From: a virus
Lineage: Duplodnaviria; Heunggongvirae; Uroviricota; Caudoviricetes
Length of the DNA: 24,712 nt
Virus record (IMG/VR): IMGVR_UViG_2778261459_000007
Location: 1 to 24,712 of that record
Direction: 5' to 3' (one strand)
In this document: piece by piece, positions 1-24,712 of the stretch
Position numbering within the stretch: the stretch's first letter is position 1
Layout: each line of letters begins with the position of its first letter
Notes under the pieces: model-generated
Databases searched by the model: none
Told to the model about the DNA's origin: nothing
Seen by the model: only the letters and a program-made list of their open reading frames with translations
Position numbers and translations under genes: made by a program

Positions 1-1158
1 ATGCTCACCGTTAAGCAGATTGAAGCAGCAAAGCCGAAAGAAAAACCATACCGCCTACTCGATGGTAATGGCCTGTACCTTTATGTCCCTGTATCCGGAA
101 AAAAGGTCTGGCAGCTTCGCTACAAGATTGACGGTAAGGAGAAAATCCTGACTGTCGGAAAATATCCGCTTATGACTTTGCAGGAGGCAAGGGATAAAGC
201 ATGGACTGCGAGGAAAGACATCTGGGTTGGTATAGATCCGGTAAAAGCGAAAAAGGCTTCGTCTAACAACAATTCCTTTAGCGCCATTTACAAGGAATGG
301 TACGAGCACAAGAAGCAAGTCTGGTCTGTAGGGTATGCGACTGAACTTGCAAAAATGTTTGATGACGACATTTTACCTATCATCGGCGGCCTTGAAATTC
401 AGGATATTGAGCCGATGCAACTGCTGGAAGTAATCCGCAGATTTGAAGATCGCGGTGCAATGGAACGAGCCAATAAAGCCCGAAGAAGATGCGGCGAGGT
501 TTTCCGTTACGCTATTGTCACCGGAAGGGCTAAATATAACCCGGCACCTGACCTTGCTGACGCCATGAAGGGATACCGCAAGAAGAACTTCCCGTTTCTT
601 CCTGCAGACCAGATCCCGGCATTTAACAAAGCACTGGCAACATTTTCAGGAAGCATCGTATCGCTCATTGCGACCAAAGTTTTACGCTACACAGCCCTCA
701 GAACAAAAGAGCTTCGTTCCATGCTATGGAAGAACGTCGATTTTGAAAACAGGATTATCACCATCGACGCCAATGTGATGAAGGGACGCAAAATTCATGT
801 GGTTCCTATGTCAGACCAGGTAGTTGAACTTCTCACTACGCTAAGCTCAATCACTAAACCAGTGTCAGAGTTTGTTTTTGCCGGGCGCAACGATAAGAAG
901 AAGCCAATCTGCGAGAACGCGGTATTGCTTGTGATCAAACAAATCGGCTATGAGGGTCTGGAAAGCGGTCACGGATTCAGGCATGAATTCAGCACAATTA
1001 TGAACGAGCACGAATGGCCTGCTGACGCTATTGAAGTGCAACTGGCACATGCCAACGGCGGATCTGTGCGTGGGATTTACAACCATGCTCAGTATCTCGA
1101 TAAACGCAGAGAAATGATGCAGTGGTGGGCGGACTGGCTTGATGAAAAGGTGGAGTGA
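1..1158 (+). CDS. int: Tyrosine integrase, P4-family (site-specific recombinase)
   Basis: 385-codon ORF starting at window base 1. N-terminal arm-type DNA-binding motif (LTVKQIEAAKPKEKPYRL..DGNGLYL) typical of P4-like integrases; C-terminal catalytic region with H-x-x-R (HGFRHEF) and a terminal tyrosine region (GIYNHAQY). Convergent with the acyltransferase, as int is at the conversion-gene end of P22/Sf6-type genomes. Confidence 0.9.
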   Translation: MLTVKQIEAAKPKEKPYRLLDGNGLYLYVPVSGKKVWQLRYKIDGKEKILTVGKYPLMTLQEARDKAWTARKDIWVGIDPVKAKKASSNNNSFSAIYKEWYEHKKQVWSVGYATELAKMFDDDILPIIGGLEIQDIEPMQLLEVIRRFEDRGAMERANKARRRCGEVFRYAIVTGRAKYNPAPDLADAMKGYRKKNFPFLPADQIPAFNKALATFSGSIVSLIATKVLRYTALRTKELRSMLWKNVDFENRIITIDANVMKGRKIHVVPMSDQVVELLTTLSSITKPVSEFVFAGRNDKKKPICENAVLLVIKQIGYEGLESGHGFRHEFSTIMNEHEWPADAIEVQLAHANGGSVRGIYNHAQYLDKRREMMQWWADWLDEKVE

Positions 1159-1284
1159 TCCGCCTTAACCACTATCGAAGAGTACAAAGCCTTGCAATCC
1201 AGCGCAAAGCTTTGTGTGTTTCAGTTTTGTCTAACGTTACAGAAGCATCCAGAACGCATATCATTGATGCCACAAAAATACAGA
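1159..1284. other. Candidate attP-containing intergenic region between convergent int and acyltransferase
   Basis: In lambda, P22 and Sf6 the attP core lies just 3' of int, between int and the conversion/tailspike end. Here int (+) and the acyltransferase (-) converge on this 126-bp gap. I could not recognise a tRNA-derived core (no T-loop-like GGTTCGAnTCC motif), so this is positional only. Confidence 0.3.
1184..1231 (+). terminator. Candidate intrinsic terminator downstream of int
   Basis: Inverted repeat ACAAAGC (1184-1190) / GCTTTGT (1209-1215), plus the palindrome CAAAGCTTTG, followed by a T-rich run GTGTTTCAGTTTTGT. The loop is large (18 nt), so the hairpin is weak. Confidence 0.3.
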
Positions 1285-2334
1285 CTAAGATGATTGGTAC
1301 ACATTTTTTCTTGTATACCTGTCCTTAAGTCTTAGGAATGGCAACTCAAAATACTTAAACGACAGTGCAGAAATGGCGATAGTAAGAGAAATCTTGGTTA
1401 CATCCACCATTGGTCCAGAGATCCAAAGTAAATGCCCTCTGTACTGAAGAGAATCAACGATTTGAATTGCAAGCGGATGCCATATATACAATCCATAACT
1501 AATCTTTCCAATGTAAATTAATGGAGCAATAGTTAGAAACTTTGCTTTTATAACACCAGAAGCGATTACACCAATGAGACCTGCAAACATCATGTTTGAT
1601 GAAAGATAAAGGCTCTGGTTAGCAATTTCAGGACCAGTATGCCAGCCATATATTAGCGCACCGAATTTAACTACCGCGATAAACCAGAATATCCCTACAG
1701 TTAAGAGCAAACACGACACAATCATCATGACACGTTGTTTAACGGAAATAACAGCAATTATTGCCCCTATAAGAAGTGTGTCCATAGCTGAGAACAGCGG
1801 GGCAAACGATACTATTTGTGTATATTCTGCAAGATAAAATCGTGATGCGATCGCTACGCAAGAAAGTGCAACCGCAGATATAAAAATCCACTTTCTGTTA
1901 CAGAAGAAAACAACTAGTGGCCATAGTAAATAAAATTGTTCTTCTACAGCAAGTGACCATGTATGACCAAATTCCTGCCCTGGAACATACAGGAAGCCAT
2001 TCCATGCCATCGTGTAATTCTGTATATAGAAAATATAGTAAAACCAATTCTGCGTATCTTTTATTCCAAGATATGAGCAGTAAACGAATACAACTAATAT
2101 ATATAAATAATATAGCGGAAATATACGTAGACTTCTTCTTATATAGAAATTGGAAAAGAAGTTATTATCTTTCTTTGATTCTATCAATATCCTTGTAATC
2201 AAGAAACCAGAAAGCACAAAGAAAAAAGAAACACCAAGCCACCCCATTCCGAACCCAGGGATGCCTAAGTGATACAGGATAACACTAATAACACTGAACG
2301 CTCTTAGTCCATCAAGTTGCTGAATATGCTTCAT
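1285..2334 (-). CDS. Acyltransferase family 3 membrane protein, O-antigen acetyltransferase-like (lysogenic conversion, Oac-like)
   Basis: 349-aa ORF, very hydrophobic and multi-pass (MKHIQQLDGLRAFSVISVILYHLG... with the N-terminal GLR..H motif of Acyltransferase_3/OafA-type enzymes). Markedly AT-rich versus its flanks, roughly 35 percent versus 50 percent GC by eye. It sits between tailspike and int, exactly where Sf6 carries oac. Confidence 0.85.
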   Translation of the reverse strand: MKHIQQLDGLRAFSVISVILYHLGIPGFGMGWLGVSFFFVLSGFLITRILIESKKDNNFFSNFYIRRSLRIFPLYYLYILVVFVYCSYLGIKDTQNWFYYIFYIQNYTMAWNGFLYVPGQEFGHTWSLAVEEQFYLLWPLVVFFCNRKWIFISAVALSCVAIASRFYLAEYTQIVSFAPLFSAMDTLLIGAIIAVISVKQRVMMIVSCLLLTVGIFWFIAVVKFGALIYGWHTGPEIANQSLYLSSNMMFAGLIGVIASGVIKAKFLTIAPLIYIGKISYGLYIWHPLAIQIVDSLQYRGHLLWISGPMVDVTKISLTIAISALSFKYFELPFLRLKDRYTRKNVYQSS

Positions 2335-2365
2335 TTCATTATTTTAGAAAAAGTTAAAGGAGTGA

Positions 2366-2393
2366 AGTTTACCACACATCCAGCAACCCGCAA
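2366..2393 (-). promoter_or_regulatory. Candidate sigma70 promoter for the acyltransferase gene
   Basis: On the minus strand: TTGCGG (-35, 2393..2388), 16-nt spacer, TGgTAAACT (extended -10, 2374..2366), about 30 nt upstream of the ATG at 2334. Overlaps the tailspike stop codon. Confidence 0.3.
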
Positions 2394-2394
2394 C

Positions 2395-4434
2395 TTAACC
2401 TATCTGCTGCAAAACGCTTATCCCAGCACTCAAGCACTTGAGTAAAGTTGCTCTGTATTGCCCAAGCGAGTAGTTGACGGCTCCTGACGTAAGAATGTTG
2501 TCTGAGGAGTATGCGATGGTAGTTCCTGTATTGTTGGTCGTAACAATTACATCTCGCCCATATGGAGCTCCATAAATGTGTCCGATAGTTACGTTATCTG
2601 CCATGACTCTAATCTGGGTGGCTGGGTGGTAGTCTGTTAAATCAATATCACCACTGACATTTATGTCCCTATACTTAGGTAACTTACCGTCAAACCCATA
2701 AACAGTTGCCGCATTATCAAGATATTTGTGAACTGAGTCGCTTTCCTGATATTCATTTCCGCTGCATATGGCTGAGCCAGTAATGATGAAACCAGACGTT
2801 CTTTTAATACCGTTGTCATTACCAAGGAATGCAAATGAACTTCCTGATACGCTACCTTCATGAACAGTAACACCAAAGAGTCTGTCGCTATCATCATCAA
2901 TTTTGATGGCAAATGTGCAATTAGAGACAGTACCTCTTTGAATATAAAGTGATTGCTTAGAAGGTGTTGCTGAGATCATCTGGCACTCACCAAAGTGGAT
3001 ATGAGAACCAGTAAAATACCCAATATCAATACTCCCACCAGGAGCCAGCCAAATGCATTCACTGAACGTAATATATGCTCCGTTACTCATCATAAAGTAG
3101 GGCACATCTTTGCGTTCCATTGATAGCTTAGTTGCCAGATATGCAGCGTCAACAGGTATAAATGTACACTCACTGAAAGACAGGCGATAAGAGTTTCCAA
3201 GATTCATTGCTGTTGAAATGTAATAGAATCTGTCGTTATCAGTAACCCCATCACCGACAGGCCTTGCAACTTCAAAATGACACTGGCTCCATGAGAAGTT
3301 CCAGCAATTATTAATGTTAAACATATATGCCGTTAGTTCGAAATGGCAACCATTAAAATATACATAGTTTGAGTCTGTATTGCATGTTACTGCGAAGTTT
3401 GTTGAGTTACCGCATTGTAAAACGCTACAGTTGTTAAAGTATGTGTCTTGTATATATCCAAGCTCAAGCCCCTGATTAGGGAAGTGCTGGATATTTACAC
3501 CGCTGACAACCCCCATCCAACCTACATTTGCAAGATGCAGACCTACATCGCATTGACCATCTACACCCCAGATAGCGAAATCACGTAGGTTAAGCCCAAA
3601 ACAGTATTTATCCGGCGCAATCGAAAGAGTTCTACCATTGGCAACTTTAGAGTGGAACGTTGTTCCGCGAACTGGAGATGGTGAATGTGCTGTACTCGAT
3701 ACGTCTCGTAAACCCTGACCACCTTCGCCATAAAGAGAAGGTGCATAATCAGCAACGACGGTATCAGAAATTATATAATCACCAGATGGTTGAAAGACTC
3801 CAGCATTTCTTGTTTTGGCTACATTTATAGCCGATTGCCAAGCTGCATAATCTTGGCTTTGTGATAATGATGTAACAAACGGATACACCATTTGTGCGGC
3901 TGTTAATGTTGAGAAGATTTCACTAAGAGGGTGATCATTTCCGTCTCCAATAGCACCAAAATCTTTTAAGTTTAATACATCTTTATTTTTATCGTGCTGT
4001 GTTCTCTGAACAGCACCAGTATATGGCTGGTGAACGAATACTTTTGCATCATTTACTAACGGTGGCTGACTATCACTTAGAAGTTCTGATCTTAGCTGAT
4101 CAGGATCATACTTCAGAACATTCGGAAAATAGAACTGCTGCGCACCGTATGCATCATAAACAGCCATAGAATGGCCTTGCACAGTTACGAACTTTGCAAT
4201 CTGTCCGTTATATACCGGGTAACCAGCAGCGTTAATGATGATTGGTTGCGAAACAGGAACGTGAGATCCATCTTCGTTTTCTACATAAACCTGAATCTGG
4301 TTTTCAGGATTTACCGGATCAGTGTCAATTTTACCGATATAAATTTTGCCATTGGCTACAGTTTTAAAAGAACGAGCCATAGTGAAGAATTGAGAAGGCA
4401 TGCTTACCACAACATTTGCGGTGATATCTGACAT
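2395..4434 (-). CDS. Tailspike protein (P22 gp9 / Sf6 gp14 family): conserved N-terminal head-binding domain plus beta-helix receptor-binding domain
   Basis: N-terminus [59 protein letters not shown]... matches the P22-like tailspike head-binding domain. The remainder is N/S/T/G-rich, consistent with a right-handed beta-helix. Start chosen at ATG 4434, preceded by GGAG; the ORF-track start at 4482 adds 16 non-conserved residues. Confidence 0.9.
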
Positions 4435-4555
4435 TTCATTGCTCCAGACGAATGATATGATGCAATCATGATGTGATTGCATACCGAAATGGTACTATTG
4501 AGTATTTATCCAGTAGGTTACGATGCCATTCCACCCAACTGGTGAGGCATCAAGG
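4435..4555. promoter_or_regulatory. Divergent promoter/operator region between tailspike and mnt
   Basis: 121-bp gap between divergent start codons. Contains inverted repeat ATGCAATC (4460-4467) / GATTGCAT (4475-4482), the 8-bp palindrome ATCATGAT (4465-4472), and a possible plus-strand promoter TTGCAT (4477-4482) - 17 nt - GAGTAT (4500-4505). Confidence 0.35.
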
Positions 4556-4816
4556 ATGTACAGCAAATACGACGAGGCGCAGTTTCACTTGAGACTTCCG
4601 CATGAACTCCACGCGAAAATTAAACATCGCGCGAAGATGAATAACAGGTCGCTGAACTCAGAGATAATTGCAGCGATTGAAGAATCATTGGATAAACAAA
4701 GCTCTGCATCAGTTTACATTGACGATGCAGAGCGTATGGCAGAACAACAATCGGATATGGTTAAGAAAATTGTCTTTGATACGCTCAGAGATTTATATAA
4801 AAAAGACAGCAACTAA
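4556..4816 (+). CDS. mnt: Mnt-like ribbon-helix-helix repressor (Arc/MetJ fold)
   Basis: Translation ...DEAQFHLRLPHELHAKIKHRAKMNNRSLNSEIIAAIEESLDK...DAERMAEQQSDMVKKIVFDTLRDLYKK aligns along its length with P22 Mnt as I recall it (DPHFNFRMPMEVREKLKFRAEANGRSMNSELLQIVQDALSK...NDAERLADEQSELVKKMVFDTLKDLYKK). Start set at ATG 4556, preceded by AAGGA; the ORF-track start at 4523 gives an unaligned N-terminal extension. Confidence 0.85.
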   Translation: MYSKYDEAQFHLRLPHELHAKIKHRAKMNNRSLNSEIIAAIEESLDKQSSASVYIDDAERMAEQQSDMVKKIVFDTLRDLYKKDSN

Positions 4817-4833
4817 CCATCCGTGGCTTTCCG

Positions 4834-7137
4834 TTACTTCTGGTTATCATCACTGTTCATCCAGTACATGATGCCTAGCCTTGATATGGTTTTCTTATCT
4901 GATTCTGGAAGTGAGTTGTAAAACGAGCGCCAAGCAGAAGAGCGTCTTACAGTTGTATCAACGATGCTTTCTGGTGCTTGTTTTACTGCCAGCCTTGCTG
5001 CTTTCTGGAATTCTGGTGAGCTAATTAGCTTTTCTGCAGATTCAATTGATTCAGCGCCGCCCATCGCCCTGATTTTGCTGGCGACTTTTGCCCCAATTTC
5101 TGACCCAGCAACAGCACCTACTGCACTGAACGGTCCTGACACAGTTGAACCAACCGCAGTGCCAATGCGTTGGGCATGGTTAGCAACAAATTCATTTGCC
5201 GCAGTGACGCGATTAAACCGTTTGACGAACTCGTTTAGTCTTCCTGTAGTTATCTCGTAAGATTTTGCGTCTTTGATAGCCTTTGCGACCTTATATACAT
5301 CGTTCAGACCTGACATAGTCTCTTTTGGTAAATGTCGGGCAAGATTGCGCATCTGCCCGTTTGCTAACATGTTTTGATACCAGTCAGCAAACCCTGCAGG
5401 ATTAAAATCAGCGCCACGTTTTCCGTTCGAAAGCATATCCCGAAGACCTGTTCCCAGTAGCTCGGTTCTTAGCTTCCTGGACGGCGTGTTTTGCATCAAT
5501 TCACGAAATCCTTTGGCATCGCCTTTCGACATTGCCTGTAGTGCTGTAGTTGCTTTGCGAGAAACATCACCGTTCAGCGTTCTGCCAGTTAGATTAATCA
5601 TTTGCTCTTCCATGCTTTTTCGCATCTGAACAAGCCTCTGAGCAACTTCAAAATCACGTAATGCATTTGTCTCTGACAGCGCCGCCTTTTGATCATCGGC
5701 GAGCGAACCGTAAAGCCTCGATAAAGCAGCGCGATCAGCATCTTTATATGGTCCAGAATTCTTATGAAGTGCATCACCAACAAGTCGTCGTTGCTTATTG
5801 AGATTTGCATAAGTTAATGCGCCGTTCTTGCCTGGATTAACTGCCCGAAAGACTCTCTTTTCAATAGGGTCAAGGTTTTTCATCCCGCCAAGATCTTCTG
5901 CCACCTGTTTGAGCATTGACCTTGTTGATGGCGCATCAATTTTTGCACCTGCAGGCATCGCCTTTTCAACATTGCGATAAAGCTGGTCGCTTCGTTTCAT
6001 CAGCGCAGACATTCTTCCATTGACCGTATCAATAAACTTGTCGCTCATACCAAGAGCATCTTTTGCACCGGAAACGTGATCAATTATCTCCCCCGCGCCC
6101 TGTGCTAGCTGCCTGATTGCTTCATTTTCCTGCACCTGTAGAGCAGAACCCGCACGGGACTTGATTGCTTGCTCAACTGCCTTGTATTGCTCGTTCCCGG
6201 AAAAGTGTGAAGGGAGTAATGAATCAACATTAAGCCTTTCAGCAGACTCCAGAACTTCAGCCTGAGGATTGATATCTAGTTCATCAAGCGATGAAGCGAG
6301 ATTTGGCCTTTTTTGTGCTGCTACTGTGCGAACGACTTCCTCTGGGTTCCTCGTCGCAGGCGTCATTGGTACACCTTGTGCTACTCTTGCCTCTGCGGCA
6401 TGAACCGCAGGATTTGTTGCTGCAGCGGCATCACCGGAGAATTGTGATGTTTCTGTTGGCGCAGTGGTCGCTCTCTGTGCAGATGTTTTATTGCCACTAA
6501 TTATATTTGATGCACCACGAACACCACGGGTAACGCCATTTATCAGGCCATGCGTAGCAATGTTAAGTCCGGCATTAATAGCGGCATTTTCGGCAAAATC
6601 ACCCCGTTGATTCGCCGCGTCAGCGAGAGAACCAATGACCATGTTTCCAGCTACACCTGCTCCAGGAACAAGATAACCGCCTATTGACTCTCCAGCTTGC
6701 GCATACGGATCCGTTGGCCGGTTAACTGGTCTATATACTTCATCAAGAATCTTTGGTCCATCAAAACTCTGAGATGCGGCATTAATGAGACTCGCCCCCC
6801 CCTGAAGAACGTCAAAAGGAATATTTACAAATCCTCTTACCGCCTGCTCGGCAATTTGACCTACGCTTTGCCCACCTGTTAGCCATTCTCCTGCACGCTG
6901 CATAAGTGATTTGTCTTGCTGAATGGTATCAGGAGATTGCCCTACTTCCTGCTGTTCTGTCTGCATTGAAGGCAATGGATAGGCATCATAGAAAGCTTGC
7001 TTAGCCTGATCTGCATTTTCTCCGGCTTGCGGGGCCACGACTTCATTGAAGTATTGCTCCTGAGCCTGCGCTTTTTGTTCTGGTGCTAACGCCTGATACT
7101 GTGGAGAGGCGATAACATCTTTCCATGCTTTAGCCAT
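4834..7137 (-). CDS. Ejection (E) protein, P22 gp16-like
   Basis: 767-aa ORF, third of three consecutive ejection-protein genes in the conserved gp7-gp20-gp16 order. Its start overlaps the upstream stop (TAATG). Ala/Gly/Gln-rich composition typical of ejection proteins. Call rests on position and composition, not sequence recall. Confidence 0.75.
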
Positions 7138-8432
7138 TAATCACCCCATAGTGAAGAAAAGTTACTGCCAGTAGTAGATTGTTGCCCTGGCATATTCTGA
7201 ACCGGCTCCTGATAATCAAACTGTTTTTTAACAGTGCTCAACTTGCTTTCAAGCTGATTTCTAATCTTTCCGATAGAGTCACGAAAAGCCTTTTCACTCA
7301 TTTTGGGGCTTAGGGCACCAACCGCATCGGATAATTTTTTACCCTCAGCATCTGAAAGAGCACCCATCCCCTTAAGGGACTGCACCATAGGAAGGAATGT
7401 TTGAGCTTTAAAGGTGTCGAGCCTTGCTTCAAAGTTAGCCGCATCAGAGCCAGGAACTGTCGGAAACGCTGAGCGAATTCCTACTGCTTTTGAAAGGCCG
7501 GGGCTTTGCTCTATCTCGTTGAGAGAATCAAGCGCAGTGCTGAACGTATCAACTGCACCCTGAGCGGCGGCCTGCCTGTCAGCGCGGGCTATGTCAGCCT
7601 TTTGCCGAACATCTGCCTGTTTCTGTTTTAGCTCTTCAAGCTTTAACTGATTGCTTTCTCTGGCTATCTGTCTGTCCAGAGCCTTTTCTTGTAATTCTGC
7701 TCTTTGTATTTCTCGGGAAAGAGCAGCATTCTGTGCGCTGATGTTCTGTCCACGTATCTGGATGTCCTGACCTCGAGCTATTAGTGCTTCTCCGGCCTGA
7801 TTGCTGCGGATTGTCTCTGCCAGTCTGCCTCGGTCAATCTCACGACCAGCCATCTTGTCCTGAACATTGAAGTAATCAATCGGACCAAGAGCAGCCATTC
7901 CAAGGTGATCAACAAACTCACCAAATCCTGAAGGGTTCTGCTGATACATCTGAGCAACGCTGTTAGGGTCAACACCGACGCGAGTCAGTTCCTTGGCGTT
8001 GTTTTGCAGCCATGATTGCATTGCTTCTGGAGACGATGACGCAAGGCGTGCGCCAGCCGCTAAGGTGCCGATAGAATTACGCTGCTCTTCATCAATGAAT
8101 CCCATGCCTTTACGAACGGATTCAATCTGGTCTGGATATTGAGTAGCCAACTGACGCAAAGCACCGCGATCACCAGACGCATAAGCATTAGCGTATGCCT
8201 GCTGAAATTCTTTCTGCCGCTGAGCCTGCTTTTCCTGCTGAAACACCCCAGCAATACCTGAAAGGCCTTGCAAAGCAGTCAGCCCAACATTGTTAGCGCC
8301 TGAACGCTCAATATCATTGTTCTGCCTGATAAGCTGAAGCGTATTGCTGATGTCATTTACGCTCGGAGCGTTTGAGTTGACGCCGCCGATACCAGCCAAC
8401 AATCCGCCATTTGATCCTTGCCAAGTAGCCAT
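7137..8432 (-). CDS. Ejection (E) protein, P22 gp20-like
   Basis: 431-aa ORF between the gp7-like and gp16-like genes; Q/A-rich central coiled-coil-like region. Positional and compositional match to P22 gp20 / Sf6 gp12. Confidence 0.75.
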
Positions 8433-8441
8433 GATTACCCC

Positions 8442-9134
8442 TTAAAACAACGAGCCAAGCAATCCGATACCAGCACCAATGCCAGCGCCCCAAGGTGTTG
8501 ATGTTCCCAAAAGGCTGGCAAGACCTGCACCGGCAATCGCACCAGACGTTCCGCCACTAATTGCTGTCTGAAGACTTGATGGTTTGTTGGCATTAGCAGC
8601 GGCAAGAGCTGCGCTTTGCTGTGCAATGCTGCTCATGTTGTTGGCGTACGTCTGCCCGGCGTTTGCCTGACCTTGCAGAGCACCAAGCCCAACGTTTGCC
8701 AGATTGTTGTAATTGCTCATCTGGTTTGACAACCAAGACTGACCGAGAGTCGGCGCGATCGTAGCCAGTTGATTGCTTGTGGCTGTCGAACCAAGCCCTC
8801 CCGTAGCCTCCGCAGCAGCAAGACTCTGGTAACGCGCCTGACCTGCAAGGTCTTTATACTGCTGAGAGTTGTAATACTGATTAAGTGCCTGCCCCTGACC
8901 TTCTAAACTGGAAAGGTTCTGAAGCTGGTTAACATACTGCTCCGCAAGAGGCGTGAACGGAGCAAGGTTTTTCATGATCGTCTGCCACTGCTGATTTTGC
9001 AGGTCTGCTGCATACTTCTGAGCTTCTGCGGCATACTTTGCGCTTTTATCAGAGCTACCACCTTTCCCGCCTTTTTCAGGGCACCAAGGTTCCTCGCCGC
9101 GCAGTTTTCTGCCCAGCTTAAATGCATATAACAT
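8442..9134 (-). CDS. Ejection (E) protein, P22 gp7-like
   Basis: 230-aa ORF. N-terminus MLYAFKLGRKLRGEEP..EKGGKGGSSDKSAKYAAEAQKYAADLQNQQ and the Gly/Ala-rich C-terminus match P22 gp7 (229 aa) as recalled. Confidence 0.85.
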   Translation of the reverse strand: MLYAFKLGRKLRGEEPWCPEKGGKGGSSDKSAKYAAEAQKYAADLQNQQWQTIMKNLAPFTPLAEQYVNQLQNLSSLEGQGQALNQYYNSQQYKDLAGQARYQSLAAAEATGGLGSTATSNQLATIAPTLGQSWLSNQMSNYNNLANVGLGALQGQANAGQTYANNMSSIAQQSAALAAANANKPSSLQTAISGGTSGAIAGAGLASLLGTSTPWGAGIGAGIGLLGSLF

Positions 9135-9136
9135 GG

Positions 9137-9592
9137 CTATCTCCCGTGATTCAGGAAGTCGATTAGTTCTTCGCGTGTGGCGCTGTAAAACGTCACGTCA
9201 TCCACGCCTTTGAAGTATTTTTTGATGGTTCCTACACGATTAAGGCCAATCATTGCGCAGTACATCTGACCGTGGCGGAATTTGCGTGCAGCGAACGATG
9301 TGACGCACTGAACGGTGGTGTTAGTCAGAATGTATCGCCAGAACGCCAGCCCGATTTCCTTGCTGAATCCGCGAATCTCTGGCAGGTACATGGCGTGGCA
9401 ATCGAATGTCAGCGGCTGAATCTCCTGATAGTAAACAATGCCGCCGAACTGCCCGTGCACGTTCACCTCAAAGTAACGGCAATCAGGTTTGTAGTCGTAT
9501 CCATCACCGTTGTTGCTCCCGGCAATAATGTCAGGGTGATTTCCGACTGCTTCGATCAGGTCAATGTTTCGCGTTGGTTTGAACTGAATCAT
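9137..9592 (-). CDS. P22 gp14-like head/DNA-stabilisation (ejection-associated) protein
   Basis: 151-aa ORF between the tail needle and gp7-like genes, the position of gp14 in P22/Sf6. Call is mainly by synteny. Confidence 0.7.
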   Translation of the reverse strand: MIQFKPTRNIDLIEAVGNHPDIIAGSNNGDGYDYKPDCRYFEVNVHGQFGGIVYYQEIQPLTFDCHAMYLPEIRGFSKEIGLAFWRYILTNTTVQCVTSFAARKFRHGQMYCAMIGLNRVGTIKKYFKGVDDVTFYSATREELIDFLNHGR

Positions 9593-10440
9593 TACTGCTC
9601 CGCGATTATCTTGATGGTTGTGGCAGTAAACGCCGCACCATTTGATTGAATGGTTAACGTGCTGCCATTTGTGGCAAGAAAGCCGTCTTTATCCACGCTG
9701 AAGAACGTAGCTAACAGGATGTTATCGGTTGTTGTCGCCGCATTACGACTGCTGACCAACGTGTCAGGAACAGAGCCGGAAAAGGTTAGCTGCATTGACC
9801 TGTTGGCGGTTCCGCTGGGCCACGTCCCGACAATCGACAGCTTGAAGAACAAGGTTTTGTTCTCGTTGAACACAACCATCTTGTTGTTAACGGTGTCGAA
9901 GAATGGTGCCAACGTTCCGGATGACGGCGTGAGCGTTTTCAGCAGGCTAACAAGGTTGGTCGGCGCTGTCGGGATGGTTACAGATACGCCAGAGTAAACA
10001 ACCTCTGACTTTTTGCGAGTAGTGGCATACTCCAGAGCATCAATGCGCGTTTCATGGTCTGAAAGCGTGTTTTGAATGGCGATAACTTCATCAGTCAGAT
10101 AATCAATATCGTTTTCTGCTGTCGTTAATCGGGAATCAAGGCCGACTATCGCCGATTCTGCGTTAGTGATCCTTGTTTCGTGGTCCTGAATCTTCGCTTC
10201 AGCTGATGCCAGTCGAATTTCGTGATCGACCAGAATCACATCCTGCTCATCGTTCCTGACTTGTGCGTCATAAGCGCCCTGCCCTGCTTCGTTGGCCTTG
10301 TTCGCCACGTTACCAACATCAGTACCCTGTGCAATAACGTACAGCAGATATGACTGCGAGAAGATATTGCGTGGAAGGACTGATGTATCGAGCCGCGTAG
10401 CCTGGATGATTACCGGCACATTGAGATTCGAATCCGCCAT
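9592..10440 (-). CDS. Tail needle (plug) protein, P22 gp26 / Sf6 gp9-like, with C-terminal knob extension
   Basis: N-terminus [64 protein letters not shown] is the conserved gp26 portal-plug domain, followed by heptad-like coiled coil. At 282 aa it is longer than P22 gp26 (233 aa), with a beta-rich C-terminal region of the Sf6-type knob kind. Confidence 0.9.
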
Positions 10441-11858
10441 TACTCAATCCTTATCTGGCAGCCTGACAGAGTGACAGGTGACTTCGTGATAACGCGCAAT
10501 TTGAAACCGACATTTTTCCTGATGCGCCCTACTCGCTTCCACAAAACGCGTTTGTCGTAAACGAACGGTTCATTCTGCTCAATCATCTGCTCACGCCCGT
10601 AATTGATGCCGTCAGTGGTTGCAGAGAGGAACAGGCGGTCAGCGTACTGCGCAACGCCAGTTGAAGATTCAACCTCAAGGTCGAACACCCGGGCGTTATC
10701 CGCTTTGAACAACGGAGTAAACAGCAGGTGTTCCTGCTGCTTGTCGTACTGGCTGCTGATATCGAACTGCAATTTCCCGGTCACGGATTCCAGCTTATCG
10801 CCGCACGTTATCTGATTGCCTTCGTAAATGAAGTCGATAGCGCGGTACACATCGTCATACAAGCCAGTTTTCAACACACACCATTGCGGACCATTGGCGC
10901 TTGAAGATGCGTCGTACACGAGAACATGGCGCGGAAGGTGGATAATCAGCAACTCATGAGCATCAAATCGCAGAGACTCCATCACACCCTCAGCCAGTTC
11001 ATCAGCAGTGTAGGAGCGGAGAATTTTCTCAATGCTCGCGCTGGCGATTGGTGATACCTGACCGGAGCCGATGATGTATACAGACGGCGCACCTGTTGCC
11101 GGATTGCTGATGAACGCATAGGAATCAGCGAATGGAGTTTTACAGTAGGTTCCGGCAATACCTTTCTGCACCATCAGCGATGGCTGTGCAACATACAAAG
11201 CGGCACCAACGGTGGTTGCGCCAGTAAGGGAGAAATATTCAATAGTCGATGAACCAAAGCAGACGATGAAGTCTCGCCATGTGCCGATGCCGATGATGCC
11301 GTCAGGCTGCGATTCTGCGCGATATTGTGCGCTGTATCGGTCAGGATGTGATTCGTCTTCAAGGTCAGTGATAAACCATGAATCAGTGCCGTCTTTTGAC
11401 CACGCATAACGCCCACGTAAGCGCGTAATGTCGCGTACTGAGCCTAACTCATACTGCGTGAATCCGCTGTCTGTAGGCCAGTTTGAGACGGTTTTAACCG
11501 TGCCATCATAGCGATACTCGACCAGTTGACCATTAACGCCTACCGCCTGTGATGTCCGACCATGCGCCATTGATACGCGACCACTTCCGGCAACATCACC
11601 GACTTCACTTTCGCCTTTGTACAGCTTGCCACCACACACGCGATAAACAGCATTCTGCGCCATGTTGTACTCGACACCGCGCGATACACCGTTCACATCA
11701 GAACGTTTGGCAATGCCCGGGAATGAGCGAAGATATCCGCTGCTGTTCAGGATTTCTTTGGGTGTAGCCAGCATATTCACTGGCAGATAGTCGATATAGT
11801 CGGCGTTTCGAAAGTCTTTGCCGACACCTTTCATAAGCGGAAGTTGCTGAATCGGCAT
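10440..11858 (-). CDS. Tail hub / tail accessory factor, P22 gp10-like
   Basis: 472-aa [52 protein letters not shown]... is near-identical in motif and length to P22 gp10 as recalled. Confidence 0.9.
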
Positions 11859-11867
11859 TTATTCACC

Positions 11868-12329
11868 TCACGTACTCGGCTCATCTTTCTCGATGTAAAA
11901 CCGATTCCACGTAAACGCGCTTTTGTTACCACTACCGCGAGGCATGTCATTTCGCCGCTCAAGTGGTGGTATTTTGGTTAAAGCGATACAGATTGTCTGA
12001 TATGCACTGTCAGCAGCGGTAAGGAGAGCGTCTGACGGCTGAATGACGTTATCCATGCACACTTGCACAGCGAGTTTCAAAGCGACGCCATCATTTGCCC
12101 ATGCAGGGATACCTGAATCATCGTCCGGTAACGGCATGATGCCGTTTTCTGTATCAGCAAACTGATACCCAAGCTCGATACCTTTAGCCTGCCATGCTGC
12201 CATCATGTCTTCGAGGTCATTAATGGCATCTTCAATTGCCTGAGGGTCAGCATCTGTCAACGTGGCATTGGAATACAGCCCAGCTTTTCGTAAAGCCTTT
12301 AGAACGAGATCACCCTTCGTTTTCGCCAT
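11868..12329 (-). CDS. Head-to-tail adaptor / tail accessory factor, P22 gp4-like
   Basis: 153-aa ORF. MAKTKGDLVLKALRKAGLYSNATLTDADPQAIEDAINDLEDMMAAW matches the P22 gp4 N-terminus (…KTKGDLV..ALRK…ATLTD.EPQ…DLE.MMA.W). Sits between the coat and gp10 genes. Confidence 0.85.
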   Translation of the reverse strand: MAKTKGDLVLKALRKAGLYSNATLTDADPQAIEDAINDLEDMMAAWQAKGIELGYQFADTENGIMPLPDDDSGIPAWANDGVALKLAVQVCMDNVIQPSDALLTAADSAYQTICIALTKIPPLERRNDMPRGSGNKSAFTWNRFYIEKDEPST

Positions 12330-12498
12330 CTTCTTCCGCCTTAGCCACTTTTTGCTTCGTTGCGGTTTCTTCAGGAGTTTTTACCCAGCCTTTTTTCAGG
12401 TGAGATTTAACTTCTTCGTCATCAACAATGATGTAATCGACAGCAAACTGACCACAGGTGATCATGTTGCCAGGCTTATAGAGCATTGTTCGTGCCAT
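12310..12498 (-). CDS. Small hypothetical protein between coat and gp4-like genes (62 aa)
   Basis: ORF with start ATG 12498 preceded by GGGAG at good spacing, directly after the coat terminator. Acidic C-terminus (AKAEEDGENEG). Overlaps the gp4-like start by 20 nt. The ORF-track version (from 12537) would start inside the terminator hairpin. No homolog recognised. Confidence 0.5.
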   Translation of the reverse strand: MARTMLYKPGNMITCGQFAVDYIIVDDEEVKSHLKKGWVKTPEETATKQKVAKAEEDGENEG

Positions 12499-12510
12499 TG
12501 TCTTCTCCCA

Positions 12511-12532
12511 ATAAAAATGGGGCCGAAGCCCC
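12511..12532 (-). terminator. Intrinsic terminator immediately downstream of the coat gene
   Basis: Minus-strand RNA GGGGC-UUCG-GCCCC (perfect 5-bp GC stem, UUCG tetraloop) followed by AUUUUUAUU. Lies 8 nt after the coat stop codon. Confidence 0.7.
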
Positions 12533-12539
12533 ACCAAAA

Positions 12540-13799
12540 TTACTGCCCGGCAATAACGATGCCCGTATATTCAGGAACAAGTACAGAGCAACCGTACAGA
12601 GTGGTGAAACGAGCAGTGGTTACGCCTTTGATGTGGTCGAAGGCGTAAGACATGATCAGCGTAGCGCCCTGCTCGGTGGTTGCTGTCATTACCTGTGGAC
12701 CCTGACCAGTCGGGAACGCCAGTTTGCCGTACATCAGTTCAACAGAACCATCAGCCCAGAACAGGTTAGCCGGTGCGGCATTTTTGTTGAGAATGGTGAT
12801 TGCTGCAGTTTCTGCCGGCTTGGCATCGACGTTTGCATATGGACGGCTCGCAACATCGGCATTTCCAACAGGGAGAATCTTTGGAGAGATTGTTACGGTG
12901 GTTCCTGCTGTGTCTACTGCCAGAACGCGGAATACCTGCGGCTGCCCGGTGGTATCTTTGGTGATCTGGTGTACGGAATTCACACCTGCGATGGTAAACG
13001 CATCGCCAACCTGCAAGCCTTTAGCAGATACCGTAATGGTCCCCTGTCGGTTATCAACAGGCATGCCATTTGAATCTTTCGCTTCAACCTTGTGTTCAGG
13101 TTGATTTGATACTGTCAAGGTTTCAGTGCTTCCTGCCGGTAATCGACCGGAAATATCGGTCTTGTAGCTATCGAAGGACGCAACCGGAGGGATTTGCGCT
13201 TTTTCGTATGCTGTCAGGGTTGCGCCCTGAGCATAGGCACGGTGACCAAGCTCGCCAGCAAGGTCTTTGTAGTTGAAGGGGTTCCAGAAAGAGCGACGGT
13301 TGATACCCTGAGGTACACCAATCGCCGTCATGGTGGCATCAATACCTGCCGCACAGTTCCACAAATCACGGCCCTGTGAACCTGTGGTTGAGTCAGCCAT
13401 CGTGATCACGTTAGTAGCACGCTGCGTAACCATGGAAATCAGGTCAGAGTCAATCTGTGCAGCAAGGCGCATACCTGCGGCGCGACCAGCTTCAGTTTTA
13501 TGTTCCGGGTCACGCATTTCACGCGCATCCAGAGTGTACAGAATGTTTTTCGGCTCCTTGAACACAGAAGGAACAAGGCGCTGAACCAGTGCTGTTGGCG
13601 TTTTGCCGCTGAGGTCTAGGCCTTCCTCAATGTTCATGTGGTAATGCTGCGGACGATACAGAACATCACCTGCTCGCTGCATTGCTGTATCACCGGGACG
13701 GAATTTTTTAGCGTTACGGGAAACTACGCAGGCGGCCTCAAAGCCTTCAACGTAGTTTTCGAACATGATTTCAAGGTCTTTTGCTAATTGGTTAGCCAT
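12540..13799 (-). CDS. Major capsid (coat) protein, P22 gp5 / Sf6 gp5-like (HK97 fold with insertion domain)
   Basis: 419-aa ORF directly downstream of the scaffold gene and followed by a strong terminator. Size and position match the P22 (430 aa) / Sf6 coat protein. Confidence 0.9.
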   Translation of the reverse strand: MANQLAKDLEIMFENYVEGFEAACVVSRNAKKFRPGDTAMQRAGDVLYRPQHYHMNIEEGLDLSGKTPTALVQRLVPSVFKEPKNILYTLDAREMRDPEHKTEAGRAAGMRLAAQIDSDLISMVTQRATNVITMADSTTGSQGRDLWNCAAGIDATMTAIGVPQGINRRSFWNPFNYKDLAGELGHRAYAQGATLTAYEKAQIPPVASFDSYKTDISGRLPAGSTETLTVSNQPEHKVEAKDSNGMPVDNRQGTITVSAKGLQVGDAFTIAGVNSVHQITKDTTGQPQVFRVLAVDTAGTTVTISPKILPVGNADVASRPYANVDAKPAETAAITILNKNAAPANLFWADGSVELMYGKLAFPTGQGPQVMTATTEQGATLIMSYAFDHIKGVTTARFTTLYGCSVLVPEYTGIVIAGQ

Positions 13800-13817
13800 G
13801 CTTAATGCTCCGATAGG

Positions 13818-14711
13818 TTATTTTTTTGCCTTTTTAGCGGCGAAATACGGCGTCCAGTCACCAGTTTCCAGCGCCTTGGCTTTCAATTTGACGAGGTTGT
13901 TGATTACTGCGCCGTTGCTCCCCTTAACTGTCGGGGTTGTGGCTGCCGTGGTTTTTGCTTTTGGCATGATTCTGGCCTTCGATTCGATACGTTCCAGCAG
14001 ACGACCAATTGCTACGGGGTTGGTAGCTTCTGCCAGTTGCTTGCGCAGTTCAGCGTTGCGACCGAGTGCCAGAACAACGATTTCCGGCTTCTCTGACTCA
14101 AACAGGATCGCGTTTTGTGTCTCGATGGGGATTTCCTCGAGTACGGCCTGCTCAGCTTCCTGATAGCCAGGAACTTTGAGAGCCTTAACACGTTGCTGAT
14201 ATTTGGATAATCGCTCTTGATAGGCAGCCTGAAGCTCCTGCTCCTTCTGCTTGCGAGCCATCTCCTGTTGCTGGTACTTGCCGTTATCCTCTGCCCACTT
14301 AGCCATGCGTTGCTGGTAGATTTCTTCATCGAAACCGATGTCCTCATCATCCAGTTTTGGCATTCGCGGTGGTTGAGTGATTACCGGCTGCTGCTCGACG
14401 GGTTTCTGAGACTGACGCATCAGCTCCTTCAGCTCACGGTCTTTCTCTTTAATCGTCTTGCGCAGGTGTTTTACCAGTCCATGCTCTGCGCCATCTTCGC
14501 TGGTTGGCGAATCCAGCTTTTCGTCACCAAAGTAGAATTCCTGTTCTGATTCGTCGTCATCAGTTTCAGTAGCTTCCTCTGCATCATTGCCGGAGGACTC
14601 ACTGCCATCTTCTGTTTCGACTTCTTCAGCCAGTTCGACATCATCAGGAATCTGCTCTGACGCGTCGGTTTCGATTTCAACTTCTGGTGTGTTTTCTGCC
14701 ATCTGGTCCAT
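13818..14711 (-). CDS. Scaffolding protein, P22 gp8-like
   Basis: 297-aa ORF between portal and coat. Extremely acidic N-terminus, Q/E/K-rich helical middle, basic C-terminal tail (…GDWTPYFAAKKAKK) typical of the coat-binding helix-turn-helix of P22-like scaffolds. Confidence 0.85.
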   Translation of the reverse strand: MDQMAENTPEVEIETDASEQIPDDVELAEEVETEDGSESSGNDAEEATETDDDESEQEFYFGDEKLDSPTSEDGAEHGLVKHLRKTIKEKDRELKELMRQSQKPVEQQPVITQPPRMPKLDDEDIGFDEEIYQQRMAKWAEDNGKYQQQEMARKQKEQELQAAYQERLSKYQQRVKALKVPGYQEAEQAVLEEIPIETQNAILFESEKPEIVVLALGRNAELRKQLAEATNPVAIGRLLERIESKARIMPKAKTTAATTPTVKGSNGAVINNLVKLKAKALETGDWTPYFAAKKAKK

Positions 14712-14801
14712 TTGTTACCCCTGTTTACTCGATGTTCAGCCCATCGGAAGGCAATAGGGTGCCAGGCCTCATAAAGACAGCCATTGCACGTTATGGGTTA
14801 A

Positions 14802-17000
14802 TTACTGCTGTGGTTGTTGCTGAGTTGATTTTTGCAGGATGCTGCTGATGTCCATGCGCTGCGCATGGCCCTGTGCCTGACTTTTCAGGACAAGCTCTGC
14901 ATCAGCACGGGCATTATCTCCTTGCTGTTGCTGGAACTGTCCGAGCAGTTTCAGCGCCTCACGGATATCAGATTTTTGCTGGCTATCGGCAGATGCGAGG
15001 ATTTTCACAACATTTGCCGCAGCAACCTGAGCATCCGTCTGTGCCTGGAATGCTTTAACCTGAATGGCTGCTTGTTCGTTCTGCGCTTTCTGCAATTCAG
15101 CCTGACCAGCAAGAAGCTGACCTTGCGCAGCAACCATAGCCGGATCTGGCTGACTGGCCTGTTGTTGTTTCGCCTGTTCAACCATCTGCTGTTCTTCAGG
15201 CGTTCTCGGCTTGATAACGCCAGACAGAAGCAACTGATTGCGGTTGTATTCTTTAAGGTCGTCCATCCCTTCGCCGTCCATATTGTCGAGAATCATCGAC
15301 GATACAAGGTCGTGCTTCGGCGTTCCTGGTGGGATAAGTGCCAGCATGGAAAGTAACGACTTAACCGTTGCGTCACGGCGAGTAGCGAACGACTGACCGA
15401 CATCGACAGTCACTTCATAGTTACCCTGCGAAAGGTCGTTAAGCGCGATAACCTGCCCTGTCTGACGGTCAACCACTTCACCAGTCATCAGCGCCACGTC
15501 ATCGCTGCCGTCCTCATTAACGATACGCATAGGCGTATCACTGCCATAGACCTCACGCGCCATAGAAAGCCACACAACGCCAGCGCGACGCATGGATTTA
15601 GCCATGTTGTCCATGTAGATATAGGACTGCGTGTCCATCCTGTTAAAGATGCTATCAACGGTATCGGTAGCGACGTTGCTCGGCATGTTCTCAAGCTGCG
15701 ACGCACCTGTAATTTGCTGAATAGCCGTTCCGGTGTACTGCAATAGTCCGGCAAGAGCAGGAGGCATTTGTGTTGGGGGTGTCCAGCCAGCAACCTGAGC
15801 TTCTGAAATGACTGTTCCGTTTTTGTCCTTCTTGCTGGTCATAGGAAGAACTGCAGGTCTTTTCTTATTCCTCTCTGCCCAGTGATTCATTAATGGGCCG
15901 GGAATGAAATCAACATCCACGATAGGAATACCATCACCGCCAGCCTGAGTAGCGTTATCTGCAATCATGGAAACCATCAGGTTCTCAAGACGCTGAGCAT
16001 CCATCGCTTTTGCTGCGTGGCCTTCGATTCGCTCCTGATTATCAACAAATGAGCGACGCCCATATACCGGGATGAGAGGAATATGTTCGCCCGGAATACG
16101 CTTCGGTTCTTCCAGCCATTCAGCGCCAGACAGAAGACCGCAATAAACTCTGCGTTTCTTCACTGTCCGCTCACCAATCAGTTCGAATGCGCCATCGGTC
16201 AGCTCGTCGACAATATCTTTGATTTGCTCTTCATCATAGATTGCCGTTTCTCCGCTAACAGGGTTGCGCCATGCCGTGAGCTTCACCTTCTCTATGCGAA
16301 CTTCGTAGTAGCGACCAACATAGATAGCATCAGGGGTTGACCAGTCATATTGAGTGCCAGTGTCATCACGAGAAAGGCTTGCCGCGATGGAATCAGGGTA
16401 TTCAGCCTCGAACGCTTTAGGCGTCATGGAGAACATTTCCATAGCCCACATAGCATCAGAGCGGTCATATTGCTTGCTGTCCTGATCGAAGAAGACGCAT
16501 GTGGCCGGGTCGTAAACAGGAAGAAGGCTGATGCGTCGCTGCTCGTTACTTGGGTCCATTTCATCTTCGTAATCGGCACACATGCGGAAACAACCGAATC
16601 CGCCCGTTACAGCATCATCAAATGCGTTATCACACGCTTCGCCACCGGATGTTTCCTGATAGTCAGCGCGGAATTTGCCGTTCATCTTTTCGGCTAACGC
16701 TTCCGATGCCTTATCGTCCTTCGGCCTGAATTTAACGCTGATGCGATTCTGTCGATACTCGCCAATGATGCGATCACATTCACGGGCAATCTTATTCAGT
16801 TCAAAGCGCGGGTAATGCTCAAACCTTCCTTCATCAAATGAGTAACCAGCGTTTGTGCTGCCTTCCCACTGTGCGCCGGACACCCGGACGAAACGTTGAG
16901 CCTCAATAATCTGCTCACGCATATCCTGCGTTGCTGACCAGGCATTATCAAAGTTGCACAGCACCTTGCGATGCCAGTCAGTCATCTTTTTTTCTGCCAT
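14802..17000 (-). CDS. Portal protein, P22 gp1-like
   Basis: 732-aa ORF immediately downstream of large terminase. C-terminal region (…PEEQQMVEQAKQQQASQPDPAMVAAQGQLLAGQAELQKAQNEQ…RMDISSILQ…) matches the long Q-rich helical barrel of P22 portal as recalled. Confidence 0.92.
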   Translation of the reverse strand: MAEKKMTDWHRKVLCNFDNAWSATQDMREQIIEAQRFVRVSGAQWEGSTNAGYSFDEGRFEHYPRFELNKIARECDRIIGEYRQNRISVKFRPKDDKASEALAEKMNGKFRADYQETSGGEACDNAFDDAVTGGFGCFRMCADYEDEMDPSNEQRRISLLPVYDPATCVFFDQDSKQYDRSDAMWAMEMFSMTPKAFEAEYPDSIAASLSRDDTGTQYDWSTPDAIYVGRYYEVRIEKVKLTAWRNPVSGETAIYDEEQIKDIVDELTDGAFELIGERTVKKRRVYCGLLSGAEWLEEPKRIPGEHIPLIPVYGRRSFVDNQERIEGHAAKAMDAQRLENLMVSMIADNATQAGGDGIPIVDVDFIPGPLMNHWAERNKKRPAVLPMTSKKDKNGTVISEAQVAGWTPPTQMPPALAGLLQYTGTAIQQITGASQLENMPSNVATDTVDSIFNRMDTQSYIYMDNMAKSMRRAGVVWLSMAREVYGSDTPMRIVNEDGSDDVALMTGEVVDRQTGQVIALNDLSQGNYEVTVDVGQSFATRRDATVKSLLSMLALIPPGTPKHDLVSSMILDNMDGEGMDDLKEYNRNQLLLSGVIKPRTPEEQQMVEQAKQQQASQPDPAMVAAQGQLLAGQAELQKAQNEQAAIQVKAFQAQTDAQVAAANVVKILASADSQQKSDIREALKLLGQFQQQQGDNARADAELVLKSQAQGHAQRMDISSILQKSTQQQPQQ

Positions 17001-17001
17001 A

Positions 17002-18417
17002 TCAACCTACACCACAAGGAATTGAGTAACTGGAATAGTCGGGTTGCGCAGCCGACTCCGGGCAATGCATACACATCATCAGCGCATCAGCCAGGTTAGG
17101 AGATGGAATACCGAGCTTCTGCTTCATTTCGACCTTAGTCATAAGCTCCAGCTTCCCGTTGTTATTGAATTTGCGCTGAATCTGCGTCAGTTCTGCAAAC
17201 AGCTTCTCCAGCATATTCTCGCCTATCGCTTCTTTGTCGAAACTCAGCATGTCGTCGGGGTCTGCATACTCACCGTGGACAACCGCCCGATATGTCAGAT
17301 ACAGCCTGTCAGCCAGCGCGTAATAGAATTGCGCTCGCTTATTGCGGAACACATCGCCAATAGTACGAACATTGTCGCCCTGTACGACTTCATCAGACCA
17401 TGCTCCGGCCTGATAAGGCGCATCTTCATCGAATGGCGATTCGCTGCCCTTGAACATCGTGGCGGTGATTTTCTTACCGGAGAATGCTTCCGTTGTCTGT
17501 CTGCGTAGCCCGGCACCAACGCCATCGCCATCCCACAGGTAGTGGTCAGCGCCGTCTTCAATCGCCAGCGAAGTAGCCCAGTCAGCCCCCTCGTTGATGT
17601 CCATCAGCAGGCCTTCGGCAATGCGTTTAACTACCGAACCGTGGCGCGATGCATAACCTTTAGCATCCGGTCCTGTATCTGACGGGTCATGCGCAGAAAC
17701 AACCGCACCTTTCGCTTTCCACCCGAGTTTCGTGTGCGCATCGGTTGCAGCTTCAAGCCATTCACGTTTGATGATTGCCATATCACTTGCGCTCACTGGC
17801 TCACCCAGCCAGATGTGACGATACAGTGTCGGATTTCTGCGTTTGCACTCTTCCATCTCCAGACGGAGAACTTCAGGAAAGTGCGGGTTGTCGGTGTAGT
17901 TCACCGTCAGCAGACAAATATCATCTGGAGGATTTACAACGAATCGCTGATAGGTATCGTCGAGGATGTTCTTCGGGTTAAAGCTCACCCATATTTCAGA
18001 GAACGGCTTACGGATGGTTGGTATCAGGATATCCCATGATTCCTTCGTTACCGCTTCCGCTTCTTCCACCCAGCAGATATCAATACCTTCTAGCGATTTA
18101 ATCTTCGTCGGGTTGTTTTTGATGCCGTAGAACATGAACTCAGCATTCGTTCCGAGATGACGAATCATGGAACGCTGAATTTCAAACTCAGCCGAATACC
18201 CTTCACGCTCGATGGTATCTTCAAGCAACCGGATTACCGAATCGCTGATACTGTTTTGCAGTTCACGAGCGCAAAGAATACGCACAGGCTGCCGACGTGC
18301 CGCTTCAACAAGCAGCCTAGCAATTGCCCATGACTTACCGCTACCTCGACCGCCTTTGGCGACTTTGTAGCGATGCGCCTCAATGAACGGTTCAAAGATA
18401 GGATTAATCGAGGTCAT
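17002..18417 (-). CDS. Terminase large subunit (ATPase/nuclease), Sf6 gp2 / P22 gp2-like
   Basis: 471-aa ORF. Walker A motif VAKGGRGSGKSWA near the N-terminus and acidic nuclease region in the C-terminal half. Start overlaps the small terminase stop (ATGA). N-terminal sequence matches Sf6 large terminase as I recall it. Confidence 0.95.
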   Translation of the reverse strand: MTSINPIFEPFIEAHRYKVAKGGRGSGKSWAIARLLVEAARRQPVRILCARELQNSISDSVIRLLEDTIEREGYSAEFEIQRSMIRHLGTNAEFMFYGIKNNPTKIKSLEGIDICWVEEAEAVTKESWDILIPTIRKPFSEIWVSFNPKNILDDTYQRFVVNPPDDICLLTVNYTDNPHFPEVLRLEMEECKRRNPTLYRHIWLGEPVSASDMAIIKREWLEAATDAHTKLGWKAKGAVVSAHDPSDTGPDAKGYASRHGSVVKRIAEGLLMDINEGADWATSLAIEDGADHYLWDGDGVGAGLRRQTTEAFSGKKITATMFKGSESPFDEDAPYQAGAWSDEVVQGDNVRTIGDVFRNKRAQFYYALADRLYLTYRAVVHGEYADPDDMLSFDKEAIGENMLEKLFAELTQIQRKFNNNGKLELMTKVEMKQKLGIPSPNLADALMMCMHCPESAAQPDYSSYSIPCGVG

Positions 18418-18836
18418 TTTCCGAATAGAGTGCTCATCGGTGATGTTTCAATCTGGATTGCGCCGCCGTCCTTACCGACAAGCTCGTTAGTTACCTTGTC
18501 GCCATACTTACGGGGATTCATTCGGGCCAACGCCCATTTGCGTGTATCAACGCGAAGTCTTGCCTTTGCCACTTCAGCAGCATCTGGAATCGCATTGTCA
18601 GCAATTTCGAATATCTCTTCGAAAATAGAATCAGCTCGTGCCTCAGTTGCCTTCGCGTACTTGTCGCGAAAATCCTCATGCTTTGCCAACCAGCGGAAAA
18701 CAGTGGACTTATCCGGCATACCAGGACGCTTACATACTTTCAGCAAACTCTCGCCAGAAGAAAGCAACGAGCAGATATCGTCAGCCACCTCCGGCATATA
18801 ATCAGAGGGGCGACCAGCTTTTGGTTCAGTCGCCAT
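18414..18836 (-). CDS. Terminase small subunit, Sf6 gp1-like
   Basis: 140-aa product MATEPKAGRPSDYMPEVADDICSLLSSGESLLKVCKRPGMPDKSTVFRWL… with an N-terminal HTH-like DNA-binding domain; matches Sf6 gp1 as recalled. The ORF-track start at 18842 (MNM…) is equally possible. Confidence 0.9.
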   Translation of the reverse strand: MATEPKAGRPSDYMPEVADDICSLLSSGESLLKVCKRPGMPDKSTVFRWLAKHEDFRDKYAKATEARADSIFEEIFEIADNAIPDAAEVAKARLRVDTRKWALARMNPRKYGDKVTNELVGKDGGAIQIETSPMSTLFGK

Positions 18837-19040
18837 ATTCATCTCACTTAATTTTTATTTCAGGTTGAGGACTCTTTCGCGCCTTCAATCAGTGACTGCT
18901 TCAGCAATTCGAGTGTGCCAATCGCCTCGCATAAACTGATTTCACCATCGTAATCATGAATGACGCTTTCCATCCGCTCGTATAGCTCTTGAGTAATTGG
19001 GAATTTCTTCTCCTTACCAAAATTGATTACGCGGCTCACA

Positions 19041-19283
19041 TCATGTTCCGGTGGTGAACAGGTCTAACGCTTCCTTCGATTTACGCACCGCTTCGATTGT
19101 GCGGGTCGTGATATCCGAATTAGCGCCGCCTGACTGGAAGTGAATTTTGAATAGCTCAAGCTTCAGTTCGTCAGTGCCAATGAACTGAAATGCTTCCTCT
19201 GCGGCTGCGTTCTGGTTCATGACCAGTTTGTAAATCTCTAACTGGAATTTCTGTTCTTCAGTCATGGGAATAATCTCTGCCAT
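19041..19283 (-). CDS. Small hypothetical protein (80 aa), likely equivalent of the small ORF found between rha and the terminase genes in P22-like phages
   Basis: ORF with ATG 19283 preceded by GGAG at about 9 nt; predicted helical, acidic. Position between rha-like and small terminase. Function unknown. Confidence 0.6.
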   Translation of the reverse strand: MAEIIPMTEEQKFQLEIYKLVMNQNAAAEEAFQFIGTDELKLELFKIHFQSGGANSDITTRTIEAVRKSKEALDLFTTGT

Positions 19284-19635
19284 TGTTGGCTCCGTTTATC
19301 CGTTAAAAGGGATATCAGTTAAGTTATCCCGTGTAGGGTATAAGCCATTGTCGAGACCACTCATTGAATGGCCTCTGCAATAACCGATGTCTTTCCATCA
19401 GTCCGCCACCACAAAGAATCTTTTTTGCCATCAGGCAGGAGGTTCATCTTTCAGTGGCTGCCAGTGTTATTTCCCCACTTACTGGCTTGGGTTGTTTCGC
19501 TGTACTGCCGTAACTGGTGGTGCACAGATTTAGTTAAATCTGTTCTCGCCTGAACTATCTTTTACATACCCGGATTGTGGGGATGTAAATCACGGTTTCA
19601 TTATCAAGCCCACCCGTAGATGGGCTTTGTAATGG

Positions 19636-20154
19636 TCACTTTGGCAGTCCGGGGATCGATATTTGCGCCTGCTGCTCAAGCCTTTCGATTCTTGCTATGA
19701 GTTGCGGTTTTTTGATCCTGCCCCAGCGGTTCAGCAAGCGTCCTGACATACTGGCAACATCCTTTTCCTTCATGAACTCCAGCATTAACTCGTTGTGCTC
19801 TCTTTGGTATGAGTGAGCCATCTCCATCAGCCTGTCACGCATCCAATTAAATGCTTTGATAAACGCCTCTTTGATGGCGGCAGCTTTTTTGCCGGTAAAC
19901 GACATGATGATGTACATCGCGCCGTCTTTGGAAATTTCATATTCAACATACTGATTACCCTTGTGTTCATAGGTAACCCGCGAAAAGTTGCTGGTTAGAA
20001 ATTCATCCGAACAGTCTAGCTTTTCGATTTTCTGAATGATGTGGTGATGCTGCTTGTCGAAGTAAGCTGCTACCTTGCGGGAGGTTGTGATCACGCGATC
20101 ACCAGAAACAACCACCATGTCCCGGAAATCGAGATTAGCCAATTGATGATTCAT
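19636..20154 (-). CDS. rha: Rha-family phage regulatory protein
   Basis: 172-aa ORF. N-terminal VVVSGDRVITTSRKVAAYFDKQHHHIIQKIEKL fits the Phage_pRha domain signature. Located between the lysis cassette and terminase, where P22-like phages carry a rha-type gene. Confidence 0.7.
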   Translation of the reverse strand: MNHQLANLDFRDMVVVSGDRVITTSRKVAAYFDKQHHHIIQKIEKLDCSDEFLTSNFSRVTYEHKGNQYVEYEISKDGAMYIIMSFTGKKAAAIKEAFIKAFNWMRDRLMEMAHSYQREHNELMLEFMKEKDVASMSGRLLNRWGRIKKPQLIARIERLEQQAQISIPGLPK

Positions 20155-20302
20155 AGCGTCTTTACCTTTTAGAAAGATGAGCCTGTTCGCACAGAAAAGC
20201 CGTCCCCGAGATGGTCGCCACCATATACGGCAATTCTCAGGCTCAGCTTTCTGAAAGACTCGGGATTGTTACGCGCTGCGATGCGCGGTTTACTGCAGAT
20301 GT

Positions 20303-20326
20303 AAAAAAGCCCCGCAAATGCGAGGC
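20303..20326 (-). terminator. Intrinsic terminator between Rz and rha
   Basis: Minus-strand RNA GCCUCGC-AUUU-GCGGGGC (7-bp stem with one G-U pair) followed by UUUUUU. Confidence 0.6.
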
Positions 20327-20500
20327 TAAATCCTGGTATTTGTAATGACTGGCTATTATCTCAACGCAGCCCCTTACTGCGCGCCAGATGCTCAATATCA
20401 AGCATCAGCAATGAGATGTTTAATCTGGATTCACTCCAGAAGTGATCACCACCCTGTCTACAGAGCCAGATGTGAAGGATGATGAGTAAAATTATCTCTA

Positions 20501-20938
20501 TCATCGAAGGCATTGCGTCCTGATGTATTCCTGCAGGTAGTTAACCTGCGCGGTTATCTTGTCGATTCCACTTCGGAGACGGTAATAATTGAGTTCAGCA
20601 TCTGCTGTAAGTCTTGGGCTTTCTCCATCGCCCATGCTGCTGGCTCCGGTAGTTGACTTTGCACAGGTGGCGGCGACTTGCAGGCGCTTACGCCCAGCAG
20701 AAACATCAGCACGGAGACTTTCGATAGTCGCGTTAGCATCAGCAAGCTCCTTTGTGTATCTGGCGTCGAGTTCTGCTACATCACGTTGACGCTTCTGCAT
20801 GTCAGCGATGATGGATGTGGCTTTATCGCGCTGTTCTTTATAGGTAATGGCGTTATCACGGTAATGATTAACAGCCCATGACAGACAGACGATGATGCAG
20901 ATAACCAGAGCGGAGATAATCGCGGTGACTCTGCTCAT
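20501..20938 (-). CDS. Rz: i-spanin Rz (inner-membrane spanin subunit)
   Basis: 145-aa ORF. First ~34 residues [34 protein letters not shown] match lambda Rz as recalled; the rest diverges but stays coiled-coil-like. Start overlaps the endolysin stop. Confidence 0.9.
20554..20745 (-). CDS. Rz1: o-spanin Rz1 (outer-membrane lipoprotein), embedded in the +1 frame of Rz
   Basis: 63-aa ORF wholly inside Rz. Signal peptide with lipobox (LLGVSAC) and a Pro-rich mature region ([16 protein letters not shown]), typical of embedded Rz1. Exact start (M1 or M3) uncertain. Confidence 0.8.
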
Positions 20939-21411
20939 ACCTCAATCTCTCTGACCGTTCCGCCAGCCTCTTTGAATTTTGCAATCAGGCTGTCAGCCTT
21001 ATGCTCGAACTGACCATAACCAGCGCCCGGCAGTGAAGCCCAGATATTGCTGCAACGGTCGATAGCCTGACGAATATCACCGCGATCAATCATCGGCAAA
21101 GCGCCACGCTCCTTAATCTGCTGCAATGCCACAGCGTCCTGGCTTTTGGGAGAGAAGTCTTTCAGGCCAAGCTGCTTACGGTAGGCATCCCACCAACGGG
21201 AAAGAAGCTGGTAACGTCCGGCGGCTGTTGATTTGAGTTTTGGGTTTAGCGTGACAAGTTTGCGAGGGTGATCGGAGTAATCAGTGAATAGTTCTCCCCC
21301 TACAATGACGTCATAACCATGATTTCTGGTTTTCTGTCGTCCGTTATCAGTTCCCTCTGACCACGCCAGCATATCGAGGAACGCCTTACGTTGATTATTG
21401 ATTTCCACCAT
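20935..21411 (-). CDS. R: Endolysin R (lytic transglycosylase), lambda-type
   Basis: 158-aa [52 protein letters not shown]… is essentially lambda R as recalled, including the catalytic Glu in the WSEGT context. Confidence 0.95.
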
Positions 21412-21718
21412 CTTCTACTCCGGCTTTTTTAGCAGCGAAGCGTTTGATAAGCGAACCAATCGAGTCAGTACCGATGTAGCCGATGAACACGCTCGTTATA
21501 TAAGCGAGATTGCTACTTAGTCCGGCGAAGTCGAGAAGGTCACGAATGAACCAGGCGATAATGGCGCACATCGTTGCGTCGATTACTGTTTTTGTAAACG
21601 CACCGCCATTATATCTGCCGCGAAGGTACGCCATTGCAAACGCAAGGATTGCCCCGATGCCTTGTTCCTTTGCCGCGAGAATGGCGGCTAACAGGTCATG
21701 TTTTTCTGGCATCTTCAT
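21395..21718 (-). CDS. S: Holin/antiholin S (S107/S105 dual-start), lambda-type class I holin
   Basis: 107-aa [46 protein letters not shown]…, essentially lambda S. Met1-Lys2-Met3 dual start is present: antiholin S107 from 21718, holin S105 from 21712. Confidence 0.95.
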
Positions 21719-21724
21719 GTCTTA

Positions 21725-21738
21725 CCCCCAATAAGGGG
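21725..21738 (-). promoter_or_regulatory. sdi RNA stem-loop upstream of S (controls the S107/S105 start ratio)
   Basis: Minus-strand CCCCUUAUUGGGGG hairpin immediately 5' of the S start codons, as in lambda, where it occludes the SD for Met1. Confidence 0.75.
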
Positions 21739-22154
21739 ATTTGCTCTATTTAATTAGGAATAAGGTCGATTACTGATAGAACAAATCCAGGCTACTGTGT
21801 TTAGTAATCAGATTTGTTCGTGACCGATATGCACGGGCAAAACGGCAGGAGGTTGTTAGCGCAACCTCATGCCGCCCGCTTTCACGAAGATCATGTGTAG
21901 AAGGCCGCAGCATAACTATCACTGATGAATTCAGGACATCCAGTGGCTACGGCTCAGTTTGGATTGTGGCGACCGGTGCTGATCTCCGGTTTGCTGCAAC
22001 TGCCTACAGCTGGCTACGTGGCCATACCGAATCCAGCGAAAGATTCTTGCCCTTACACATCAGCCTGTGCATTCACCACAACGATAAGAGCACTGCGCGG
22101 CACCTTTCACCAATTCCGCGAGGTCTGCGGGTTCAATGCTCTTACCTGTTGTGC

Positions 22155-22200
22155 AAACAAAAAAAGCCACCGTTGCAACTTAAGAGTCACTAACGGCAGC
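22155..22200 (-). terminator. Late terminator tR' (the target Q-modified RNA polymerase reads through)
   Basis: Minus-strand RNA GCUGCCGUU - 17-nt loop - AACGGUGGC followed by UUUUUUUGUUUG. The sequence after the U-tract (GCACAACAGGTAAGAGCATTGA…) resembles the lambda sequence just downstream of tR' as I recall it. Confidence 0.55.
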
Positions 22201-22204
22201 TTAT

Positions 22205-22240
22205 GCGAATAGTGTTGCTCATTTTCTCAATGATGTCAAC
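22205..22240 (-). promoter_or_regulatory. Candidate late promoter pR' with Q-utilisation region
   Basis: Perfect -35 hexamer TTGACA (22240..22235) 6 nt after the Q stop codon. No strong -10 at 17 bp (AACACT is the best candidate). Placement between Q and tR' matches lambdoid late-promoter architecture. Confidence 0.35.
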
Positions 22241-22245
22241 ACGTT

Positions 22246-22734
22246 CTACGCTACATGTTTAATTTTCTCTACACGTTTCCGGTTTTTAAACGCACTATCC
22301 AGAACCGGGTAAATCATAAACAACGAGGCATTGAGGATTTCGTCAACTTCCCGACGACAGGTTGCGAGCGATGGTTTTTGAATGCGCCCGCCGCCCCGGC
22401 ATAACATCTTGCGAGGTCTTGCGACGCGATGATAGTAAGATGCAATGGCGTGCTTGGAAGAACCGTGGGCGTAGTAGCTGAGGAGGATGCCAAAGGCTTT
22501 CTTGTCAATGTACATGACGGAATCGACGACCTGAGAAATCAACATTCCATCATCATCATTGCACATTGGCCTTGTCATAACTCTTCCCGGCTCTACGCTC
22601 TCCATGAACTTCGCTATTACGCTGCTCATGCGCTTTTCCAGACGACCTGAATAAACCCATGCGCCCCACAGTTCAAGCCAGCCATTCAGCCACTCATGCT
22701 GTTCTTTGGTGAGGTTTAGTTCTCTTATGCCCAC
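22246..22734 (-). CDS. Q: Late-gene antitermination protein Q (non-lambda type; length and sequence suggest the phage 21 Q family)
   Basis: 162-aa ORF immediately downstream of the nin region and upstream of pR'/tR' and the lysis genes. Not lambda Q (207 aa). Cys-containing motif (CRGGGR…C) consistent with a Q-family zinc-binding element. Family assignment is from memory and position. Confidence 0.75.
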
Positions 22735-23396
22735 GCGCCTTCTCCCTGTACCTGAATCAATGTGAGATTTCCGCAGAACACTGCGCCGGTATCGATATAC
22801 ATTTGGTTGGCAAATTTAAGTGGTTTCACTGCTGGCGTATGACCAAAGATGAACGTGTCCGCGCCTTTGATTTCTTTCACGATCCCGTCTTGTGAGTTGC
22901 TGATTCGTTCGCGGTTCCAGATTACCTGCTGATGATCAACTGGCTTTCCAAACTCGTATTCGTCACAAGGATAATCGGCGTGGCAGATGACATATTTTTT
23001 TCCTTTACTCACCAGTTCGATGATTAACGGAAGTTCATCTGCTTTATGGGCAAGAGCTTTAGCCAGAATTTCTTTGTCGTAATCGAGATTAAAGAACCAG
23101 CCACCGCCATTAAGCAGCCAGTGATTAACGTTTCCACGCTCTGATAAGCCATCAATCATCATTTGCTCATGGTTTCCACGTACAGCTCTGAACCAGGGGA
23201 ATGTGATTAATTCCAGGCATTCAACGTTCTCTGCACCACGATCAACCAAATCGCCCACCGAGATAAGCAGGTCTTTTTTGTTGTCGAATCCAATCGTATC
23301 CAGTTTGTTCATCAGGTTCGTGTAGCATCCGTGCAGATCGCCAACTACCCAAATATTTCGGTATTTGCTGCCATCAATTTTTTCGTAATAGCGCAT
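22725..23396 (-). CDS. ninI: Ser/Thr protein phosphatase (lambda PPase / NinI, ORF221)
   Basis: [59 protein letters not shown]…GNHE… is essentially lambda phosphatase, with the GDxHG, GDxVDRG and GNHE metallophosphatase motifs. Start set at ATG 23396; the ORF-track start at 23471 is an upstream extension overlapping ninH. Confidence 0.95.
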
Positions 23397-23580
23397 CTCT
23401 TTCACTCCATCCGCGATGAACCATGAGAACGTCGTTGACGATGGCGTGCATTTTCCCGTCTTTATCATCAACGTATTTTCTGACCGTACCGCGACTACAT
23501 TTCAGTCTGCGTGCTACTTCTGTCTGGTTTCCGTATGCTTCAACGAGCATGTCTGGAATGGTTTTTACTGAGAACGTCAT
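23374..23580 (-). CDS. ninH: NinH
   Basis: 68-aa [40 protein letters not shown]… matches lambda NinH as recalled (HTH-like). Start overlaps the ninG stop (ATGA). Confidence 0.9.
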
Positions 23581-24188
23581 GCGGCCTCACTTCTGCTATT
23601 TCGCAGGTCTTTGAGTTTCTGTTGGTGCTCTGCCTTGATCGCCTTGCACTCTTCGATAGTCCAGCGATGGCGGTTATGGTTTGATTCGATTTCGTCTACT
23701 GCTTCCTGCCCGATGCGGCTAATCAGTTCGACGCGATACGGAACGAGATTTCCGCTTTTGTGCTGGTTGCACACCACGCATTGCTTGTGAATATTGCGTT
23801 CATCAAATCGGAGTTGAGGTGCCGCAGCAGTTGTCCGGTAATGTCCGGCATCCCACTGAGCAGACGTGAGCGTTCCGCACGAGATACATGGTAAGTCGCG
23901 GTCTCTTTCTCTGATGAAGGCGTTTACGGCTTGTTGGGCTTGTTTAATCCAGTAACTGCGGGGCTTTAAGGCGAGTTTTCGAATCTTAAGTTTATCTTTC
24001 TGTTTCTGCTCCTCTCGTCGTCGTTTCTTCTCTGCTGCCTTTTCCGCTTTTTCGCGTTCTTTGCTTCGTCGTTCGAGCGCTATCTTGGTTCCACACTCTG
24101 GAGAGCACCACCACTGATTGGCGAATGCAGGGTGAAACCATTCCCGACATTCATCGTTTTTACATCGTCTTCGCGCTGGTTTAGCCAT
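23577..24188 (-). CDS. ninG: NinG / Rap recombination protein (structure-specific endonuclease)
   Basis: 203-aa [53 protein letters not shown]… matches lambda NinG (Rap) as recalled. Confidence 0.95.
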
Positions 24189-24357
24189 CGTCTTCTTCCT
24201 CGTGCATCGAGCTATTCGGATCGCTCATCAGTTCTGCGCAGCAGTGCTCACACACGTGAACTTCCAGCACATGCAGCTTCTGACCGCAGTTAGCGCACGT
24301 TAAAGCCCGCTCGACGCTTTCTTTCTGGTATTGAATGGATTGGGATGGGCTAAGCAT
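24181..24357 (-). CDS. ninF: NinF (absent from the supplied ORF track because it is only 58 aa)
   Basis: Manual translation of the minus strand from ATG 24357 gives [58 protein letters not shown] with stop at 24183..24181. This matches lambda NinF (Cys-rich, Zn-ribbon-like). Overlaps the ninG start by 8 nt. Confidence 0.85.
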
Positions 24358-24712
24358 TATTGGCGTCCTGCATCAGGAGAAAGACAATCATGGCGGCGCG
24401 GAGAACATTTTCATGCTCATGCTCACAAACAGGGTTGGCAGAAGCACCGTGCAAACCGCTTTCGTTCCAGTCCCAGAGAATGTTAACTCCGTTATCAGCA
24501 ATAATCGGCCATGCGTCTGCTGGGTTTGCGCATGGGTTAAAGGATCCGCGCTCAACTTCTACTTCAACTGCGTCTCCGTTTACAATGTCTCCCTCAAATG
24601 AGACAAACACCATATCGCCATTCTCACCTTCTTTGTAATCCGGTGATCCGTTATGAATGGCTTCGAATACCGCCACGTTAATTTCAAAATCACTTAACTG
24701 TGAATAATCCAT
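24350..24712 (-). CDS. nin-region hypothetical protein (NinX-like by position)
   Basis: 120-aa ORF whose ATG coincides with the last three bases of the window, so the true N-terminus may lie beyond it. Directly upstream of ninF, where P22-type nin regions carry ninX. Acidic, with several Cys/His (CANPADAW…CEHEHE). Name is positional only. Confidence 0.6.
   Translation of the reverse strand: MDYSQLSDFEINVAVFEAIHNGSPDYKEGENGDMVFVSFEGDIVNGDAVEVEVERGSFNPCANPADAWPIIADNGVNILWDWNESGLHGASANPVCEHEHENVLRAAMIVFLLMQDANNA

Follow-up and report, generated by a model that had tools for sequence, protein, structure and literature searches.

Between the tailspike and integrase genes of the prophage described here lies a single gene for a membrane acyltransferase, and its position raises the questions of which polysaccharide such an enzyme would modify, when it would be made, and whether it belongs functionally with the tailspike beside it. 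The whole stretch of DNA that was analysed, 24,712 nucleotides and hereafter the window, is a P22-like E. coli prophage integrated at argW. The argW gene (tRNA-Arg CCT) was found 162 nt past the int start codon in an identical public contig, and a tRNA search of the window itself returned none. The features referred to below, in which AT3 stands for the acyltransferase-3 gene, are the following.

1..1158, plus strand: int, an IntS/Sf6-type tyrosine integrase gene, convergent with AT3
1184..1215, between int and AT3, which converge: 13-bp hairpin with a T-rich tail on the plus strand and a weak one on the minus strand
1195..4092, minus strand: replaceable cassette of AT3 and the tailspike RBD, with flanks 89-96% like CUS-3, Sf6 and Kapi1
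1285..2334, minus strand: coding sequence of an AT3-only membrane O-acyltransferase, 349 aa, ATG start, 10 predicted TM helices
1960..2005, minus strand: approximate recombination breakpoint within AT3, where identity to relatives shifts
2335..2394, minus strand: 60-nt gap between tailspike and AT3, an A/U-rich leader
2366..2374, minus strand: candidate extended -10 element TGgTAAACT (TG at 2374..2373, TAAACT at 2371..2366), conserved in relatives
2388..2393, minus strand: weak -35-like hexamer TTGCGG, a 3/6 match with a 16-nt spacer to the TG
2395..4434, minus strand: tailspike coding sequence, 679 aa, with the true start at 4434 and not 4482 (WP_097330756.1)

The segment 1159-1284 was also considered as attP, with host genes directly following AT3 in the pig E. 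coli relatives, and was rejected because the integrase is of the Sf6/CUS-3 type, in which the attachment site lies on the far side, and because argW lies beyond int.

The product of 1285-2334 is an acyltransferase-3 family protein with intact motifs. The initial annotation had described a multi-pass acyltransferase of 349 aa, and the open reading frame, the profile match and the ten-helix model all agree with this description. The HMM search that it had proposed gave a match to PF01757 (Acyl_transf_3) at E=3.1e-24 and 86.1 bits, against a Pfam cutoff of 31 bits, over profile positions 2-323 of 326, and the PHROGs family 'O-acetyltransferase / O-antigen acetylase' matched at E=1e-42. The start codon is backed by the relatives, in all of which MKHIQQ is the N-terminus. 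Three motifs characterize AT3 enzymes, namely R/K-X10-H in TM helix 1, an FFXISG-type motif in TM helix 2 and RXXR before TM helix 3, and R14 and H25 of the first are essential in OafA (PMC7448272). The window protein carries R11-X10-H22 in TM helix 1, F38-F39-V-L-S42-G43 and R67-S-L-R70, and R11, H22, F38, F39, S42, G43, R67 and R70 were all invariant in a 46-sequence alignment of homologues. Every invariant family residue is kept, E330 and K337 included. The AlphaFold2 model (pLDDT 90.2, pTM 0.90) consists of ten long helices with no extra domain, the chain ends after helix 10, and no second Pfam domain was found in the protein. Foldseek returned human HGSNAT as the best solved fold (probability 1.0, TM 0.46), and a model of a viral AT3-SGNH protein aligned with a TM score of 0.73. 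These results suggest that the protein is a putative enzyme for acyl transfer to a glycan.

Known sequences close to this protein are few. The nearest characterised AT3 proteins, BTP1 GtrC and g341c, are at most about 32% identical, a phmmer search against PDB sequences gave no match, and the sole NCBIfam match, SucT, was far below threshold. In the phage collection, megablast of 1159-2500 found no match and protein matches reached at most about 33% identity; no sequenced reference phage therefore carries this gene. The accessions of the AT3 and tailspike proteins were not mentioned in the literature searched. AT3 appears to be an uncharacterised newcomer to a known type of lysogenic-conversion gene.

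Base composition and gene context point to horizontal acquisition. The GC content was 0.369 in AT3, 0.367 in the gap that separates it from the tailspike, 0.412 in the tailspike gene and 0.418 in mnt, compared with 0.473 in int, 0.474 in gp16 and 0.497 in the remaining window. AT3 is indeed the gene with the lowest GC, but the claim that its GC is much lower than everything around it was overstated on the tailspike side, because the tailspike and mnt share the GC trough. In CUS-3, Sf6 and Kapi1, int and the head-binding domain are 89-96% identical to those of the window and 1195-4092 is missing, and the matches of CUS-3 are confined to 1-1194 and 4093-4448. A pig E. coli prophage, by comparison, matched continuously at 86.5% over 1307-4448, and Citrobacter FP75 matched at 74% over 1311-4035. 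AT3 has the hallmarks of a moron, a locus empty of it in close phages and a deviant GC content, with the amendment that the mobile unit is the tailspike RBD together with AT3, rather than AT3 alone.

The tailspike is composed of a P22 head-binding adaptor (aa 1-113) and an RBD spanning about aa 110/129-679 (about 2395-4092 in the window). In all nine relatives with a readable tailspike, AT3 (54-91% aa identity) was located 46-98 nt downstream of the tailspike gene and in the same direction. The RBDs of these nine loci are homologous and 46-99% identical to that of the window, while their N-terminal adaptors differ and belong to mostly unrelated types (Head_binding, Tail_spike_N and others). 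RBD and AT3 identities co-varied (Mantel r=0.80, p=0.001), whereas adaptor identity showed no significant covariation (rho 0.26, n.s.). A scan of genome contigs yielded a single true relative, Citrobacter FP75, whose tailspike reading frame was not recovered intact. These comparisons of sequences give strong support to the view that the tailspike RBD and AT3 are inherited together and co-diverge across adaptor types. The idea of a paired recognition and modification of the receptor, raised when the locus was first read, gains from the finding that the two travel together. Adjacent genes co-transfer anyway, and linkage alone is no proof of functional coupling.

A promoter for AT3 had been proposed that overlaps the tailspike stop codon. 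The string is present and its extended -10 part is conserved, but it abuts the stop codon and does not overlap it: the TAA occupies 2397..2395, and a single base separates it from TTGCGG. Support for the promoter comes from its conservation in relatives and not from its match to consensus, since the bare consensus match is no better than chance. Of 10 related loci, 8 have the pattern TGnTAnnnT at 31-32 nt upstream of the AT3 start codon. In L018 its distance is 21 nt from the annotated start and 30 nt from the conserved MKH start, and L013 keeps TACAAT and lacks the TG. The five specified columns of the pattern are 97% conserved, against 61% in the remainder of the gap, and the -35-like TTGCGG is unconserved in distant relatives. 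A generic promoter scan did not call the proposed promoter, and 1000-5000 held 9 promoter-like sites against 12.4+/-3.4 in shuffled sequences. The alternative that the scan offered, TTCACT-17-AATAAT (2366..2338), was set aside as unconserved in distant relatives. Conservation of the extended -10 at nearly fixed spacing thus supports a predicted AT3 promoter, with a transcript start predicted near 2359, about 25 nt upstream of the ATG, and AT3 would be expressed in the lysogen. In the 60-nt gap we found no terminator-like structure (fold z-score +0.29), no Shine-Dalgarno match and, by eye, no GATC, and no repeats of the kind used for phase variation were present at AT3, where the sole tandem repeat was a 2-copy 9-mer. 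AT3 is co-directional with the entire late operon (from Q at 22246-22734 through the tailspike), and since no terminator parts it from that operon, AT3 is probably expressed outside the prophage state as well.

Taken together, we consider it likely that AT3 encodes a prophage inner-membrane enzyme that acetylates the O antigen bound by the adjacent tailspike and so masks the receptor. By analogy with characterised family members, the enzyme would take an acetyl group from cytoplasmic acetyl-CoA through R11...H22 of TM helix 1 and the RxxR motif, may pass it across the membrane, and would hand it to the repeat unit of a polysaccharide at the periplasmic face. The acceptor would most likely be the O antigen recognised by the adjacent tailspike, because AT3 and the RBD form one mobile, co-evolving cassette. 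The extended -10 promoter within the 60-nt gap would drive AT3 in a lysogen, and during lytic growth read-through from the late operon would reach the gene as well. The acetylated O antigen would be a poor substrate and receptor for the window tailspike. The LPS of the lysogen would thereby be protected against kin virions, superinfecting phages that depend on that receptor would be excluded, and fewer progeny would re-adsorb. We infer the acetyl donor, the acceptor and the superinfection exclusion alike.

The transcriptional context also suits a mainly lytic role, in which AT3 would be transcribed with the late operon and acetylate the receptor carried by the lysing host and its remnants, sparing released virions, with lysogenic conversion secondary or absent. 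AT3 lies on the late-operon strand with no terminator after the tailspike, in L013, L016 and L017 it is located between the tailspike and the lysis genes (holin/endolysin), and BTP1 GtrC has been shown to limit re-adsorption by kin (PMC4413052). However, a separately conserved extended -10 would be needless for a purely late gene, the virulent phages with a homologous RBD (FSL SP-076 and SS9) are without an AT3 gene, and the carriers of AT3 that were found are all prophages. We regard this account as unlikely. Lytic and lysogenic roles of AT3 are compatible with each other.

The distribution of the gene bears on the substrate. The exact protein is on record from E. coli (EFK5171950.1) and occurs in at least 24 public contigs, where the order is always tailspike-AT3-int and yfdC and mlaA come next in 5 of 5 places shown. 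The cassette is rare, being carried by 8 of 5426 complete E. coli genomes. An O5-family wzy gene was present in 35 of these genomes, and all eight carriers were among the 35. In Salmonella, the carriers with a named source belong to Pomona and Vitkin, each of type O:28, and to Techimani, and the cassette AT3 is nearly unchanged between E. coli and Salmonella. The carriers with a determined O type, a single E. coli clone and a pair of Salmonella serovars, fall in two rare O types. The substrate had been described as unreadable from sequence; the host serotypes nevertheless supply a lead, since the O5-type and O:28 carriers hint at a Qui3NAc-type O antigen. A study of E. coli O71 and Salmonella O28 reportedly found the backbones of the two O antigens to be equal, and by extension the lead may include E. 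coli O71.

A target elsewhere in the envelope (capsule or K antigen, ECA, colanic acid or peptidoglycan), with adjacency to the tailspike marking only a permissive insertion hot spot, is still less probable than a mainly lytic role. The AT3 family has a broad range of functions (PMC9833829), and its enzymes also act on peptidoglycan, ECA, capsules and other glycans (PMC9558356). Elsewhere the slot is filled by genes unrelated to AT3, by neuO in CUS-3 and by one for a 336-aa protein without a Pfam match in EC38, and it is nearly empty in Kapi1; the target of the CUS-3 modifier is the capsule, not the O antigen. A mere insertion site, however, agrees poorly with the co-divergence of AT3 and the RBD and their joint movement between mostly unrelated adaptor types, and with the restriction of typed carriers to two rare O types. 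If the tailspike instead targeted a capsule, the logic of the pair would still be valid for a different polysaccharide. Acetylation of the O antigen bound by the tailspike remains the reading that we prefer.

AT3 is under purifying selection. Against L015, dN was 0.05 and dS 0.96, and dN/dS was about 0.05 against relatives, even in the divergent 3' part (dN 0.08, dS saturated). The 5' third of the gene is 98% identical at the nucleotide level to L015/L001, and the 3' two-thirds are 71-84% identical; AT3 in the window is thus a recombinant, and its linkage with the tailspike is therefore breakable. At the C-terminus, the final 6-9 residues are unlike those of all relatives (349 vs 343 aa), past TM helix 10 and modelled at low confidence. 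About 355 nt of the interval between AT3 and int in L015 are absent from the window, including an S24-peptidase remnant and the GC hairpin with a T-run that immediately follows the AT3 stop codon in L015. The hairpin at 1184..1215 is a possible shared terminator of int and AT3, and it was not called by a terminator scan. Truncated or IS1-disrupted alleles were observed in NT1F10, serovar Vitkin and others, so the function of AT3 is dispensable in some lineages. Although the altered tail, the missing interval and the truncated alleles could suggest a decaying passenger without current function, its C-terminus changed by a deletion that also took the terminator, this is very improbable given an intact frame, retention of all invariant residues, the low dN/dS even in the 3' part, an identical allele in at least 24 contigs, and a change confined to the poorly modelled tail after helix 10.

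Beyond the receptor-masking function itself, we tentatively propose, as a possibility somewhat below even, that the RBD, the short gap with its extended -10 and AT3 constitute a portable 'recognise-and-mask' cassette that tracks Qui3NAc-containing O antigens and is swapped whole among different temperate phages of E. coli, Salmonella, Citrobacter and Enterobacter. Phage-borne O-antigen acetylases alter serotype, vaccine epitopes and phage susceptibility. Receptor masking by phages is a familiar trick rather than a novel one, and current understanding is not overturned by these findings. What is new is the linkage and co-divergence of AT3 with the tailspike RBD across relatives, together with the conserved extended -10. 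The locus would offer a clean case of an RBD and a matching receptor-masking enzyme moving as one unit, which bears on host-range prediction and on resistance to tailspike-based phage therapy and diagnostics. It also supplies a candidate for the enzyme that O-acetylates Qui3NAc-type O antigens (O5, O71, O28) and suggests that conversion genes within a late operon can have a conserved promoter design independent of the -35.

Comparisons with known systems place the locus among several partial counterparts. Human HGSNAT (8vkj and others) is a transmembrane acetyltransferase with acetyl-CoA on one side and the sugar acceptor on the other; being eukaryotic, lysosomal, larger and 12-13% identical, it is a fold-level analogue only. 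P22 gtrABC, from the corresponding region of a P22-like genome, shares the proposed biological role, lysogenic conversion, but its three genes glucosylate the O antigen and their phase variation works through Dam/OxyR (cited in PMC4413052). Sf6 is P22-like and has the same IntS-type integrase (96% at the nucleotide level), and its Oac (333 aa) is likewise a membrane protein of about this length that consists of AT3 alone. The initial annotation had placed the window gene exactly where Sf6 carries oac. Both genes occupy the slot between tailspike and int, oac with its own promoter and AT3 with a candidate one, but they point in opposite directions: oac converges on the tailspike gene, its promoter lying on the int side and a terminator separating the pair, while AT3 has the strand of the tailspike gene that precedes it and converges on int. 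The two proteins share RxxRIFP, and BLASTP aligned only one local 43-aa segment (40% identity, E=2e-5). Judged by sequence, the window protein belongs to the same superfamily as Oac and is not its orthologue, and this orthology was the only proposed computational check without a favourable outcome.

Because AT3 is inverted relative to Sf6 oac, the layout instead matches CUS-3 neuO, where int, the modifier and the tailspike have the identical arrangement (int -> <- modifier <- tailspike) at argW, on a backbone that is 96% like the window in int and 89% in the head-binding domain. NeuO modifies the polysaccharide that its adjacent tailspike attacks, the E. coli K1 capsule. NeuO is a soluble hexapeptide-repeat acetyltransferase and not an AT3 protein, and neuO is phase-variable via heptanucleotide repeats, which AT3 in the window is without. 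In the Salmonella BTP1 GtrC / OafB family, as in the window, a prophage AT3 enzyme adjoins a P22-like tailspike. BTP1 GtrC is about 32% identical to the window protein over the AT3 domain; it has 640 aa, and its gene is convergent with the tailspike rather than co-directional. The 11th TM helix and periplasmic SGNH domain of such AT3-SGNH fusions (OafA, OafB/GtrC-BTP1, OatA) are absent from the window protein. BTP1 GtrC shields the O antigen from the tailspike of the phage that encodes it, excludes superinfection and reduces re-adsorption (PMC4413052).

The window covers the late half of a P22-like (Lederbergvirus-type) prophage in which the - strand holds nearly all genes, ordered as follows.

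1-1158, + strand: integrase (int), IntS/Sf6-type
From the right end leftward, mostly - strand: NinX, NinG, metallophosphatase, Q antiterminator, holin, endolysin, Rz
Then: Rha-like protein, terminase, portal, coat, injection proteins, gp16-like protein
Left end of the series: Mnt (+ strand), tailspike, and the acyltransferase-3 (AT3) ORF (1285-2334, - strand)

Window 1-2394 is present at 100% identity in a public E. coli contig (GCA_002485715.1; NNVN01000011.1), and there tRNA-Arg(CCT) (argW) sits 162 nt past the integrase start codon, with yfdC and mlaA next, so the window is an integrated prophage beginning at the int ATG. The immI region at 4523-4816 is cut down to one + strand gene for a Mnt-type repressor (Arc-like RHH plus Mnt C-terminal domain); neither arc nor ant is present there. 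Among sister prophages with an identical AT3 allele, L024 also lacks mnt, and L028 has mnt-arc-ant and an HNH gene. The mechanically called tailspike ORF begins at 4482 (695 aa), with 4435-4482 as extra sequence relative to the ATG at 4434, where the head-binding match, every relative and the 679-aa database protein begin.

Comparisons with the P22-like phages CUS-3, Sf6 and Kapi1 showed that int is conserved at 96% and the head-binding domain of the tailspike at about 89%, and that 1195-4092 has no counterpart in these phages. The same interval holds neuO and an endosialidase domain in CUS-3, oac and an endorhamnosidase domain in Sf6, and a 34-aa ORF and another domain in Kapi1. One uninterrupted alignment spans the AT3 gene and the tailspike both in a pig E. 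coli prophage (unbroken 86.5% match to window 1307-4448) and in Citrobacter sp. FP75 (74% match to 1311-4035). Nine further loci were retrieved via AT3 homologues (54-91% aa), and in all nine a tailspike gene lies 46-98 nt upstream of the AT3 gene on the same strand. The C-terminal ~550 residues of these tailspikes, which form the receptor-binding domain (RBD), are homologous to those of the window (46-99% identity), and most terminate in SVLQQIG. The N-terminal adaptors are mostly unrelated: the window, L001 and L015 have P22 Head_binding, the Salmonella Techimani and Enterobacter asburiae tailspikes have Tail_spike_N (mutual identity 41%), and L013 and L017 have a third kind, to which that of L016 is about 41% identical, with global identity among the three groups of just 12-35%. 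Pairwise RBD and AT3 identities were correlated (Pearson/Mantel r=0.80, permutation p=0.001; Spearman 0.90); AT3 identity was not predicted by adaptor identity at the same loci (rho 0.26, n.s.).

This co-inheritance across different adaptors indicates that the unit of transfer is RBD, gap and AT3, a mobile unit that, as judged from the loci compared, appears so far in temperate contexts only. Ithacavirus FSL SP-076 and Kuttervirus SS9, both virulent, encode a homologous RBD (about 52% aa); downstream of it each has another tailspike in place of an AT3 gene. That RBD, gap and AT3 move as a unit is the strongest support for the proposal in the initial annotation that the two genes form a receptor-recognition and receptor-modification pair, and it modifies the picture of the AT3 gene as a moron, since the gene came together with the tailspike RBD and not by itself. 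In the metagenome or Logan contigs L013, L016 and L017, lysis genes (holin, endolysin, spanin) and not int directly follow the tailspike-AT3 pair, which places their AT3 gene within the late/lysis transcription unit.

The base composition fits only part of the description of an AT3 gene far lower in GC than everything around it. The AT3 gene is the lowest gene of the trough (0.369, with 0.367 in the upstream gap), but the trough extends over the tailspike (0.412); values were 0.418 for mnt, 0.473 for int and 0.497 for the remaining 17.5 kb.

The AT3 protein (349 aa, with the MKHIQQ start common to all relatives) matched Pfam Acyl_transf_3 across the whole profile (86.1 bits against a cutoff of 31, E=3e-24), which bears out the assigned family, and also matched PHROGs O-acetyltransferase and O-antigen acetylase families (E about 1e-42). 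Characterised AT3 carbohydrate acetyltransferases carry R/K-X10-H in helix 1, both residues of which are essential in OafA, and share a FFXISG-type motif in helix 2 and an RXXR motif (Pearson et al., PMC7448272). The corresponding R11-X10-H22, F38-F-V-L-S-G43 and R67-S-L-R70 are invariant among 46 aligned homologues with identity down to 33%. An AlphaFold2 model built from this alignment was confident (pLDDT 90.2, pTM 0.90) and consisted of ten long helices and no other part; this groups the protein with stand-alone AT3s (Oac, WecH) and sets it apart from AT3-SGNH fusions such as OafA or BTP1 GtrC. No PDB chain was matched by sequence, and the best solved fold match was human HGSNAT (probability 1.0, TM 0.46), a transmembrane acetyl-CoA-dependent acetyltransferase, which fits the trans-membrane acetyl transfer proposed for AT3 (PMC9833829). 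The nearest proteins among 50,697 phage records (BTP1 GtrC, g341c, PAJU2 and others) show about 30-33% identity. The exact protein is recorded solely as 'acyltransferase [Escherichia coli]' (EFK5171950.1 and others), and a literature search by these accessions found no mention. Purifying selection on the gene is strong: against L015, dN was 0.05 and dS 0.96 (dS is saturated against more distant relatives).

The present allele is an intragenic recombinant with a breakpoint at about 1960-2005. Codons 1 to ~110 show 98% nucleotide identity to E. coli L015 and L001, whereas the remaining 3' two-thirds show 71-84% with saturated dS and match another E. coli allele, P0130, at 96% aa. In addition, about 355 nt between AT3 and int in L015 are absent from the window (window 1159-1300 versus L015 7033-7540), including a terminator made up of a GC hairpin and a T-run, and what is left (68 aa) of an S24 peptidase gene (HumD/UmuD-like) that is intact (129 aa) directly after AT3 in Enterobacter asburiae L012 and pig E. 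coli L001. With its junction in the final AT3 codons, the deletion gives the protein a unique tail that is 6 aa longer, and the last residues (RYTRKNVYQSS) are unlike those of all 343-346-aa relatives. Elsewhere, the AT3 proteins P0124, P0128, P0131, P0133 and P0134 and the allele of strain NT1F10 (NZ_CP075462.1, an IS1 insertion) are IS1-disrupted or shortened to 141-235 aa; such alleles occur in several lineages of E. coli and Salmonella, serovar Vitkin and one 'O rough' isolate among them, which suggests recurrent loss of AT3 function. In E. coli EC38 (NZ_CP200347.1; locus L002, 3088-4098), the tailspike/int-remnant slot of a P22-like prophage remnant encodes a protein of 336 aa that matched no Pfam family and may be a different receptor-modifying cargo.

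A promoter had been placed across the tailspike stop. The string is present (-35 TTGCGG at 2393-2388, a 16-nt spacer and TGgTAAACT at 2374-2366), but it does not overlap the stop codon (2397-2395), beginning one base past it. A generic promoter scan did not call it, and promoter-like sites in the region were no commoner than in shuffles (9 versus 12.4+/-3.4), so the string by itself is no evidence. Alignment of the 150 nt upstream of the AT3 start from ten loci supplied good comparative evidence for the -10: the tailspike coding end and most of the gap diverge, and an extended -10 element, TGTG-n-TA-nnn-T, persists with differing hexamers (TAAACT, TAAGAT, TATCAT, TAGAAT). Eight of the ten loci have TGnTAnnnT 31-32 nt ahead of the start codon; in L018 the matching copy, TGATAGAAT, is 21 nt ahead of the annotated start, equal to 30 nt ahead of the conserved MKH start, beside a second, non-homologous match, and L013 has TACAAT without TG. 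Conservation across seven representative lineages is 97% in the five specified columns and 61% in the 49 remaining gap columns. No -35 hexamer is kept across the aligned loci, as expected for an extended -10 promoter. Transcription is predicted to start near 2359, giving an A/U-rich leader of about 25 nt without a Shine-Dalgarno sequence.

The tailspike-AT3 gap showed no terminator-like feature (scan; fold z-score +0.29), so Q-antiterminated late transcription should reach the AT3 gene too. Such late-operon read-through makes it likely that AT3 also contributes during lytic growth, the main alternative on the timing of action. Downstream, L015 and similar relatives carry a GC hairpin and T-run straight after the AT3 stop codon, a segment missing from the window. 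In its place, positions 1184-1215, where int and AT3 converge, hold a 13-bp hairpin, perfect or nearly so, that lies partly in the CUS-3-shared segment (ending at 1194), resembles an int terminator (T-rich tail, + strand) and may act weakly the other way.

The substrate cannot be read from sequence, as was recognised initially, though the hosts offer a lead. Even with distant-blastn sensitivity, the cassette was found in only 8 of the 5426 complete genomes of E. coli, and the carriers look like a single pig-associated clone. The rfb cluster of the one carrier inspected, NT1W22, is annotated with O5-family wzx/wzy, rfbBA, a sugar 3,4-ketoisomerase, an acyltransferase and an aminotransferase, the gene set for dTDP-3-acetamido-3,6-dideoxyhexose; in O5 this sugar is Qui3NAc. 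O5 wzy occurs in 35 of the 5426 genomes, and all eight carriers are within those 35 (Fisher p=1e-18; nearer one event given clonality, p about 0.006). In Salmonella enterica, tailspikes P0140-P0142 are 98-99% identical to the window RBD, and the serovar Pomona AT3 protein is identical to that of the window over the first 120 residues. Techimani, named for P0002, is presumably O:28. Pomona and Vitkin, the serovars given for proteins in the same 90% clusters, are O:28 (PMC7815585). The backbone Qui3NAc-Rha-Gal-GalNAc occurs in both Salmonella Dakar O28 and E. coli O71. Given these O types, gene sets and structures, a Qui3NAc-type O antigen is a plausible, if tentative, target of the pair.

The AT3 gene encodes an intact, selected AT3-only enzyme that is genetically coupled to the tailspike RBD and has its own conserved candidate promoter element. 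R11/H22 on helix 1 would bind acetyl-CoA, and its acetyl group would be moved to the periplasmic face, as in the family (PMC7448272, PMC9833829). From the coupling and by analogy with Sf6, P22 and BTP1 (PMC4413052), the acceptor would be the O-antigen repeat recognised by the adjoining tailspike. Acetylated LPS would then be a poor substrate and receptor for the phage's own tailspike, which would shield the lysogen from kin virions, exclude same-receptor phages and reduce re-adsorption of progeny. The interpretation first offered was essentially right, with corrections to orientation, orthology and transfer unit. The gene is most likely an uncharacterised addition to the well-known class of phage lysogenic-conversion genes; a more interesting, hypothetical reading is a portable cassette of RBD and masking enzyme linked to Qui3NAc O antigens.

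Sf6 oac does occupy the same interval, as initially annotated, but in the opposite orientation: in Sf6 and BTP1 the AT3 gene converges on the tailspike, with transcription coming from the int side, whereas in the window it shares the tailspike's direction and converges on int. Nor is Oac an orthologue, matching at 40% over 43 aa only. CUS-3 neuO is phase-variable via heptanucleotide repeats, and none were found in the window AT3 gene. NeuO belongs to an enzyme class different from AT3. CUS-3, with an int backbone 96% identical, is the known phage with exactly the layout of the window, in which int converges on neuO and the endosialidase tailspike behind it.

What the first reader, a model, noticed from the sequence alone, without database searches (positions are those of the whole stretch)
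2395..4434. Chimeric tailspike: conserved P22/Sf6-type head-binding domain fused to a divergent beta-helix receptor domain
Residues 1-~115 are the conserved capsid-binding domain. The sequence then switches, around …[18 protein letters not shown]…, to an N/G/S/T-rich domain with lower GC that I cannot confidently match to P22 (667 aa) or Sf6 (623 aa) tailspike from memory; the protein is 679 aa. Tailspike receptor domains are the most frequently exchanged module in P22-like phages and define host O-antigen specificity, so this may encode a depolymerase of uncharacterised specificity.
Basis: partly seen in the sequence, partly recalled or inferred. Interest (0 to 1): 0.55.

Follow-up and report, generated by a model that had tools for sequence, protein, structure and literature searches.

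The report
P22-type tailspike with swapped receptor domain
This is an ordinary but experimentally uncharacterised phage tailspike gene whose sugar-cutting receptor module travels with a neighbouring sugar-acetylating gene between different phage types, and probably targets the E. coli O5 / Salmonella O28 surface antigen.

Summary

No solved or characterised tailspike matches beyond residue about 240, so the "known enzyme" refutation fails. One detail is wrong: GC does not drop inside the gene (41.0% vs 41.3%).

The protein is not new to databases. Residues 48-679 are identical to an NCBI cluster of 68 E. coli and Salmonella proteins, named only "phage head-binding domain-containing protein". 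The same receptor module sits on at least five anchor types.

It moves as one DNA block with the downstream acyltransferase, even into an epsilon15-type prophage of Salmonella Halle.

All eight complete E. coli genomes that carry it have the O5-family O-antigen cluster (35 of 5426 genomes overall). A Salmonella carrier is serovar Vitkin (O:28), and O28 Pomona-type clusters are homologous to O5. I therefore predict an O5/O28-type O-antigen endoglycosidase, with D330, E366 and E388 (plus H386) as the candidate active site.

Verdict: new member of a known kind, modest interest.

The parts
2395..4434 (-). Tailspike gene, 679 codons plus stop
   Evidence: ORF and translation. It sits after the P22-type ejection genes gp7, gp20 and gp16, the needle, gp10 and gp4.
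4442..4445 (-). Shine-Dalgarno GGAG, 7 nt upstream of the ATG at 4434
   Evidence: Read directly from the sequence. It supports the 679-aa start over the 695-aa start.
4096..4434 (-). Head-binding (virion anchor) domain, aa 1-113
   Evidence: PF09008 E 3.3e-66. Sf6 gp14 E 1.2e-74 and P22 gp9 E 2.5e-49. 88-89% identical to Sf6 gp14N and 70-74% to P22.
4051..4095 (-). Linker, aa 114-128 (…[20 protein letters not shown]); exchange junction
   Evidence: Nucleotide similarity to other P22-like tailspikes ends here. Other anchor classes join at aa 107-129. pLDDT is below 50.
3919..4050 (-). Conserved cap motif, aa 129-172 ([37 protein letters not shown])
   Evidence: Shared with Sf6 gp14 (to aa 172), phi297 gp27 and LKA1 gp49 and with every anchor class.
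2680..3918 (-). Right-handed parallel beta-helix body, aa 173 to about 585
3271..3450 (-). Candidate active-site rungs, aa 329-388 (Q329, D330, N356, H364, E366, H386, E388; repeated CHFE motif)
   Evidence: Q329, D330, N356, H386 and E388 are the only polar residues invariant in 28 relatives down to about 20% identity, and E366 is at least 90% conserved. This is the most conserved segment among close relatives. The catalytic role is inferred.
2935..3234 (-). Variable patch, aa 401-500
   Evidence: Relatives that are 99-100% identical over aa 48-295 drop to 65-70% here (P0003, P0004, P0005). This shows recombination inside the domain.
2398..2679 (-). C-terminal beta-rich part, aa 586-679
   Evidence: All-beta in the model, pLDDT about 90. 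A role in trimer assembly is inferred by analogy and was not tested.
1285..2334 (-). Acyl_transf_3 membrane acyltransferase (349 aa), 60 nt downstream of the tailspike; probable O-antigen O-acetylase
   Evidence: PF01757 E 3e-24. PHROG 3333 'O-acetyltransferase' and PHROG 6705 'O-antigen acetylase'. GC 36.9%. It is found next to this tailspike in every context seen.
1337..4029 (-). Two-gene cassette (receptor domain plus acyltransferase) shared as one colinear block with other prophages
   Evidence: Window 1307-4354 equals L004 at 93.8% over 3050 nt. Window 1337-4029 equals the Salmonella Halle epsilon15-type prophage L014 at 82.8% over 2700 nt, and the acyltransferases are 88.8% identical in protein.

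Best explanation
The gene encodes the tailspike of a P22/Sf6-like temperate podovirus.

Shown:
- Residues 1-113 are the standard head-binding domain that docks the spike on the tail hub.
- Residues about 130-679 are a separately inherited receptor module with a right-handed parallel beta-helix fold.
- This module is exchanged among at least five kinds of phage anchor.
- It is physically linked to a downstream membrane acyltransferase as one transferable block.

Inferred:
- The spike is a trimer that binds the host O-antigen and cuts it by hydrolysis. This lets the virion descend to the outer membrane.
- The active site probably involves D330, E366 and E388, with H386, Q329 and N356.
- The substrate is most likely the E. 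coli O5-type / Salmonella O28 (Pomona-type) O-antigen. From my own knowledge, this is a Qui3NAc-, ribofuranose-, Gal- and GalNAc-containing repeat.
- After lysogeny the linked acyltransferase O-acetylates that same glycan, so the lysogen no longer adsorbs the phage. Both genes are specific for the same sugar, which would explain why they travel together.
For: Identity and position:
- Intact ORF with a Shine-Dalgarno site.
- P22-type late genes lie upstream.
- PF09008 E 3e-66, with Sf6 and P22 N-domain matches.

Fold:
- AlphaFold2 mean pLDDT 83, and above 90 over most of aa 150-679.
- BFVD best match is the E. coli phage ECBP5 tail protein, TM 0.89, 31% identity.

Modularity. The same body occurs on several anchors:
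- 91% identity on an epsilon15/phiV10-type anchor;
- 85% on a PF18668 TSP1/gp66-type anchor;
- about 51% in G7C-like phages and in Kuttervirus SS9.

Cassette:
- Colinear DNA blocks.
- An acyltransferase is adjacent in E. coli, E. fergusonii and Salmonella contexts.

Substrate:
- 8 of 8 complete E. coli genomes with the module carry the O5-family wzx/wzy plus dTDP-Qui3NAc genes. Only 35 of 5426 genomes are O5-family.
- The cluster at 90% identity or more includes Salmonella serovar Vitkin, whose formula is 28:l,v:e,n,x (PMC7815585, PMC6300517).
- The O5-family Wzy has 77-79% Salmonella homologues.
- The S. Pomona O28 cluster is syntenic with the E. coli 101-1 and O114 clusters. Its wzx and wzy lengths (1257 and 1317 bp) equal those in NT1F10 (PMC2905691).
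- A 55% relative sits in an O114:H49 strain. The O114 antigen also contains ribose and an acylated 3-amino-quinovose (PMC2905691, PMC7685785).
- Linking prophage tailspikes to the host serogroup is an established method for Lederberg- and Uetakeviruses (PMC10408124).

Active site: the invariant polar residues.
Against: - No activity, trimer state or substrate was measured.
- The eight E. coli carriers are one clone. Their O-cluster proteins and chromosome coordinates are identical, so they count as about one independent event.
- Their tailspike is only 88-89% identical to this one overall and 68-75% over aa 173-295, so specificity could differ.
- I could not O-type any host of the identical domain (P0002 contigs).
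- I did not establish whether serovar Vitkin has the Pomona-type or the Dakar-type O28. That serovar Halle is O:28 rests on my memory only.
- A 57% relative lies in an O174-family strain, so the wider family is not tied to one antigen.
- The Pfam pectate-lyase-like match is below threshold (22.8 against 27 bits).
- I had no model coordinates, so I could not check that the conserved residues face one groove.
Confidence: 0.8

Rival explanations
1. The receptor module is a depolymerase for a different surface glycan (a K-type capsule, colanic acid or enterobacterial common antigen), not the O-antigen. It may act as a lyase rather than a hydrolase.
For: The nearest solved relatives by fold include lyases and epimerases: LKA1 gp49 O-polysaccharide lyase, K5 and K1 lyases, AlgE4 and RbmB. 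The conserved His-x-Glu pairs resemble base-catalysed chemistry. PMC10408124 notes tailspike subtypes spread over many serogroups that probably target other receptors. A 57% relative sits in an O174-family host.
Against: Carriers of close copies are O5-family E. coli and O:28 Salmonella, which have homologous O-clusters. Characterised P22-like and epsilon15-like prophage tailspikes are O-antigen specific (PMC10408124). The linked gene belongs to the O-antigen acetylase families. From my own knowledge, the O5 repeat lacks uronic acid, which a lyase needs.
Confidence: 0.1
2. It is an O-antigen tailspike, but for an antigen other than O5/O28-type. The O5 association belongs only to the 88% variant in the pig clone.
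For: The two proteins differ most in the first rungs of the helix (68-75% identity over aa 173-295). Other close relatives differ in aa 401-500 (65-70%). This shows that sub-domain patches are swapped, perhaps to retune specificity. The E. coli hosts of the identical domain could not be typed.
Against: The 90%-identity cluster that holds the identical domain also holds an O:28 Salmonella. The conserved core, aa 296-400, is 90-100% identical among these relatives. The same acyltransferase (85-91% identity) accompanies all variants.
Confidence: 0.25
3. The module only binds, or removes acetyl groups, rather than cutting the chain.
For: Some tailspikes are esterases (G7C gp63.1, cited in PMC8432352). 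No catalytic test was done.
Against: Esterase tailspikes have an SGNH fold, not a beta-helix (my own knowledge), and here the fold is a beta-helix. Acidic residues that stay invariant down to about 20% identity point to catalysis.
Confidence: 0.05
4. It is a decaying gene in a cryptic prophage with no current function.
For: In strain NT1F10 the neighbouring acyltransferase is split by IS1, so such regions do decay.
Against: In this window the ORF is intact, with a Shine-Dalgarno site and a complete set of P22-type virion genes. Identical copies occur in many isolates.
Confidence: 0.04

Closest known systems
Shigella phage Sf6 tailspike gp14 (endorhamnosidase; PDB 7sg7, 7ukj, 2vbk)
   Same: The head-binding domain is 88-89% identical and the cap motif aligns to aa 172. 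Same overall build (anchor, beta-helix, C-terminal part). Same gene order, with an O-antigen acetylase gene after the tailspike (oac in Sf6, from my own knowledge).
   Different: No detectable sequence similarity in the helix body. Fold-level similarity only, 14-16% identity. Different predicted substrate.
Phage P22 gp9 and HK620 gp9 tailspikes
   Different: Unrelated helix-body sequence, 10-12% identity.
Pseudomonas phage phi297 gp27 and LKA1 gp49 tailspikes (PDB 4ru5, 4ru4)
   Different: Sequence similarity stops after the cap. Different anchor. From my own knowledge, LKA1 gp49 is described as a lyase acting on a uronic-acid O-antigen.
Epsilon15/phiV10-type (Uetakevirus) prophage tailspikes of 766-776 aa in E. 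coli and Salmonella Halle (P0015-P0022)
   Same: Same receptor module, 85-91% identical from aa 129 to the end. Same downstream acyltransferase, 88.8% identical, in one colinear DNA block.
   Different: The N-terminal 215-225 residues are an epsilon15-type anchor, 76-82% identical to epsilon15, phiV10 and TL-2011b, instead of the P22 head-binding domain.
Tailspikes of G7C-like phages (FSL SP-076, Jgk1, PE007) and Kuttervirus SS9/SS3
   Same: Receptor module homologous over aa 107-678, 49-54% identical.
   Different: Long multi-domain anchors from lytic phages. The identity is too low to assume the same substrate. FSL SP-076 was isolated on S. Dublin and carries two spikes (PMC3728262).
Phage-borne O-antigen acetylases (Sf6 Oac type, Acyl_transf_3)
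   Same: The neighbouring gene has the same Pfam family, a similar size (349 aa) and the same position after the tailspike.
   Different: At most 32% identical to any acyltransferase in sequenced phages. The target sugar is unknown.

Membership tests
P22-like (Lederbergvirus-type) tailspike | N-terminal head-binding domain (Pfam PF09008) | tested here: met
   E 3.3e-66, full-length match to residues 1-113. Matches to Sf6 and P22 structures.
P22-like (Lederbergvirus-type) tailspike | Central right-handed parallel beta-helix | tested here: met
P22-like (Lederbergvirus-type) tailspike | Gene lies at the end of a P22-type late operon, after the ejection proteins | tested here: met
   P22 gp7, Inj_translocase, needle knob, gp10, gp4, coat and portal families lie upstream.
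P22-like (Lederbergvirus-type) tailspike | Homotrimer attached to the tail hub | not testable with these tools
   Only a monomer model could be made.
P22-like (Lederbergvirus-type) tailspike | Endoglycosidase activity on host O-antigen | not testable with these tools
   Indirect only: invariant D330 and E388 with near-invariant E366, and host O-type association.
Sf6 gp14 endorhamnosidase (same enzyme) | Homologous receptor or catalytic domain | tested here: not met
   The alignment ends at aa 172. The rest scores -3 bits.
P22 gp9 endorhamnosidase (same enzyme) | Homologous receptor or catalytic domain | tested here: not met
   The alignment ends at aa 117.
Pfam PF12708 pectate-lyase-3 / rhamnogalacturonase-like domain | Score at or above the gathering threshold (27 bits) | tested here: not met
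   22.8 bits, covering only aa 194-239. Some relatives pass (P0022 at 30.7 bits, P0023 at 41.6 bits), so the relationship is distant and not excluded.
phi297 gp27 / LKA1 gp49 tailspike group | Sequence homology across the helix body | tested here: inconclusive
O5 / O28(Pomona-type)-specific receptor-binding subtype (proposed here) | Carriers of close copies have that O-antigen cluster | tested here: inconclusive
   8 of 8 complete E. coli carriers are O5-family against a 35/5426 background, but they are one clone. One Salmonella carrier is O:28 (PMC7815585). Hosts of the identical domain were not typed.
Phage O-antigen acetylase (Acyl_transf_3), for the neighbouring gene | AT3 membrane domain, with the gene adjacent to the tailspike | tested here: met
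   PF01757 E 3e-24 over aa 5-324. PHROGs 3333 and 6705. Its activity on O-antigen was not tested.

The most novel reading that the evidence does not exclude
The receptor module would found an uncharacterised glycoside-hydrolase group. Only 49 clusters at 50% identity match it among 1.84 billion representatives, and none has a solved structure. It would cleave a ribofuranose/Qui3NAc-containing O-antigen (E. coli O5 / Salmonella O28) using a D330/E366/E388 (plus His) site. It would move between phage genera and bacterial genera as a two-gene 'recognise and then disguise' cassette with its cognate O-acetylase.
Probability: 0.4. Interest if true: 0.45.

Novelty: new member of a known kind. Interest (0 to 1): 0.33.

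Why it matters
Tailspike receptor modules set phage host range. They are used as serogroup-specific reagents, typing probes and anti-virulence enzymes. The published catalogue that links E. coli prophage tailspikes to serogroups (PMC10408124) does not list O5 or O114 among its assigned subtypes, so a tested O5/O28 enzyme would fill a gap. [quoted passage not shown] Beyond that, the gene follows a well-known pattern.

Tried and rejected
- I first thought the integrase next to the acyltransferase meant an unintegrated phage genome. I rejected this because an O114:H49 prophage at tRNA-Arg has the same order, int then conversion gene then tailspike.
- I considered using the published Kuttervirus subtype table to assign a substrate through phage SS9. 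It names only the SS9 TSP4-7 (O:21) subtype. I could not show that the 815-aa SS9 homologue is that protein, and the supplements held nothing. I dropped this lead.
- NCBIfam gave no family for the tailspike.
- Literature searches for Jgk1, PE007, SeKF_64, SS9, serovar Halle and an E. coli O5 tailspike found nothing useful.
- The promoter and terminator scan showed nothing above the shuffled expectation.
- No tRNA genes were found.
- I tested whether the whole family follows ribofuranose-containing antigens. A 57% relative in an O174-family strain argues against extending the prediction beyond close relatives.
- I could not reach the O-antigen cluster of hosts that carry the identical domain, because flanks are limited to 10 kb.
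- I could not inspect model coordinates, so the geometry of the proposed site is untested.

Full report
**1. The observation**

The ORF list shows one long reading frame on the minus strand from 4482 to 2395.

The 4434 start is the real one:
- GGAG lies 7 nt upstream of it, and nothing similar precedes the ATG at 4482.
- P22 and Sf6 tailspikes align from their first residues.
- One database entry (P0001) uses the longer 695-aa call, which looks like an annotation slip.

Residues 1-113 match Pfam Head_binding over its full length (E 3.3e-66). They are 88-89% identical to the Sf6 domain and 70-74% identical to the P22 domain.

**2. The junction**

- The Pfam match ends at residue 113.
- In 5,426 complete E. 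coli genomes, 1,103 match the gene. All but eight of them match only nt about 1690-2040 of the query, which is window about 4085-4434, or residues 1 to about 115.
- Proteins that share the C-terminal module but carry other N-termini start to align at residues 107-129.

Similarity to Sf6 runs on to residue 172. This is because a short cap motif ([18 protein letters not shown]) is common to many tailspikes.

The head-binding part is 41.0% GC and the receptor part 41.3-41.7%. The whole gene and the next gene (36.9%) are below the 49.4% of the rest of the window.

**3. What the C-terminal module is**

A model built on 42 homologues has mean pLDDT 83. Most of residues 150-679 score above 90, and the low values are confined to the N-terminus and the linker.

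Among predicted viral structures the best match is an uncharacterised tail protein of E. coli phage ECBP5 (TM 0.89, 31% identity).

At sequence level, a profile of the module finds only the cap of phi297 gp27 and LKA1 gp49 in the PDB. So no solved structure represents the helix body.

The body is also a narrow family. Only 49 clusters at 50% identity match it at E ≤ 1e-3 among 1.84 billion representatives, and only 13 match at E ≤ 1e-30.

**4. Is it a known protein?**

It is not characterised, but it is not new to databases either.
- The best hit is 99.6% identical (P0001).
- P0002 represents 68 sequences from E. coli and Salmonella and is annotated only as 'phage head-binding domain-containing protein'. 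It is 100% identical over residues 48-679 and differs only in residues 1-47.
- In 50,697 phage records, nothing exceeds about 54% identity in the receptor module.
- I found no paper on any close relative.

**5. Modularity**

The same module is attached to several anchors:
- an epsilon15/phiV10-type anchor (766-776 aa proteins; module 85-91% identical; anchor 76-82% identical to epsilon15, phiV10 and TL-2011b);
- a PF18668 TSP1/gp66-type N-terminus (module 85% identical);
- G7C-like phages such as FSL SP-076 (about 51%);
- Kuttervirus SS9 (52%).

Exchange also happens inside the module. P0003, P0004 and P0005 are 99-100% identical over residues 48-295 but only 65-70% over residues 401-500. The pig-strain variant is 68-75% identical over residues 173-295 and 89-94% after that. 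Residues 296-400 are the most conserved part.

**6. The linked acyltransferase**

Sixty nucleotides downstream lies a 349-aa Acyl_transf_3 protein. It falls in the phage O-acetyltransferase and O-antigen acetylase PHROGs. It is at most 32% identical to anything in sequenced phages.

It accompanies this tailspike in every context I examined:
- the eight pig E. coli genomes, which are the only complete genomes that have either gene;
- an E. coli draft and an E. fergusonii chromosome;
- an epsilon15-type prophage of Salmonella serovar Halle.

The DNA alignments are colinear across both genes. The match is 93.8% over 3,050 nt to the E. coli draft. To the Salmonella prophage it is 82.8% over 2,700 nt, starting at about residue 136 of the tailspike.

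The unit of exchange is therefore the receptor module plus the acyltransferase. O-antigen modification genes behind the tailspike are known in these phage genera (PMC10408124).

**7. Likely substrate (inference)**

- All eight complete E. coli genomes with the module carry an 'O5 family' wzx/wzy cluster with the dTDP-Qui3NAc genes. That wzy is present in only 35 of 5,426 genomes. The eight are one clone, so this is about one independent event, with a prior of roughly 0.6%.
- The 90%-identity cluster also contains Salmonella members. One is named serovar Vitkin, formula 28:l,v:e,n,x (PMC7815585, PMC6300517). The epsilon15-type copy is from serovar Halle, which I recall as O:28 but could not verify.
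- The O5-family Wzy has 77-79% identical Salmonella homologues.
- A published comparison shows the S. Pomona O28 cluster to be syntenic with the E. coli 101-1 and O114 clusters. Its wzx and wzy are 1257 and 1317 bp, the same lengths as in the O5-family cluster here (PMC2905691).
- A 55% relative sits in an O114:H49 strain. That antigen also contains ribose and an acylated 3-amino-quinovose (PMC2905691, PMC7685785).
- Against over-extension, a 57% relative lies in an O174-family strain.

I put the O5/O28-type assignment at about 0.5-0.55.

**8. Likely mechanism (inference)**

By analogy with P22, Sf6 and HK620, the spike should be a trimer that binds and hydrolyses the O-chain.

In an alignment of 28 relatives down to about 20% identity, the only invariant polar residues are Q329, D330, N356, H386 and E388. 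E366 is at least 90% conserved. H364/E366 and H386/E388 occupy the same position of a repeated CHFE motif on successive rungs. These are the residues to mutate first.

I could not check their geometry, the trimer state or any activity.

**9. Verdict**

It is a new, uncharacterised member of a very well-known kind of protein. Two things are added here: a testable substrate prediction, and the observation that the receptor module and its acetylase move together across phage and host genera.

Noticed in passing
window 4294-4434 (aa 1-47 of the tailspike): The first 47 residues are only 62% identical to P0002, while residues 48-679 are 100% identical. This points to a second recombination point inside the head-binding domain itself.
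   Followed up: partly
window 1098-1153: The last 56 nt of the integrase gene match (95-96%) a spot just past the prophage end near dacD/sbmC in L004 (13637-13692) and L006. This may be a remnant of an attachment-site core.
   Followed up: no
L007 2676-4001 (E. coli O114:H49 strain 90-9280): A prophage at tRNA-Arg encodes its own 'O-antigen polymerase' between the integrase and a 55%-identical tailspike. Here the conversion gene is a Wzy instead of an acyltransferase.
   Followed up: no
L003 24119-24913 (E. coli NT1F10 O5-family cluster): An unannotated 264-aa membrane ORF with an NDxxD-like motif lies next to a HAD-type hydrolase. It corresponds in position and size to wbuO of S. Pomona O28 (PMC2905691). 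It may belong to the ribofuranose donor pathway rather than being an acyltransferase.
   Followed up: no
window 4523-4816 (+): A 97-aa Arc/Mnt-type repressor gene (PF03869, PF11423) lies between the ejection gene and the tailspike. The window has no antirepressor gene, unlike the O114 prophage, which has ant.
   Followed up: no
window 4834-7137 (-): The 767-aa protein in the gp16 ejection-protein position has no Pfam hit at E ≤ 1e-5. Its counterparts in L004 and L006 hit PF26808, so this ejection protein is divergent.
   Followed up: no
L002 4132-5940 (E. coli NT1F10): In this pig strain the tailspike-linked acyltransferase is split by an IS1 insertion. The sister strains keep it intact.
   Followed up: partly
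L009 2467-4359 (E. coli ET846, O174-family): A 57% relative of the receptor module on an epsilon15-type anchor is paired with a different, 630-aa acyltransferase that is only 33% identical over its N-terminal part. The tailspike-plus-acyltransferase pairing recurs even when both partners differ.
   Followed up: partly

Follow-up and report, generated by a model that had tools for sequence, protein, structure and literature searches.

A solitary mnt gene beside the tailspike gene of a P22-like prophage: a putative minimal ant moron

Genes and features of the locus

The window analysed here is the whole stretch of 24,712 nucleotides at positions 1 to 24,712 of the IMG/VR virus record IMGVR_UViG_2778261459_000007. 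A tailspike gene and an mnt homologue lie back to back in it, and the following genes and features were assigned in and around the gap between them:

1-1158, plus strand: integrase
1285-2334, minus strand: Acyl_transf_3 gene, a presumed O-antigen modification gene
2395-4434, minus strand: tailspike gene; its head-binding domain is of P22 type, and the receptor-binding part behind it is a different one
4442-4445, minus strand: Shine-Dalgarno sequence GGAG of the tailspike gene, 7 nt ahead of the ATG and kept in all leaders
4460-4482, minus strand: palindrome, read as a putative tailspike-sense stem-loop AUGCAAUCA-CAUCA-UGAUUGCAU that ends 14 nt ahead of the Shine-Dalgarno sequence
4480-4496, no strand assigned: predicted Mnt operator CATACCGAAATGGTACT, with the core TACC-N5-GGTA centred on A4488
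4498-4524, plus strand: predicted Pmnt, with -35 TTGAGT (4498-4503), a 15-bp spacer and -10 TACGAT (4519-4524); positional homologue of P22 Pmnt, weak by consensus
4501-4529, minus strand: candidate decayed Pant homologue, ATGGCA (4529-4524), 17 bp and AATACT (4506-4501); 8/12 consensus positions, against 11/12 in P22
4522-4551, plus strand: inverted repeat GATGCC (4522-4527) / GGCATC (4546-4551), with arms on either side of the mnt leader, overlapping the -10 and also the Shine-Dalgarno sequence of mnt, GAGG (4544-4547)
4556-4816, plus strand: mnt homologue of 86 aa, with an RHH N-terminal domain and a Mnt-type C-terminal tetramerisation domain
4834-7137, minus strand: gene for a gene 16-type ejection protein, the final late-operon gene ahead of the moron
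beyond mnt, minus strand: homologues of the P22 ejection genes 16, 20 and 7

The tailspike start was placed at the ATG at 4434 (MSDITANV...; Pfam Head_binding, 3.3e-66), which is the Met at which its homologues also begin, and the longer ORF reaching 4482 is an artefact of the ORF finder. The mnt gene starts at 4556 (MYSKYDEAQFHLRLP...) and ends at 4816, leaving an intergenic gap of 121 bp (4435-4555) on one side and 17 bp between the stop codons of mnt and gene 16 on the other. The divergent placement of mnt and the tailspike gene across 121 bp, as given in the original prediction, was thus confirmed from the ORF coordinates. RefSeq entries of close relatives use an upstream ATG, at 4523, to give a 97-aa product; this start was rejected as not conserved, since the Gally, L257 and L261 types have it in another frame or with a stop codon behind it.

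That 4556-4816 encodes a homologue of Mnt, as had been proposed, is borne out by matches to both domains, namely the N-terminal Arc-like RHH domain (Pfam Arc PF03869, 1.6e-14; PDB 1MNT, 2.3e-19, residues 6-79) and the C-terminal tetramerisation (coiled-coil) domain (Pfam Repressor_Mnt PF11423, 2.8e-14; PDB 1QEY, 1.1e-8). The absence of arc and ant also held, as tblastn detected no homologue of arc, ant, KilA or the JEP4-type Rha gene between gene 16 and the tailspike gene or elsewhere in the window. A Rha-family gene (Phage_pRha and ORF11CD3) is found at 19636-20154 on the minus strand, flanked by minus-strand ORFs, where Sf101 carries its Rha-like gene, between lysis and terminase genes; nothing resembling a Mnt operator was found near it. 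The Acyl_transf_3 gene lies 60 bp (2335-2394) downstream of the tailspike gene on the same strand, and a promoter for its expression in the lysogen is not obvious; the O-acetyltransferase gene (oac) of Sf101 is instead convergent with the tailspike gene. In RefSeq, the mnt homologues of Sf101 (gp14; locus L001, 4224-4517), ST64T, ST104, ST160 and epsilon34 are labelled 'partition protein ATPase', which is a propagated misannotation, and the mnt gene of IME10 is unannotated. The Sf101 paper contains no discussion of mnt, and the BTP1 and SieA papers add nothing on it.

The interval between gene 16 and gene 9 was named the 'ant moron' by Villafane et al. 2008 (PMC2629481), who listed only mnt and one gene of unknown function for ST64T, ST104 and Para1. 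The mnt-only ant morons of L, ST64T and ST104 have been published (PMC2629481; 10.1101/2020.10.05.325894), and the window likewise carries a non-morphogenetic insert between gene 16 and the tailspike gene that includes mnt without arc or ant. The moron of L, ST64T and ST104 is similar in that mnt diverges from the tailspike gene over about 120-135 bp (135 bp in annotated phage L), neither arc nor ant nor sieA is present, a predicted 17-bp operator directly adjoins the Pmnt -35, and a leader hairpin precedes the tailspike Shine-Dalgarno sequence. It differs in its Mnt class, since the window has KYDEAQFHLRLP with C[A/G]TACC-N5-GGTAC, whereas the L group has GRDDPQFNLRLP with AAGACCACGGTGGTCTT. 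The window also lacks orf62 and a terminator at the 3' end of mnt, has another hairpin sequence, and belongs to phages with E. coli and Shigella as hosts.

Compared with the immI region of P22 (mnt, Omnt, Pant/Pmnt, Oarc, arc, sar, ant), the window has a Mnt with homology in both domains and an unchanged spacing of predicted operator, Pmnt -35, -10 and mnt start; however, arc, ant, sar and sieA are missing, and the operator sequence and recognition residues differ. The arrangement of ant under Pant with arc and sar, a hallmark of P22 immI, is therefore not present. As there is no ant in the window, Mnt cannot be the maintenance-of-lysogeny repressor of ant there. JEP4 and many composite morons of E. 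coli share with the window the N-terminus of Mnt (referred to as class A), the predicted operator and Pmnt, always at the tailspike leader, but they include antirepressor genes and further regulators and have another C-terminal half of Mnt. In JEP4, unlike the window, a terminator lies within the 3' end of mnt on the opposite strand.

The tailspike leader hairpin and the predicted operator

The inverted repeats described in the original prediction are real, and ATGCAATC/GATTGCAT extends to 9-bp arms with a 5-nt spacer, forming the perfect 9+5+9 palindrome ATGCAATCA-TGATG-TGATTGCAT at 4460-4482, with ATCATGAT inside it at 4465-4472. About 0.04 such matches are expected by chance per window. In window-type leaders, 97.4% of cells pair on the tailspike-sense strand. 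The commonest variant, also found in Sf101, breaks the DNA palindrome and gains a U:G pair (for U:A) on the minus-strand RNA, and one lineage of this variant restores C:G. Four more single transitions all yield G:U on the minus strand and would be A:C on the plus strand, one divergent Escherichia sequence shows a double change from G:C to U:A, and only two changes, both transversions, break a pair. For the window type, 7 of 500 shuffles reach the covariation score. The covariation is modest across the hairpin analyses, which count 5-7 events and have the observed score reached by 7-15 of 500 shuffles.

The 23-bp palindrome is absent from VSe13, JEP4 and many IMG/VR loci that share the same Mnt recognition strand. 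In the leaders of P22, CUS-3, JEP4, Gally, L and VSe13, the stretch equally far from the Shine-Dalgarno sequence forms another hairpin (CCGUAGC-CAU-GCUGCGG and relatives); its G:U pairs are valid in the tailspike sense only, and RNAalifold predicts the P22-type leader helix de novo. All 61 unique leaders (61/61) fold as a hairpin at that position, the sense strand being the more stable in 54 of them, and Sf6 and HK620, which have no mnt, carry a hairpin 13-15 nt ahead of the Shine-Dalgarno sequence. Because the hairpin is present in these mnt-less phages and the G:U pairing holds only in the sense strand, the palindrome would belong to the tailspike message and not to mnt. Most probably, then, the palindrome forms an RNA hairpin in the leader of the tailspike mRNA and is not an operator for Mnt. 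Of the relatives suggested for comparison with the original prediction, CUS-3, HK620 and Sf6 have a leader hairpin of this kind.

Over the P22-like leaders examined (61 unique sequences of at least six sequence types, together with Sf6 and HK620), the stem-loop ends 13-15 nt ahead of the Shine-Dalgarno sequence; it was located at about 2085-2101 in P22 (L004), at about 1650-1680 in Sf6 (L283), and in HK620 (L284). We know of no described function for a stem-loop at a fixed position before a tailspike Shine-Dalgarno sequence, where it might serve in the processing, stability or translation of the message, and no relevant Rfam match was obtained in 4200-5000 at E values up to 1. An intrinsic terminator was rejected, as there is no run of T or U on either strand. 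The region of the leader hairpin looks like a recombination joint. In JEP4 (L005, about 3300-3365), a P22-type leader and start codon are followed by a short ORF only, ahead of a different tailspike gene, and in the E. coli match H104 and in L041 an HNH-endonuclease-type insert and P22-like boundary sequence lie between the operator and the tailspike gene.

An alignment with the P22 Omnt/Pant region, also suggested with the original prediction, was made with MAFFT and placed window positions 4480-4496 in the same columns as AGGTCCACCGTGGACCT, which the P22 record annotates as the operator and which sits directly before the ATTGAG of the Pmnt -35. A twofold symmetric operator of roughly 17 bp next to its own promoter is a hallmark of the Mnt family. 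The half-sites in the window are TACC at 4483-4486 and GGTA at 4491-4494. The recognition strand of the window Mnt, MYSKYDEAQFHLRL, is also carried by VSe13, JEP4 and ~150 further loci, and all that the window shares with these is C[A/G]TACC-NAAAN-GGTAC and the sequence rightward from it to the mnt start. L and Gally have the other recognition strand, GRDDPQFNLRLP, and AAGACCACNGTGGTCTT at the same alignment columns. A change of recognition strand is thus accompanied by a change of predicted operator sequence within a fixed geometry.

To describe conservation, the loci were sorted into nine leader types, defined by left flanks <70% identical and including Escherichia, Salmonella and Serratia contexts. 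Across these types, conservation of the majority base is 0.59 to the left of the 17-mer, 0.90 inside it and 0.81 to its right, so that the right flank (Pmnt) is also conserved and the operator is not an isolated island of conservation. No variation is seen at C-8, TACC, AAA and GGTAC. Searched with a matrix of the operator variants, the window and the whole Sf101 genome each gave a single site; no second conserved site was found in the window, the Sf101 genome, the JEP4-type morons or the 283 loci (2.57 Mb), where only chance-level TACC-N5-GGTA matches inside genes occur. The symmetry of the site in the window is 4/8, as compared with 6/8 in JEP4. As judged by this conservation and by the positional homology to P22 Omnt beside Pmnt, 4480-4496 is likely to be the Mnt operator.

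A consensus scan that recovers P22 Pant (TTGACA-17-TATATT, 11/12) and Pmnt (TTGAGA-17-TATCAT, 10/12) exactly where they are annotated passes no sigma-70-like promoter at the corresponding positions of the window, phage L or JEP4. The spacer of the predicted Pmnt is 15 bp, which is poor, against 17 bp in most relatives. A strong Pant that overlaps Omnt and faces away from mnt, another hallmark of P22 immI, is lacking, and the simplest reading of the sequence is that Pant is essentially gone in the window. Given the decay of Pant, the tailspike is most likely made via late-operon read-through across the antisense mnt gene, as in Sf6, which has no moron. A scan of the minus strand from 4834 to 4434 found no terminator-like site.

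Several other promoter candidates were rejected. Leftward promoters picked by eye (GATAAA/ATAAAT with an upstream TG; TATGCA/TGTAAT past the operator; a sigma-54-like TGGCAT) lack the key -11A or -7T or are unconserved between leader types. An alternative Pmnt with the extended -10 TGgTACTAT (4490-4498) looks promising in the window, yet Gally and L do not share it, and a plus-strand promoter-like site at 4428-4456 is missing from other leader types. The window, JEP4, Gally, L and L261 types all keep the GATGCC/GGCATC repeat despite a differing 18-nt interior, and P22 lacks it; the repeat variants GGCATT and GGCGTC keep pairing as plus-strand RNA only. A hairpin formed by the repeat in the mnt mRNA would require transcription to begin upstream of the proposed -10, in conflict with the proposed start site.

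Distribution of the solitary mnt gene and selection on it

The arrangement had been called unusual, but this does not stand, as the same layout occurs in Sf101, IME10, the E. coli genomes and IMG/VR contigs counted below, and the published mnt-only morons. Over 651 bp around the gap, the identity to Sf101 (NC_027398) and IME10 (NC_019501) is 97%, and both phages have the same order of tailspike gene, mnt and gene 16. When a 451-bp probe spanning the tailspike start, the gap and mnt was compared with 5,426 complete E. coli genomes, 246 of them matched it over at least 80% of its length, and the annotation at the matches reads 'Arc family DNA-binding protein' next to 'phage tailspike protein'. 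The solitary mnt layout was seen in 83 of the first 94 loci and in 20 further loci from a second IMG/VR scan, and it is present in >100 IMG/VR contigs. A scan of GTDB species representatives with the Mnt protein gave only three loci; the diversity came from IMG/VR and the E. coli genomes.

In the loci compared, class-A mnt always adjoins the tailspike leader, and its other neighbour varies, being either gene 16 directly or a convergent operon of hyp/KilA/Rha-Ant(/Arc) type, with or without sieA. The convergent antirepressor operons carry a second mnt or a C2-like HTH repressor of their own. Class-A Mnt would thus not be their promoter-proximal regulator, even where an antirepressor gene is present. 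Two mnt-type genes per moron are found, for example, in L211 (4865-7613) and also in L213, L223 and others; in morons of this type, class-A mnt lies by the tailspike gene and the convergent hyp/KilA/Ant/Arc operon diverges from the gene of another RHH repressor (MSKFPSHEMDRFNIRLP...), unlike the first. CUS-3 has two mnt genes in tandem.

The mnt gene is intact in 191 of 192 copies. Pairwise comparison (NG86) of 62 unique 86-codon alleles gave a dN of 0.016, a dS of 0.100 and a dN/dS of 0.16, with a value of 0.045 for codons 1-45 (DNA-binding domain) and 0.30 for the C-terminal part. The near-complete integrity and low dN/dS argue that mnt is kept by selection and is not a dead remnant.

Mnt is a mosaic, with a shared N-terminal DNA-binding half joined near an SKPSP linker to one of several C-terminal halves, which implies recombination inside the gene. 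The C-terminal halves are P22-like (the window, 86 aa), a variant ending in ...KTMYSNNKKET (88 aa) or an unrelated one, ...ERLASLISERVKEVAADILRKEKTRD (JEP4, VSe13); such mosaic genes lie at 4556-4816 in the window, at 3498-3755 in JEP4 (L005) and at 4266-4520 in L003.

Possible roles of the solitary Mnt

Orphan mnt genes in P22-like phages have long been noted, as possible remnants or as genes with a new role; both alternatives offered in the original prediction, a repressor with nothing left to repress or one that gates the tailspike gene, are already published ones. On balance, the stretch 4435-4816 is probably a minimal ant moron of a P22-like (Lederbergvirus) prophage that holds only the mnt cassette of P22 immI, with an mnt gene under selection, the putative operator at 4480-4496 and the leader hairpin. 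As the mnt-only kind of moron has been described, what is new here is the Mnt recognition class and the smallest version of the moron. The data argue that selection maintains mnt, and they point to a second Mnt recognition class with a predicted operator, always at the tailspike leader.

For P22, an effect of Mnt on the number of late-operon polymerases that reach the tailspike gene has been raised (PMC2629481). In the minimal moron proposed here, Mnt would be made in the prophage from the weak predicted Pmnt, the one candidate for the late-operon-independent mnt expression that marks such morons, and the Mnt tetramer would occupy the single operator at 4480-4496. By analogy with P22, the position of this operator would leave Pmnt usable and cover the old Pant start as well as the sole entrance to the tailspike leader. 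Mnt would in this way silence any remaining Pant-type leftward initiation and may impede polymerases heading to the tailspike gene, and in lytic growth late-operon read-through across the antisense mnt gene would make the tailspike. A roadblock by Mnt to the antiterminated late polymerase is speculative. That a repressor acting only beside its own gene brings no obvious benefit counts against the mechanism.

It is improbable that the class-A mnt/operator cassette is a valve on the expression of the receptor-binding protein, throttling tailspike stoichiometry or the timing of the last late gene in cis and acting in trans on superinfecting relatives. If it did act in trans, superinfecting relatives would yield tailspike-less, non-infectious particles, an interference not described for Mnt. 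The valve would fit the constant place of class-A mnt next to the tailspike leader, also in morons that have a separately regulated antirepressor operon, and the single predicted operator on the sole polymerase path into the tailspike gene. The same operator position leaves some room for a promoter of the tailspike gene gated by Mnt, even with the Pant homologue decayed. A different form of control, with the 23-bp palindrome as the Mnt operator and Mnt gating a dedicated promoter in the gap for the tailspike gene, for example to keep it off in the lysogen, has in its favour that the palindrome is real, unlikely by chance and placed between both genes, that class-A mnt adjoins the tailspike leader whatever else is in the moron, and that P22 Pant transcripts can reach gene 9 (PMC2629481). 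We nevertheless hold it to be very unlikely, given that loci with the same recognition strand have no palindrome, the commonest variant gives up DNA symmetry and keeps minus-strand RNA pairing, a hairpin also lies there in Sf6 and HK620, which have no mnt, and no leftward sigma-70-like site passes the scan that recovers P22 Pant.

Two further explanations concern the loss of ant. A decaying remnant, in which mnt became functionless with the loss of arc and ant and persists because the deletion was recent, was left open in the phage L paper (10.1101/2020.10.05.325894) and fits the lack of an ant gene to regulate, the decayed Pant, an operator less symmetric than that of JEP4 and the 15-bp Pmnt spacer. 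However, the strong purifying selection on mnt, most marked in the DNA-binding half and seen at a dS of about 0.10, argues against such a relic, as do the operator core, invariant over nine leader types from Escherichia, Salmonella and Serratia, and the abundance and diversification of the solitary form; we therefore regard it as unlikely. The P22 Mnt represses the antirepressor promoter of superinfecting P22, and antirepressor cross-talk between prophages was reportedly documented by Lemire in 2011. A lone Mnt could similarly repress the antirepressor promoter of incoming or co-resident relatives and shield its prophage from induction, and selection on the DNA-binding domain would fit a function in trans. 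Such immunity is nonetheless quite doubtful, because in the 283 loci the class-A operator occurs only beside class-A mnt and never at an arc/ant promoter, and the ant operons sit beside another regulator, either a second mnt or the C2-like HTH protein. Apart from any role of Mnt, a leader hairpin that is fixed in position and changing in sequence may bear on expression of the last late gene more generally.

Follow-up and report, generated by a model that had tools for sequence, protein, structure and literature searches.

Known counterparts and layout of the locus

Phage P22 is a leading model of virus assembly, and a conserved small gene sits within its assembly cluster beside an internal putative terminator. 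Across P22, epsilon34 (gene 6) and phage L/ST64T (orf186), the stop codon of the coat gene is followed, in the same order, by a GGGGC-tetraloop-GCCCC hairpin with a T-run, a ribosome-binding site and a small ORF that overlaps the start of gene 4. The same architecture is displayed by Sf6 (gene 6), HK620 (hkbT) and APSE-1 (an unannotated ORF), whose ORFs of 61-63 aa overlap the gp4 homolog. Both parts have been recorded by earlier annotators: the P22-pbi record (AF527608) features an 'RNA stem-loop' after gene 5 together with orf69 at this place, and that of Sf6 (AF547987) has the hairpin as 't coat', a likely transcription terminator, together with gene 6. The phage L paper discusses the intra-operon terminator and proposes partial termination or the stopping of non-antiterminated transcription (PMC8022706), and a passage of PMC2629481, citing Eppler 1991, gives P22 orf69 as non-essential. 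All of these precede the novelty implied by the initial annotation of the DNA studied here: the hairpin and the small gene are a known, annotated and conserved feature of P22-like phages, with reference genomes of the group marking them and possible roles already in print, and their value as a discovery is small. Our survey makes three modest additions. Hairpin and small gene stay paired even between P22-type phages that are very far apart, one of them apparently non-lambdoid; the pair is placed where the shell-gene block ends and does not mark the coat gene as such; and the small gene belongs to a large protein family whose members are encoded upstream of gp4 in almost all of the contexts that we inspected.

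Leaky terminators follow major capsid genes elsewhere, namely T-phi after gene 10 of T7 and the terminator after gene VIII of f1/M13. As in the present locus, the hairpin there comes directly after the structural gene needed in greatest abundance, and read-through feeds the genes downstream; however, T7 uses a phage polymerase and f1/M13 transcription is non-antiterminated, whereas the present operon is transcribed by the host enzyme, for which Q modification is expected. The small gene may be compared, by position only, with that of lambda gpFI, located between E and FII: each comes after the major capsid gene and ahead of the first head-completion/adaptor gene, and gpFI is a small non-structural protein that is dispensable or leaky. 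Inefficient terminators are a known means by which phages balance expression, with T7 cited as a case (PMC9163698).

The window (the whole stretch of DNA analysed, 24,712 nt) comes from a P22-type prophage of the CUS-3-like kind and covers its late region, whose genes lie on the minus strand (Table 1). The region is 98-99.5% identical to CUS-3, Sf101, Kapi1, JEP4 and others, and is contained in 428 of 5426 complete E. coli genomes. In CUS-3 (ECRS218_0017) and Sf101 (gp06), the small protein and the hairpin are 98-100% identical to those of the window and occupy the same place, i.e., there is essentially no difference, and the hairpin is unannotated in both records. The coat gene product is recovered by the Pfam model PF11651 P22_CoatProtein (E 1.6e-75) and by phrog_283, major head protein (E 1e-120), and the gp4-like product by PF11650 P22_Tail-4 (E 7.8e-41) and phrog_637 (E 5e-70). 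The ribosome-binding site of gp4 falls within the small ORF. Downstream of the hairpin, on the same strand, are the genes for gp4, gp10, gp26, the ejection proteins and the tailspike; the portal and terminase genes, which code for low-copy products, are upstream of it. A promoter scan found no promoter-like site between the hairpin and gp4 and nothing convincing after the hairpin (7 promoter-like sites vs 10.1 expected). Read-through of the hairpin is therefore required for the essential virion genes beyond it, and the initial annotation had rightly placed the hairpin inside an operon that must continue.

Table 1. Features of the coat-gp4 boundary and the late antiterminator gene, in window coordinates
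Feature	Positions	Strand	Details
Coat (major capsid) gene	12540..13799	(-)	419 aa; stop TAA 12542-12540
Terminator-type hairpin and T-rich run	12510..12535	(-)	Terminator scan, fold and comparison of relatives
Shine-Dalgarno GGGAG of the small ORF	12505..12509	(-)	Read from the sequence; 6 nt ahead of the ATG
Small ORF	12310..12498	(-)	62 aa; ATG 12498; stop 12312-12310; phrog_1175 member
Overlap of small ORF 3' end and gp4-like start	12310..12329	(-)	20 nt; from the ORF coordinates
gp4-like head-tail adaptor (Ad3) gene	11868..12329	(-)	153 aa
Q-like late antiterminator gene	22246..22734	(-)	phrog_943 anti-termination protein Q-like, E 4.9e-90

The hairpin and its recurrence across P22-like loci

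The core of the hairpin comprises GGGGC (12532-12528), the loop UUCG (12527-12524) and GCCCC (12523-12519), with seven bases between the coat stop codon and the core stem. The full stem, GGUGGGGC paired with GCCCCAUU, has 8 pairs (5 of them G-C) and spans 12535-12516, and the T-rich run TTTTTATT (12517-12510) comes directly after it. An intrinsic terminator is recognised by a GC-rich stem of roughly 5-10 pairs closed by a short loop, with a U-run directly behind it; by its sequence, the hairpin displays every one of these marks and is a strong candidate for such an element, as the initial annotation had proposed. Its calculated energy is -12.6 to -14.7 kcal/mol (-12.6 with a stricter scanner), and it is the top match in a terminator scan of 8-18 kb. 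On the sense strand of the whole window, the stricter scanner recovers two clean intergenic matches at or below -12.5 kcal/mol, the post-coat hairpin among them, against 0.2 matches expected per window from dinucleotide shuffles (n=40) and about 4e-4 expected in the 45-nt interval after the coat gene. The post-coat hairpin thus exceeds chance expectation. The second clean terminator in the same operon lies at 20327-20308, after the lysis genes. In the centroid fold, the post-coat hairpin alone is present; the fold z-score of the whole segment is an unremarkable -1.56, since the flanking sequence folds too. An Rfam search of 12200-12700 with E-values up to 1 returned nothing, and we found no transcript-end data or time-course transcriptomics in the literature on P22, Sf6 and CUS-3.

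We sampled 17 divergent P22-like loci from E. coli, Salmonella, Hamiltonella, Vibrio, Aeromonas, Ralstonia and metagenomes, and in 15 of these a GC-rich tetraloop hairpin stands just upstream of the small ORF that precedes gp4. The succession of hairpin, ribosome-binding site (an equivalent of GGAG, GAGG or AGGA in the relatives) and small ORF was read directly in P22, epsilon34, Sf6, APSE-1, RSK1, a Vibrio prophage, the loci L091, L094 and L096, Louie, sortkaff, Kc237, Aeromonas 4_4512, C130_2 and prophages of the L010 type. Departures are seen in phiSG1, L093 and L098: all three have a hairpin behind the (presumed) coat gene, yet phiSG1 is devoid of the small ORF, and other ORFs intervene in L093 and L098. 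In 102 kb of sequence from P22-like loci, the 45-nt intervals upstream of the small ORF make up 0.7% of the total and contain 11 of the 26 strict terminator matches (binomial P 1.5e-17).

The stem sequences vary by lineage (GGGGC, GGGAGC, GGGCGC, GGCCGCC, GGCCCCC and GGGGTGGG), the loop is of 4 nt in every folded hairpin, with UUCG the commonest and the stable tetraloops UUCG and GAAA found in most lineages, and nearly all lineages retain a T-run behind the stem. Pairs 1-5 are paired in 14 of 14 sequences, a tally that shows the variety of stems and is not an independent test of covariation, since each hairpin was located by its own fold; it was made by hand, anchored on the loop, because MAFFT misaligned three of the 14 sequences. 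RSK1 and L091 have an additional gene (ORF5) behind the coat gene, and there the hairpin comes after ORF5, just ahead of the small ORF, marking the end of the module. C130_2, a phage with terminal repeats and with no annotated integrase, repressor or Q, is apparently non-temperate and non-lambdoid; it retains both the hairpin and the small ORF, and the element is therefore not tied to Q control. The retained T-run, the placement in RSK1 and L091 and the case of C130_2 favour a terminator over a plain hairpin. Taken together, the locus is a conserved boundary between procapsid and head-completion genes in the P22-type late operon, made up of a terminator-type hairpin and a gene of the orf69 family with a strong ribosome-binding site of its own.

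The small gene and the phrog_1175 family

The small ORF codes for a protein of 7.0 kDa (MARTMLYKPG...GENEG) with a pI of 5.0 and 12 D+E vs 9 K+R residues, so that its description as acidic in the initial annotation was roughly right. The GGGAG-led 62-aa ORF described there, with its overlap of the gp4-like start, is likewise present. However, the upstream limit given there, 12537, is the TTG start of an extended ORF of 75 aa that begins inside the hairpin and is devoid of a ribosome-binding site; the homologs begin at the position equivalent to the ATG, and the real start is at 12498. We also rejected a fusion of the small ORF with gp4 by programmed frameshifting, there being no slippery heptamer in the overlap.

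Residues 2-56 of the protein match positions 1-55 of the 72-position phrog_1175 profile (E 9.2e-29), the same profile recovers P22 orf69 (E 4.5e-31) and RSK1 ORF6 (E 6.4e-12), and P22 orf69, located at the same place, is directly retrieved with BLASTP (E 4e-7). An annotated CDS for the small ORF exists in CUS-3, Sf101 and other records. Hence, whereas all the sequence features described at this locus by the initial annotation are present on the minus strand, its statements that the ORF has no recognised homolog and that P22 has no gene here do not hold. The N-terminus of epsilon34 gp6 is also related (BLASTP E 3e-8), and in epsilon34 and L the shared N-terminal domain is combined with an inserted WDGH domain (PF25311), which the window protein does not have. 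Identity between the window protein and the P22/epsilon34 group is just 26-43% over a core of 40 residues, and P22 differs further in having a UGCG loop and a longer, basic protein tail.

The phrog_1175 profile is matched by 655 clusters at 50% identity. The family is characterised by the motif hLYKxG ... hhVD ... GW..xP in the first 45 residues, which is present in the window protein; across 30 diverse members G10, G37 and W38 are invariant and Y7, D26 and P42 near-invariant. The C-terminal tails are of low complexity and very variable length, with the window protein among the shortest of the listed members and its tail net acidic. An AlphaFold2 model (mean pLDDT 75.7) displays a β-hairpin, two successive helices and a disordered tail, with a confident core. 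Scans against Pfam and NCBIfam gave no match for the 62-aa protein, nor did the PADLOC defence models at E-values up to 0.1, and querying the PDB sequences with the family profile brought up just two de novo TIM-barrel designs, neither with a significant E-value; the phrog_1175 family has no recognisable fold. We found no support for the RefSeq label 'virion structural protein' on Sf101 gp06, including in the Sf101 paper. The Tai defence paper and ORF69 of Stx phage Sp5 are unrelated to the small ORF.

The small protein of Sf6, HK620 and APSE-1 belongs to another PHROG, phrog_3251. The predicted pattern in this group is similar to that of the window protein (two strands, a helix and a G-aromatic motif); the window protein has no profile match to phrog_3251, and hhalign aligns the two over the expected 34 columns with E 0.004 and a probability of only 8%, for which reason we claim a positional analogue and not homology.

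The conservation among relatives that the initial annotation had looked to extends well beyond Sf6 and CUS-3: phages of Ralstonia, Vibrio and Aeromonas carry homologs of the small ORF in the corresponding place. The small ORF lies between genes for a P22-type coat and a P22_Tail-4 (gp4) protein, on the same strand, in the window, RSK1 and Firinga, and a homolog precedes gp4 in five further phages. Among seven metagenomic or genomic loci, a Tail-4 gene is downstream of the small ORF in six, immediately adjacent in five of those, with position scored from gp4 only in L094, L095 and L098, where the coat gene is beyond the reach of the contig; in the seventh (L096), the small ORF follows the coat gene and a Tail-4 gene was not detected. 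The overlap with gp4 is 17 nt in P22 and epsilon34, 26 nt in Sf6 and 1 nt in sortkaff and Kc237, and in several phages a gap or other genes separate the two. The reading frame, whose conservation had likewise been singled out for checking, is intact in 80 of 80 close IMG/VR loci, and its variants include an excess of synonymous changes (20 synonymous vs 23 non-synonymous, with 20.6% synonymous expected; P 1e-4). The profile match, conservation, synonymous excess, model core and synteny establish the small ORF as a real gene.

Proposed roles of the hairpin and the small gene

From comparative sequence evidence, we consider the best overall explanation, at a probability of about 60%, to be a boundary in which the hairpin would act as a leaky terminator and exonuclease barrier and the small gene as an accessory gene coupled to gp4. 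Most likely, the hairpin is a leaky intrinsic terminator and/or a 3'-end stabiliser between the procapsid genes and the low-copy head-completion genes. RNA polymerase that is without Q modification, or imperfectly modified, would halt at the hairpin part of the time, and transcripts ended or trimmed there would retain a protected 3' end, because of which the mRNA of scaffold and coat would outlast and outnumber that of gp4, gp10, gp26 and the ejection proteins. Read-through, aided by Q in the lambdoid members, would provide the essential downstream genes, and the small ORF would reload ribosomes past the hairpin and be translationally coupled to gp4. Its conserved 45-residue domain most likely makes an accessory factor for the head-completion step, non-structural and dispensable.

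Polymerase modified by the Q proteins of lambda, 82 and 21 ignores intrinsic terminators. Given this resistance and the Q-like gene of the window, it may be that hardly any genuine late transcript of this phage ends at the hairpin, and the suggestion of the initial annotation that partial termination sets the ratio of coat to minor proteins is therefore weakened as a sole mechanism here. Moreover, portal and terminase are low-copy products encoded upstream of the hairpin, and partition of transcripts alone therefore cannot set the stoichiometry.

Somewhat unlikely, in our estimate, is that the hairpin is an mRNA decay barrier only, with no termination on Q-modified late transcripts: after endonucleolytic cleavage downstream, 3'-5' exonucleases would stall at cUUCGg and the scaffold-coat mRNA would be selectively stabilised. 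The upstream Q-like antiterminator gene with the established terminator resistance of Q-modified polymerase, the very stable tetraloops of most lineages and the neutral term chosen by the P22-pbi annotators are all consistent with such a barrier. Nevertheless, a block to exonucleases has no need of the U-run, which is kept in nearly all lineages, and the element also persists in C130_2 without an annotated Q. The hairpin could alternatively be an insulator against spurious or prophage-state transcription that comes from other than the late promoter and is not Q-modified, preventing lysogens from expressing the tail and ejection genes and the conversion genes further downstream, and playing no role in late-gene ratios; this is one of the possibilities raised for phage L (PMC8022706). 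The terminator after the lysis genes would fit a set of several internal insulators, and the region is mostly prophage-borne in the 428 E. coli genomes. We regard a purely insulating role as quite unlikely, in that it leaves unexplained the specific position of the hairpin at the end of the shell module and directly before the small ORF (15 of 17 lineages), as well as its retention in the apparently non-temperate C130_2.

Regarding the small gene, it is possible, if unlikely, that the phrog_1175 protein specifically serves assembly of the gp4 adaptor: it might keep gp4 monomeric, deliver it to the portal after packaging or act as a gpFI-like packaging helper, with the hairpin, ribosome-binding site and overlap forming one unit that meters both proteins. 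If so, P22-type head completion would have an overlooked and nearly universal component in this family. At the other extreme, the ORF might be a translated leader only, its product being irrelevant and its translation serving to unfold the mRNA and bring ribosomes to the gp4 start. Most lineages have the small-ORF stop within or right beside the start of gp4 (overlaps from 26 nt in Sf6, 20 nt here and 17 nt in P22 to 1 nt in sortkaff), the C-terminal tails differ greatly in length and are of low complexity, and the P22 copy is dispensable according to the passage in PMC2629481 that cites Eppler 1991; all three point in this direction. We nonetheless judge it very improbable, as the 45-residue N-terminal domain stays conserved throughout the 655 clusters, whether in E. 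coli or as far off as Ralstonia, Vibrio and Aeromonas, its modelled core is confident, several phages have a gap or other genes before gp4, and epsilon34 and L fuse this N-terminal domain to a WDGH domain.

The post-coat hairpin in its prophage setting

The window is the late region of a P22-like (Lederbergvirus) prophage, whose gene order was read from high to low coordinates by PHROG and Pfam scans, with the relevant genes all on the minus strand (see the table). The 371 bases surrounding the hairpin behind the coat gene and the small ORF that follows it are 98-99.5% identical to CUS-3, Sf101, Kapi1, JEP4, E212 and others, and are present in 428 of 5426 complete E. coli genomes. The observation is real but ordinary, a rediscovery of what P22-like phages already have annotated, namely the "t coat" stem-loop and the orf69/gene-6 family. 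The acetyltransferase-like gene, the Arc/Mnt-like repressor and the integrase together make up the group's customary "ant moron" and conversion region.

Features of the prophage late region, from high to low coordinates
Feature	Position	Strand	Basis or remark
NinG	23577-24188	-	PHROG/Pfam scans
NinI-like phosphatase	22725-23471	-	PHROG/Pfam scans
Q-like antiterminator	22246-22734	-	PHROG/Pfam scans
Holin	21395-21718	-	PHROG/Pfam scans
Endolysin	20935-21411	-	PHROG/Pfam scans
Rz	20501-20938	-	PHROG/Pfam scans
Rha	19636-20154	-	PHROG/Pfam scans
Small terminase	18414-18842	-	PHROG/Pfam scans
Large terminase	17002-18417	-	PHROG/Pfam scans
Portal	14802-17000	-	PHROG/Pfam scans
Scaffold	13818-14711	-	PHROG/Pfam scans
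Coat	12540-13799	-	PHROG/Pfam scans; hairpin and small ORF next
Coat stop TAA	12542-12540	-	Sequence reading; 7 bases then separate it from the core stem
Core stem GGGGC / GCCCC	12532-12528 / 12523-12519	-	Extendable to 8 pairs, 12535-12516
Loop UUCG	12527-12524	-	Sequence reading
T-rich run TTTTTATT	12517-12510	-	Sequence reading
Ribosome-binding GGGAG	12509-12505	-	6 bases before ATG
Small ORF, 62 codons	ATG 12498, end 12310	-	Ends 20 nt inside the gp4-like gene
gp4-like adaptor	11868-12329	-	PHROG/Pfam scans
gp10-like	10440-11858	-	PHROG/Pfam scans
Needle	9592-10440	-	PHROG/Pfam scans
gp14-like	9137-9592	-	PHROG/Pfam scans
Three ejection proteins	8442-9134, 7137-8432, 4834-7137	-	PHROG/Pfam scans
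Arc/Mnt-like repressor gene	4523-4816	+	Between tailspike and last ejection gene
Tailspike	2395-4482	-	PHROG/Pfam scans
O-acetyltransferase (O-antigen acetyltransferase-like)	1285-2334	-	Adjoins tailspike
Integrase	1-1158	+	At window edge

By its sequence, the hairpin is a canonical intrinsic terminator, and the minus-strand reading, scans and shuffles uphold the strong UUCG-tetraloop terminator of the initial annotation once strand and coordinates are slightly corrected. It ranks first in a terminator scan of 8-18 kb. A stricter scanner, for which a T-run must follow one hairpin with both ends closed and an energy of -9 kcal/mol or better, returned five sense-strand matches over the entire window; two of them are clean and intergenic, namely the post-coat hairpin (-12.6 kcal/mol) and one after Rz (20327-20308). 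Forty dinucleotide-preserving shuffles gave 1.1 matches at the -9 cutoff and 0.2 at a cutoff of -12.5, with about 4e-4 expected within the post-coat 45-nt interval. The fold of the whole 71-nt segment is ordinary (z -1.56), and its centroid structure is the post-coat hairpin alone. The match after Rz is a second clean intrinsic terminator in the late operon (minus strand, AGCCUCGCAUUUGCGGGGCU then UUUUU, -13.6 kcal/mol), in a ~345-nt non-coding gap (20155-20500) before the Rha-like gene.

Positional conservation of the hairpin and the small ORF

We read the same junction in 17 divergent P22-type loci, comprising 11 phage genomes (P22, epsilon34, Sf6, APSE-1, phiSG1, RSK1, Louie, sortkaff, Kc237, Aeromonas 4_4512 and C130_2) and six other loci, namely a Vibrio prophage, E. 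coli prophages of the L010 type and the metagenomic contigs L091, L093, L094, L096 and L098. In 15 of these, a small ORF with its own ribosome-binding site is preceded, within ~80 nt, by a GC-rich hairpin, which is itself nearly always followed by a T-run (weak in Aeromonas). The loop is of 4 nt in every folded hairpin (UUCG in 8/17), and the stem varies by lineage (GGGGC, GGGAGC, GGGCGC, GGCCGCC, GGCCCCC, GGGGTGGG). Pairs 1-5 are paired in 14/14 hairpins. Since every hairpin was found through its own fold, this tally documents diversity and does not amount to a formal test of covariation. The real test is positional enrichment: of 26 strict-scanner matches in 102 kb of P22-type loci, 11 fall within 45 nt before the small ORF, in intervals making up 0.7% of the sequence (binomial P 1.5e-17), showing that the element is under positional selection.

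The hairpin follows the coat gene (a presumed one in L098, where the ORF is cut off) with other small genes intervening in L093 and L098, and phiSG1 has the hairpin behind coat and lacks the small ORF. In RSK1 and L091, it comes after an extra gene of 229-235 aa beyond coat and not after coat itself; therefore, its place is where the shell-gene block ends, immediately before the small ORF. Across seven metagenomic and genomic loci, the P22 coat gene precedes the small-ORF gene wherever the contig extends that far, and in six the latter lies upstream of the P22_Tail-4 (gp4) gene, directly adjacent in five; in the seventh (L096) the family gene follows coat and no Tail-4 gene was detected. Five extra phages display the same placement before gp4. 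What our survey adds is the wide conservation of hairpin plus small gene as one unit closing the shell-gene block.

Conservation also holds in Sf6 and CUS-3, two of the relatives named initially. The Sf6 record has a [quoted passage not shown], and its gene 6 comes next and runs into the gp4 homolog. The small ORF is annotated as ECRS218_0017 in CUS-3 and as gp06 in Sf101. The P22-pbi record likewise places an "RNA stem-loop" 6 bases past gene 5, with orf69 next.

Possible roles of the hairpin

We infer that the hairpin may act as a leaky terminator and 3'-end protector, which would favor scaffold and coat mRNA over that of the low-copy head-completion and ejection genes. The U-run is retained, which argues for real termination over a plain exonuclease block. 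C130_2, a phage that has terminal repeats and in which neither integrase, repressor nor Q is annotated, keeps both hairpin and small ORF; hence, the pair is not tied to lambdoid Q control, and a purely Q-related role is disfavored. By what is established for lambdoid Q proteins, a Q-modified polymerase should nevertheless ignore such an element, and this is the main counter-argument to leaky termination. Since the window prophage itself encodes a Q-like protein, the hairpin acting as a stabilizer or as an insulator are serious rivals in this phage.

Partial termination, as proposed in the initial annotation, is a reasonable hypothesis and is already in print as a suggestion: a passage in the phage L genome paper (PMC8022706) holds that the terminator could lower downstream mRNA in this way or, alternatively, stop transcription begun without antitermination. 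A promoter scan found none for the essential genes downstream of the hairpin, and a literature search recovered no 3'-end mapping or time-course transcriptomics for the P22-like group.

The small gene and its protein family

The GGGAG-led, 62-aa ORF with its 20-nt gp4 overlap is present as first described, and "acidic" fits it roughly (pI 5.0, with a net acidic tail). While this sequence observation held, two comparative statements did not: the ORF was said to have no recognised homolog and matches phrog_1175 (E 9e-29), and P22, said to have no gene here, annotates orf69 at the same position, overlapping gene 4 by 17 nt. P22 orf69 belongs to the same PHROG (E 4.5e-31) and aligns over a 42-residue core (BLASTP E 4e-7). 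Gene 6 of epsilon34 (orf186 of L and ST64T) shares this domain at its N-terminus (43% identity, E 3e-8) and has an inserted WDGH domain (PF25311, E 1.7e-40; L009 1648-2208), an architecture shared by the family protein P0218. The Sf6/APSE-1 protein at this place belongs to another PHROG and aligns in the expected register without significance.

The ORF is intact in 80/80 close IMG/VR loci, with 20 synonymous versus 23 non-synonymous single-base variants (random expectation 20.6% synonymous; P 1e-4). The gene is conserved and looks translated, and translational coupling to gp4 is probable. Built from 30 diverse members, a profile matched 655 clusters (50% identity) at E up to 1e-3; nearly all of the best 150 matches are of 50-130 residues with the domain N-terminal, and the window protein ranks with the shortest of those listed. 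The core carries the motif hLYKxG ... hhVD ... GW..xP, with G10, G37 and W38 invariant and Y7, D26 and P42 nearly so across the 30 members. The low-complexity tail is highly variable in length, often Pro/Glu-rich and then Lys/Arg-rich. The AlphaFold2 model averages pLDDT 75.7 and is confident in its core, where two of the first four 10-residue blocks reach 90-91; residues 3-26 form a long beta-hairpin, 27-35 and 42-55 are two helices, and the end is disordered. This is a large family without known fold or function. We tentatively suggest a role in head completion, at low confidence because gene position and coupling are all that point to it; a statement in Villafane et al. (PMC2629481), citing Eppler et al. 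1991, has the P22 orf69 copy as non-essential.

Annotations of these genes vary. In hundreds of E. coli genomes, the NCBI pipeline labels the small protein "hypothetical protein". The identical 62-aa Sf101 gp06 (L001 1623-1811) is a "virion structural protein" in RefSeq (NC_027398) and a "hypothetical protein" in its GenBank original and all other records; neither the Sf101 paper nor the PDB supports the former label. Two CDSs are probable mis-annotations: APSE-1 P26 (L007 1569-1898), antisense to an overlapping, unannotated 63-aa ORF of the Sf6 gene 6 family (phrog_3251, E 7e-30), and Louie CDS0007 (L099 2190-2327), which spans the hairpin, with an unannotated family-type ORF (MTHMIFRHG...) beginning at ~2272. 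In the family protein P0259 of L096 (4001-4675, 224 aa), the N-terminal domain apparently occurs twice (ILYRPGKGSVVNG...AGW; IRLYKKSVGQ...DGW); its gene sits behind a P22-type coat gene, and no P22_Tail-4 domain is detectable in the next genes.

Mosaic joints occur at and inside the feature in the IMG/VR loci L010, L038 and L087 (corresponding to window 12440-12560), where a different coat 3' end is joined at the hairpin. The small ORF of L010 and L038 differs only in codons 2-20 (MSQIMLYKPGSMITCGPHSL...), plus Q49H in L038, with the remainder and gp4 almost unchanged. The identical 14-mer GGGGCTTCGGCCCC is also found in epsilon34, C130_2 and L098, whose gp4 proteins, where measured, are 31-41% identical to that of the window.

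Follow-up and report, generated by a model that had tools for sequence, protein, structure and literature searches.

The accessory-gene array between the spanin and small terminase genes of a P22-like prophage, and the hairpin repeated within it

As shown in Table 1, the segment between the spanin genes and the Sf6-type small terminase gene of the phage DNA analysed here (the window, 24,712 nt at its full length) lies on the minus strand throughout. It is a late-operon interval, and profile matches in the window include the Q antiterminator (PF06530), a holin, Rz, Terminase_3 and a P22-type portal. On the late strand the order is Rz/Rz1, a 50-aa ORF, an intrinsic terminator, a structured leader, cargo slot 1 (Rha N-terminal domain plus ORF11CD3) and hairpin 1, followed by spacers, cargo slot 2 (empty), hairpin 2, the pid site (empty), orf80, orf59c and the small terminase gene. 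This is the rha–orf80–orf59 accessory stretch of a P22-like prophage, an ordinary one that is annotated already. Identity to the P22 counterparts is 45% for rha, 99% for orf80 and 93% for orf59c, and about half of the complete E. coli genomes hold parts of the stretch. The genes themselves are nothing new: a great many prophages of E. coli, Shigella and Salmonella carry the P22 rha/orf80/orf59c set. Since, in addition, lytic growth and lysogeny were normal in P22 lacking orf25, orf80 and pid (bioRxiv 10.1101/2023.08.15.553423, supplement), we regard the gene content as known and ordinary. The GC content of the module (44-48%) passes without a step into that of the neighbouring genes (45-57%), and a GC scan against those genes gave no sign of foreign base composition. 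The sole integrase in the window is an ordinary phage Int (1-1158). Taken as a whole, and with the expression, hairpin and protein roles proposed below included, the segment is likely to be an accessory-gene array inside the Q-dependent late operon, extending from the spanin genes to the small terminase gene in P22-like and other lambdoid phages.

Table 1. Features of the array in late-strand order; positions are those of the window.
Feature	Position	Strand	Evidence	Remarks
Rz i-spanin	20501..20938	-	PF03245, 126.5 bits	Last lysis gene, left border of array
Rz1	20554-20745		ORF list	Embedded in Rz
50-aa ORF	20361..20513	-	phrog_11822, E = 1.5e-36	Overlaps Rz stop; N-terminus hydrophobic
Intrinsic terminator	20298..20327	-	Terminator scan	8-bp stem (20327..20308), 6 G-C pairs, then T6
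Structured leader of cargo slot 1	20155..20297	-	Sequence comparison, RNA fold	
Rha-family protein, 172 aa	19636..20154	-	Profile matches, PHROG, AlphaFold2	Cargo of slot 1
Hairpin copy 1	19597..19636	-	Covariance model R1, 58.1 bits, E = 5.8e-13	
Variable spacer, 81 bp	19512..19592	-	Absent from phages Huey and L	Two small hairpins
Conserved spacer	19386..19511	-	Common to P22, Sf6, Huey, L, HK106	Leader of cargo slot 2
Cargo slot 2 insertion point	19385..19385	.	Mosaic-joint map	Empty
Hairpin copy 2	19344..19384	-	Covariance model R1, 61.3 bits, E = 9.1e-14	
pid site, 27 bp	19298..19324	.		Unoccupied; replaced in P22 by 632-bp pid moron
DUF2560 protein, 80 aa	19041..19283	-	PF10834, AlphaFold2	P22 Orf80 equivalent
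59-aa ORF	18860..19039	-	phrog_3546	P22 Orf59c equivalent, optional
Small terminase subunit, Sf6 type	18414..18842	-	PF20901, 151.7 bits	Right border of array

The Rha ORF matched PF09669 (Phage_pRha) in its N-terminal domain with 84.1 bits (cut-off 29.9), PF10549 (ORF11CD3) in its C-terminal helical hairpin with 83.9 bits and TIGR02681 with 76 bits (cut-off 45.95), and it was placed in phrog_518 (E = 5.5e-80). The first-pass annotation had called it Rha-like, and its membership of the PF09669/TIGR02681 family is correct. The AlphaFold2 model had a pLDDT of 85; neither a single-sequence nor a profile search found a relative of solved structure. P22 Rha shares the architecture (Rha + ORF11CD3) and the late-operon position downstream of Rz, and its C-terminal domain is near-identical to the one found here. 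ORF11CD3 is almost invariant among proteins with N-terminal domains only 45% identical, which suggests a conserved partner. DNA binding is probably the task of the N-terminal domain, and self-pairing or contact with a partner the probable role of the C-terminal helical hairpin. For rha of P22 and phi80 the published phenotype is that phages grow poorly in IHF-deficient hosts because the gene product inhibits them, and the gene is IHF-regulated (PMC4936722). A consensus search with WATCAANNNNTTR detected no IHF site near rha in the present sequence, a search that does not by itself settle IHF regulation or phenotype. A Rha-like gene was present in 24 of 64 related loci.

The 80-aa ORF matched PF10834 (DUF2560) over profile positions 1-72 of 72 with 147.7 bits (cut-off 25). 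Its AlphaFold2 model consists of four helices (pLDDT 76) and its sequence contains about 13 acidic and 8 basic residues, in keeping with the helical acidic protein first described at this place. It had also been described as entirely uncharacterised; it indeed has no assigned function, but it belongs to a known family, that of P22 Orf80. The DUF2560 family is limited to Enterobacterales, with identity as low as 59-63%. No relative of solved structure was found by sequence, the best match of a fold search against the PDB had E = 3, and a fold search against viral models returned uncharacterised proteins only. orf80 is retained beside at least four different small-terminase types. On this distribution and on its near identity to the P22 gene, orf80 is placed as a conserved backbone gene rather than as the cargo it had been taken for. 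We infer that Orf80 is a dispensable small acidic protein made late.

The 59-aa ORF, which separates the 80-aa ORF from the terminase gene, was found in 19 of the 64 related loci, and the 50-aa ORF, the counterpart of Sf6 gene 65 and annotated in Sf6, epsilon34 and Gally, in 35. These two ORFs and the RNA structure of the gap with its repeated hairpin had been overlooked in the first-pass annotation.

The intrinsic terminator reported upstream of rha was recovered on the minus strand as an 8-pair stem followed by TTTTTT, and its homologues in HK106 and epsilon34 carry the annotation of a rho-independent terminator. As a class, terminator-like matches in the region were not above chance (3 seen, 2.6 expected). 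Positions 20147-20327 are 84% identical to HK106, where they lie upstream of HK106_064; the leader of slot 1 is thus retained ahead of a different gene in other phages. The RNA fold of 20140-20365 had a z score of -4.95. A scan of minus-strand positions 18300 to 21000 for consensus sites turned up no sigma-70-like promoter, and so none that would be specific to rha or orf80. The genes of the array are probably expressed within the antiterminated late transcript, with Q-modified polymerase predicted to pass the terminator ahead of them.

The gap between rha and orf80 (19284-19635) measures 352 bp and matches the earlier estimate of about 350 bp of non-coding DNA. It contains no tRNA or tmRNA, no Rfam family reached the gathering score in the window (weak matches at chance level, E up to 5, overlap neither hairpin), and its plus-strand ORFs of 48-61 aa had no credible PHROG match. 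A 45-aa frame of the S4 spacer in some relatives is broken here by a stop codon and was rejected as a small gap protein. Both strands of the gap are highly structured, the RNA fold z score being -6.0 for the late-sense and -4.2 for the antisense strand. A terminator-like hairpin of the plus strand (19421-19442) lies within the slot-2 leader, at a site whose homologue in phage L is annotated as a terminator of the same strand, and after this leader four different sequences begin at the same base, following GACATC. The structure of both strands, the plus-strand hairpin and the transcription of P22 pid in the plus-strand direction from this region (PMC8835761) would suit a gap with its own gene for a small RNA or small protein, or repeated hairpins that are simply terminators or insulators. 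We hold this to be very unlikely. A sigma-70 consensus scan of both strands found no promoter-like site within the gap or close to it, the searches above yielded no RNA family and no family support for the plus-strand ORFs, and the pid promoter and terminator are inside the P22-specific insert that is missing here (PMC8835761). The repeated hairpins have the tails GAUAAUGAAACC and GACAAUGGCUUA, without a U-run; the terminator scan called neither, and intrinsic terminators were rejected on these grounds.

Across 72 related loci, Rz and orf80 are separated by anything from 304 to 1913 bp. Among otherwise near-identical phages the slots contain Rha, KilA-N + ORF11CD3, T5orf172, gp49/66, Tad2-like or Acb2-like proteins, and in 16 related loci the position of Rha is occupied by Tad2-like (PF11195) or Acb2/Tad1-like (PF24729) genes; in several of these 16 the TerS/TerL genes are 99-100% identical. 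By sequence comparison, then, the Rha position is a swap site, which sister phages use for putative Thoeris and CBASS counter-defence genes. The slot-2 point is occupied elsewhere by Sf6 gene 66, by gp49/66-family genes of Huey and E. coli SC418, and by a 256-bp insert in Gally, while P22 carries pid between orf25 and orf80 (PMC3573128, PMC8835761). Thus the description of the lysis-to-terminase interval as a cargo hotspot holds for the phage group, but in this genome slot 1 is filled by Rha and the two further insertion sites in the gap are empty. The protein that corresponds to HK620 hkbK in position and architecture has the domains KilA-N + ORF11CD3. When ORF11CD3 was compared with two further KilA-N cargo proteins by hhalign, the matches were weak or non-significant (E = 0.0017, probability 16%; E = 0.45). 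Families of unknown function at hairpin-closed slots comprise proteins of 85 aa, proteins of 62-65 aa and gp49/66. Given the swap-site evidence, reasonable candidates for testing are Rha itself, proteins of the KilA-N + ORF11CD3 type and the small unknown ORFs that occupy this site.

It had been suggested that this module would be the first place to look for anti-defence or host-takeover cargo, and Rha and/or the 80-aa protein could themselves be such factors. The use of the Rha slot by sister phages for Tad2-like and Acb2/Tad1-like genes, the small, acidic and helical Orf80 without an assigned function, and the partner suggested by the near-invariant ORF11CD3 all point that way. Against this, no credible match to anti-defence Pfam families or PADLOC defence models was found among the four small proteins, and the Pfam library was the same one that finds PF11195 and PF24729 in the proteins replacing Rha; the only PADLOC match, that of Rha to PDC-S05 (14 bits, E = 0.005), was not credible. 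Members of the Rha family are DNA-binding regulators, orf80 is conserved rather than variable, P22 grows lytically and lysogenises normally without it, and the fold searches were uninformative. We consider an anti-defence or host-takeover role of these proteins in this genome unlikely.

The closest described arrangement is the P22 segment rha - orf25 - pid - orf80 - orf59c (NC_002371.2, 39575-41437), which occupies the same place between gene 15/Rz1 and gene 3 and contains the same hairpin at 40309-40349 (1376-1416 of our locus L002). It differs in that P22 Rha is another allele (201 aa against 172 aa), in that hairpin 1 and the 81-bp spacer are missing from P22, and in that the small terminase here is of the Sf6 type and not of the P22 type. 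Sf6 genes 65-68, HK620 hkbK-hkbN, Gally, JEP4 and APC_JM3.2 match the present segment at 95-98% DNA identity for most of its length and have the terminase type and the two hairpins found here. Within this group, Sf6 lacks Rha and has gene 66 (gp49/66 family) in slot 2, slot 1 of HK620 is taken by KilA-N + ORF11CD3 (hkbK) plus hkbL, and Gally has its insert in slot 2. With the lambdoid morons, a concept of the Hendrix laboratory to which P22 pid belongs (PMC3573128), the Rha cassette shares its non-essential nature, its patchy presence among relatives and its place between late backbone genes. Unlike a moron, it has no promoter that could be found, no downstream terminator and no unusual base composition. 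It resembles a replaceable gene of the operon, not a transcription unit complete in itself.

The 3′ side of each slot is closed by a hairpin of about 40 nt with the ends CATTRCA ... GAYAATG. From its base upwards it has an outer stem, CAUUR/YAAUG, then a 2x2 internal loop that is always CA/GA, and above this an inner stem of 9-10 bp whose pairs covary. The outer stem of copy 1 starts at the first base past the stop codon of rha. Copy 2 ends 60 nt before the start codon of orf80, and a hairpin copy has the same offset in most of 80 orf80-anchored loci. Pattern matches to the hairpin numbered 2 in the window, with 0.16 expected by chance. A third match to model R1 in the portal gene (16941-16975, 16 bits, E = 0.04) was taken as chance. 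In the hairpin alignment 97% of cells were paired, against 30-51% with the partner columns slid, and changes on both sides were seen in 9 of 15 pairs. The covariation score was 0.48 against 0.25 in shuffled alignments and was reached by 0 of 500 shuffles; the instances had been gathered with an inner-region fold filter, which biases them towards pairing, and a looser unfiltered search gave essentially the same set. The variants amount to about 6-8 sequence types, so that few compensatory events are independent. Inverted DNA repeats may stay complementary without selection on RNA.

The motif was found in P22, Sf6, HK620, L, epsilon34 and HK106. Related loci of up to 14 kb contain 1-3 copies, clustered on one strand, and none elsewhere. 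In the 80 orf80-anchored loci all 126 of 126 R1 matches lay on the late-sense strand upstream of orf80, a strand agreement that in part reflects common ancestry. As a rule the hairpin comes straight after the stop codon of a cargo gene; the ATT of the motif begins 2 nt past a stop codon in 59 of 130 contexts. Among the hairpin pairs, 77 are G·U on the sense strand and 12 are A·C; this excess favours the late-mRNA strand and fits RNA better than duplex DNA. A library text search found no paper containing the hairpin sequence, and in Sf6 (36635-39043) the only annotated boundary sequence lies within Rz, not at the hairpins.

The hairpins could instead act as DNA, as recombination sites or homology anchors that move a cargo gene and its hairpin as a cassette, the RNA structure being incidental. 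The joints of the mosaic coincide precisely with the 5′ edge of the hairpin, whose 5′ flanks form 33 classes, mostly ended by a stop codon, and whose 3′ flanks form 22, four of which cover 155 of 179 contexts. The hairpin type also follows the cargo, type B occurring with gp49/66 and terminator-bearing inserts and type A with the empty site. The likeness to integron attC sites extends to an imperfect hairpin right after a stop codon, conserved ends, covarying stems that differ among the copies of one genome, a conserved unpaired spot and a strand preference, attC too folding strand-specifically. However, the attC cores (RYYYAAC/GTTRRRY) and an integron integrase are absent, the element is about 40 nt long against 57-141 nt, no recombinase is linked to the array, the phage Int being the only integrase in the window, and site-specific excision is unsupported. 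The left joint has no target duplication and lies in ordinary conserved sequence, which fits plain homologous recombination, and the G·U excess suits RNA more than duplex DNA. The PeSL cassettes of T4-type phages combine a strong sigma-70 promoter with a stem-loop that is an effective terminator (PMC2839356, PMC4122927). They resemble the present elements as short conserved stem-loop motifs repeated between non-essential variable genes of a hyperplastic region, at joints between relatives. They differ from them in that here neither promoter nor U-run is present, the copies, 1-3 in number, are confined to one region, and the phages belong to another group. On balance a DNA-level role appears rather improbable.

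We lean towards the hairpins acting as RNA in the late mRNA, as putative intercistronic signals that protect or process 3′ ends, and, within the picture of the array given above, put the chance of this role slightly below even. The evidence for function at the RNA level consists of the strand asymmetry and the position of the copies. The RNase III sites of the T7 early mRNA and the REP-type 3′ stabilisers are hairpins between the cistrons of a polycistronic transcript. With their internal loops, their intercistronic place and their lack of a U-run, the present hairpins would fit these by analogy in shape and position. They differ from RNase III sites in that the candidate stem is shorter than the classical substrate and that RNase III has no need of a loop and outer stem fixed in sequence. 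This constancy suggests recognition by a sequence-specific factor, a description that RNase III does not fit. As RNA signals the hairpins would fix the level of each cargo message, and, being conserved, they would offer the right-hand homology for cargo exchange through ordinary recombination.

We tentatively propose, as something just short of an even bet, that in enterobacterial lambdoid phages the hairpin is a functional element not described before, which a specific factor would read on the strand of the late mRNA and which would mark each exchangeable cargo gene between the lysis and packaging genes at its 3′ end. A functional hairpin would account for both the expression and the exchange of cargo within an essential operon, and would be a simple search handle for the accessory genes of lambdoid prophages. 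If the proposal is true, the covariance model would serve as a beacon, ORFs that stop just before a copy being candidate counter-defence or host-interaction genes. Tad2-like and Acb2-like genes already turn up beside hairpin copies.

Every gene in the part of the window from the Q antiterminator to the portal is carried on the minus strand. This gene content and the integrase at 1-1158 identify the window as a P22-like (Lederbergvirus-type) prophage, with the rha-orf80 stretch inside its late operon. ORF, domain and terminator searches confirmed what the first-pass annotation had placed and described here: the Rha gene, the 80-aa gene, the gap between them and the upstream terminator. The module parts it listed are all present, but it had overlooked the ORFs of 59 and 50 aa.

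Features of the window around the late-operon accessory genes
Feature	Position	Strand	Match or remark
Phage integrase	1-1158		
P22-type portal	14802-17000	minus	PF16510
Large terminase	17002-18417	minus	PF04466
Sf6-type small terminase	18414-18842	minus	PF20901
59-aa ORF	18860-19039	minus	phrog_3546
80-aa DUF2560 protein	19041-19283	minus	PF10834
Gap	19284-19635		352 bp, between rha and the 80-aa gene
172-aa Rha protein	19636-20154	minus	PF09669, PF10549
Intrinsic terminator	stem 20327..20308 + T6	minus	terminator scan
50-aa ORF	20361-20513	minus	phrog_11822
Rz with Rz1	20501-20938	minus	PF03245
Lysozyme-sized ORF	20935-21411	minus	no Pfam match; lysozyme/endolysin in Gally and Sf6 annotation
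Holin	21395-21718	minus	PF05106
Q-type antiterminator	22246-22734	minus	PF06530

The assignment to the Rha family is correct. Both domains of P22 Rha were found in the same architecture, and the two proteins are 45% identical. The N-terminal domain of Rha is of a DNA-binding type, and KilA-N can stand in its place across relatives. The C-terminal ORF11CD3 domain is almost invariant although the N-terminal domains are only 45% identical, which points to a conserved partner for ORF11CD3. In hosts without IHF, rha of P22 or phi80 is known to make phage growth fail (PMC4936722). By protein comparison, Orf80 is 99% identical to P22 Orf80 and the 59-aa protein 93% identical to P22 Orf59c. A sequence search matched the segment in 253 phage records, and parts of it in 2734 of 5426 complete E. 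coli genomes; the annotation there reads 'Rha family transcriptional regulator' and 'DUF2560 family protein'. A P22 derivative with a resistance cassette replacing orf25, orf80 and pid serves as a normal phage (bioRxiv 10.1101/2023.08.15.553423). The gene set that the first-pass annotation described is real, but well known and dispensable.

DUF2560 is restricted to Enterobacterales, with a lowest identity of ~60%. The structure model of Orf80 is a four-helix bundle (pLDDT 76), and neither sequence search nor fold search found informative relatives. The gene is kept beside at least four small-terminase types and is a conserved backbone gene, not cargo; orf59 is optional (19/64 related loci). 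Profile scans matched none of the module proteins to defence or anti-defence families. The 50-aa ORF, found in 35 of the 64 loci, overlaps the Rz stop codon and has Sf6 gene 65 as its counterpart; its N-terminus is hydrophobic, and the lysis cassette may thus have a small membrane protein appended to it.

Published work places the pid moron of P22 in the gap between rha/orf25 and orf80, and the authors of that work already observed relatives with no insert or a different one there (PMC3573128, PMC8835761). We mapped joints between the window and Gally, P22, Sf6, Huey, HK106, an E. coli prophage and phage L. The pid moron of P22 stands in place of window 19298-19324 (the pid site). A second insertion point (slot 2) is at 19385, where relatives carry Sf6 gene 66, gp49/66-family genes (Huey, E. 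coli SC418) or a 256-bp insert (Gally). Its left joint is an abrupt break right after GACATC, and no duplicated core sequence was seen there, which speaks for slot exchange through ordinary homologous recombination, not a site-specific enzyme. The Rha gene itself (slot 1) is exchangeable, as its flanks at 20147-20327 (5') and 19593-19635 (3') are kept around another gene in other phages. Occupants of the Rha position include KilA-N + ORF11CD3 proteins of the HK620 hkbK type, further KilA-N proteins, a T5orf172/MUG113 protein, a Tad2-like protein (PF11195) and an Acb2/Tad1-like protein (PF24729). Tad2-like or Acb2-like genes lie exactly there in 16 loci, several of which have TerS and TerL 99-100% identical to those of the window. 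Across 72 related, orf80-anchored IMG/VR loci the Rz-to-orf80 distance ranges from 304 to 1913 bp. The proposal of a cargo hotspot is thus borne out for the phage group, but not for the genes present here: Rha fills slot 1, nothing occupies slot 2 or the pid site, and anti-defence cargo in this genome found no support, no module protein matching a defence or anti-defence family.

Joint mapping also showed that 19512-19592 is a variable spacer. Two well-formed hairpins lie within these 81 bp, one having a perfect 8-bp stem (ACAGATTT/AAATCTGT); in most relatives an unrelated and shorter linker takes the place of the spacer. In the siphovirus HK106 (locus L005, 747-830) the gap is kept, as are the first 82 nt of orf80; an ORF annotated as HK97 Gp74-like follows, so the mosaic joint falls within orf80. 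The family phrog_23132 matches residues 1-28 of Orf80 only, and is probably made up of truncated orf80 fragments of this kind.

The gap had been described as about 350 bp of non-coding DNA. Its length was right, but it is not featureless, and the motif within it, with the slot structure that the motif marks, is worth a second look. Compared with shuffled sequence, the gap has a much stronger RNA fold (z = -6.0 in late sense, -4.2 on the other strand), and two of its hairpins share a single motif. Copy 1 (19636-19597) has its first base directly after the stop codon of Rha; copy 2 (19384-19344) runs from the slot-2 insertion point to 60 nt ahead of the start codon of orf80. From 5' to 3' the motif consists of CATTRCA, a stem of 9-10 bp with its loop and returning strand, and GAYAATG. 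Its outer stem alternates between ATTA/TAAT and ATTG/CAAT, its 2x2 internal loop CA/GA is invariant, and at least six versions of its inner stem, with compensating changes, were found. Among 35 distinct instances, which stem from only a handful of lineages, 97% of cells paired versus 30-51% with partners slid, 9 of 15 pairs had changes on both sides, and the covariation score was 0.48 versus 0.25 for shuffles (reached by 0/500). The search that supplied the instances applied a folding filter; a filter-free search gave nearly the same set.

A covariance model of the motif found exactly copies 1 and 2 in the window (58 and 61 bits), the next match having 16 bits. That match (16941-16975, minus; E = 0.04), within the first portal codons just after the large terminase, is probably due to chance. 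In the 80 orf80-anchored loci the model found 126 copies, every one upstream of orf80 and in late-sense orientation. In 50 further loci (up to 14 kb) there are 1-3 clustered copies, on one strand per locus and none elsewhere in the locus. The hairpin is present in all six reference phages (P22, Sf6, HK620, L, epsilon34 and HK106), and also in a phage with a lambda-type Nu1/A terminase. It matched no Rfam family in a covariance search, and its sequence was found in none of the papers searched. The anatomy is that of a late-operon array of exchangeable cargo slots, with a hairpin closing each.

Sense-strand pair types are asymmetric (77 G·U versus 12 A·C), in 59/130 contexts the motif ATT starts 2 nt past the stop of the ORF before it, and no U-run follows the stem. 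Because of these three properties a role as RNA in the late message is favoured. The chief alternative, possible but less favoured, is that the hairpin acts in the DNA as a recombination element like PeSL or attC (PMC2839356); searches showed the defining features of neither. Flanks fall into 33 classes on the 5' side and 22 on the 3' side, four of the latter dominant. Under the favoured RNA role, the late transcript, antiterminated by Q, would carry the cargo cistrons, whose 3' ends the hairpin would protect or process in the manner of T7 RNase III sites or REP elements. The conserved hairpin would also provide right-hand homology for cassette exchange.

The Tad2-like genes (159-173 aa) encode an additional N-terminal domain of ~75 aa, and the Acb2/Tad1-like genes are of ~97 aa. 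Both lie directly before a hairpin, in late operons of prophages that are P22-like or HK97-like. The Tad2-like gene of Huey is annotated 'anti-CRISPR protein', which looks like a mislabel. The commonest ORF ending at the hairpin (38 contexts) encodes an 85-aa protein (MSDRVIECASRAG...) with a lysine/alanine-rich tail and no Pfam family. It always follows an hkbK-type KilA-N + ORF11CD3 gene, and is the HK620 hkbL equivalent by position and size. The P22 hairpin is at 1376-1416 of its locus L002 (NC_002371.2 40309-40349), and the annotated orf25 (40329-40406) starts inside it; the corresponding window frame meets a stop after 9-13 codons. P22 orf25 may not be a gene.

A scan for sigma-70 consensus promoters detected none for the accessory genes. 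With the terminator just upstream of them, we infer that the late transcript, antiterminated by Q, is what expresses them. Ahead of rha, the leader (20140-20365, minus) is strongly structured (z = -4.95), and HK106 has the same leader at 84% identity ahead of a different gene. Its fold partly encloses the rha ribosome-binding site. Immediately ahead of the terminator, at ~20336-20344, is a half-motif, CATTACAAA, similar to the 5' arm of the hairpin. A plus-strand terminator-like hairpin lies opposite the late genes at 19421-19442; phage L has a terminator annotated at the homologous site, on the corresponding strand, and the element could stop antisense (e.g. pid-type) transcripts from entering the lysis genes.

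Follow-up and report, generated by a model that had tools for sequence, protein, structure and literature searches.

A perfect inverted repeat between rha and ORF80 of an HK620/P22-like phage is probably a dispensable stem-loop of the late mRNA

The inverted repeat ACAGATTTA-gt-TAAATCTGT (plus-strand reading, positions 19524–19543) lies in the non-coding gap between rha and an 80-aa open reading frame (ORF80) in the window, the whole stretch of 24,712 nucleotides of viral DNA that was analysed. With somewhat better than an even chance, it is an AU-rich stem-loop in the late-operon mRNA, which is read from the minus strand and has rha, ORF80 and the terminase genes in sense orientation. The analysis shows its structure, the strand on which it is maintained, its variation among relatives and its dispensability; its function is an inference, most likely that of a minor element of structure, stability or processing within the polycistronic late mRNA. 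The repeat is neither a terminator nor a DNA operator.

The window is of the HK620/P22-like Lederbergvirus type, with the late genes on the minus strand; it comes closest to the records of Escherichia phage APC_JM3.2 and of a prophage in E. coli PK8217. The gap is placed inside the late operon, with lysis and packaging genes on either side, all on one strand, and comparison of relatives divides it into four blocks, A to D (Table 1). A promoter and terminator scan revealed no promoter-like sites in 18800–20400, a tRNA/tmRNA scan found none, and no Rfam model matched in the whole window at gathering thresholds. A canonical intrinsic terminator is present at 20327–20308 on the minus strand (AGCCTCGCATTTGCGGGGCT followed by TTTTTT), between Rz and rha and within the late operon; it is presumably read through by the antiterminated late transcript. 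Small open reading frames in the gap were considered as coding candidates and rejected. Those of 28 aa (19445–19359) and 35 aa (19431–19324) are interrupted in other relatives by the insertion point at 19385, and the P22 orf25 frame, which extends into the pid insert in P22, is not conserved in the window, where it reaches a stop after 15 codons compared with 25 in P22.

Table 1 Features of the late operon and of the rha–ORF80 gap in the window
Feature	Position	Strand	Remarks
Holin	21395–21718	minus	
Lysozyme	20935–21411	minus	
Rz	20501–20938	minus	
rha	19636–20154	minus	Pfam Phage_pRha and ORF11CD3 matches
Non-coding gap			352 bp, between rha and the 80-aa ORF
Block D	19586–19635		Starts TAAATC; contains the D hairpin
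D hairpin	19606–19627	minus	9-bp GC-rich stem, UACG loop, about −15 kcal/mol; just past the rha stop codon
Second hairpin	19561–19589	minus	UUUACAU..AUGUAAA, inner CCC/GGG; long allele only
Block C	19529–19585		57-bp indel difference; repeat loop, right arm and most of the second hairpin
Putative first duplicate copy	19535–19585		About 51 bp; starts TAAATC like the second copy at 19586
Block B	19386–19528	minus	Conserved, untranslated at 19386–19523, which is homologous to the body of the 204-nt P22 RNA 'P22G'
Block A	19284–19384	minus	Conserved, untranslated; further sense-strand hairpins
ORF80	19041–19283	minus	80 aa, DUF2560 match; P22 Orf80, HK620 hkbM
59-aa ORF, then Sf6-type small terminase, then large terminase	Beyond ORF80	minus	

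The first-pass annotation had described a 20-bp element with perfect 9-bp arms at this position, and the coordinates proved exact: the arms (19524–19532, ACAGATTTA, and 19535–19543, TAAATCTGT) are 100% complementary and are separated by a 2-nt spacer. The element lies 92 bp past the rha stop codon and 240 bp ahead of the ORF80 start codon, in good agreement with the values of about 95 bp and 240 bp given earlier for its place in the gap. Read as minus-strand RNA, it is ACAGAUUU-AACU-AAAUCUGU, which forms 8 bp closed by a 4-nt loop (approximately −7 kcal/mol) in both the MFE and the centroid folds. Taken alone, the repeat is at chance level and is not significant. Perfect 9-bp-arm inverted repeats with a loop of at most 10 nt number two in the 24.7-kb window, compared with a mean of 1.25 in first-order Markov shuffles, of which 71 out of 200 held two or more. 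The sole other one is at 4460–4482 (ATGCAATCA, with a 5-nt loop). A search of the window for further half-sites, proposed with the initial description, gave no other exact copy; copies with one mismatch number eight against 6.2 expected, which is again chance level. It is only comparison with relatives that shows a hairpin at the position of the repeat to be a maintained feature.

Several classes of element were compared with the repeat. An intrinsic terminator comprises a GC-rich stem with a U-tract immediately after it on the transcribed strand. A role as terminator or attenuator of rha would suit a stem-loop downstream of a moron-like cassette gene, but this stem is AU-rich, with two G-C pairs among its 8–9, and the letters after it (GCACCACC for the minus strand, TCTCGCC for the plus strand) contain no T/U-run. 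The terminator scan does not list the repeat, the canonical terminator being the one upstream of rha, and such a role is barely conceivable; the first reading of the element as a poor terminator holds. The LexA (SOS) box has the form CTGT-N8-ACAG. The repeat reads ACAG-N12-CTGT instead and, as had been recognised from the order of its arms, is not a LexA box. An RNase III site needs about 20 bp or more of double-stranded RNA, for which a stem of 8–9 bp is too short. Block C was also considered as a MITE or other mobile element and rejected, as it is present in one copy per record in constant context (14 records); inspection of the sequence revealed no terminal inverted repeats at its ends. When the gap was scanned with Rfam in E-value mode, the bare hairpin also matched the mir-723 model, spuriously. 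The repeat fits the general class of intercistronic mRNA stem-loops: a stem-loop in the sense-strand mRNA should keep its pairing on the transcribed strand, tolerating G-U pairs and avoiding A-C oppositions, and the pairing among relatives, given below, agrees with this.

Relatives carry the gap in several forms. Block C, which defines the long allele, was found in 14 of 200 related phage records, which represent ten distinct phages, always as a single copy in the same context, and in 33 of the 127 IMG/VR loci that have block B; a search of genome contigs gave one match, on a contig labelled as a Bacillota MAG. In the short allele, block C is replaced by CCAGAATAAATTCCGG (42 loci) or CCAGAAATTAACTCCGG (10 loci), and a hairpin of 6–7 bp is formed in the same place; most other relatives that keep a hairpin carry this allele. 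The end of another gene occupies the hairpin position in 15 loci. Another 25 loci, of the P22/Sf101 type, have the stop codon of rha directly against block B; here the hairpin is absent, with no compensating hairpin. Syntenic relatives with neither the element nor a substitute had been named in the first-pass annotation as the observation that would tell against it; the P22/Sf101-type phages are such relatives, and the hairpin is hence dispensable. Overall, about 30% of block-B loci are devoid of any hairpin here (the P22/Sf101 type and 'form5'), and any function of the hairpin is therefore non-essential.

The variation among the hairpins that are kept indicates the strand on which they pair. 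A pair table of the six outer stem pairs was made by script for 172 loci, since MAFFT had aligned the long and short hairpins with their right arms out of register. All six pairs are standard in 168 of the 172 loci on the minus strand; read on the plus strand, or as a palindrome in DNA, they are so in 70. Four short-allele loci have a non-standard minus-strand pair. Of the 119 loci with the long allele, about 57% have a perfect repeat, 34% carry TCCGT, 5% carry ACAGAC and 4% carry two changes. The TCCGT and ACAGAC changes are transitions that give G-U on the minus-strand RNA and A-C on the plus strand. Between the alleles, pair 1 is A-U (long) or C-G (short), and pair 6 is U-A (long) or either A-U or G-U (short); these two double changes are compensatory only if the long and short hairpins are orthologous, which we infer that they are, and they represent few independent events. 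The common alleles (four long variants, short1 and short2) have energies of −5.4 to −7.0 kcal/mol on the minus strand, compared with 0 to −3.4 kcal/mol on the plus strand, save for the perfect allele and one single-locus short1 variant. Stem-breaking variants are rare, the change in long_d (5 loci) merely shortening the stem beside the loop. The allele set amounts to around ten alleles and approximately 7–8 independent substitution events, in loci that are related and include many near-identical prophages. For the gap as a whole, the fold has z = −6.5 as minus-strand RNA versus z = −3.9 as plus-strand RNA. Pairing that is kept on the minus strand and not on the plus strand points to a chain of stem-loops in the late mRNA, rather than a DNA palindrome, as the thing that is maintained.

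The same comparison bears on the proposal that the repeat is a DNA palindrome bound, in the manner of an operator, by a dimeric phage or host protein. Perfect 9-bp arms about a 2-bp centre, next to a gene for a Rha-family DNA-binding protein, would be in keeping with such a site, but about 43% of the long-allele loci depart from this symmetry, as do essentially all of the short alleles, whose sequences are asymmetric. Moreover, the window has no second exact site and no promoter in the scanned region around the repeat. Nor is the hairpin tied to rha: it is found with at least 12 different upstream junction sequences, the rha of the window type occurs with the short allele too, and the hairpin is missing in rha-carrying phages of the P22 type. 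An operator is thus very improbable. Where the initial description had left the choice between a dimeric protein-binding site and an RNA hairpin, the strand-specific pairing supports the hairpin, and the protein site is not supported.

In the late mRNA, the repeat would form the third of three consecutive hairpins past the rha stop codon, which would run into some 240 nt of conserved untranslated sequence. The hairpins beside it have the same strand preference. The D hairpin has no U-tract, and outer pairs lengthen its stem to 19599–19634. Across 176 copies in 29 variants, most have a minus-strand energy between −12 and −15 kcal/mol, compared with values that are often down to −2.4 to −3.6 kcal/mol on the plus strand; the UACG loop exists on the minus strand only, where the common variants keep G-U pairs. 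In Sf6-type variants of the second hairpin, the inner pairs are kept through a C-to-T change and an inserted A, and in block A every one of eight variable pairs is standard on the minus strand. The D hairpin was also considered as the terminator of a pid-like plus-strand moron and was rejected, as its pairing is kept on the minus strand and pid has another insertion site in P22, where it brings its own terminator (PMC8835761).

Blocks C and D both start with TAAATC, and the long allele looks like the outcome of an old tandem duplication of about 51 bp that included the right arm of the small hairpin and the D hairpin. The alignment of HK620-type block C with block D scores 18, compared with −9.9 ± 6.6 for shuffled sequences, none of which (0/2000) reached 18; the alignment of the window's own blocks C and D is weaker (score 7, p ~0.015). 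The duplication would have supplied a new right arm and an extra hairpin: the first copy may have kept pairing with the left arm, giving the present repeat, while its remainder drifted and became the second hairpin.

This history also lends itself to a neutral reading, which we regard as a real but minority possibility: the hairpin could be a by-product of the duplication or of recombination at a mosaic junction, and the strand bias could stem from a few shared transitions. The chance-level occurrence of the repeat, a right arm confined to a 57-bp block of 14 records, the likeness of that block to a duplicate of D and the position of the homology breakpoints (19519–19528) at the left arm would all be expected, and P22-type phages live without any hairpin. 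However, three alleles of different sequence all form a hairpin on one and the same strand, at −6 to −7 kcal/mol, stem-breaking variants are rare, and the bias seen in the 172 loci recurs independently in the D and block-A hairpins, all of which argues against a neutral by-product.

The gap is a mosaic and a hot spot of gene exchange. In relatives, homology breaks beside or just within the left arm of the repeat. Blocks A and B themselves are nearly invariant and precede differing packaging modules, namely P22-like, HK97-like (mEp234, HK544, HK97 and HK022) and that of a Stx2a phage. The insertion point at 19385 holds Sf6 gene 66 (Gp49 family) in Sf6 and an insert of about 130 bp in HK544. A further insertion point, at approximately 19298–19324 inside block A, is that of the P22 pid moron, which runs in the opposite direction and brings along a promoter and a terminator of its own (PMC3573128, PMC8835761). 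Upstream of block D, the accessory genes vary and include rha, KilA-type genes, hkbL and Sf6 gene 65, among others. One IMG/VR locus (L051) is an empty site, in which the Rz-terminator region is joined straight to the small hairpin and block B (...CCGGTTTC joined directly to GCACAGAAAAGCC). It contains neither rha nor the D hairpin and yet keeps the small hairpin directly ahead of block B; the small hairpin therefore belongs to the lambdoid backbone. In the window, the cassette (19598–20185) has short microhomology at its edges, GGTTTC on one side and TGTTC on the other, and rha together with the D hairpin behaves as an exchangeable or insertable cassette. The L051 contig, from a related IMG/VR prophage, also carries two adjacent tRNA genes (2031–2183), outside the compared region.

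The distribution of blocks A and B is far wider than that of the hairpin. In 165 phage records, among them those of P22, HK97, HK022, ST64T and the Stx2a phage, block B has an identity of 90% or more, and no relatives of less than 90% identity were found. The core of block A (19295–19362) matches 2558 of 5426 complete E. coli genomes, including O157:H7 Stx prophages, where it lies (L219) in a gap of about 675 bp between the lysis genes and a DUF1441 small terminase, with no RNA or CDS annotated there. The two blocks occupy the lysis-to-packaging junction in phages of the P22, HK97, HK022 and Stx types. They have no annotated or known function and are a better target for follow-up than the hairpin. 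When P22 infects, an RNA of 204 nt called 'P22G' is recovered from the sense strand, spanning the 3' end of rha together with block B (PMC13397905). It corresponds to approximately 19511–19364 of the window, the block immediately 3' of the hairpin, so that in P22 this stretch of the late mRNA does accumulate as a discrete fragment. As an RNA over the adjacent block, it gives indirect support to the hairpin as an element of the late mRNA. P22 and the window differ in that P22G takes its 5' part from the 3' end of rha, whereas in the window the hairpin lies 5' of the block. The hairpin cannot be essential to P22G, since P22 lacks it.

These observations raise a more specific role for the same hairpin, which overlaps with the preferred explanation: it might be the variable 5' module of a processed late-leader RNA that regulates ORF80 or the terminase in cis, or acts in trans. 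We consider this unlikely. It would account for an RNA over block B in P22, for the near-identity of block B ahead of differing packaging modules and for the strength of the minus-strand fold of the gap. P22G, however, may be a decay fragment and has no known function, a phage that produces it has no hairpin, so that the hairpin is not a required part, and block B offers no diverged relatives in which covariation could be seen. A match to the Rfam model Proteo-phage-1 (RF03044) was noted at 19456–19519 on the minus strand, at 18.6 bits against a gathering threshold of 42 (E = 0.29–0.67). This sub-threshold match has been counted for the leader RNA and also against it: the sequence similarity is striking (AAGCCAGUAAGUG, GAAAUAACACUGGCAGCC), but the stems of the model are not formed, several pairs are non-standard and the match was not recovered in a larger, 30-kb multi-locus search. 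A still more doubtful reading would make it the variable 5' module in a conserved, structured leader RNA, made up of blocks B and A and represented by P22G, that is widespread in the late operons of lambdoid phages. If this were true, the leader would be processed from the late transcript and would control the packaging genes or act in trans.

As a stem-loop of the late mRNA, the hairpin could protect the ends left by processing against RNase E or exonucleases, or could insulate the folding of the conserved leader downstream. At −7 kcal/mol, the stem would hinder exonucleases only weakly, which counts against the preferred reading. The hairpin is best described as a dispensable, allele-specific stem-loop of a mosaic gap, of little import as a single hairpin, and labels such as operator, LexA box or terminator should be kept out of its annotation. 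The gap between rha and ORF80 as a whole is of more general note, as a chain of hairpins that are maintained on the sense strand and flanked by several reused cassette insertion sites.

Boundary or linker sequences are reportedly described at lambdoid mosaic junctions in the HK620 and Sf6 papers. The junction at the repeat resembles the lambdoid boundary sequences ('bsq' features in the Sf6 record) in being a sharp homology breakpoint that is reused by many cassettes; the Sf6 and HK620 records examined do not mark the repeat itself as such a boundary. One of the closest known systems is the P22 pid locus in the orf25–orf80 gap, which is the same gap upstream of Orf80 and is known as an insertion-variable site (Cenens 2013, PMC3573128; Wolput 2022, PMC8835761), with inserts that are absent or differ among related phages. 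The P22 version differs from that of the window in having neither blocks C and D nor the repeat hairpin, and in carrying pid, in the opposite direction, within block A. With respect to structure, the nearest comparison is with mRNA stem-loops between cistrons or at 3' ends that serve stability or processing in polycistronic transcripts of bacteria and phages, such as REP-type stabilisers and the phage lambda tI stem. The repeat is much shorter and weaker than such elements (8 bp, approximately −7 kcal/mol) and is single-copy rather than a member of a dispersed family. It resembles them in being a sense-strand stem-loop that lies between cistrons and has no U-tract, as well as in the arrangement of stem-loops in series whose pairing is kept through G-U changes.

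Follow-up and report, generated by a model that had tools for sequence, protein, structure and literature searches.

The window analysed here is a 24,712-nt stretch of viral DNA (IMG/VR record IMGVR_UViG_2778261459_000007, positions 1 to 24,712) from a P22-like (Lederbergvirus-type) phage or prophage of E. coli. Its best overall relatives were CUS-3, vB_EcoP-720R6, phiv205-1, JEP4 and Sf101, each of which matched it in mosaic pieces. The lysis genes lie on the minus strand as a holin-endolysin-spanin cassette, in which S, R and Rz follow directly on one another with overlapping ends and Rz comes last. S (21395–21718) encodes a lambda-type holin/antiholin, which matched Pfam PF05106 (E = 2.4e-30) and shared 99.1% amino acid identity with lambda S and 100% with the Sf6 protein. 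R (20935–21411) encodes an endolysin of the lambda R (transglycosylase) type, 98.7% identical in amino acids to lambda R and 100% to HK620 R; as no Pfam match was found for it at E ≤ 0.01, it was named by its identity to lambda R. The R stop codon overlaps the Rz start codon (ATGA). Rz (20501–20938) encodes an inner-membrane spanin subunit of 145 aa, in which residues 32–143 matched PF03245 (E = 9.1e-37; 126.5 bits, cut-off 25.4). Rz1 (minus strand, ATG at 20739 and stop at 20554) encodes an outer-membrane lipoprotein spanin subunit of 61 aa and matched PF06085, "Lipoprotein Rz1 precursor" (E = 4.8e-19; 68.3 bits, cut-off 27.9). It occupies nt 200–385 of the 438 nt of Rz, entirely inside that gene and in its +1 frame.

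In lambda, Rz is a type II protein of the inner membrane and Rz1 a lipoprotein of the outer membrane; the two bind each other via their C-termini and, once the murein has been degraded, disrupt the outer membrane by fusing both membranes (PMC5295617, PMC6139136). By homology to lambda, the N-terminal helix of the window Rz would serve as the inner-membrane anchor and Rz1 would be an outer-membrane lipoprotein; the periplasmic ends of the two would bind each other, and after the action of S and R the complex would disrupt the outer membrane by fusion with the inner one. Residues 4–22 of Rz are hydrophobic (mean Kyte-Doolittle value 2.63) and the remainder is hydrophilic. This hydropathy, together with the identity of residues 1–34 to lambda Rz, predicts a single N-terminal transmembrane helix and type II topology. 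Lambda Rz consists of CC1 (residues 27–87), L2 (89–120) and CC2 (121–150) (PMC5295617), and alignment to these domains suggests that the periplasmic part of the window protein is likewise made of two coiled-coil helices and a linker. Cysteines are present at positions 14, 18, 92 and 143, the last two of which are the counterparts of lambda C99 and C152 in the alignment. Little or no variation was seen in the juxtamembrane motif NHYRDNA.TYK.QRDK, even among alleles that carry unrelated transmembrane domains, e.g., that of VT2-Sakai.

A previous reading of the letters alone (the sequence-only reading) had described the embedded Rz1 as differing from lambda in its mature sequence while keeping a lipobox, and both parts of this description were borne out. 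The predicted lipoprotein signal is LGVSAC, with the lipobox VSAC, Cys20 and Lys at position +2 (no Asp), and amino acid identity was 34.9% to lambda Rz1 and 93–95% to the Rz1 proteins of Sf6, CUS-3 and P22. Rz1 was intact in all 154 unique window-type genes, 150 of them matched by script and 4 recognised by an intact MLTRLLK... frame in the translations. The lipobox read VSAC in 139 of the 150 matched relatives, VNAC in 2 and VSGC in 2, the remaining 7 not being located by the search string. The mature window protein has the lipid-modified Cys as its only cysteine and contains 5 Pro with no PPPPP, a composition found likewise in 143 of the 150 relatives; the second periplasmic Cys (lambda C29) and the penta-proline by which the lambda Rz1 family is strictly defined are thus both absent. 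In lambda, a disulfide at either C29 of Rz1 or C152 of Rz suffices and one is required (PMC5295617). Because mature window Rz1 has no second Cys, this either-disulfide rule suggests that C143 of Rz would carry the required disulfide and would be the essential one in the window allele. The positions of the lambda salt-bridge pair, RzE150-Rz1R59 (PMC5295617), are altered in both partners, being occupied by T141 in Rz (with R140 adjoining) and V57 in Rz1 (with E58 adjoining); judged from sequence, these residues are compatible with a compensated interface. One codon of the overlap is peculiar to the window: positions 20650–20652 (Rz codon 96, Rz1 codon 30) read ACT, compared with ACG in Sf6, CUS-3 and P22, a change that is synonymous (Thr) in Rz and replaces Arg30 by Leu in Rz1 (QSQLPEP versus QSQRPEP). 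Among the 150 window-type relatives, residue 30 of Rz1 was R in 144 and unscored in 5, and L occurred in the window only.

The cassette was compared with lambda (NC_001416) by sliding nucleotide comparison and by a maximum chi-square breakpoint search with 2000 permutations. From 21860 down to approximately 20840 the window was 97–100% identical to lambda. A 24-nt indel was located at approximately 20822, beyond which identity stayed at 50–80% for approximately 150 nt, first 70–80% over approximately 80 nt and then 50–60%, before decaying to approximately 40%; past the Rz stop codon the sliding comparison detected no homology to lambda. The maximum chi-square breakpoint was placed at 20825, with 25 of 893 columns differing to its left (97.2% identity) and 163 of 352 to its right (53.7%). 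The chi-square value was 373, against a permutation maximum of 27.6 (n = 2000), and Fisher's test gave p = 4e-76. At the protein level, residues 1–34 of Rz are identical to those of lambda, A35E is the first change and 38 of residues 1–39 are shared, while identity from residue 40 to the end is 46%. The crossover interval with respect to lambda can be set at 20822–20845 on the minus strand, which includes the first informative differences (20835/20834, E35 versus A35), the breakpoint at 20825 and the indel at 20822. The proposal of the sequence-only reading that S, R and the first ~34 codons of Rz are lambda-like and end at an abrupt joint inside Rz is confirmed by these results, which put the joint some 35–39 codons into the gene; the alignment and the identity plot showed a sudden drop and not uniform divergence along Rz. 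Third codon positions were the same as in lambda at 106 of 108 codons in S, 141 of 159 in R and 35 of 39 in codons 1–39 of Rz. This conservation at third positions implies that the step reflects ancestry and not selection alone.

The Rz joint is not a new one: it is a mosaic boundary already annotated as a GenBank feature in Sf6. In the Sf6 record (NC_005344), gene 63 contains at 37312–37359 a misc_feature named "bsq7; boundary sequence". As the Rz genes of Sf6 and the window align without gaps, its coordinates can be transferred exactly, to 20822–20869 on the minus strand of the window (Rz nt 70–117), and the right end of bsq7 coincides with the start of the indel relative to lambda. Rz nt 67–117 were 0.88–0.92 identical between allele groups, compared with 0.43–0.58 downstream, so that this stretch has the conservation expected of a boundary sequence. 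The Sf6 record with this annotation cites no later phage. "Boundary sequences" are short conserved stretches that have been proposed to mediate module exchange among lambdoid phages (Clark et al. 2001; Susskind & Botstein 1978; both as cited in PMC3029335). Martinsohn et al. (2008) measured lambda Red recombination between diverged sequences and proposed homeologous recombination for blocks with "shoulders" (PMC2327257). The window resembles the boundary and homeologous models (PMC3029335, PMC2327257) in having a short conserved stretch at a module junction, and it resembles the case of Martinsohn et al. (PMC2327257) in having a block of approximately 97% identity followed by a 70–80% shoulder that decays to background. 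It differs from the boundary-sequence models in that its boundary lies inside a coding sequence and not between genes.

Comparison with HK620 showed a second edge. Identity between the window and HK620 was 93–100% from 21721, at the start of S, to 20822, 17–73% at 20821–20537 and again 93–100% from 20536 to approximately 20310. Three segments of Rz, all on the minus strand, can thus be distinguished. The left arm (20822–20938; Rz nt 1–117), which covers the transmembrane domain and the juxtamembrane stretch, is common to several Rz alleles. The middle segment (20537–20821; Rz codons ~40–134), with CC1, the linker, CC2 and all of Rz1, forms an allele-specific cassette in the HK620 comparison. 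The right arm (20501–20536) consists of the last 11 Rz codons and the stop codon; it is shared with the HK620-type allele (94.4% over 36 nt) and is continuous with homology downstream. It begins 17 nt past the Rz1 stop codon and encodes the C-terminal Cys of Rz. The suggestion that the Rz periplasmic domain and Rz1 had been replaced together stands in so far as both lie beyond the joint and the replacement is two-sided with respect to HK620, but it does not stand as an event specific to the window, and only one joint is visible against lambda. In that comparison the divergence continues into non-homologous DNA downstream.

The same arrangement is widespread. The 1.4-kb cassette at 20400–21800 was 97–98% identical along its entire length, free of any internal step, to those of Huey, HZ41, CUS-3, E212, Sf101, mEp213, mEp043, Sf6 and HK75, and 95.5% identical to those of epsilon34 and g341c. 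Rz to the right of the joint was at least 90% identical to sequences in approximately 170 phage records, including P22 gene 15 (95.3%) and some Stx2 phages, and IMG/VR held at least 80 loci with an Rz of at least 95% amino acid identity. Among 5426 complete E. coli genomes, 1729 had a full-length Rz of the window type and 4447 one of the lambda type; the median number of Rz-like places was 2 per genome. An assembly artefact was rejected, since the identical structure occurs in hundreds of independent records.

Sf6 genes 63 and 64 are a close counterpart: the S-R-Rz-Rz1 cassette is 97.0% identical in nucleotides, with 97.9% amino acid identity for Rz (gp63) and 93.4% for Rz1. The differences are three substitutions in Rz, the lipobox (VNAC in Sf6, VSAC in the window), two tRNA genes between Q and S that are absent from the window, and the genes downstream. 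Gene 15 and Rz1 of P22 represent the same periplasmic allele, with approximately 95% nucleotide identity to the right of the joint and amino acid identities of 90.3% (Rz) and 93.4% (Rz1); the Rz proteins of P22 and the window both have 145 aa and Cys at 14, 18, 92 and 143. However, the first ~45 nt of gene 15 are distinct (51 of 69 nt identical), its start codon is GTG, and the endolysin ahead of it, gp19, is unrelated, being 17.8% identical to the window R. Lambda has in common with the window the transmembrane domain, a coiled-coil periplasmic domain, two periplasmic Cys and Rz1 nested in the +1 frame, as well as the 34 identical N-terminal residues, whereas the periplasmic domain of the window (46% identical) is 8 residues shorter just past RDK39, mature Rz1 has 5 Pro (10 in lambda) and no equivalent of the second Cys (C29 in lambda), and the gene downstream is not bor.

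These relationships agree with the published classification of spanins. Kongari et al. (2018) found that the 83 members of the lambda Rz family have o-spanin partners belonging mostly to the HK97 (32), lambda (28) and HK620 (14) families, with P22, Sf6, CUS-3, HK75, Sf101 and epsilon34 among the members of the HK97 o-spanin family (PMC6139136). The closest relatives of the window, CUS-3, Sf6, Sf101, P22, HK75, mEp213 and epsilon34, are all members of that family (PMC6139136), from which the window shows no substantive difference, so that it is one further member. The three main Rz alleles recovered from IMG/VR in the survey below match the HK97/lambda/HK620 split of that study (PMC6139136). 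Phage L compared with P22 has 64% identity in gene 15 and 93% in Rz1 (PMC8022706); phage L is another Rz mosaic with its boundary ahead of Rz1.

To survey the locus more broadly, IMG/VR was searched with seven different Rz queries, which yielded 547 loci and 330 unique genes. Over Rz nt 1–66, identity between the three main allele groups was 0.94, within the range found inside the groups (0.94–0.96). Over nt 118–438 it was 0.43–0.58 between groups and 0.92–0.99 within them. Among the 330 unique genes, the common N-terminal type was joined to at least four periplasmic alleles, namely the window type (132 unique sequences), the HK620 type (70), the lambda type (42) and the SfI/4A7 type (14), plus rarer ones. 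Conversely, the window-type periplasmic allele was joined to five N-terminal types: the common one, that of P22 and three HK633-like ones, with the joint in the HK633-like genes at approximately nt 140. The N-terminus had been regarded as specifically that of lambda, and this view has to be given up, for it is common to at least four alleles at approximately 94% nucleotide identity and is found behind two unrelated endolysin types. Counts of T4-lysozyme-like and lambda R-like endolysins upstream were 22 and 55 for the window-type allele, 57 and 21 for the lambda type, and 45 and 27 for the HK620 type. In a separate count on genes with the same Rz N-terminus (loci L007 to L246, 400 nt upstream), the endolysin was lambda R-like in 103 genes, T4-lysozyme-like in 124 and of a third type in 10. 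Of 80 window-type loci, 26 lost homology to the window flanks precisely at the Rz start and 53 did so precisely at the Rz stop. Since homology sets in precisely with the Rz start codon, the junction of endolysin and Rz is a frequent module boundary in its own right.

Lambda is as much a recombinant at the Rz joint as the window is. The right part of lambda Rz is closest to an Stx-phage allele, distal Rz being 97–100% identical to VT2-Sakai, and bor is annotated downstream of Rz in both lambda and VT2-Sakai. The lambda-type allele was followed by the downstream sequence class of lambda (bor in the lambda record) in all 79 of 79 genes.

Natural chimeras broke at several places. Most of the breaks fell outside the overlap of Rz CC2 with mature Rz1, at the Rz start, approximately nt 45, 100–117, 140, 250 and approximately 402, and the Rz stop. 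The genes of 4A7 and SfI break at approximately Rz nt 250, in the region of the Rz1 signal peptide, and that of S149 breaks within CC1; lambda and VT2-Sakai differ sharply in the linker and share the distal part, and two IMG/VR loci (L414 and L425) are VT2-like with a different tail. Two others, L264 and L267, change relative to SfI from approximately Rz nt 373, that is, inside Rz1. Together with L270, these two IMG/VR loci represent rarer alleles or chimeras with an N-terminus and CC1 of the window type and with linker, CC2 and Rz1 of further types; the three diverge from one another once more in their last ~60 nt, which encode distal Rz CC2 and the Rz1 C-terminus. In every comparison the two most variable blocks of Rz were at nt ~265–284 and ~373–402. 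When adjacent Rz segments of the 330 unique genes were tested for excess combinations (reticulation), the excess was 0 at every boundary; an early-CC1 segment, B1 (the indel plus Rz nt 118–150), was uninformative in the large alignment, and this region was read from smaller alignments. With no excess found and no strict four-gamete result, the argument for recombination is one of discordant divergence and star-like combinations.

The idea that this is intragenic mosaicism constrained by a nested gene holds for its former half. Rz and Rz1 co-vary because Rz1 is nested and the two are the same DNA, and not through demonstrated co-adaptation; moreover, breakpoints inside the nested region do occur (L264 and L267). 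A constraint of the nested gene on breakpoints is plausible but is not endorsed here, as the independent events are too few for a statistical claim.

Taken together, the Rz step is most probably a mosaic boundary produced by homologous or homeologous recombination. The crossover would fall in the short Rz stretch of nt ~67–117, ending in [E/A]QRDK, which is conserved among divergent alleles; to its left lies the S-R-Rz(N) block common to lambda, Sf6 and HK620, and to its right the P22/Sf6/HK97-type periplasmic domain of Rz with the nested Rz1. Because Rz1 lies wholly inside the variable segment, any exchange here transfers the Rz periplasmic domain together with Rz1. Such chimeras would function if, as we infer, the transmembrane and juxtamembrane part can be uncoupled from the periplasmic domain, the one with which Rz1 pairs. 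We consider it highly probable that the Rz/Rz1 spanin locus of the window has an old, inherited recombination boundary in the configuration that is commonest in the sample.

Several alternative explanations were weighed. The contrast between the two parts of Rz might have arisen with no recombination, the N-terminal 39 codons being under far stronger purifying selection and the periplasmic domain having diverged fast in place. Some real constraint does act on the juxtamembrane stretch, as its near-invariance next to unrelated transmembrane domains (VT2-Sakai) indicates, but the conserved part on the left covers 893 nt and takes in both S and R, is conserved at third codon positions as well, and ends in an abrupt step. 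Divergence in place is also difficult to reconcile with one N-terminus being joined to at least four deep periplasmic alleles and one periplasmic allele to five N-termini, or with P22, which is 95% alike in the right part but not in the first ~45 nt or the endolysin; this explanation is extremely improbable. Equally little credence is given to the view that a lambda-like and a P22-like phage recombined recently and only in the lineage of this prophage. The whole 1.4-kb cassette is 97–98% identical, with no internal step, in phages of the same configuration; the configuration is represented by 132 unique IMG/VR sequences and in 1729 complete E. coli genomes, and its boundary is annotated in an Sf6 record that cites no later phage. 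These observations outweigh the features that would suggest such a cross, namely that S, R and the Rz N-terminus are very near lambda and the remainder is near P22 gene 15.

A further explanation concerns why the alleles persist. Discrete Rz/Rz1 cassettes might be kept by selection for allele diversity, for instance through cognate-only pairing as a protection against spanin poisoning among co-resident prophages, with the arms as the sites of exchange. Alleles do coexist at high frequency in E. coli (1729 window-type and 4447 lambda-type of 5426 genomes; median, 2 Rz-like places), two conserved arms are present and the lambda salt-bridge positions are changed on both partners. On the other hand, the pattern is accounted for just as well by neutral modular exchange; Cahill et al. 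saw no dominant-negative effect with those mutant alleles of lambda Rz or Rz1 that they tested (PMC5295617), and T4 spanins complement a lambda RzRz1 defect, so that function is not tied to a particular allele (PMC6139136). Selection of this kind is therefore regarded as unlikely, if somewhat less so than the two preceding explanations. The same low probability applies to its full form, in which the locus would be an exchangeable cassette with Rz nt 1–117 and the last ~36 nt plus downstream DNA as arms, a hypervariable core equal to the whole heterotypic interaction unit (Rz CC1, linker, CC2 and mature Rz1), alleles kept by cognate-only pairing, and the changes at the salt-bridge positions as part of a specificity code.

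The Rz joint, read as an old inherited boundary, is ancient and widespread; it is commonplace in the genomes of lambda-like phages and fits the spanin families already published. The window contributes a further example of the common Sf6/P22/HK97-type Rz/Rz1 allele, here following a lambda-type S-R block, and the survey illustrates that, as phages evolve by modules, a pair of nested genes is passed on together. Only if allele-specific pairing of Rz and Rz1 were shown to maintain discrete alleles would the locus reveal something new on spanin specificity.

Sequences on both sides of the cassette were also inspected. Downstream of Rz, an ORF of 50 aa on the minus strand (20361–20513) overlaps the Rz stop codon by 13 nt; its place is that of Sf6 gene 65, for which the annotation notes a similarity to Sp3 ECs0822, it gave no Pfam match, and its DNA is 90–100% identical to that downstream of Rz in HK620. 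Just past this small ORF, at 20308–20327 on the minus strand and in the orientation of the late operon, is a candidate terminator hairpin, AGCCTCGC-ATTT-GCGGGGCT followed by TTTTT, near which the block of high identity shared with HK620 ends. Terminator-like sites in the region numbered 3, with 2.6 expected by chance, and were thus not in excess. Between the lysis cassette and the DUF2560/terminase genes lies a gene for a Rha-family regulator (19636–20154, minus strand) with the domains PF09669 and ORF11CD3 (PF10549). P22 rha and the Rha gene of JEP4 are in the same position, and this region varies among the close relatives of the window. Upstream, between Q (22246–22734, PF06530) and S, no tRNA genes were found in 21719–22245, where Sf6 has tRNA-Asn and tRNA-Thr. 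Positions 21725–21860 are 100% identical to lambda 45045–45180, and identity to lambda drops upstream of approximately 21860–21890, inside the equivalent of the CUS-3 boundary feature "bsq3" (window 21719–21959).

Follow-up and report, generated by a model that had tools for sequence, protein, structure and literature searches.

The analysed window is a 24,712-nt stretch of a tailed phage genome (Caudoviricetes; IMG/VR record IMGVR_UViG_2778261459_000007), in which positions 21719..22245 coincide exactly with the intergenic region between the antiterminator gene Q and the holin gene S, and the neighbouring genes are all on the minus strand. Read along that strand, the TAG stop codon of Q (22248..22246) is followed by AACGTG TTGACA TCATTGAGAAAATGAGC AACACT ATTCGC A TAAGCTGCCGTTAGTGACTCTTAAGTTGCAACGGTGGCTTTTTTTGTTTG, and the features of the region, from Q through its late promoter, pause element and terminator to the leader of S, are collected in Table 1. 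Beyond S lie an R-like ORF of 158 aa (no Pfam match, DNA 97.6% lambda-like) and Rz (Pfam PF03245).

Table 1. Position and basis of assignment of the features between Q and S and of the two flanking genes.
Feature	Position in window	Strand	Basis
Q21 antiterminator gene, 162 aa	22246..22734	-	PDB, Pfam and PHROG matches
pR' -35 element TTGACA	22234..22239	-	'minus_35_signal pR' late promoter' of phage 21, OL657228
QBEu, upstream Q-binding subsite, ATTGAGAA (canonical ATTGAGCA)	22224..22231	-	QBE annotation of OL657228
QBEd, downstream Q-binding subsite, AATGAGCA, intact	22216..22223	-	identical to phage 21
pR' -10 element AACACT, 17-bp spacer	22211..22216	-	'minus_10_signal' of OL657228
Transcription start +1 (A)	22204	-	homology transfer from TSS at OL657228 39541
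Sigma-dependent pause element (SDPE) TAAGCTG, +2..+8	22197..22203	-	SDPE annotation of OL657228
tR' intrinsic terminator	22155..22202	-	RNAfold and identity to annotated terminators
Right mosaic junction: U-tract and 5' arm of long leader hairpin	22133..22165	-	91% to lambda 44775..44807
Non-lambda leader segment, 164 nt	21969..22132	-	no BLASTN match to lambda
Lambda-type S leader: hairpin upstream of start codon, Shine-Dalgarno site, dual start	21719..21968	-	97.6% lambda
Lambda-type holin S, 107 aa, Met1-Lys2-Met3 dual start, first late gene	21395..21718	-	PF05106, E = 2.4e-30

A preliminary description of this DNA, made from the letters alone, had called the 162-residue protein a Q unlike that of lambda. 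BLASTP indeed detected no similarity to lambda Q (E = 4.5), and the protein proved identical to PDB 6JNX_P over 162/162 residues (100%; the same 'Antiterminator Q protein' is found in 6JNX/6JNY) and to 6P18_P over 161/161 residues (6P18-6P1C are likewise Q21 structures). Its membership of the Q family, for which a BLASTP comparison had been proposed as a check, was upheld, and matches to Pfam PF06530 (Phage_antitermQ; E = 8.8e-25, 87.4 bits versus a cutoff of 26) and phrog_943 (E = 4.9e-90) were obtained as well. By residue identity, the protein is Q21, an antiterminator of the Q21 family. Antisense to Q and inside the gene (22409..22441, plus strand) we observed a CII-type box (TTGCGAGGTCTTGC) together with a -10-like TAAGAT, whose positions are those of the paQ promoter and the CII binding site annotated in the phage 21 record OL657228; antisense control of Q expression seems to have moved along with the module.

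The TTGACA hexamer had previously been placed 6 nt after the Q stop, and it does lie there (22239..22234, with 6 nt between), being the annotated -35 element of phage 21 pR'. OL657228 carries curated features for the -35, the Q-binding element (QBE, composed of QBEu ATTGAGCA and QBEd AATGAGCA), the -10, the start site, the SDPE and the terminator, beyond which come tRNA-Asn, tRNA-Thr and then the S21 pinholin. Independent agreement with this transferred numbering comes from Shi et al. (2019): in their description the QBE falls between the -35 and -10 elements, and its two TGAGCA repeats have their C:G pairs at -21 and -13. The -10 element, AACACT, matches the consensus at only 3/6 positions and overlaps the final base of QBEd, which bears out the earlier remark that the -10 is not obvious and that Q binding shapes this promoter. 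A consensus scanner called neither a promoter nor a terminator here, a result that is uninformative because the -10 is too weak and the terminator stem has a bulge. Among pR'21-type promoters the -10 varies (AACACT, AATGAT, AATCAT, AATATT and AATTAT, for example at loci L143, L138 and L136).

Pausing 18 bp downstream of phage 21 pR' has been reported (PMC9191641), and the corresponding pause at +18 is expected here at window position 22187. The tR' hairpin (22202..22164, +3..+41) is predicted by RNAfold to have a free energy of -20.2 kcal/mol, with 17 pairs and a single bulge (z = -5.2, equalled by 0/200 shuffles), and U7GUUU follows directly (U-tract 22165..22159), so that hairpin plus U-tract span +3..+46. 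The hairpin thus begins 32-34 nt past the -35 hexamer, close to the 35-40 nt given in the earlier description, and with about 46 nt from the start site to the U-tract, the terminated RNA is predicted to measure some 47-50 nt. The same hairpin is annotated as tR' in four independent records, those of phage 21 (OL657228), Nil2, Sf6 and HK75, and a 50-nt RNA is annotated at this place in the older phage 21 record AJ237660. The earlier proposal that the Q-independent transcript is much shorter than the lambda 6S RNA is therefore correct and already known: the terminator annotation of OL657228 credits Guo, Kainz and Roberts (1991; PMID 1704887), and the short terminated RNA of phage 21 has been on record since that year. 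Likewise, the paper on StxS lists phage 21 among the phages that produce short terminated RNAs. By sequence, the locus unites a Q family protein, a sigma70 promoter right after Q, a -10-like pause element and an intrinsic terminator, an arrangement of the Q21 type that is kept in >150 phage contigs.

To delimit the module, we compared the window with phage 21 and lambda. Against OL657228 it shows 98.5% identity over 594 nt (22747..22154) without gaps, from ninH/ninI into the U-tract, and only three differences were found between the 3' end of Q and the U-tract: a synonymous GCG/GCA change in the last Q codon, the change at -21 discussed below, and G/A just after the U-tract. An alignment with the pR'-tR' regions of phage 21 and lambda, which had been suggested as a check, matched phage 21, and the lambda pR'-tR' interval has no counterpart here. 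On the left, ninI (22800..22732) is 95.7% identical to lambda, with lambda-like sequence reaching 22732 and phage 21 identity starting at 22747, which puts the left junction at the start of Q; a recombination or homology border is marked near the Q start in both the lambda and the phage 21 records. On the right, the junction falls within the U-tract, where phage 21 identity stops at 22154 and lambda similarity sets in from 22165. The earlier claim that the swapped unit is Q plus pR' thus stands and can be extended: as delimited by these identities, the swapped module is 22747..22154 and comprises Q, promoter, pause element and terminator, ending in the U-tract. The accompanying claim of lambda-like flanks holds in part, for ninI, for the 33 nt past the U-tract (91%) and for the last 250 nt before S (97.6%, as across the whole right flank, 21968..21300), but fails for 22132..21969. 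Beyond these points, the preliminary description had missed that the element is an exact textbook one, that 164 nt of the leader are not lambda-like and that the Q-binding site carries a unique substitution. Similar borders are marked in CUS-3, where the 64 nt after Q are annotated as boundary sequence bsq4 and the 241 nt before S as bsq3, the latter corresponding to the S leader of the window.

Further downstream, window 1..19000 is taken up by a late operon of P22-like (Lederbergvirus) type, in which the ORFs encoding terminase, portal, scaffold, coat, injection proteins and tailspike are uninterrupted; this part resembles CUS-3, JEP4 and several E. coli prophages in patches of 94-96% identity; no record covers as much as 80% of the window, the best being an E. 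coli genome with 76%. Taken together, the cassette is very probably a phage 21-type Q-dependent late-gene switch set within a P22-like mosaic prophage, and no observation speaks against this identity. The element itself is the already known phage 21 switch, with genetics from 1991 and structures from 2019.

The 440-nt leader between tR' and S is highly structured as a whole (fold z = -4.8). A long hairpin lies just past tR' (~22075..22156, minus strand), and the basal stem of this hairpin, formed by CACAACAGGTAAGAGCATTG and CAGTGCTCTTATCGTTGTGG, is kept relative to lambda, whereas the apical part has been replaced. RNase III processing sites have been mapped in the lambda late leader. The non-lambda segment is common to JEP4 and HK629, and it occupies the slot that holds tRNA-Asn and tRNA-Thr in phage 21 and Sf6 and tRNAs plus stx in Stx phages. 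ARAGORN found 0 tRNAs in the window, as against 2 in phage 21, 2 in Sf6 and 3 in Nil2, and within the Q-S interval tRNA genes are present in phage 21, Sf6 and Nil2 and lacking in the window, JEP4, HK75 and lambda. An Rfam search gave no credible match and no tRNA match, returning at E <= 1 only a meaningless snoRNA hit. We also considered the non-lambda segment (taken as 164-185 nt) as a decayed tRNA-Asn/tRNA-Thr pair but obtained no statistical support for this: aligned globally with the tRNAs of phage 21, the segment reached z = 1.9, a score equalled by 21/500 shuffles.

Among the ORFs of the interval, those of 95 aa and 75 aa (plus strand) and 36 aa (minus strand) have no PHROG family. A GTG-start ORF of 50 aa (21922..21770, minus strand) matches phrog_22751 (E = 1.8e-27), a family of unknown function; it has an internal stop or a lost stop codon in 7/52 distinct sequences of relatives (9/73 homologs), and the third-position bias of its substitutions is weak. 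This ORF is probably a recurrent annotation artefact of a conserved leader and not a gene. The earlier statement that there is no ORF and no convincing tRNA between tR' and S can thus be kept, in that ARAGORN reports none and the ORFs of the interval are unconvincing as genes. The S gene that follows is near-identical in DNA to lambda S.

The published Q21 mechanism (Yin 2019; Shi 2019), with TGAGCA repeats in the QBE and a ring formed by the upstream protomer, can be applied to this locus by virtue of its sequence identity, and would run as follows. Without Q, pR' (TTGACA, 17 bp, AACACT) would fire constitutively from 22204, and RNA polymerase still carrying sigma70 would pause near +18 through re-binding of sigma region 2 to the -10-like TAAGCTG (+2..+8); after the pause, the polymerase would terminate at the hairpin and U-tract (+3..+46), leaving only the 47-50-nt RNA. 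With Q, two Q21 protomers would occupy the two direct repeats that lie between the -35 and -10 elements, and the upstream protomer would fit a ring-shaped nozzle into the RNA exit channel while the polymerase is paused, the nascent RNA threading through this nozzle. As the nozzle would admit only single-stranded RNA, pause and terminator hairpins would be blocked, and the Q-loaded polymerase would cross the leader to reach S, R and Rz and, beyond them, the genes for head and tail. In this scheme almost the whole nascent RNA would be terminator, and the release point would lie only ~28 nt past the pause. Since the terminator starts within the first few transcribed bases, Q would have only a single pause at which to load.

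Within the promoter, one base departs from phage 21: at -21 (window 22225), A stands in place of C (plus strand: T), so that QBEu reads TGAGAA for TGAGCA and the -21 C:G pair becomes A:T; the downstream repeat, 8 bp away, retains TGAGCA. To place this change among natural promoters, we collected 150 of them, falling into 19 haplotypes, with a pattern in which none of the 29 bases separating the -35 element from the start site was fixed, and found C at -21 in 150/150 and C at -13 in 150/150. TGAGC is almost invariant in both repeats, even in promoters with another -10 and with a Q only 76-83% identical. A pattern allowing either base at -21 returned 123 copies, with C in all. The exact A form occurred nowhere else in the IMG/VR and JGI metagenome contigs, and megablast with a 41-nt query, in which the variant is spanned by every 28-mer, gave no hit among 5,426 complete E. 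coli genomes and 50,697 phage records; a control query with C hit 216 places in 199 E. coli genomes. In the closest E. coli copy the -21 base is the sole difference over the 91 nt of the window that were compared. Q carries no compensating change for the -21 A. One other natural singleton within QBEu, G-22A, was seen at locus L143, and in three contigs the canonical promoter is followed by a different leader (ATATGCTGCTGCTTTTGC...), with a different hairpin further downstream.

Shi et al. (2019) report that substitutions of the C:G pairs at -21 and at -13 each affect Q-dependent antitermination, and describe both subsite interactions as essential. Yin et al. describe the upstream subsite as of intrinsically low affinity, its protomer being held mainly by a large interface between protein and polymerase and by cooperativity with the downstream protomer, so that one lost base contact might be tolerated. 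With the -21 base invariant, an effect of substitution published, the A form absent elsewhere and Q unchanged, the chances seem about evenly balanced that this copy would load Q, and antiterminate, less efficiently than that of phage 21.

How the locus should be read depends both on the identity of the promoter and on the status of this one base. The weak -10 (3/6) and the scan that called neither promoter nor terminator might suggest that TTGACA is a chance hexamer, that the hairpin merely terminates the Q gene and that the late promoter lies elsewhere; yet the sequence is that of the experimentally used pR'21, whose -45..+34 scaffold gives transcripts and Q-engaged complexes, the curated -35, QBE, -10, TSS, SDPE and terminator of phage 21 are all present, and the architecture is kept across >150 phage contigs, so that this reading is effectively refuted. 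For the phage 21-type switch that remains, the A at 22225 could be a sequencing or assembly error over a canonical phage 21 sequence, as befits a single-base singleton that is missing from all other sequences searched and that lengthens an A run (GAGCAAAT to GAGAAAAT), but a substitution is less typical of such errors than a homopolymer indel, and we regard an error as improbable.

If the base is genuine, the cassette might still be fully functional and the A a neutral polymorphism, with a weakened upstream subsite tolerated because the upstream protomer is placed mostly by contacts to RNA polymerase and to the downstream protomer. The downstream late genes do appear intact, and the L143 change provides a second natural singleton in QBEu, whereas the conservation of C in 150/150 natural promoters, including those whose partner Q is 76-83% identical, the effect of substitution and the essential subsite interactions described by Shi et al., and the lack of any other A form in the collections searched all weigh against neutrality, which we consider rather unlikely, though less so than an error. 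In a further reading, to which we give somewhat less than even chances, the upstream Q21 subsite has suffered a natural knock-down mutation in a P22-like prophage that is intact in other respects. The -21 A is possibly an attenuating point mutation, private to this copy, and it is the sole unusual feature of the cassette.

Such a base, if real, would be a ready-made natural test of the weight of the upstream subsite in vivo. Either the lysis/late switch would be throttled at the step of Q loading, a way of taming a prophage with every gene intact, or the -21 contact would be dispensable in vivo, against the in vitro result. The invariant TGAGC in the 150 promoters, together with the sister Q type described below, lends support from natural variation to the structural model. 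In P22-like phages, boundary sequences have already been annotated for mosaic junctions of this kind at the borders of Q and S. A natural test of the upstream subsite would have some relevance to Stx phages, in which the same Q21 cassette drives toxin genes.

Lambda has its Q cassette in the same slot as the window, between ninI and S, with flanking DNA 96-98% identical, and follows the same logic: the promoter is constitutive, the polymerase makes a sigma-dependent pause, the QBE is placed between the -35 and -10 elements, and the late genes are preceded by a terminator. The two differ in Q, which is unrelated in sequence, in the terminated transcript, which is the 194-nt 6S RNA in lambda, and, according to Shi et al. 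(2019), in an extra -35-like element that lambda requires and that is absent from pR'21. With phage 21, the window shares a Q of 100% identity and every base of the -35, QBEd, -10, start site, pause element and terminator, whereas phage 21 has C at -21 in QBEu, and downstream its tRNA pair, S21 pinholin and SAR endolysin stand in place of the tRNA-less leader and lambda-type S, R and Rz of the window. Stx2c/Stx2a phages with the q21 allele (2851, Nil2, 1717) carry the same Q21-pR'-tR' at 97-98% identity, but there the terminator is followed by tRNA genes and stx2, with no lambda S leader. Like StxS and lambda 6S, the short RNA predicted here would be constitutive and terminated just past a Q-controlled late promoter; unlike them, it would consist almost entirely of the terminator hairpin. 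To our knowledge, no trans-acting role has been described for the short RNA of the phage 21 type.

Among P22-like and HK97-like phages, Sf6, HK75 and CUS-3 (loci L001, 668..1250, L002 and L162, respectively) share the pause element and terminator as well as the TTGACA -35 and the overall layout, and their Q is 86% identical to Q21, with residues 1-94 identical and the differences clustered in the DNA-binding half. These include H95R and R128N, at base-contacting residues named by Shi et al., and the promoters concerned have TTAGCCA twice for the two TGAGCA repeats and CATAAT as -10. Judged from these sequences, Q and repeats of this sister type constitute a different specificity pair, a natural specificity switch; because both change together while pause element and terminator are kept, the specificity unit is Q plus QBE, which supports the earlier assertion that Q works with its cognate promoter. 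JEP4 (99.4-99.7% identical across the region) and the prophage of E. coli ETEC1721 are the same mosaic of Q21 cassette, tRNA-less leader and lambda-type S, and differ from the window in carrying the canonical C at -21.
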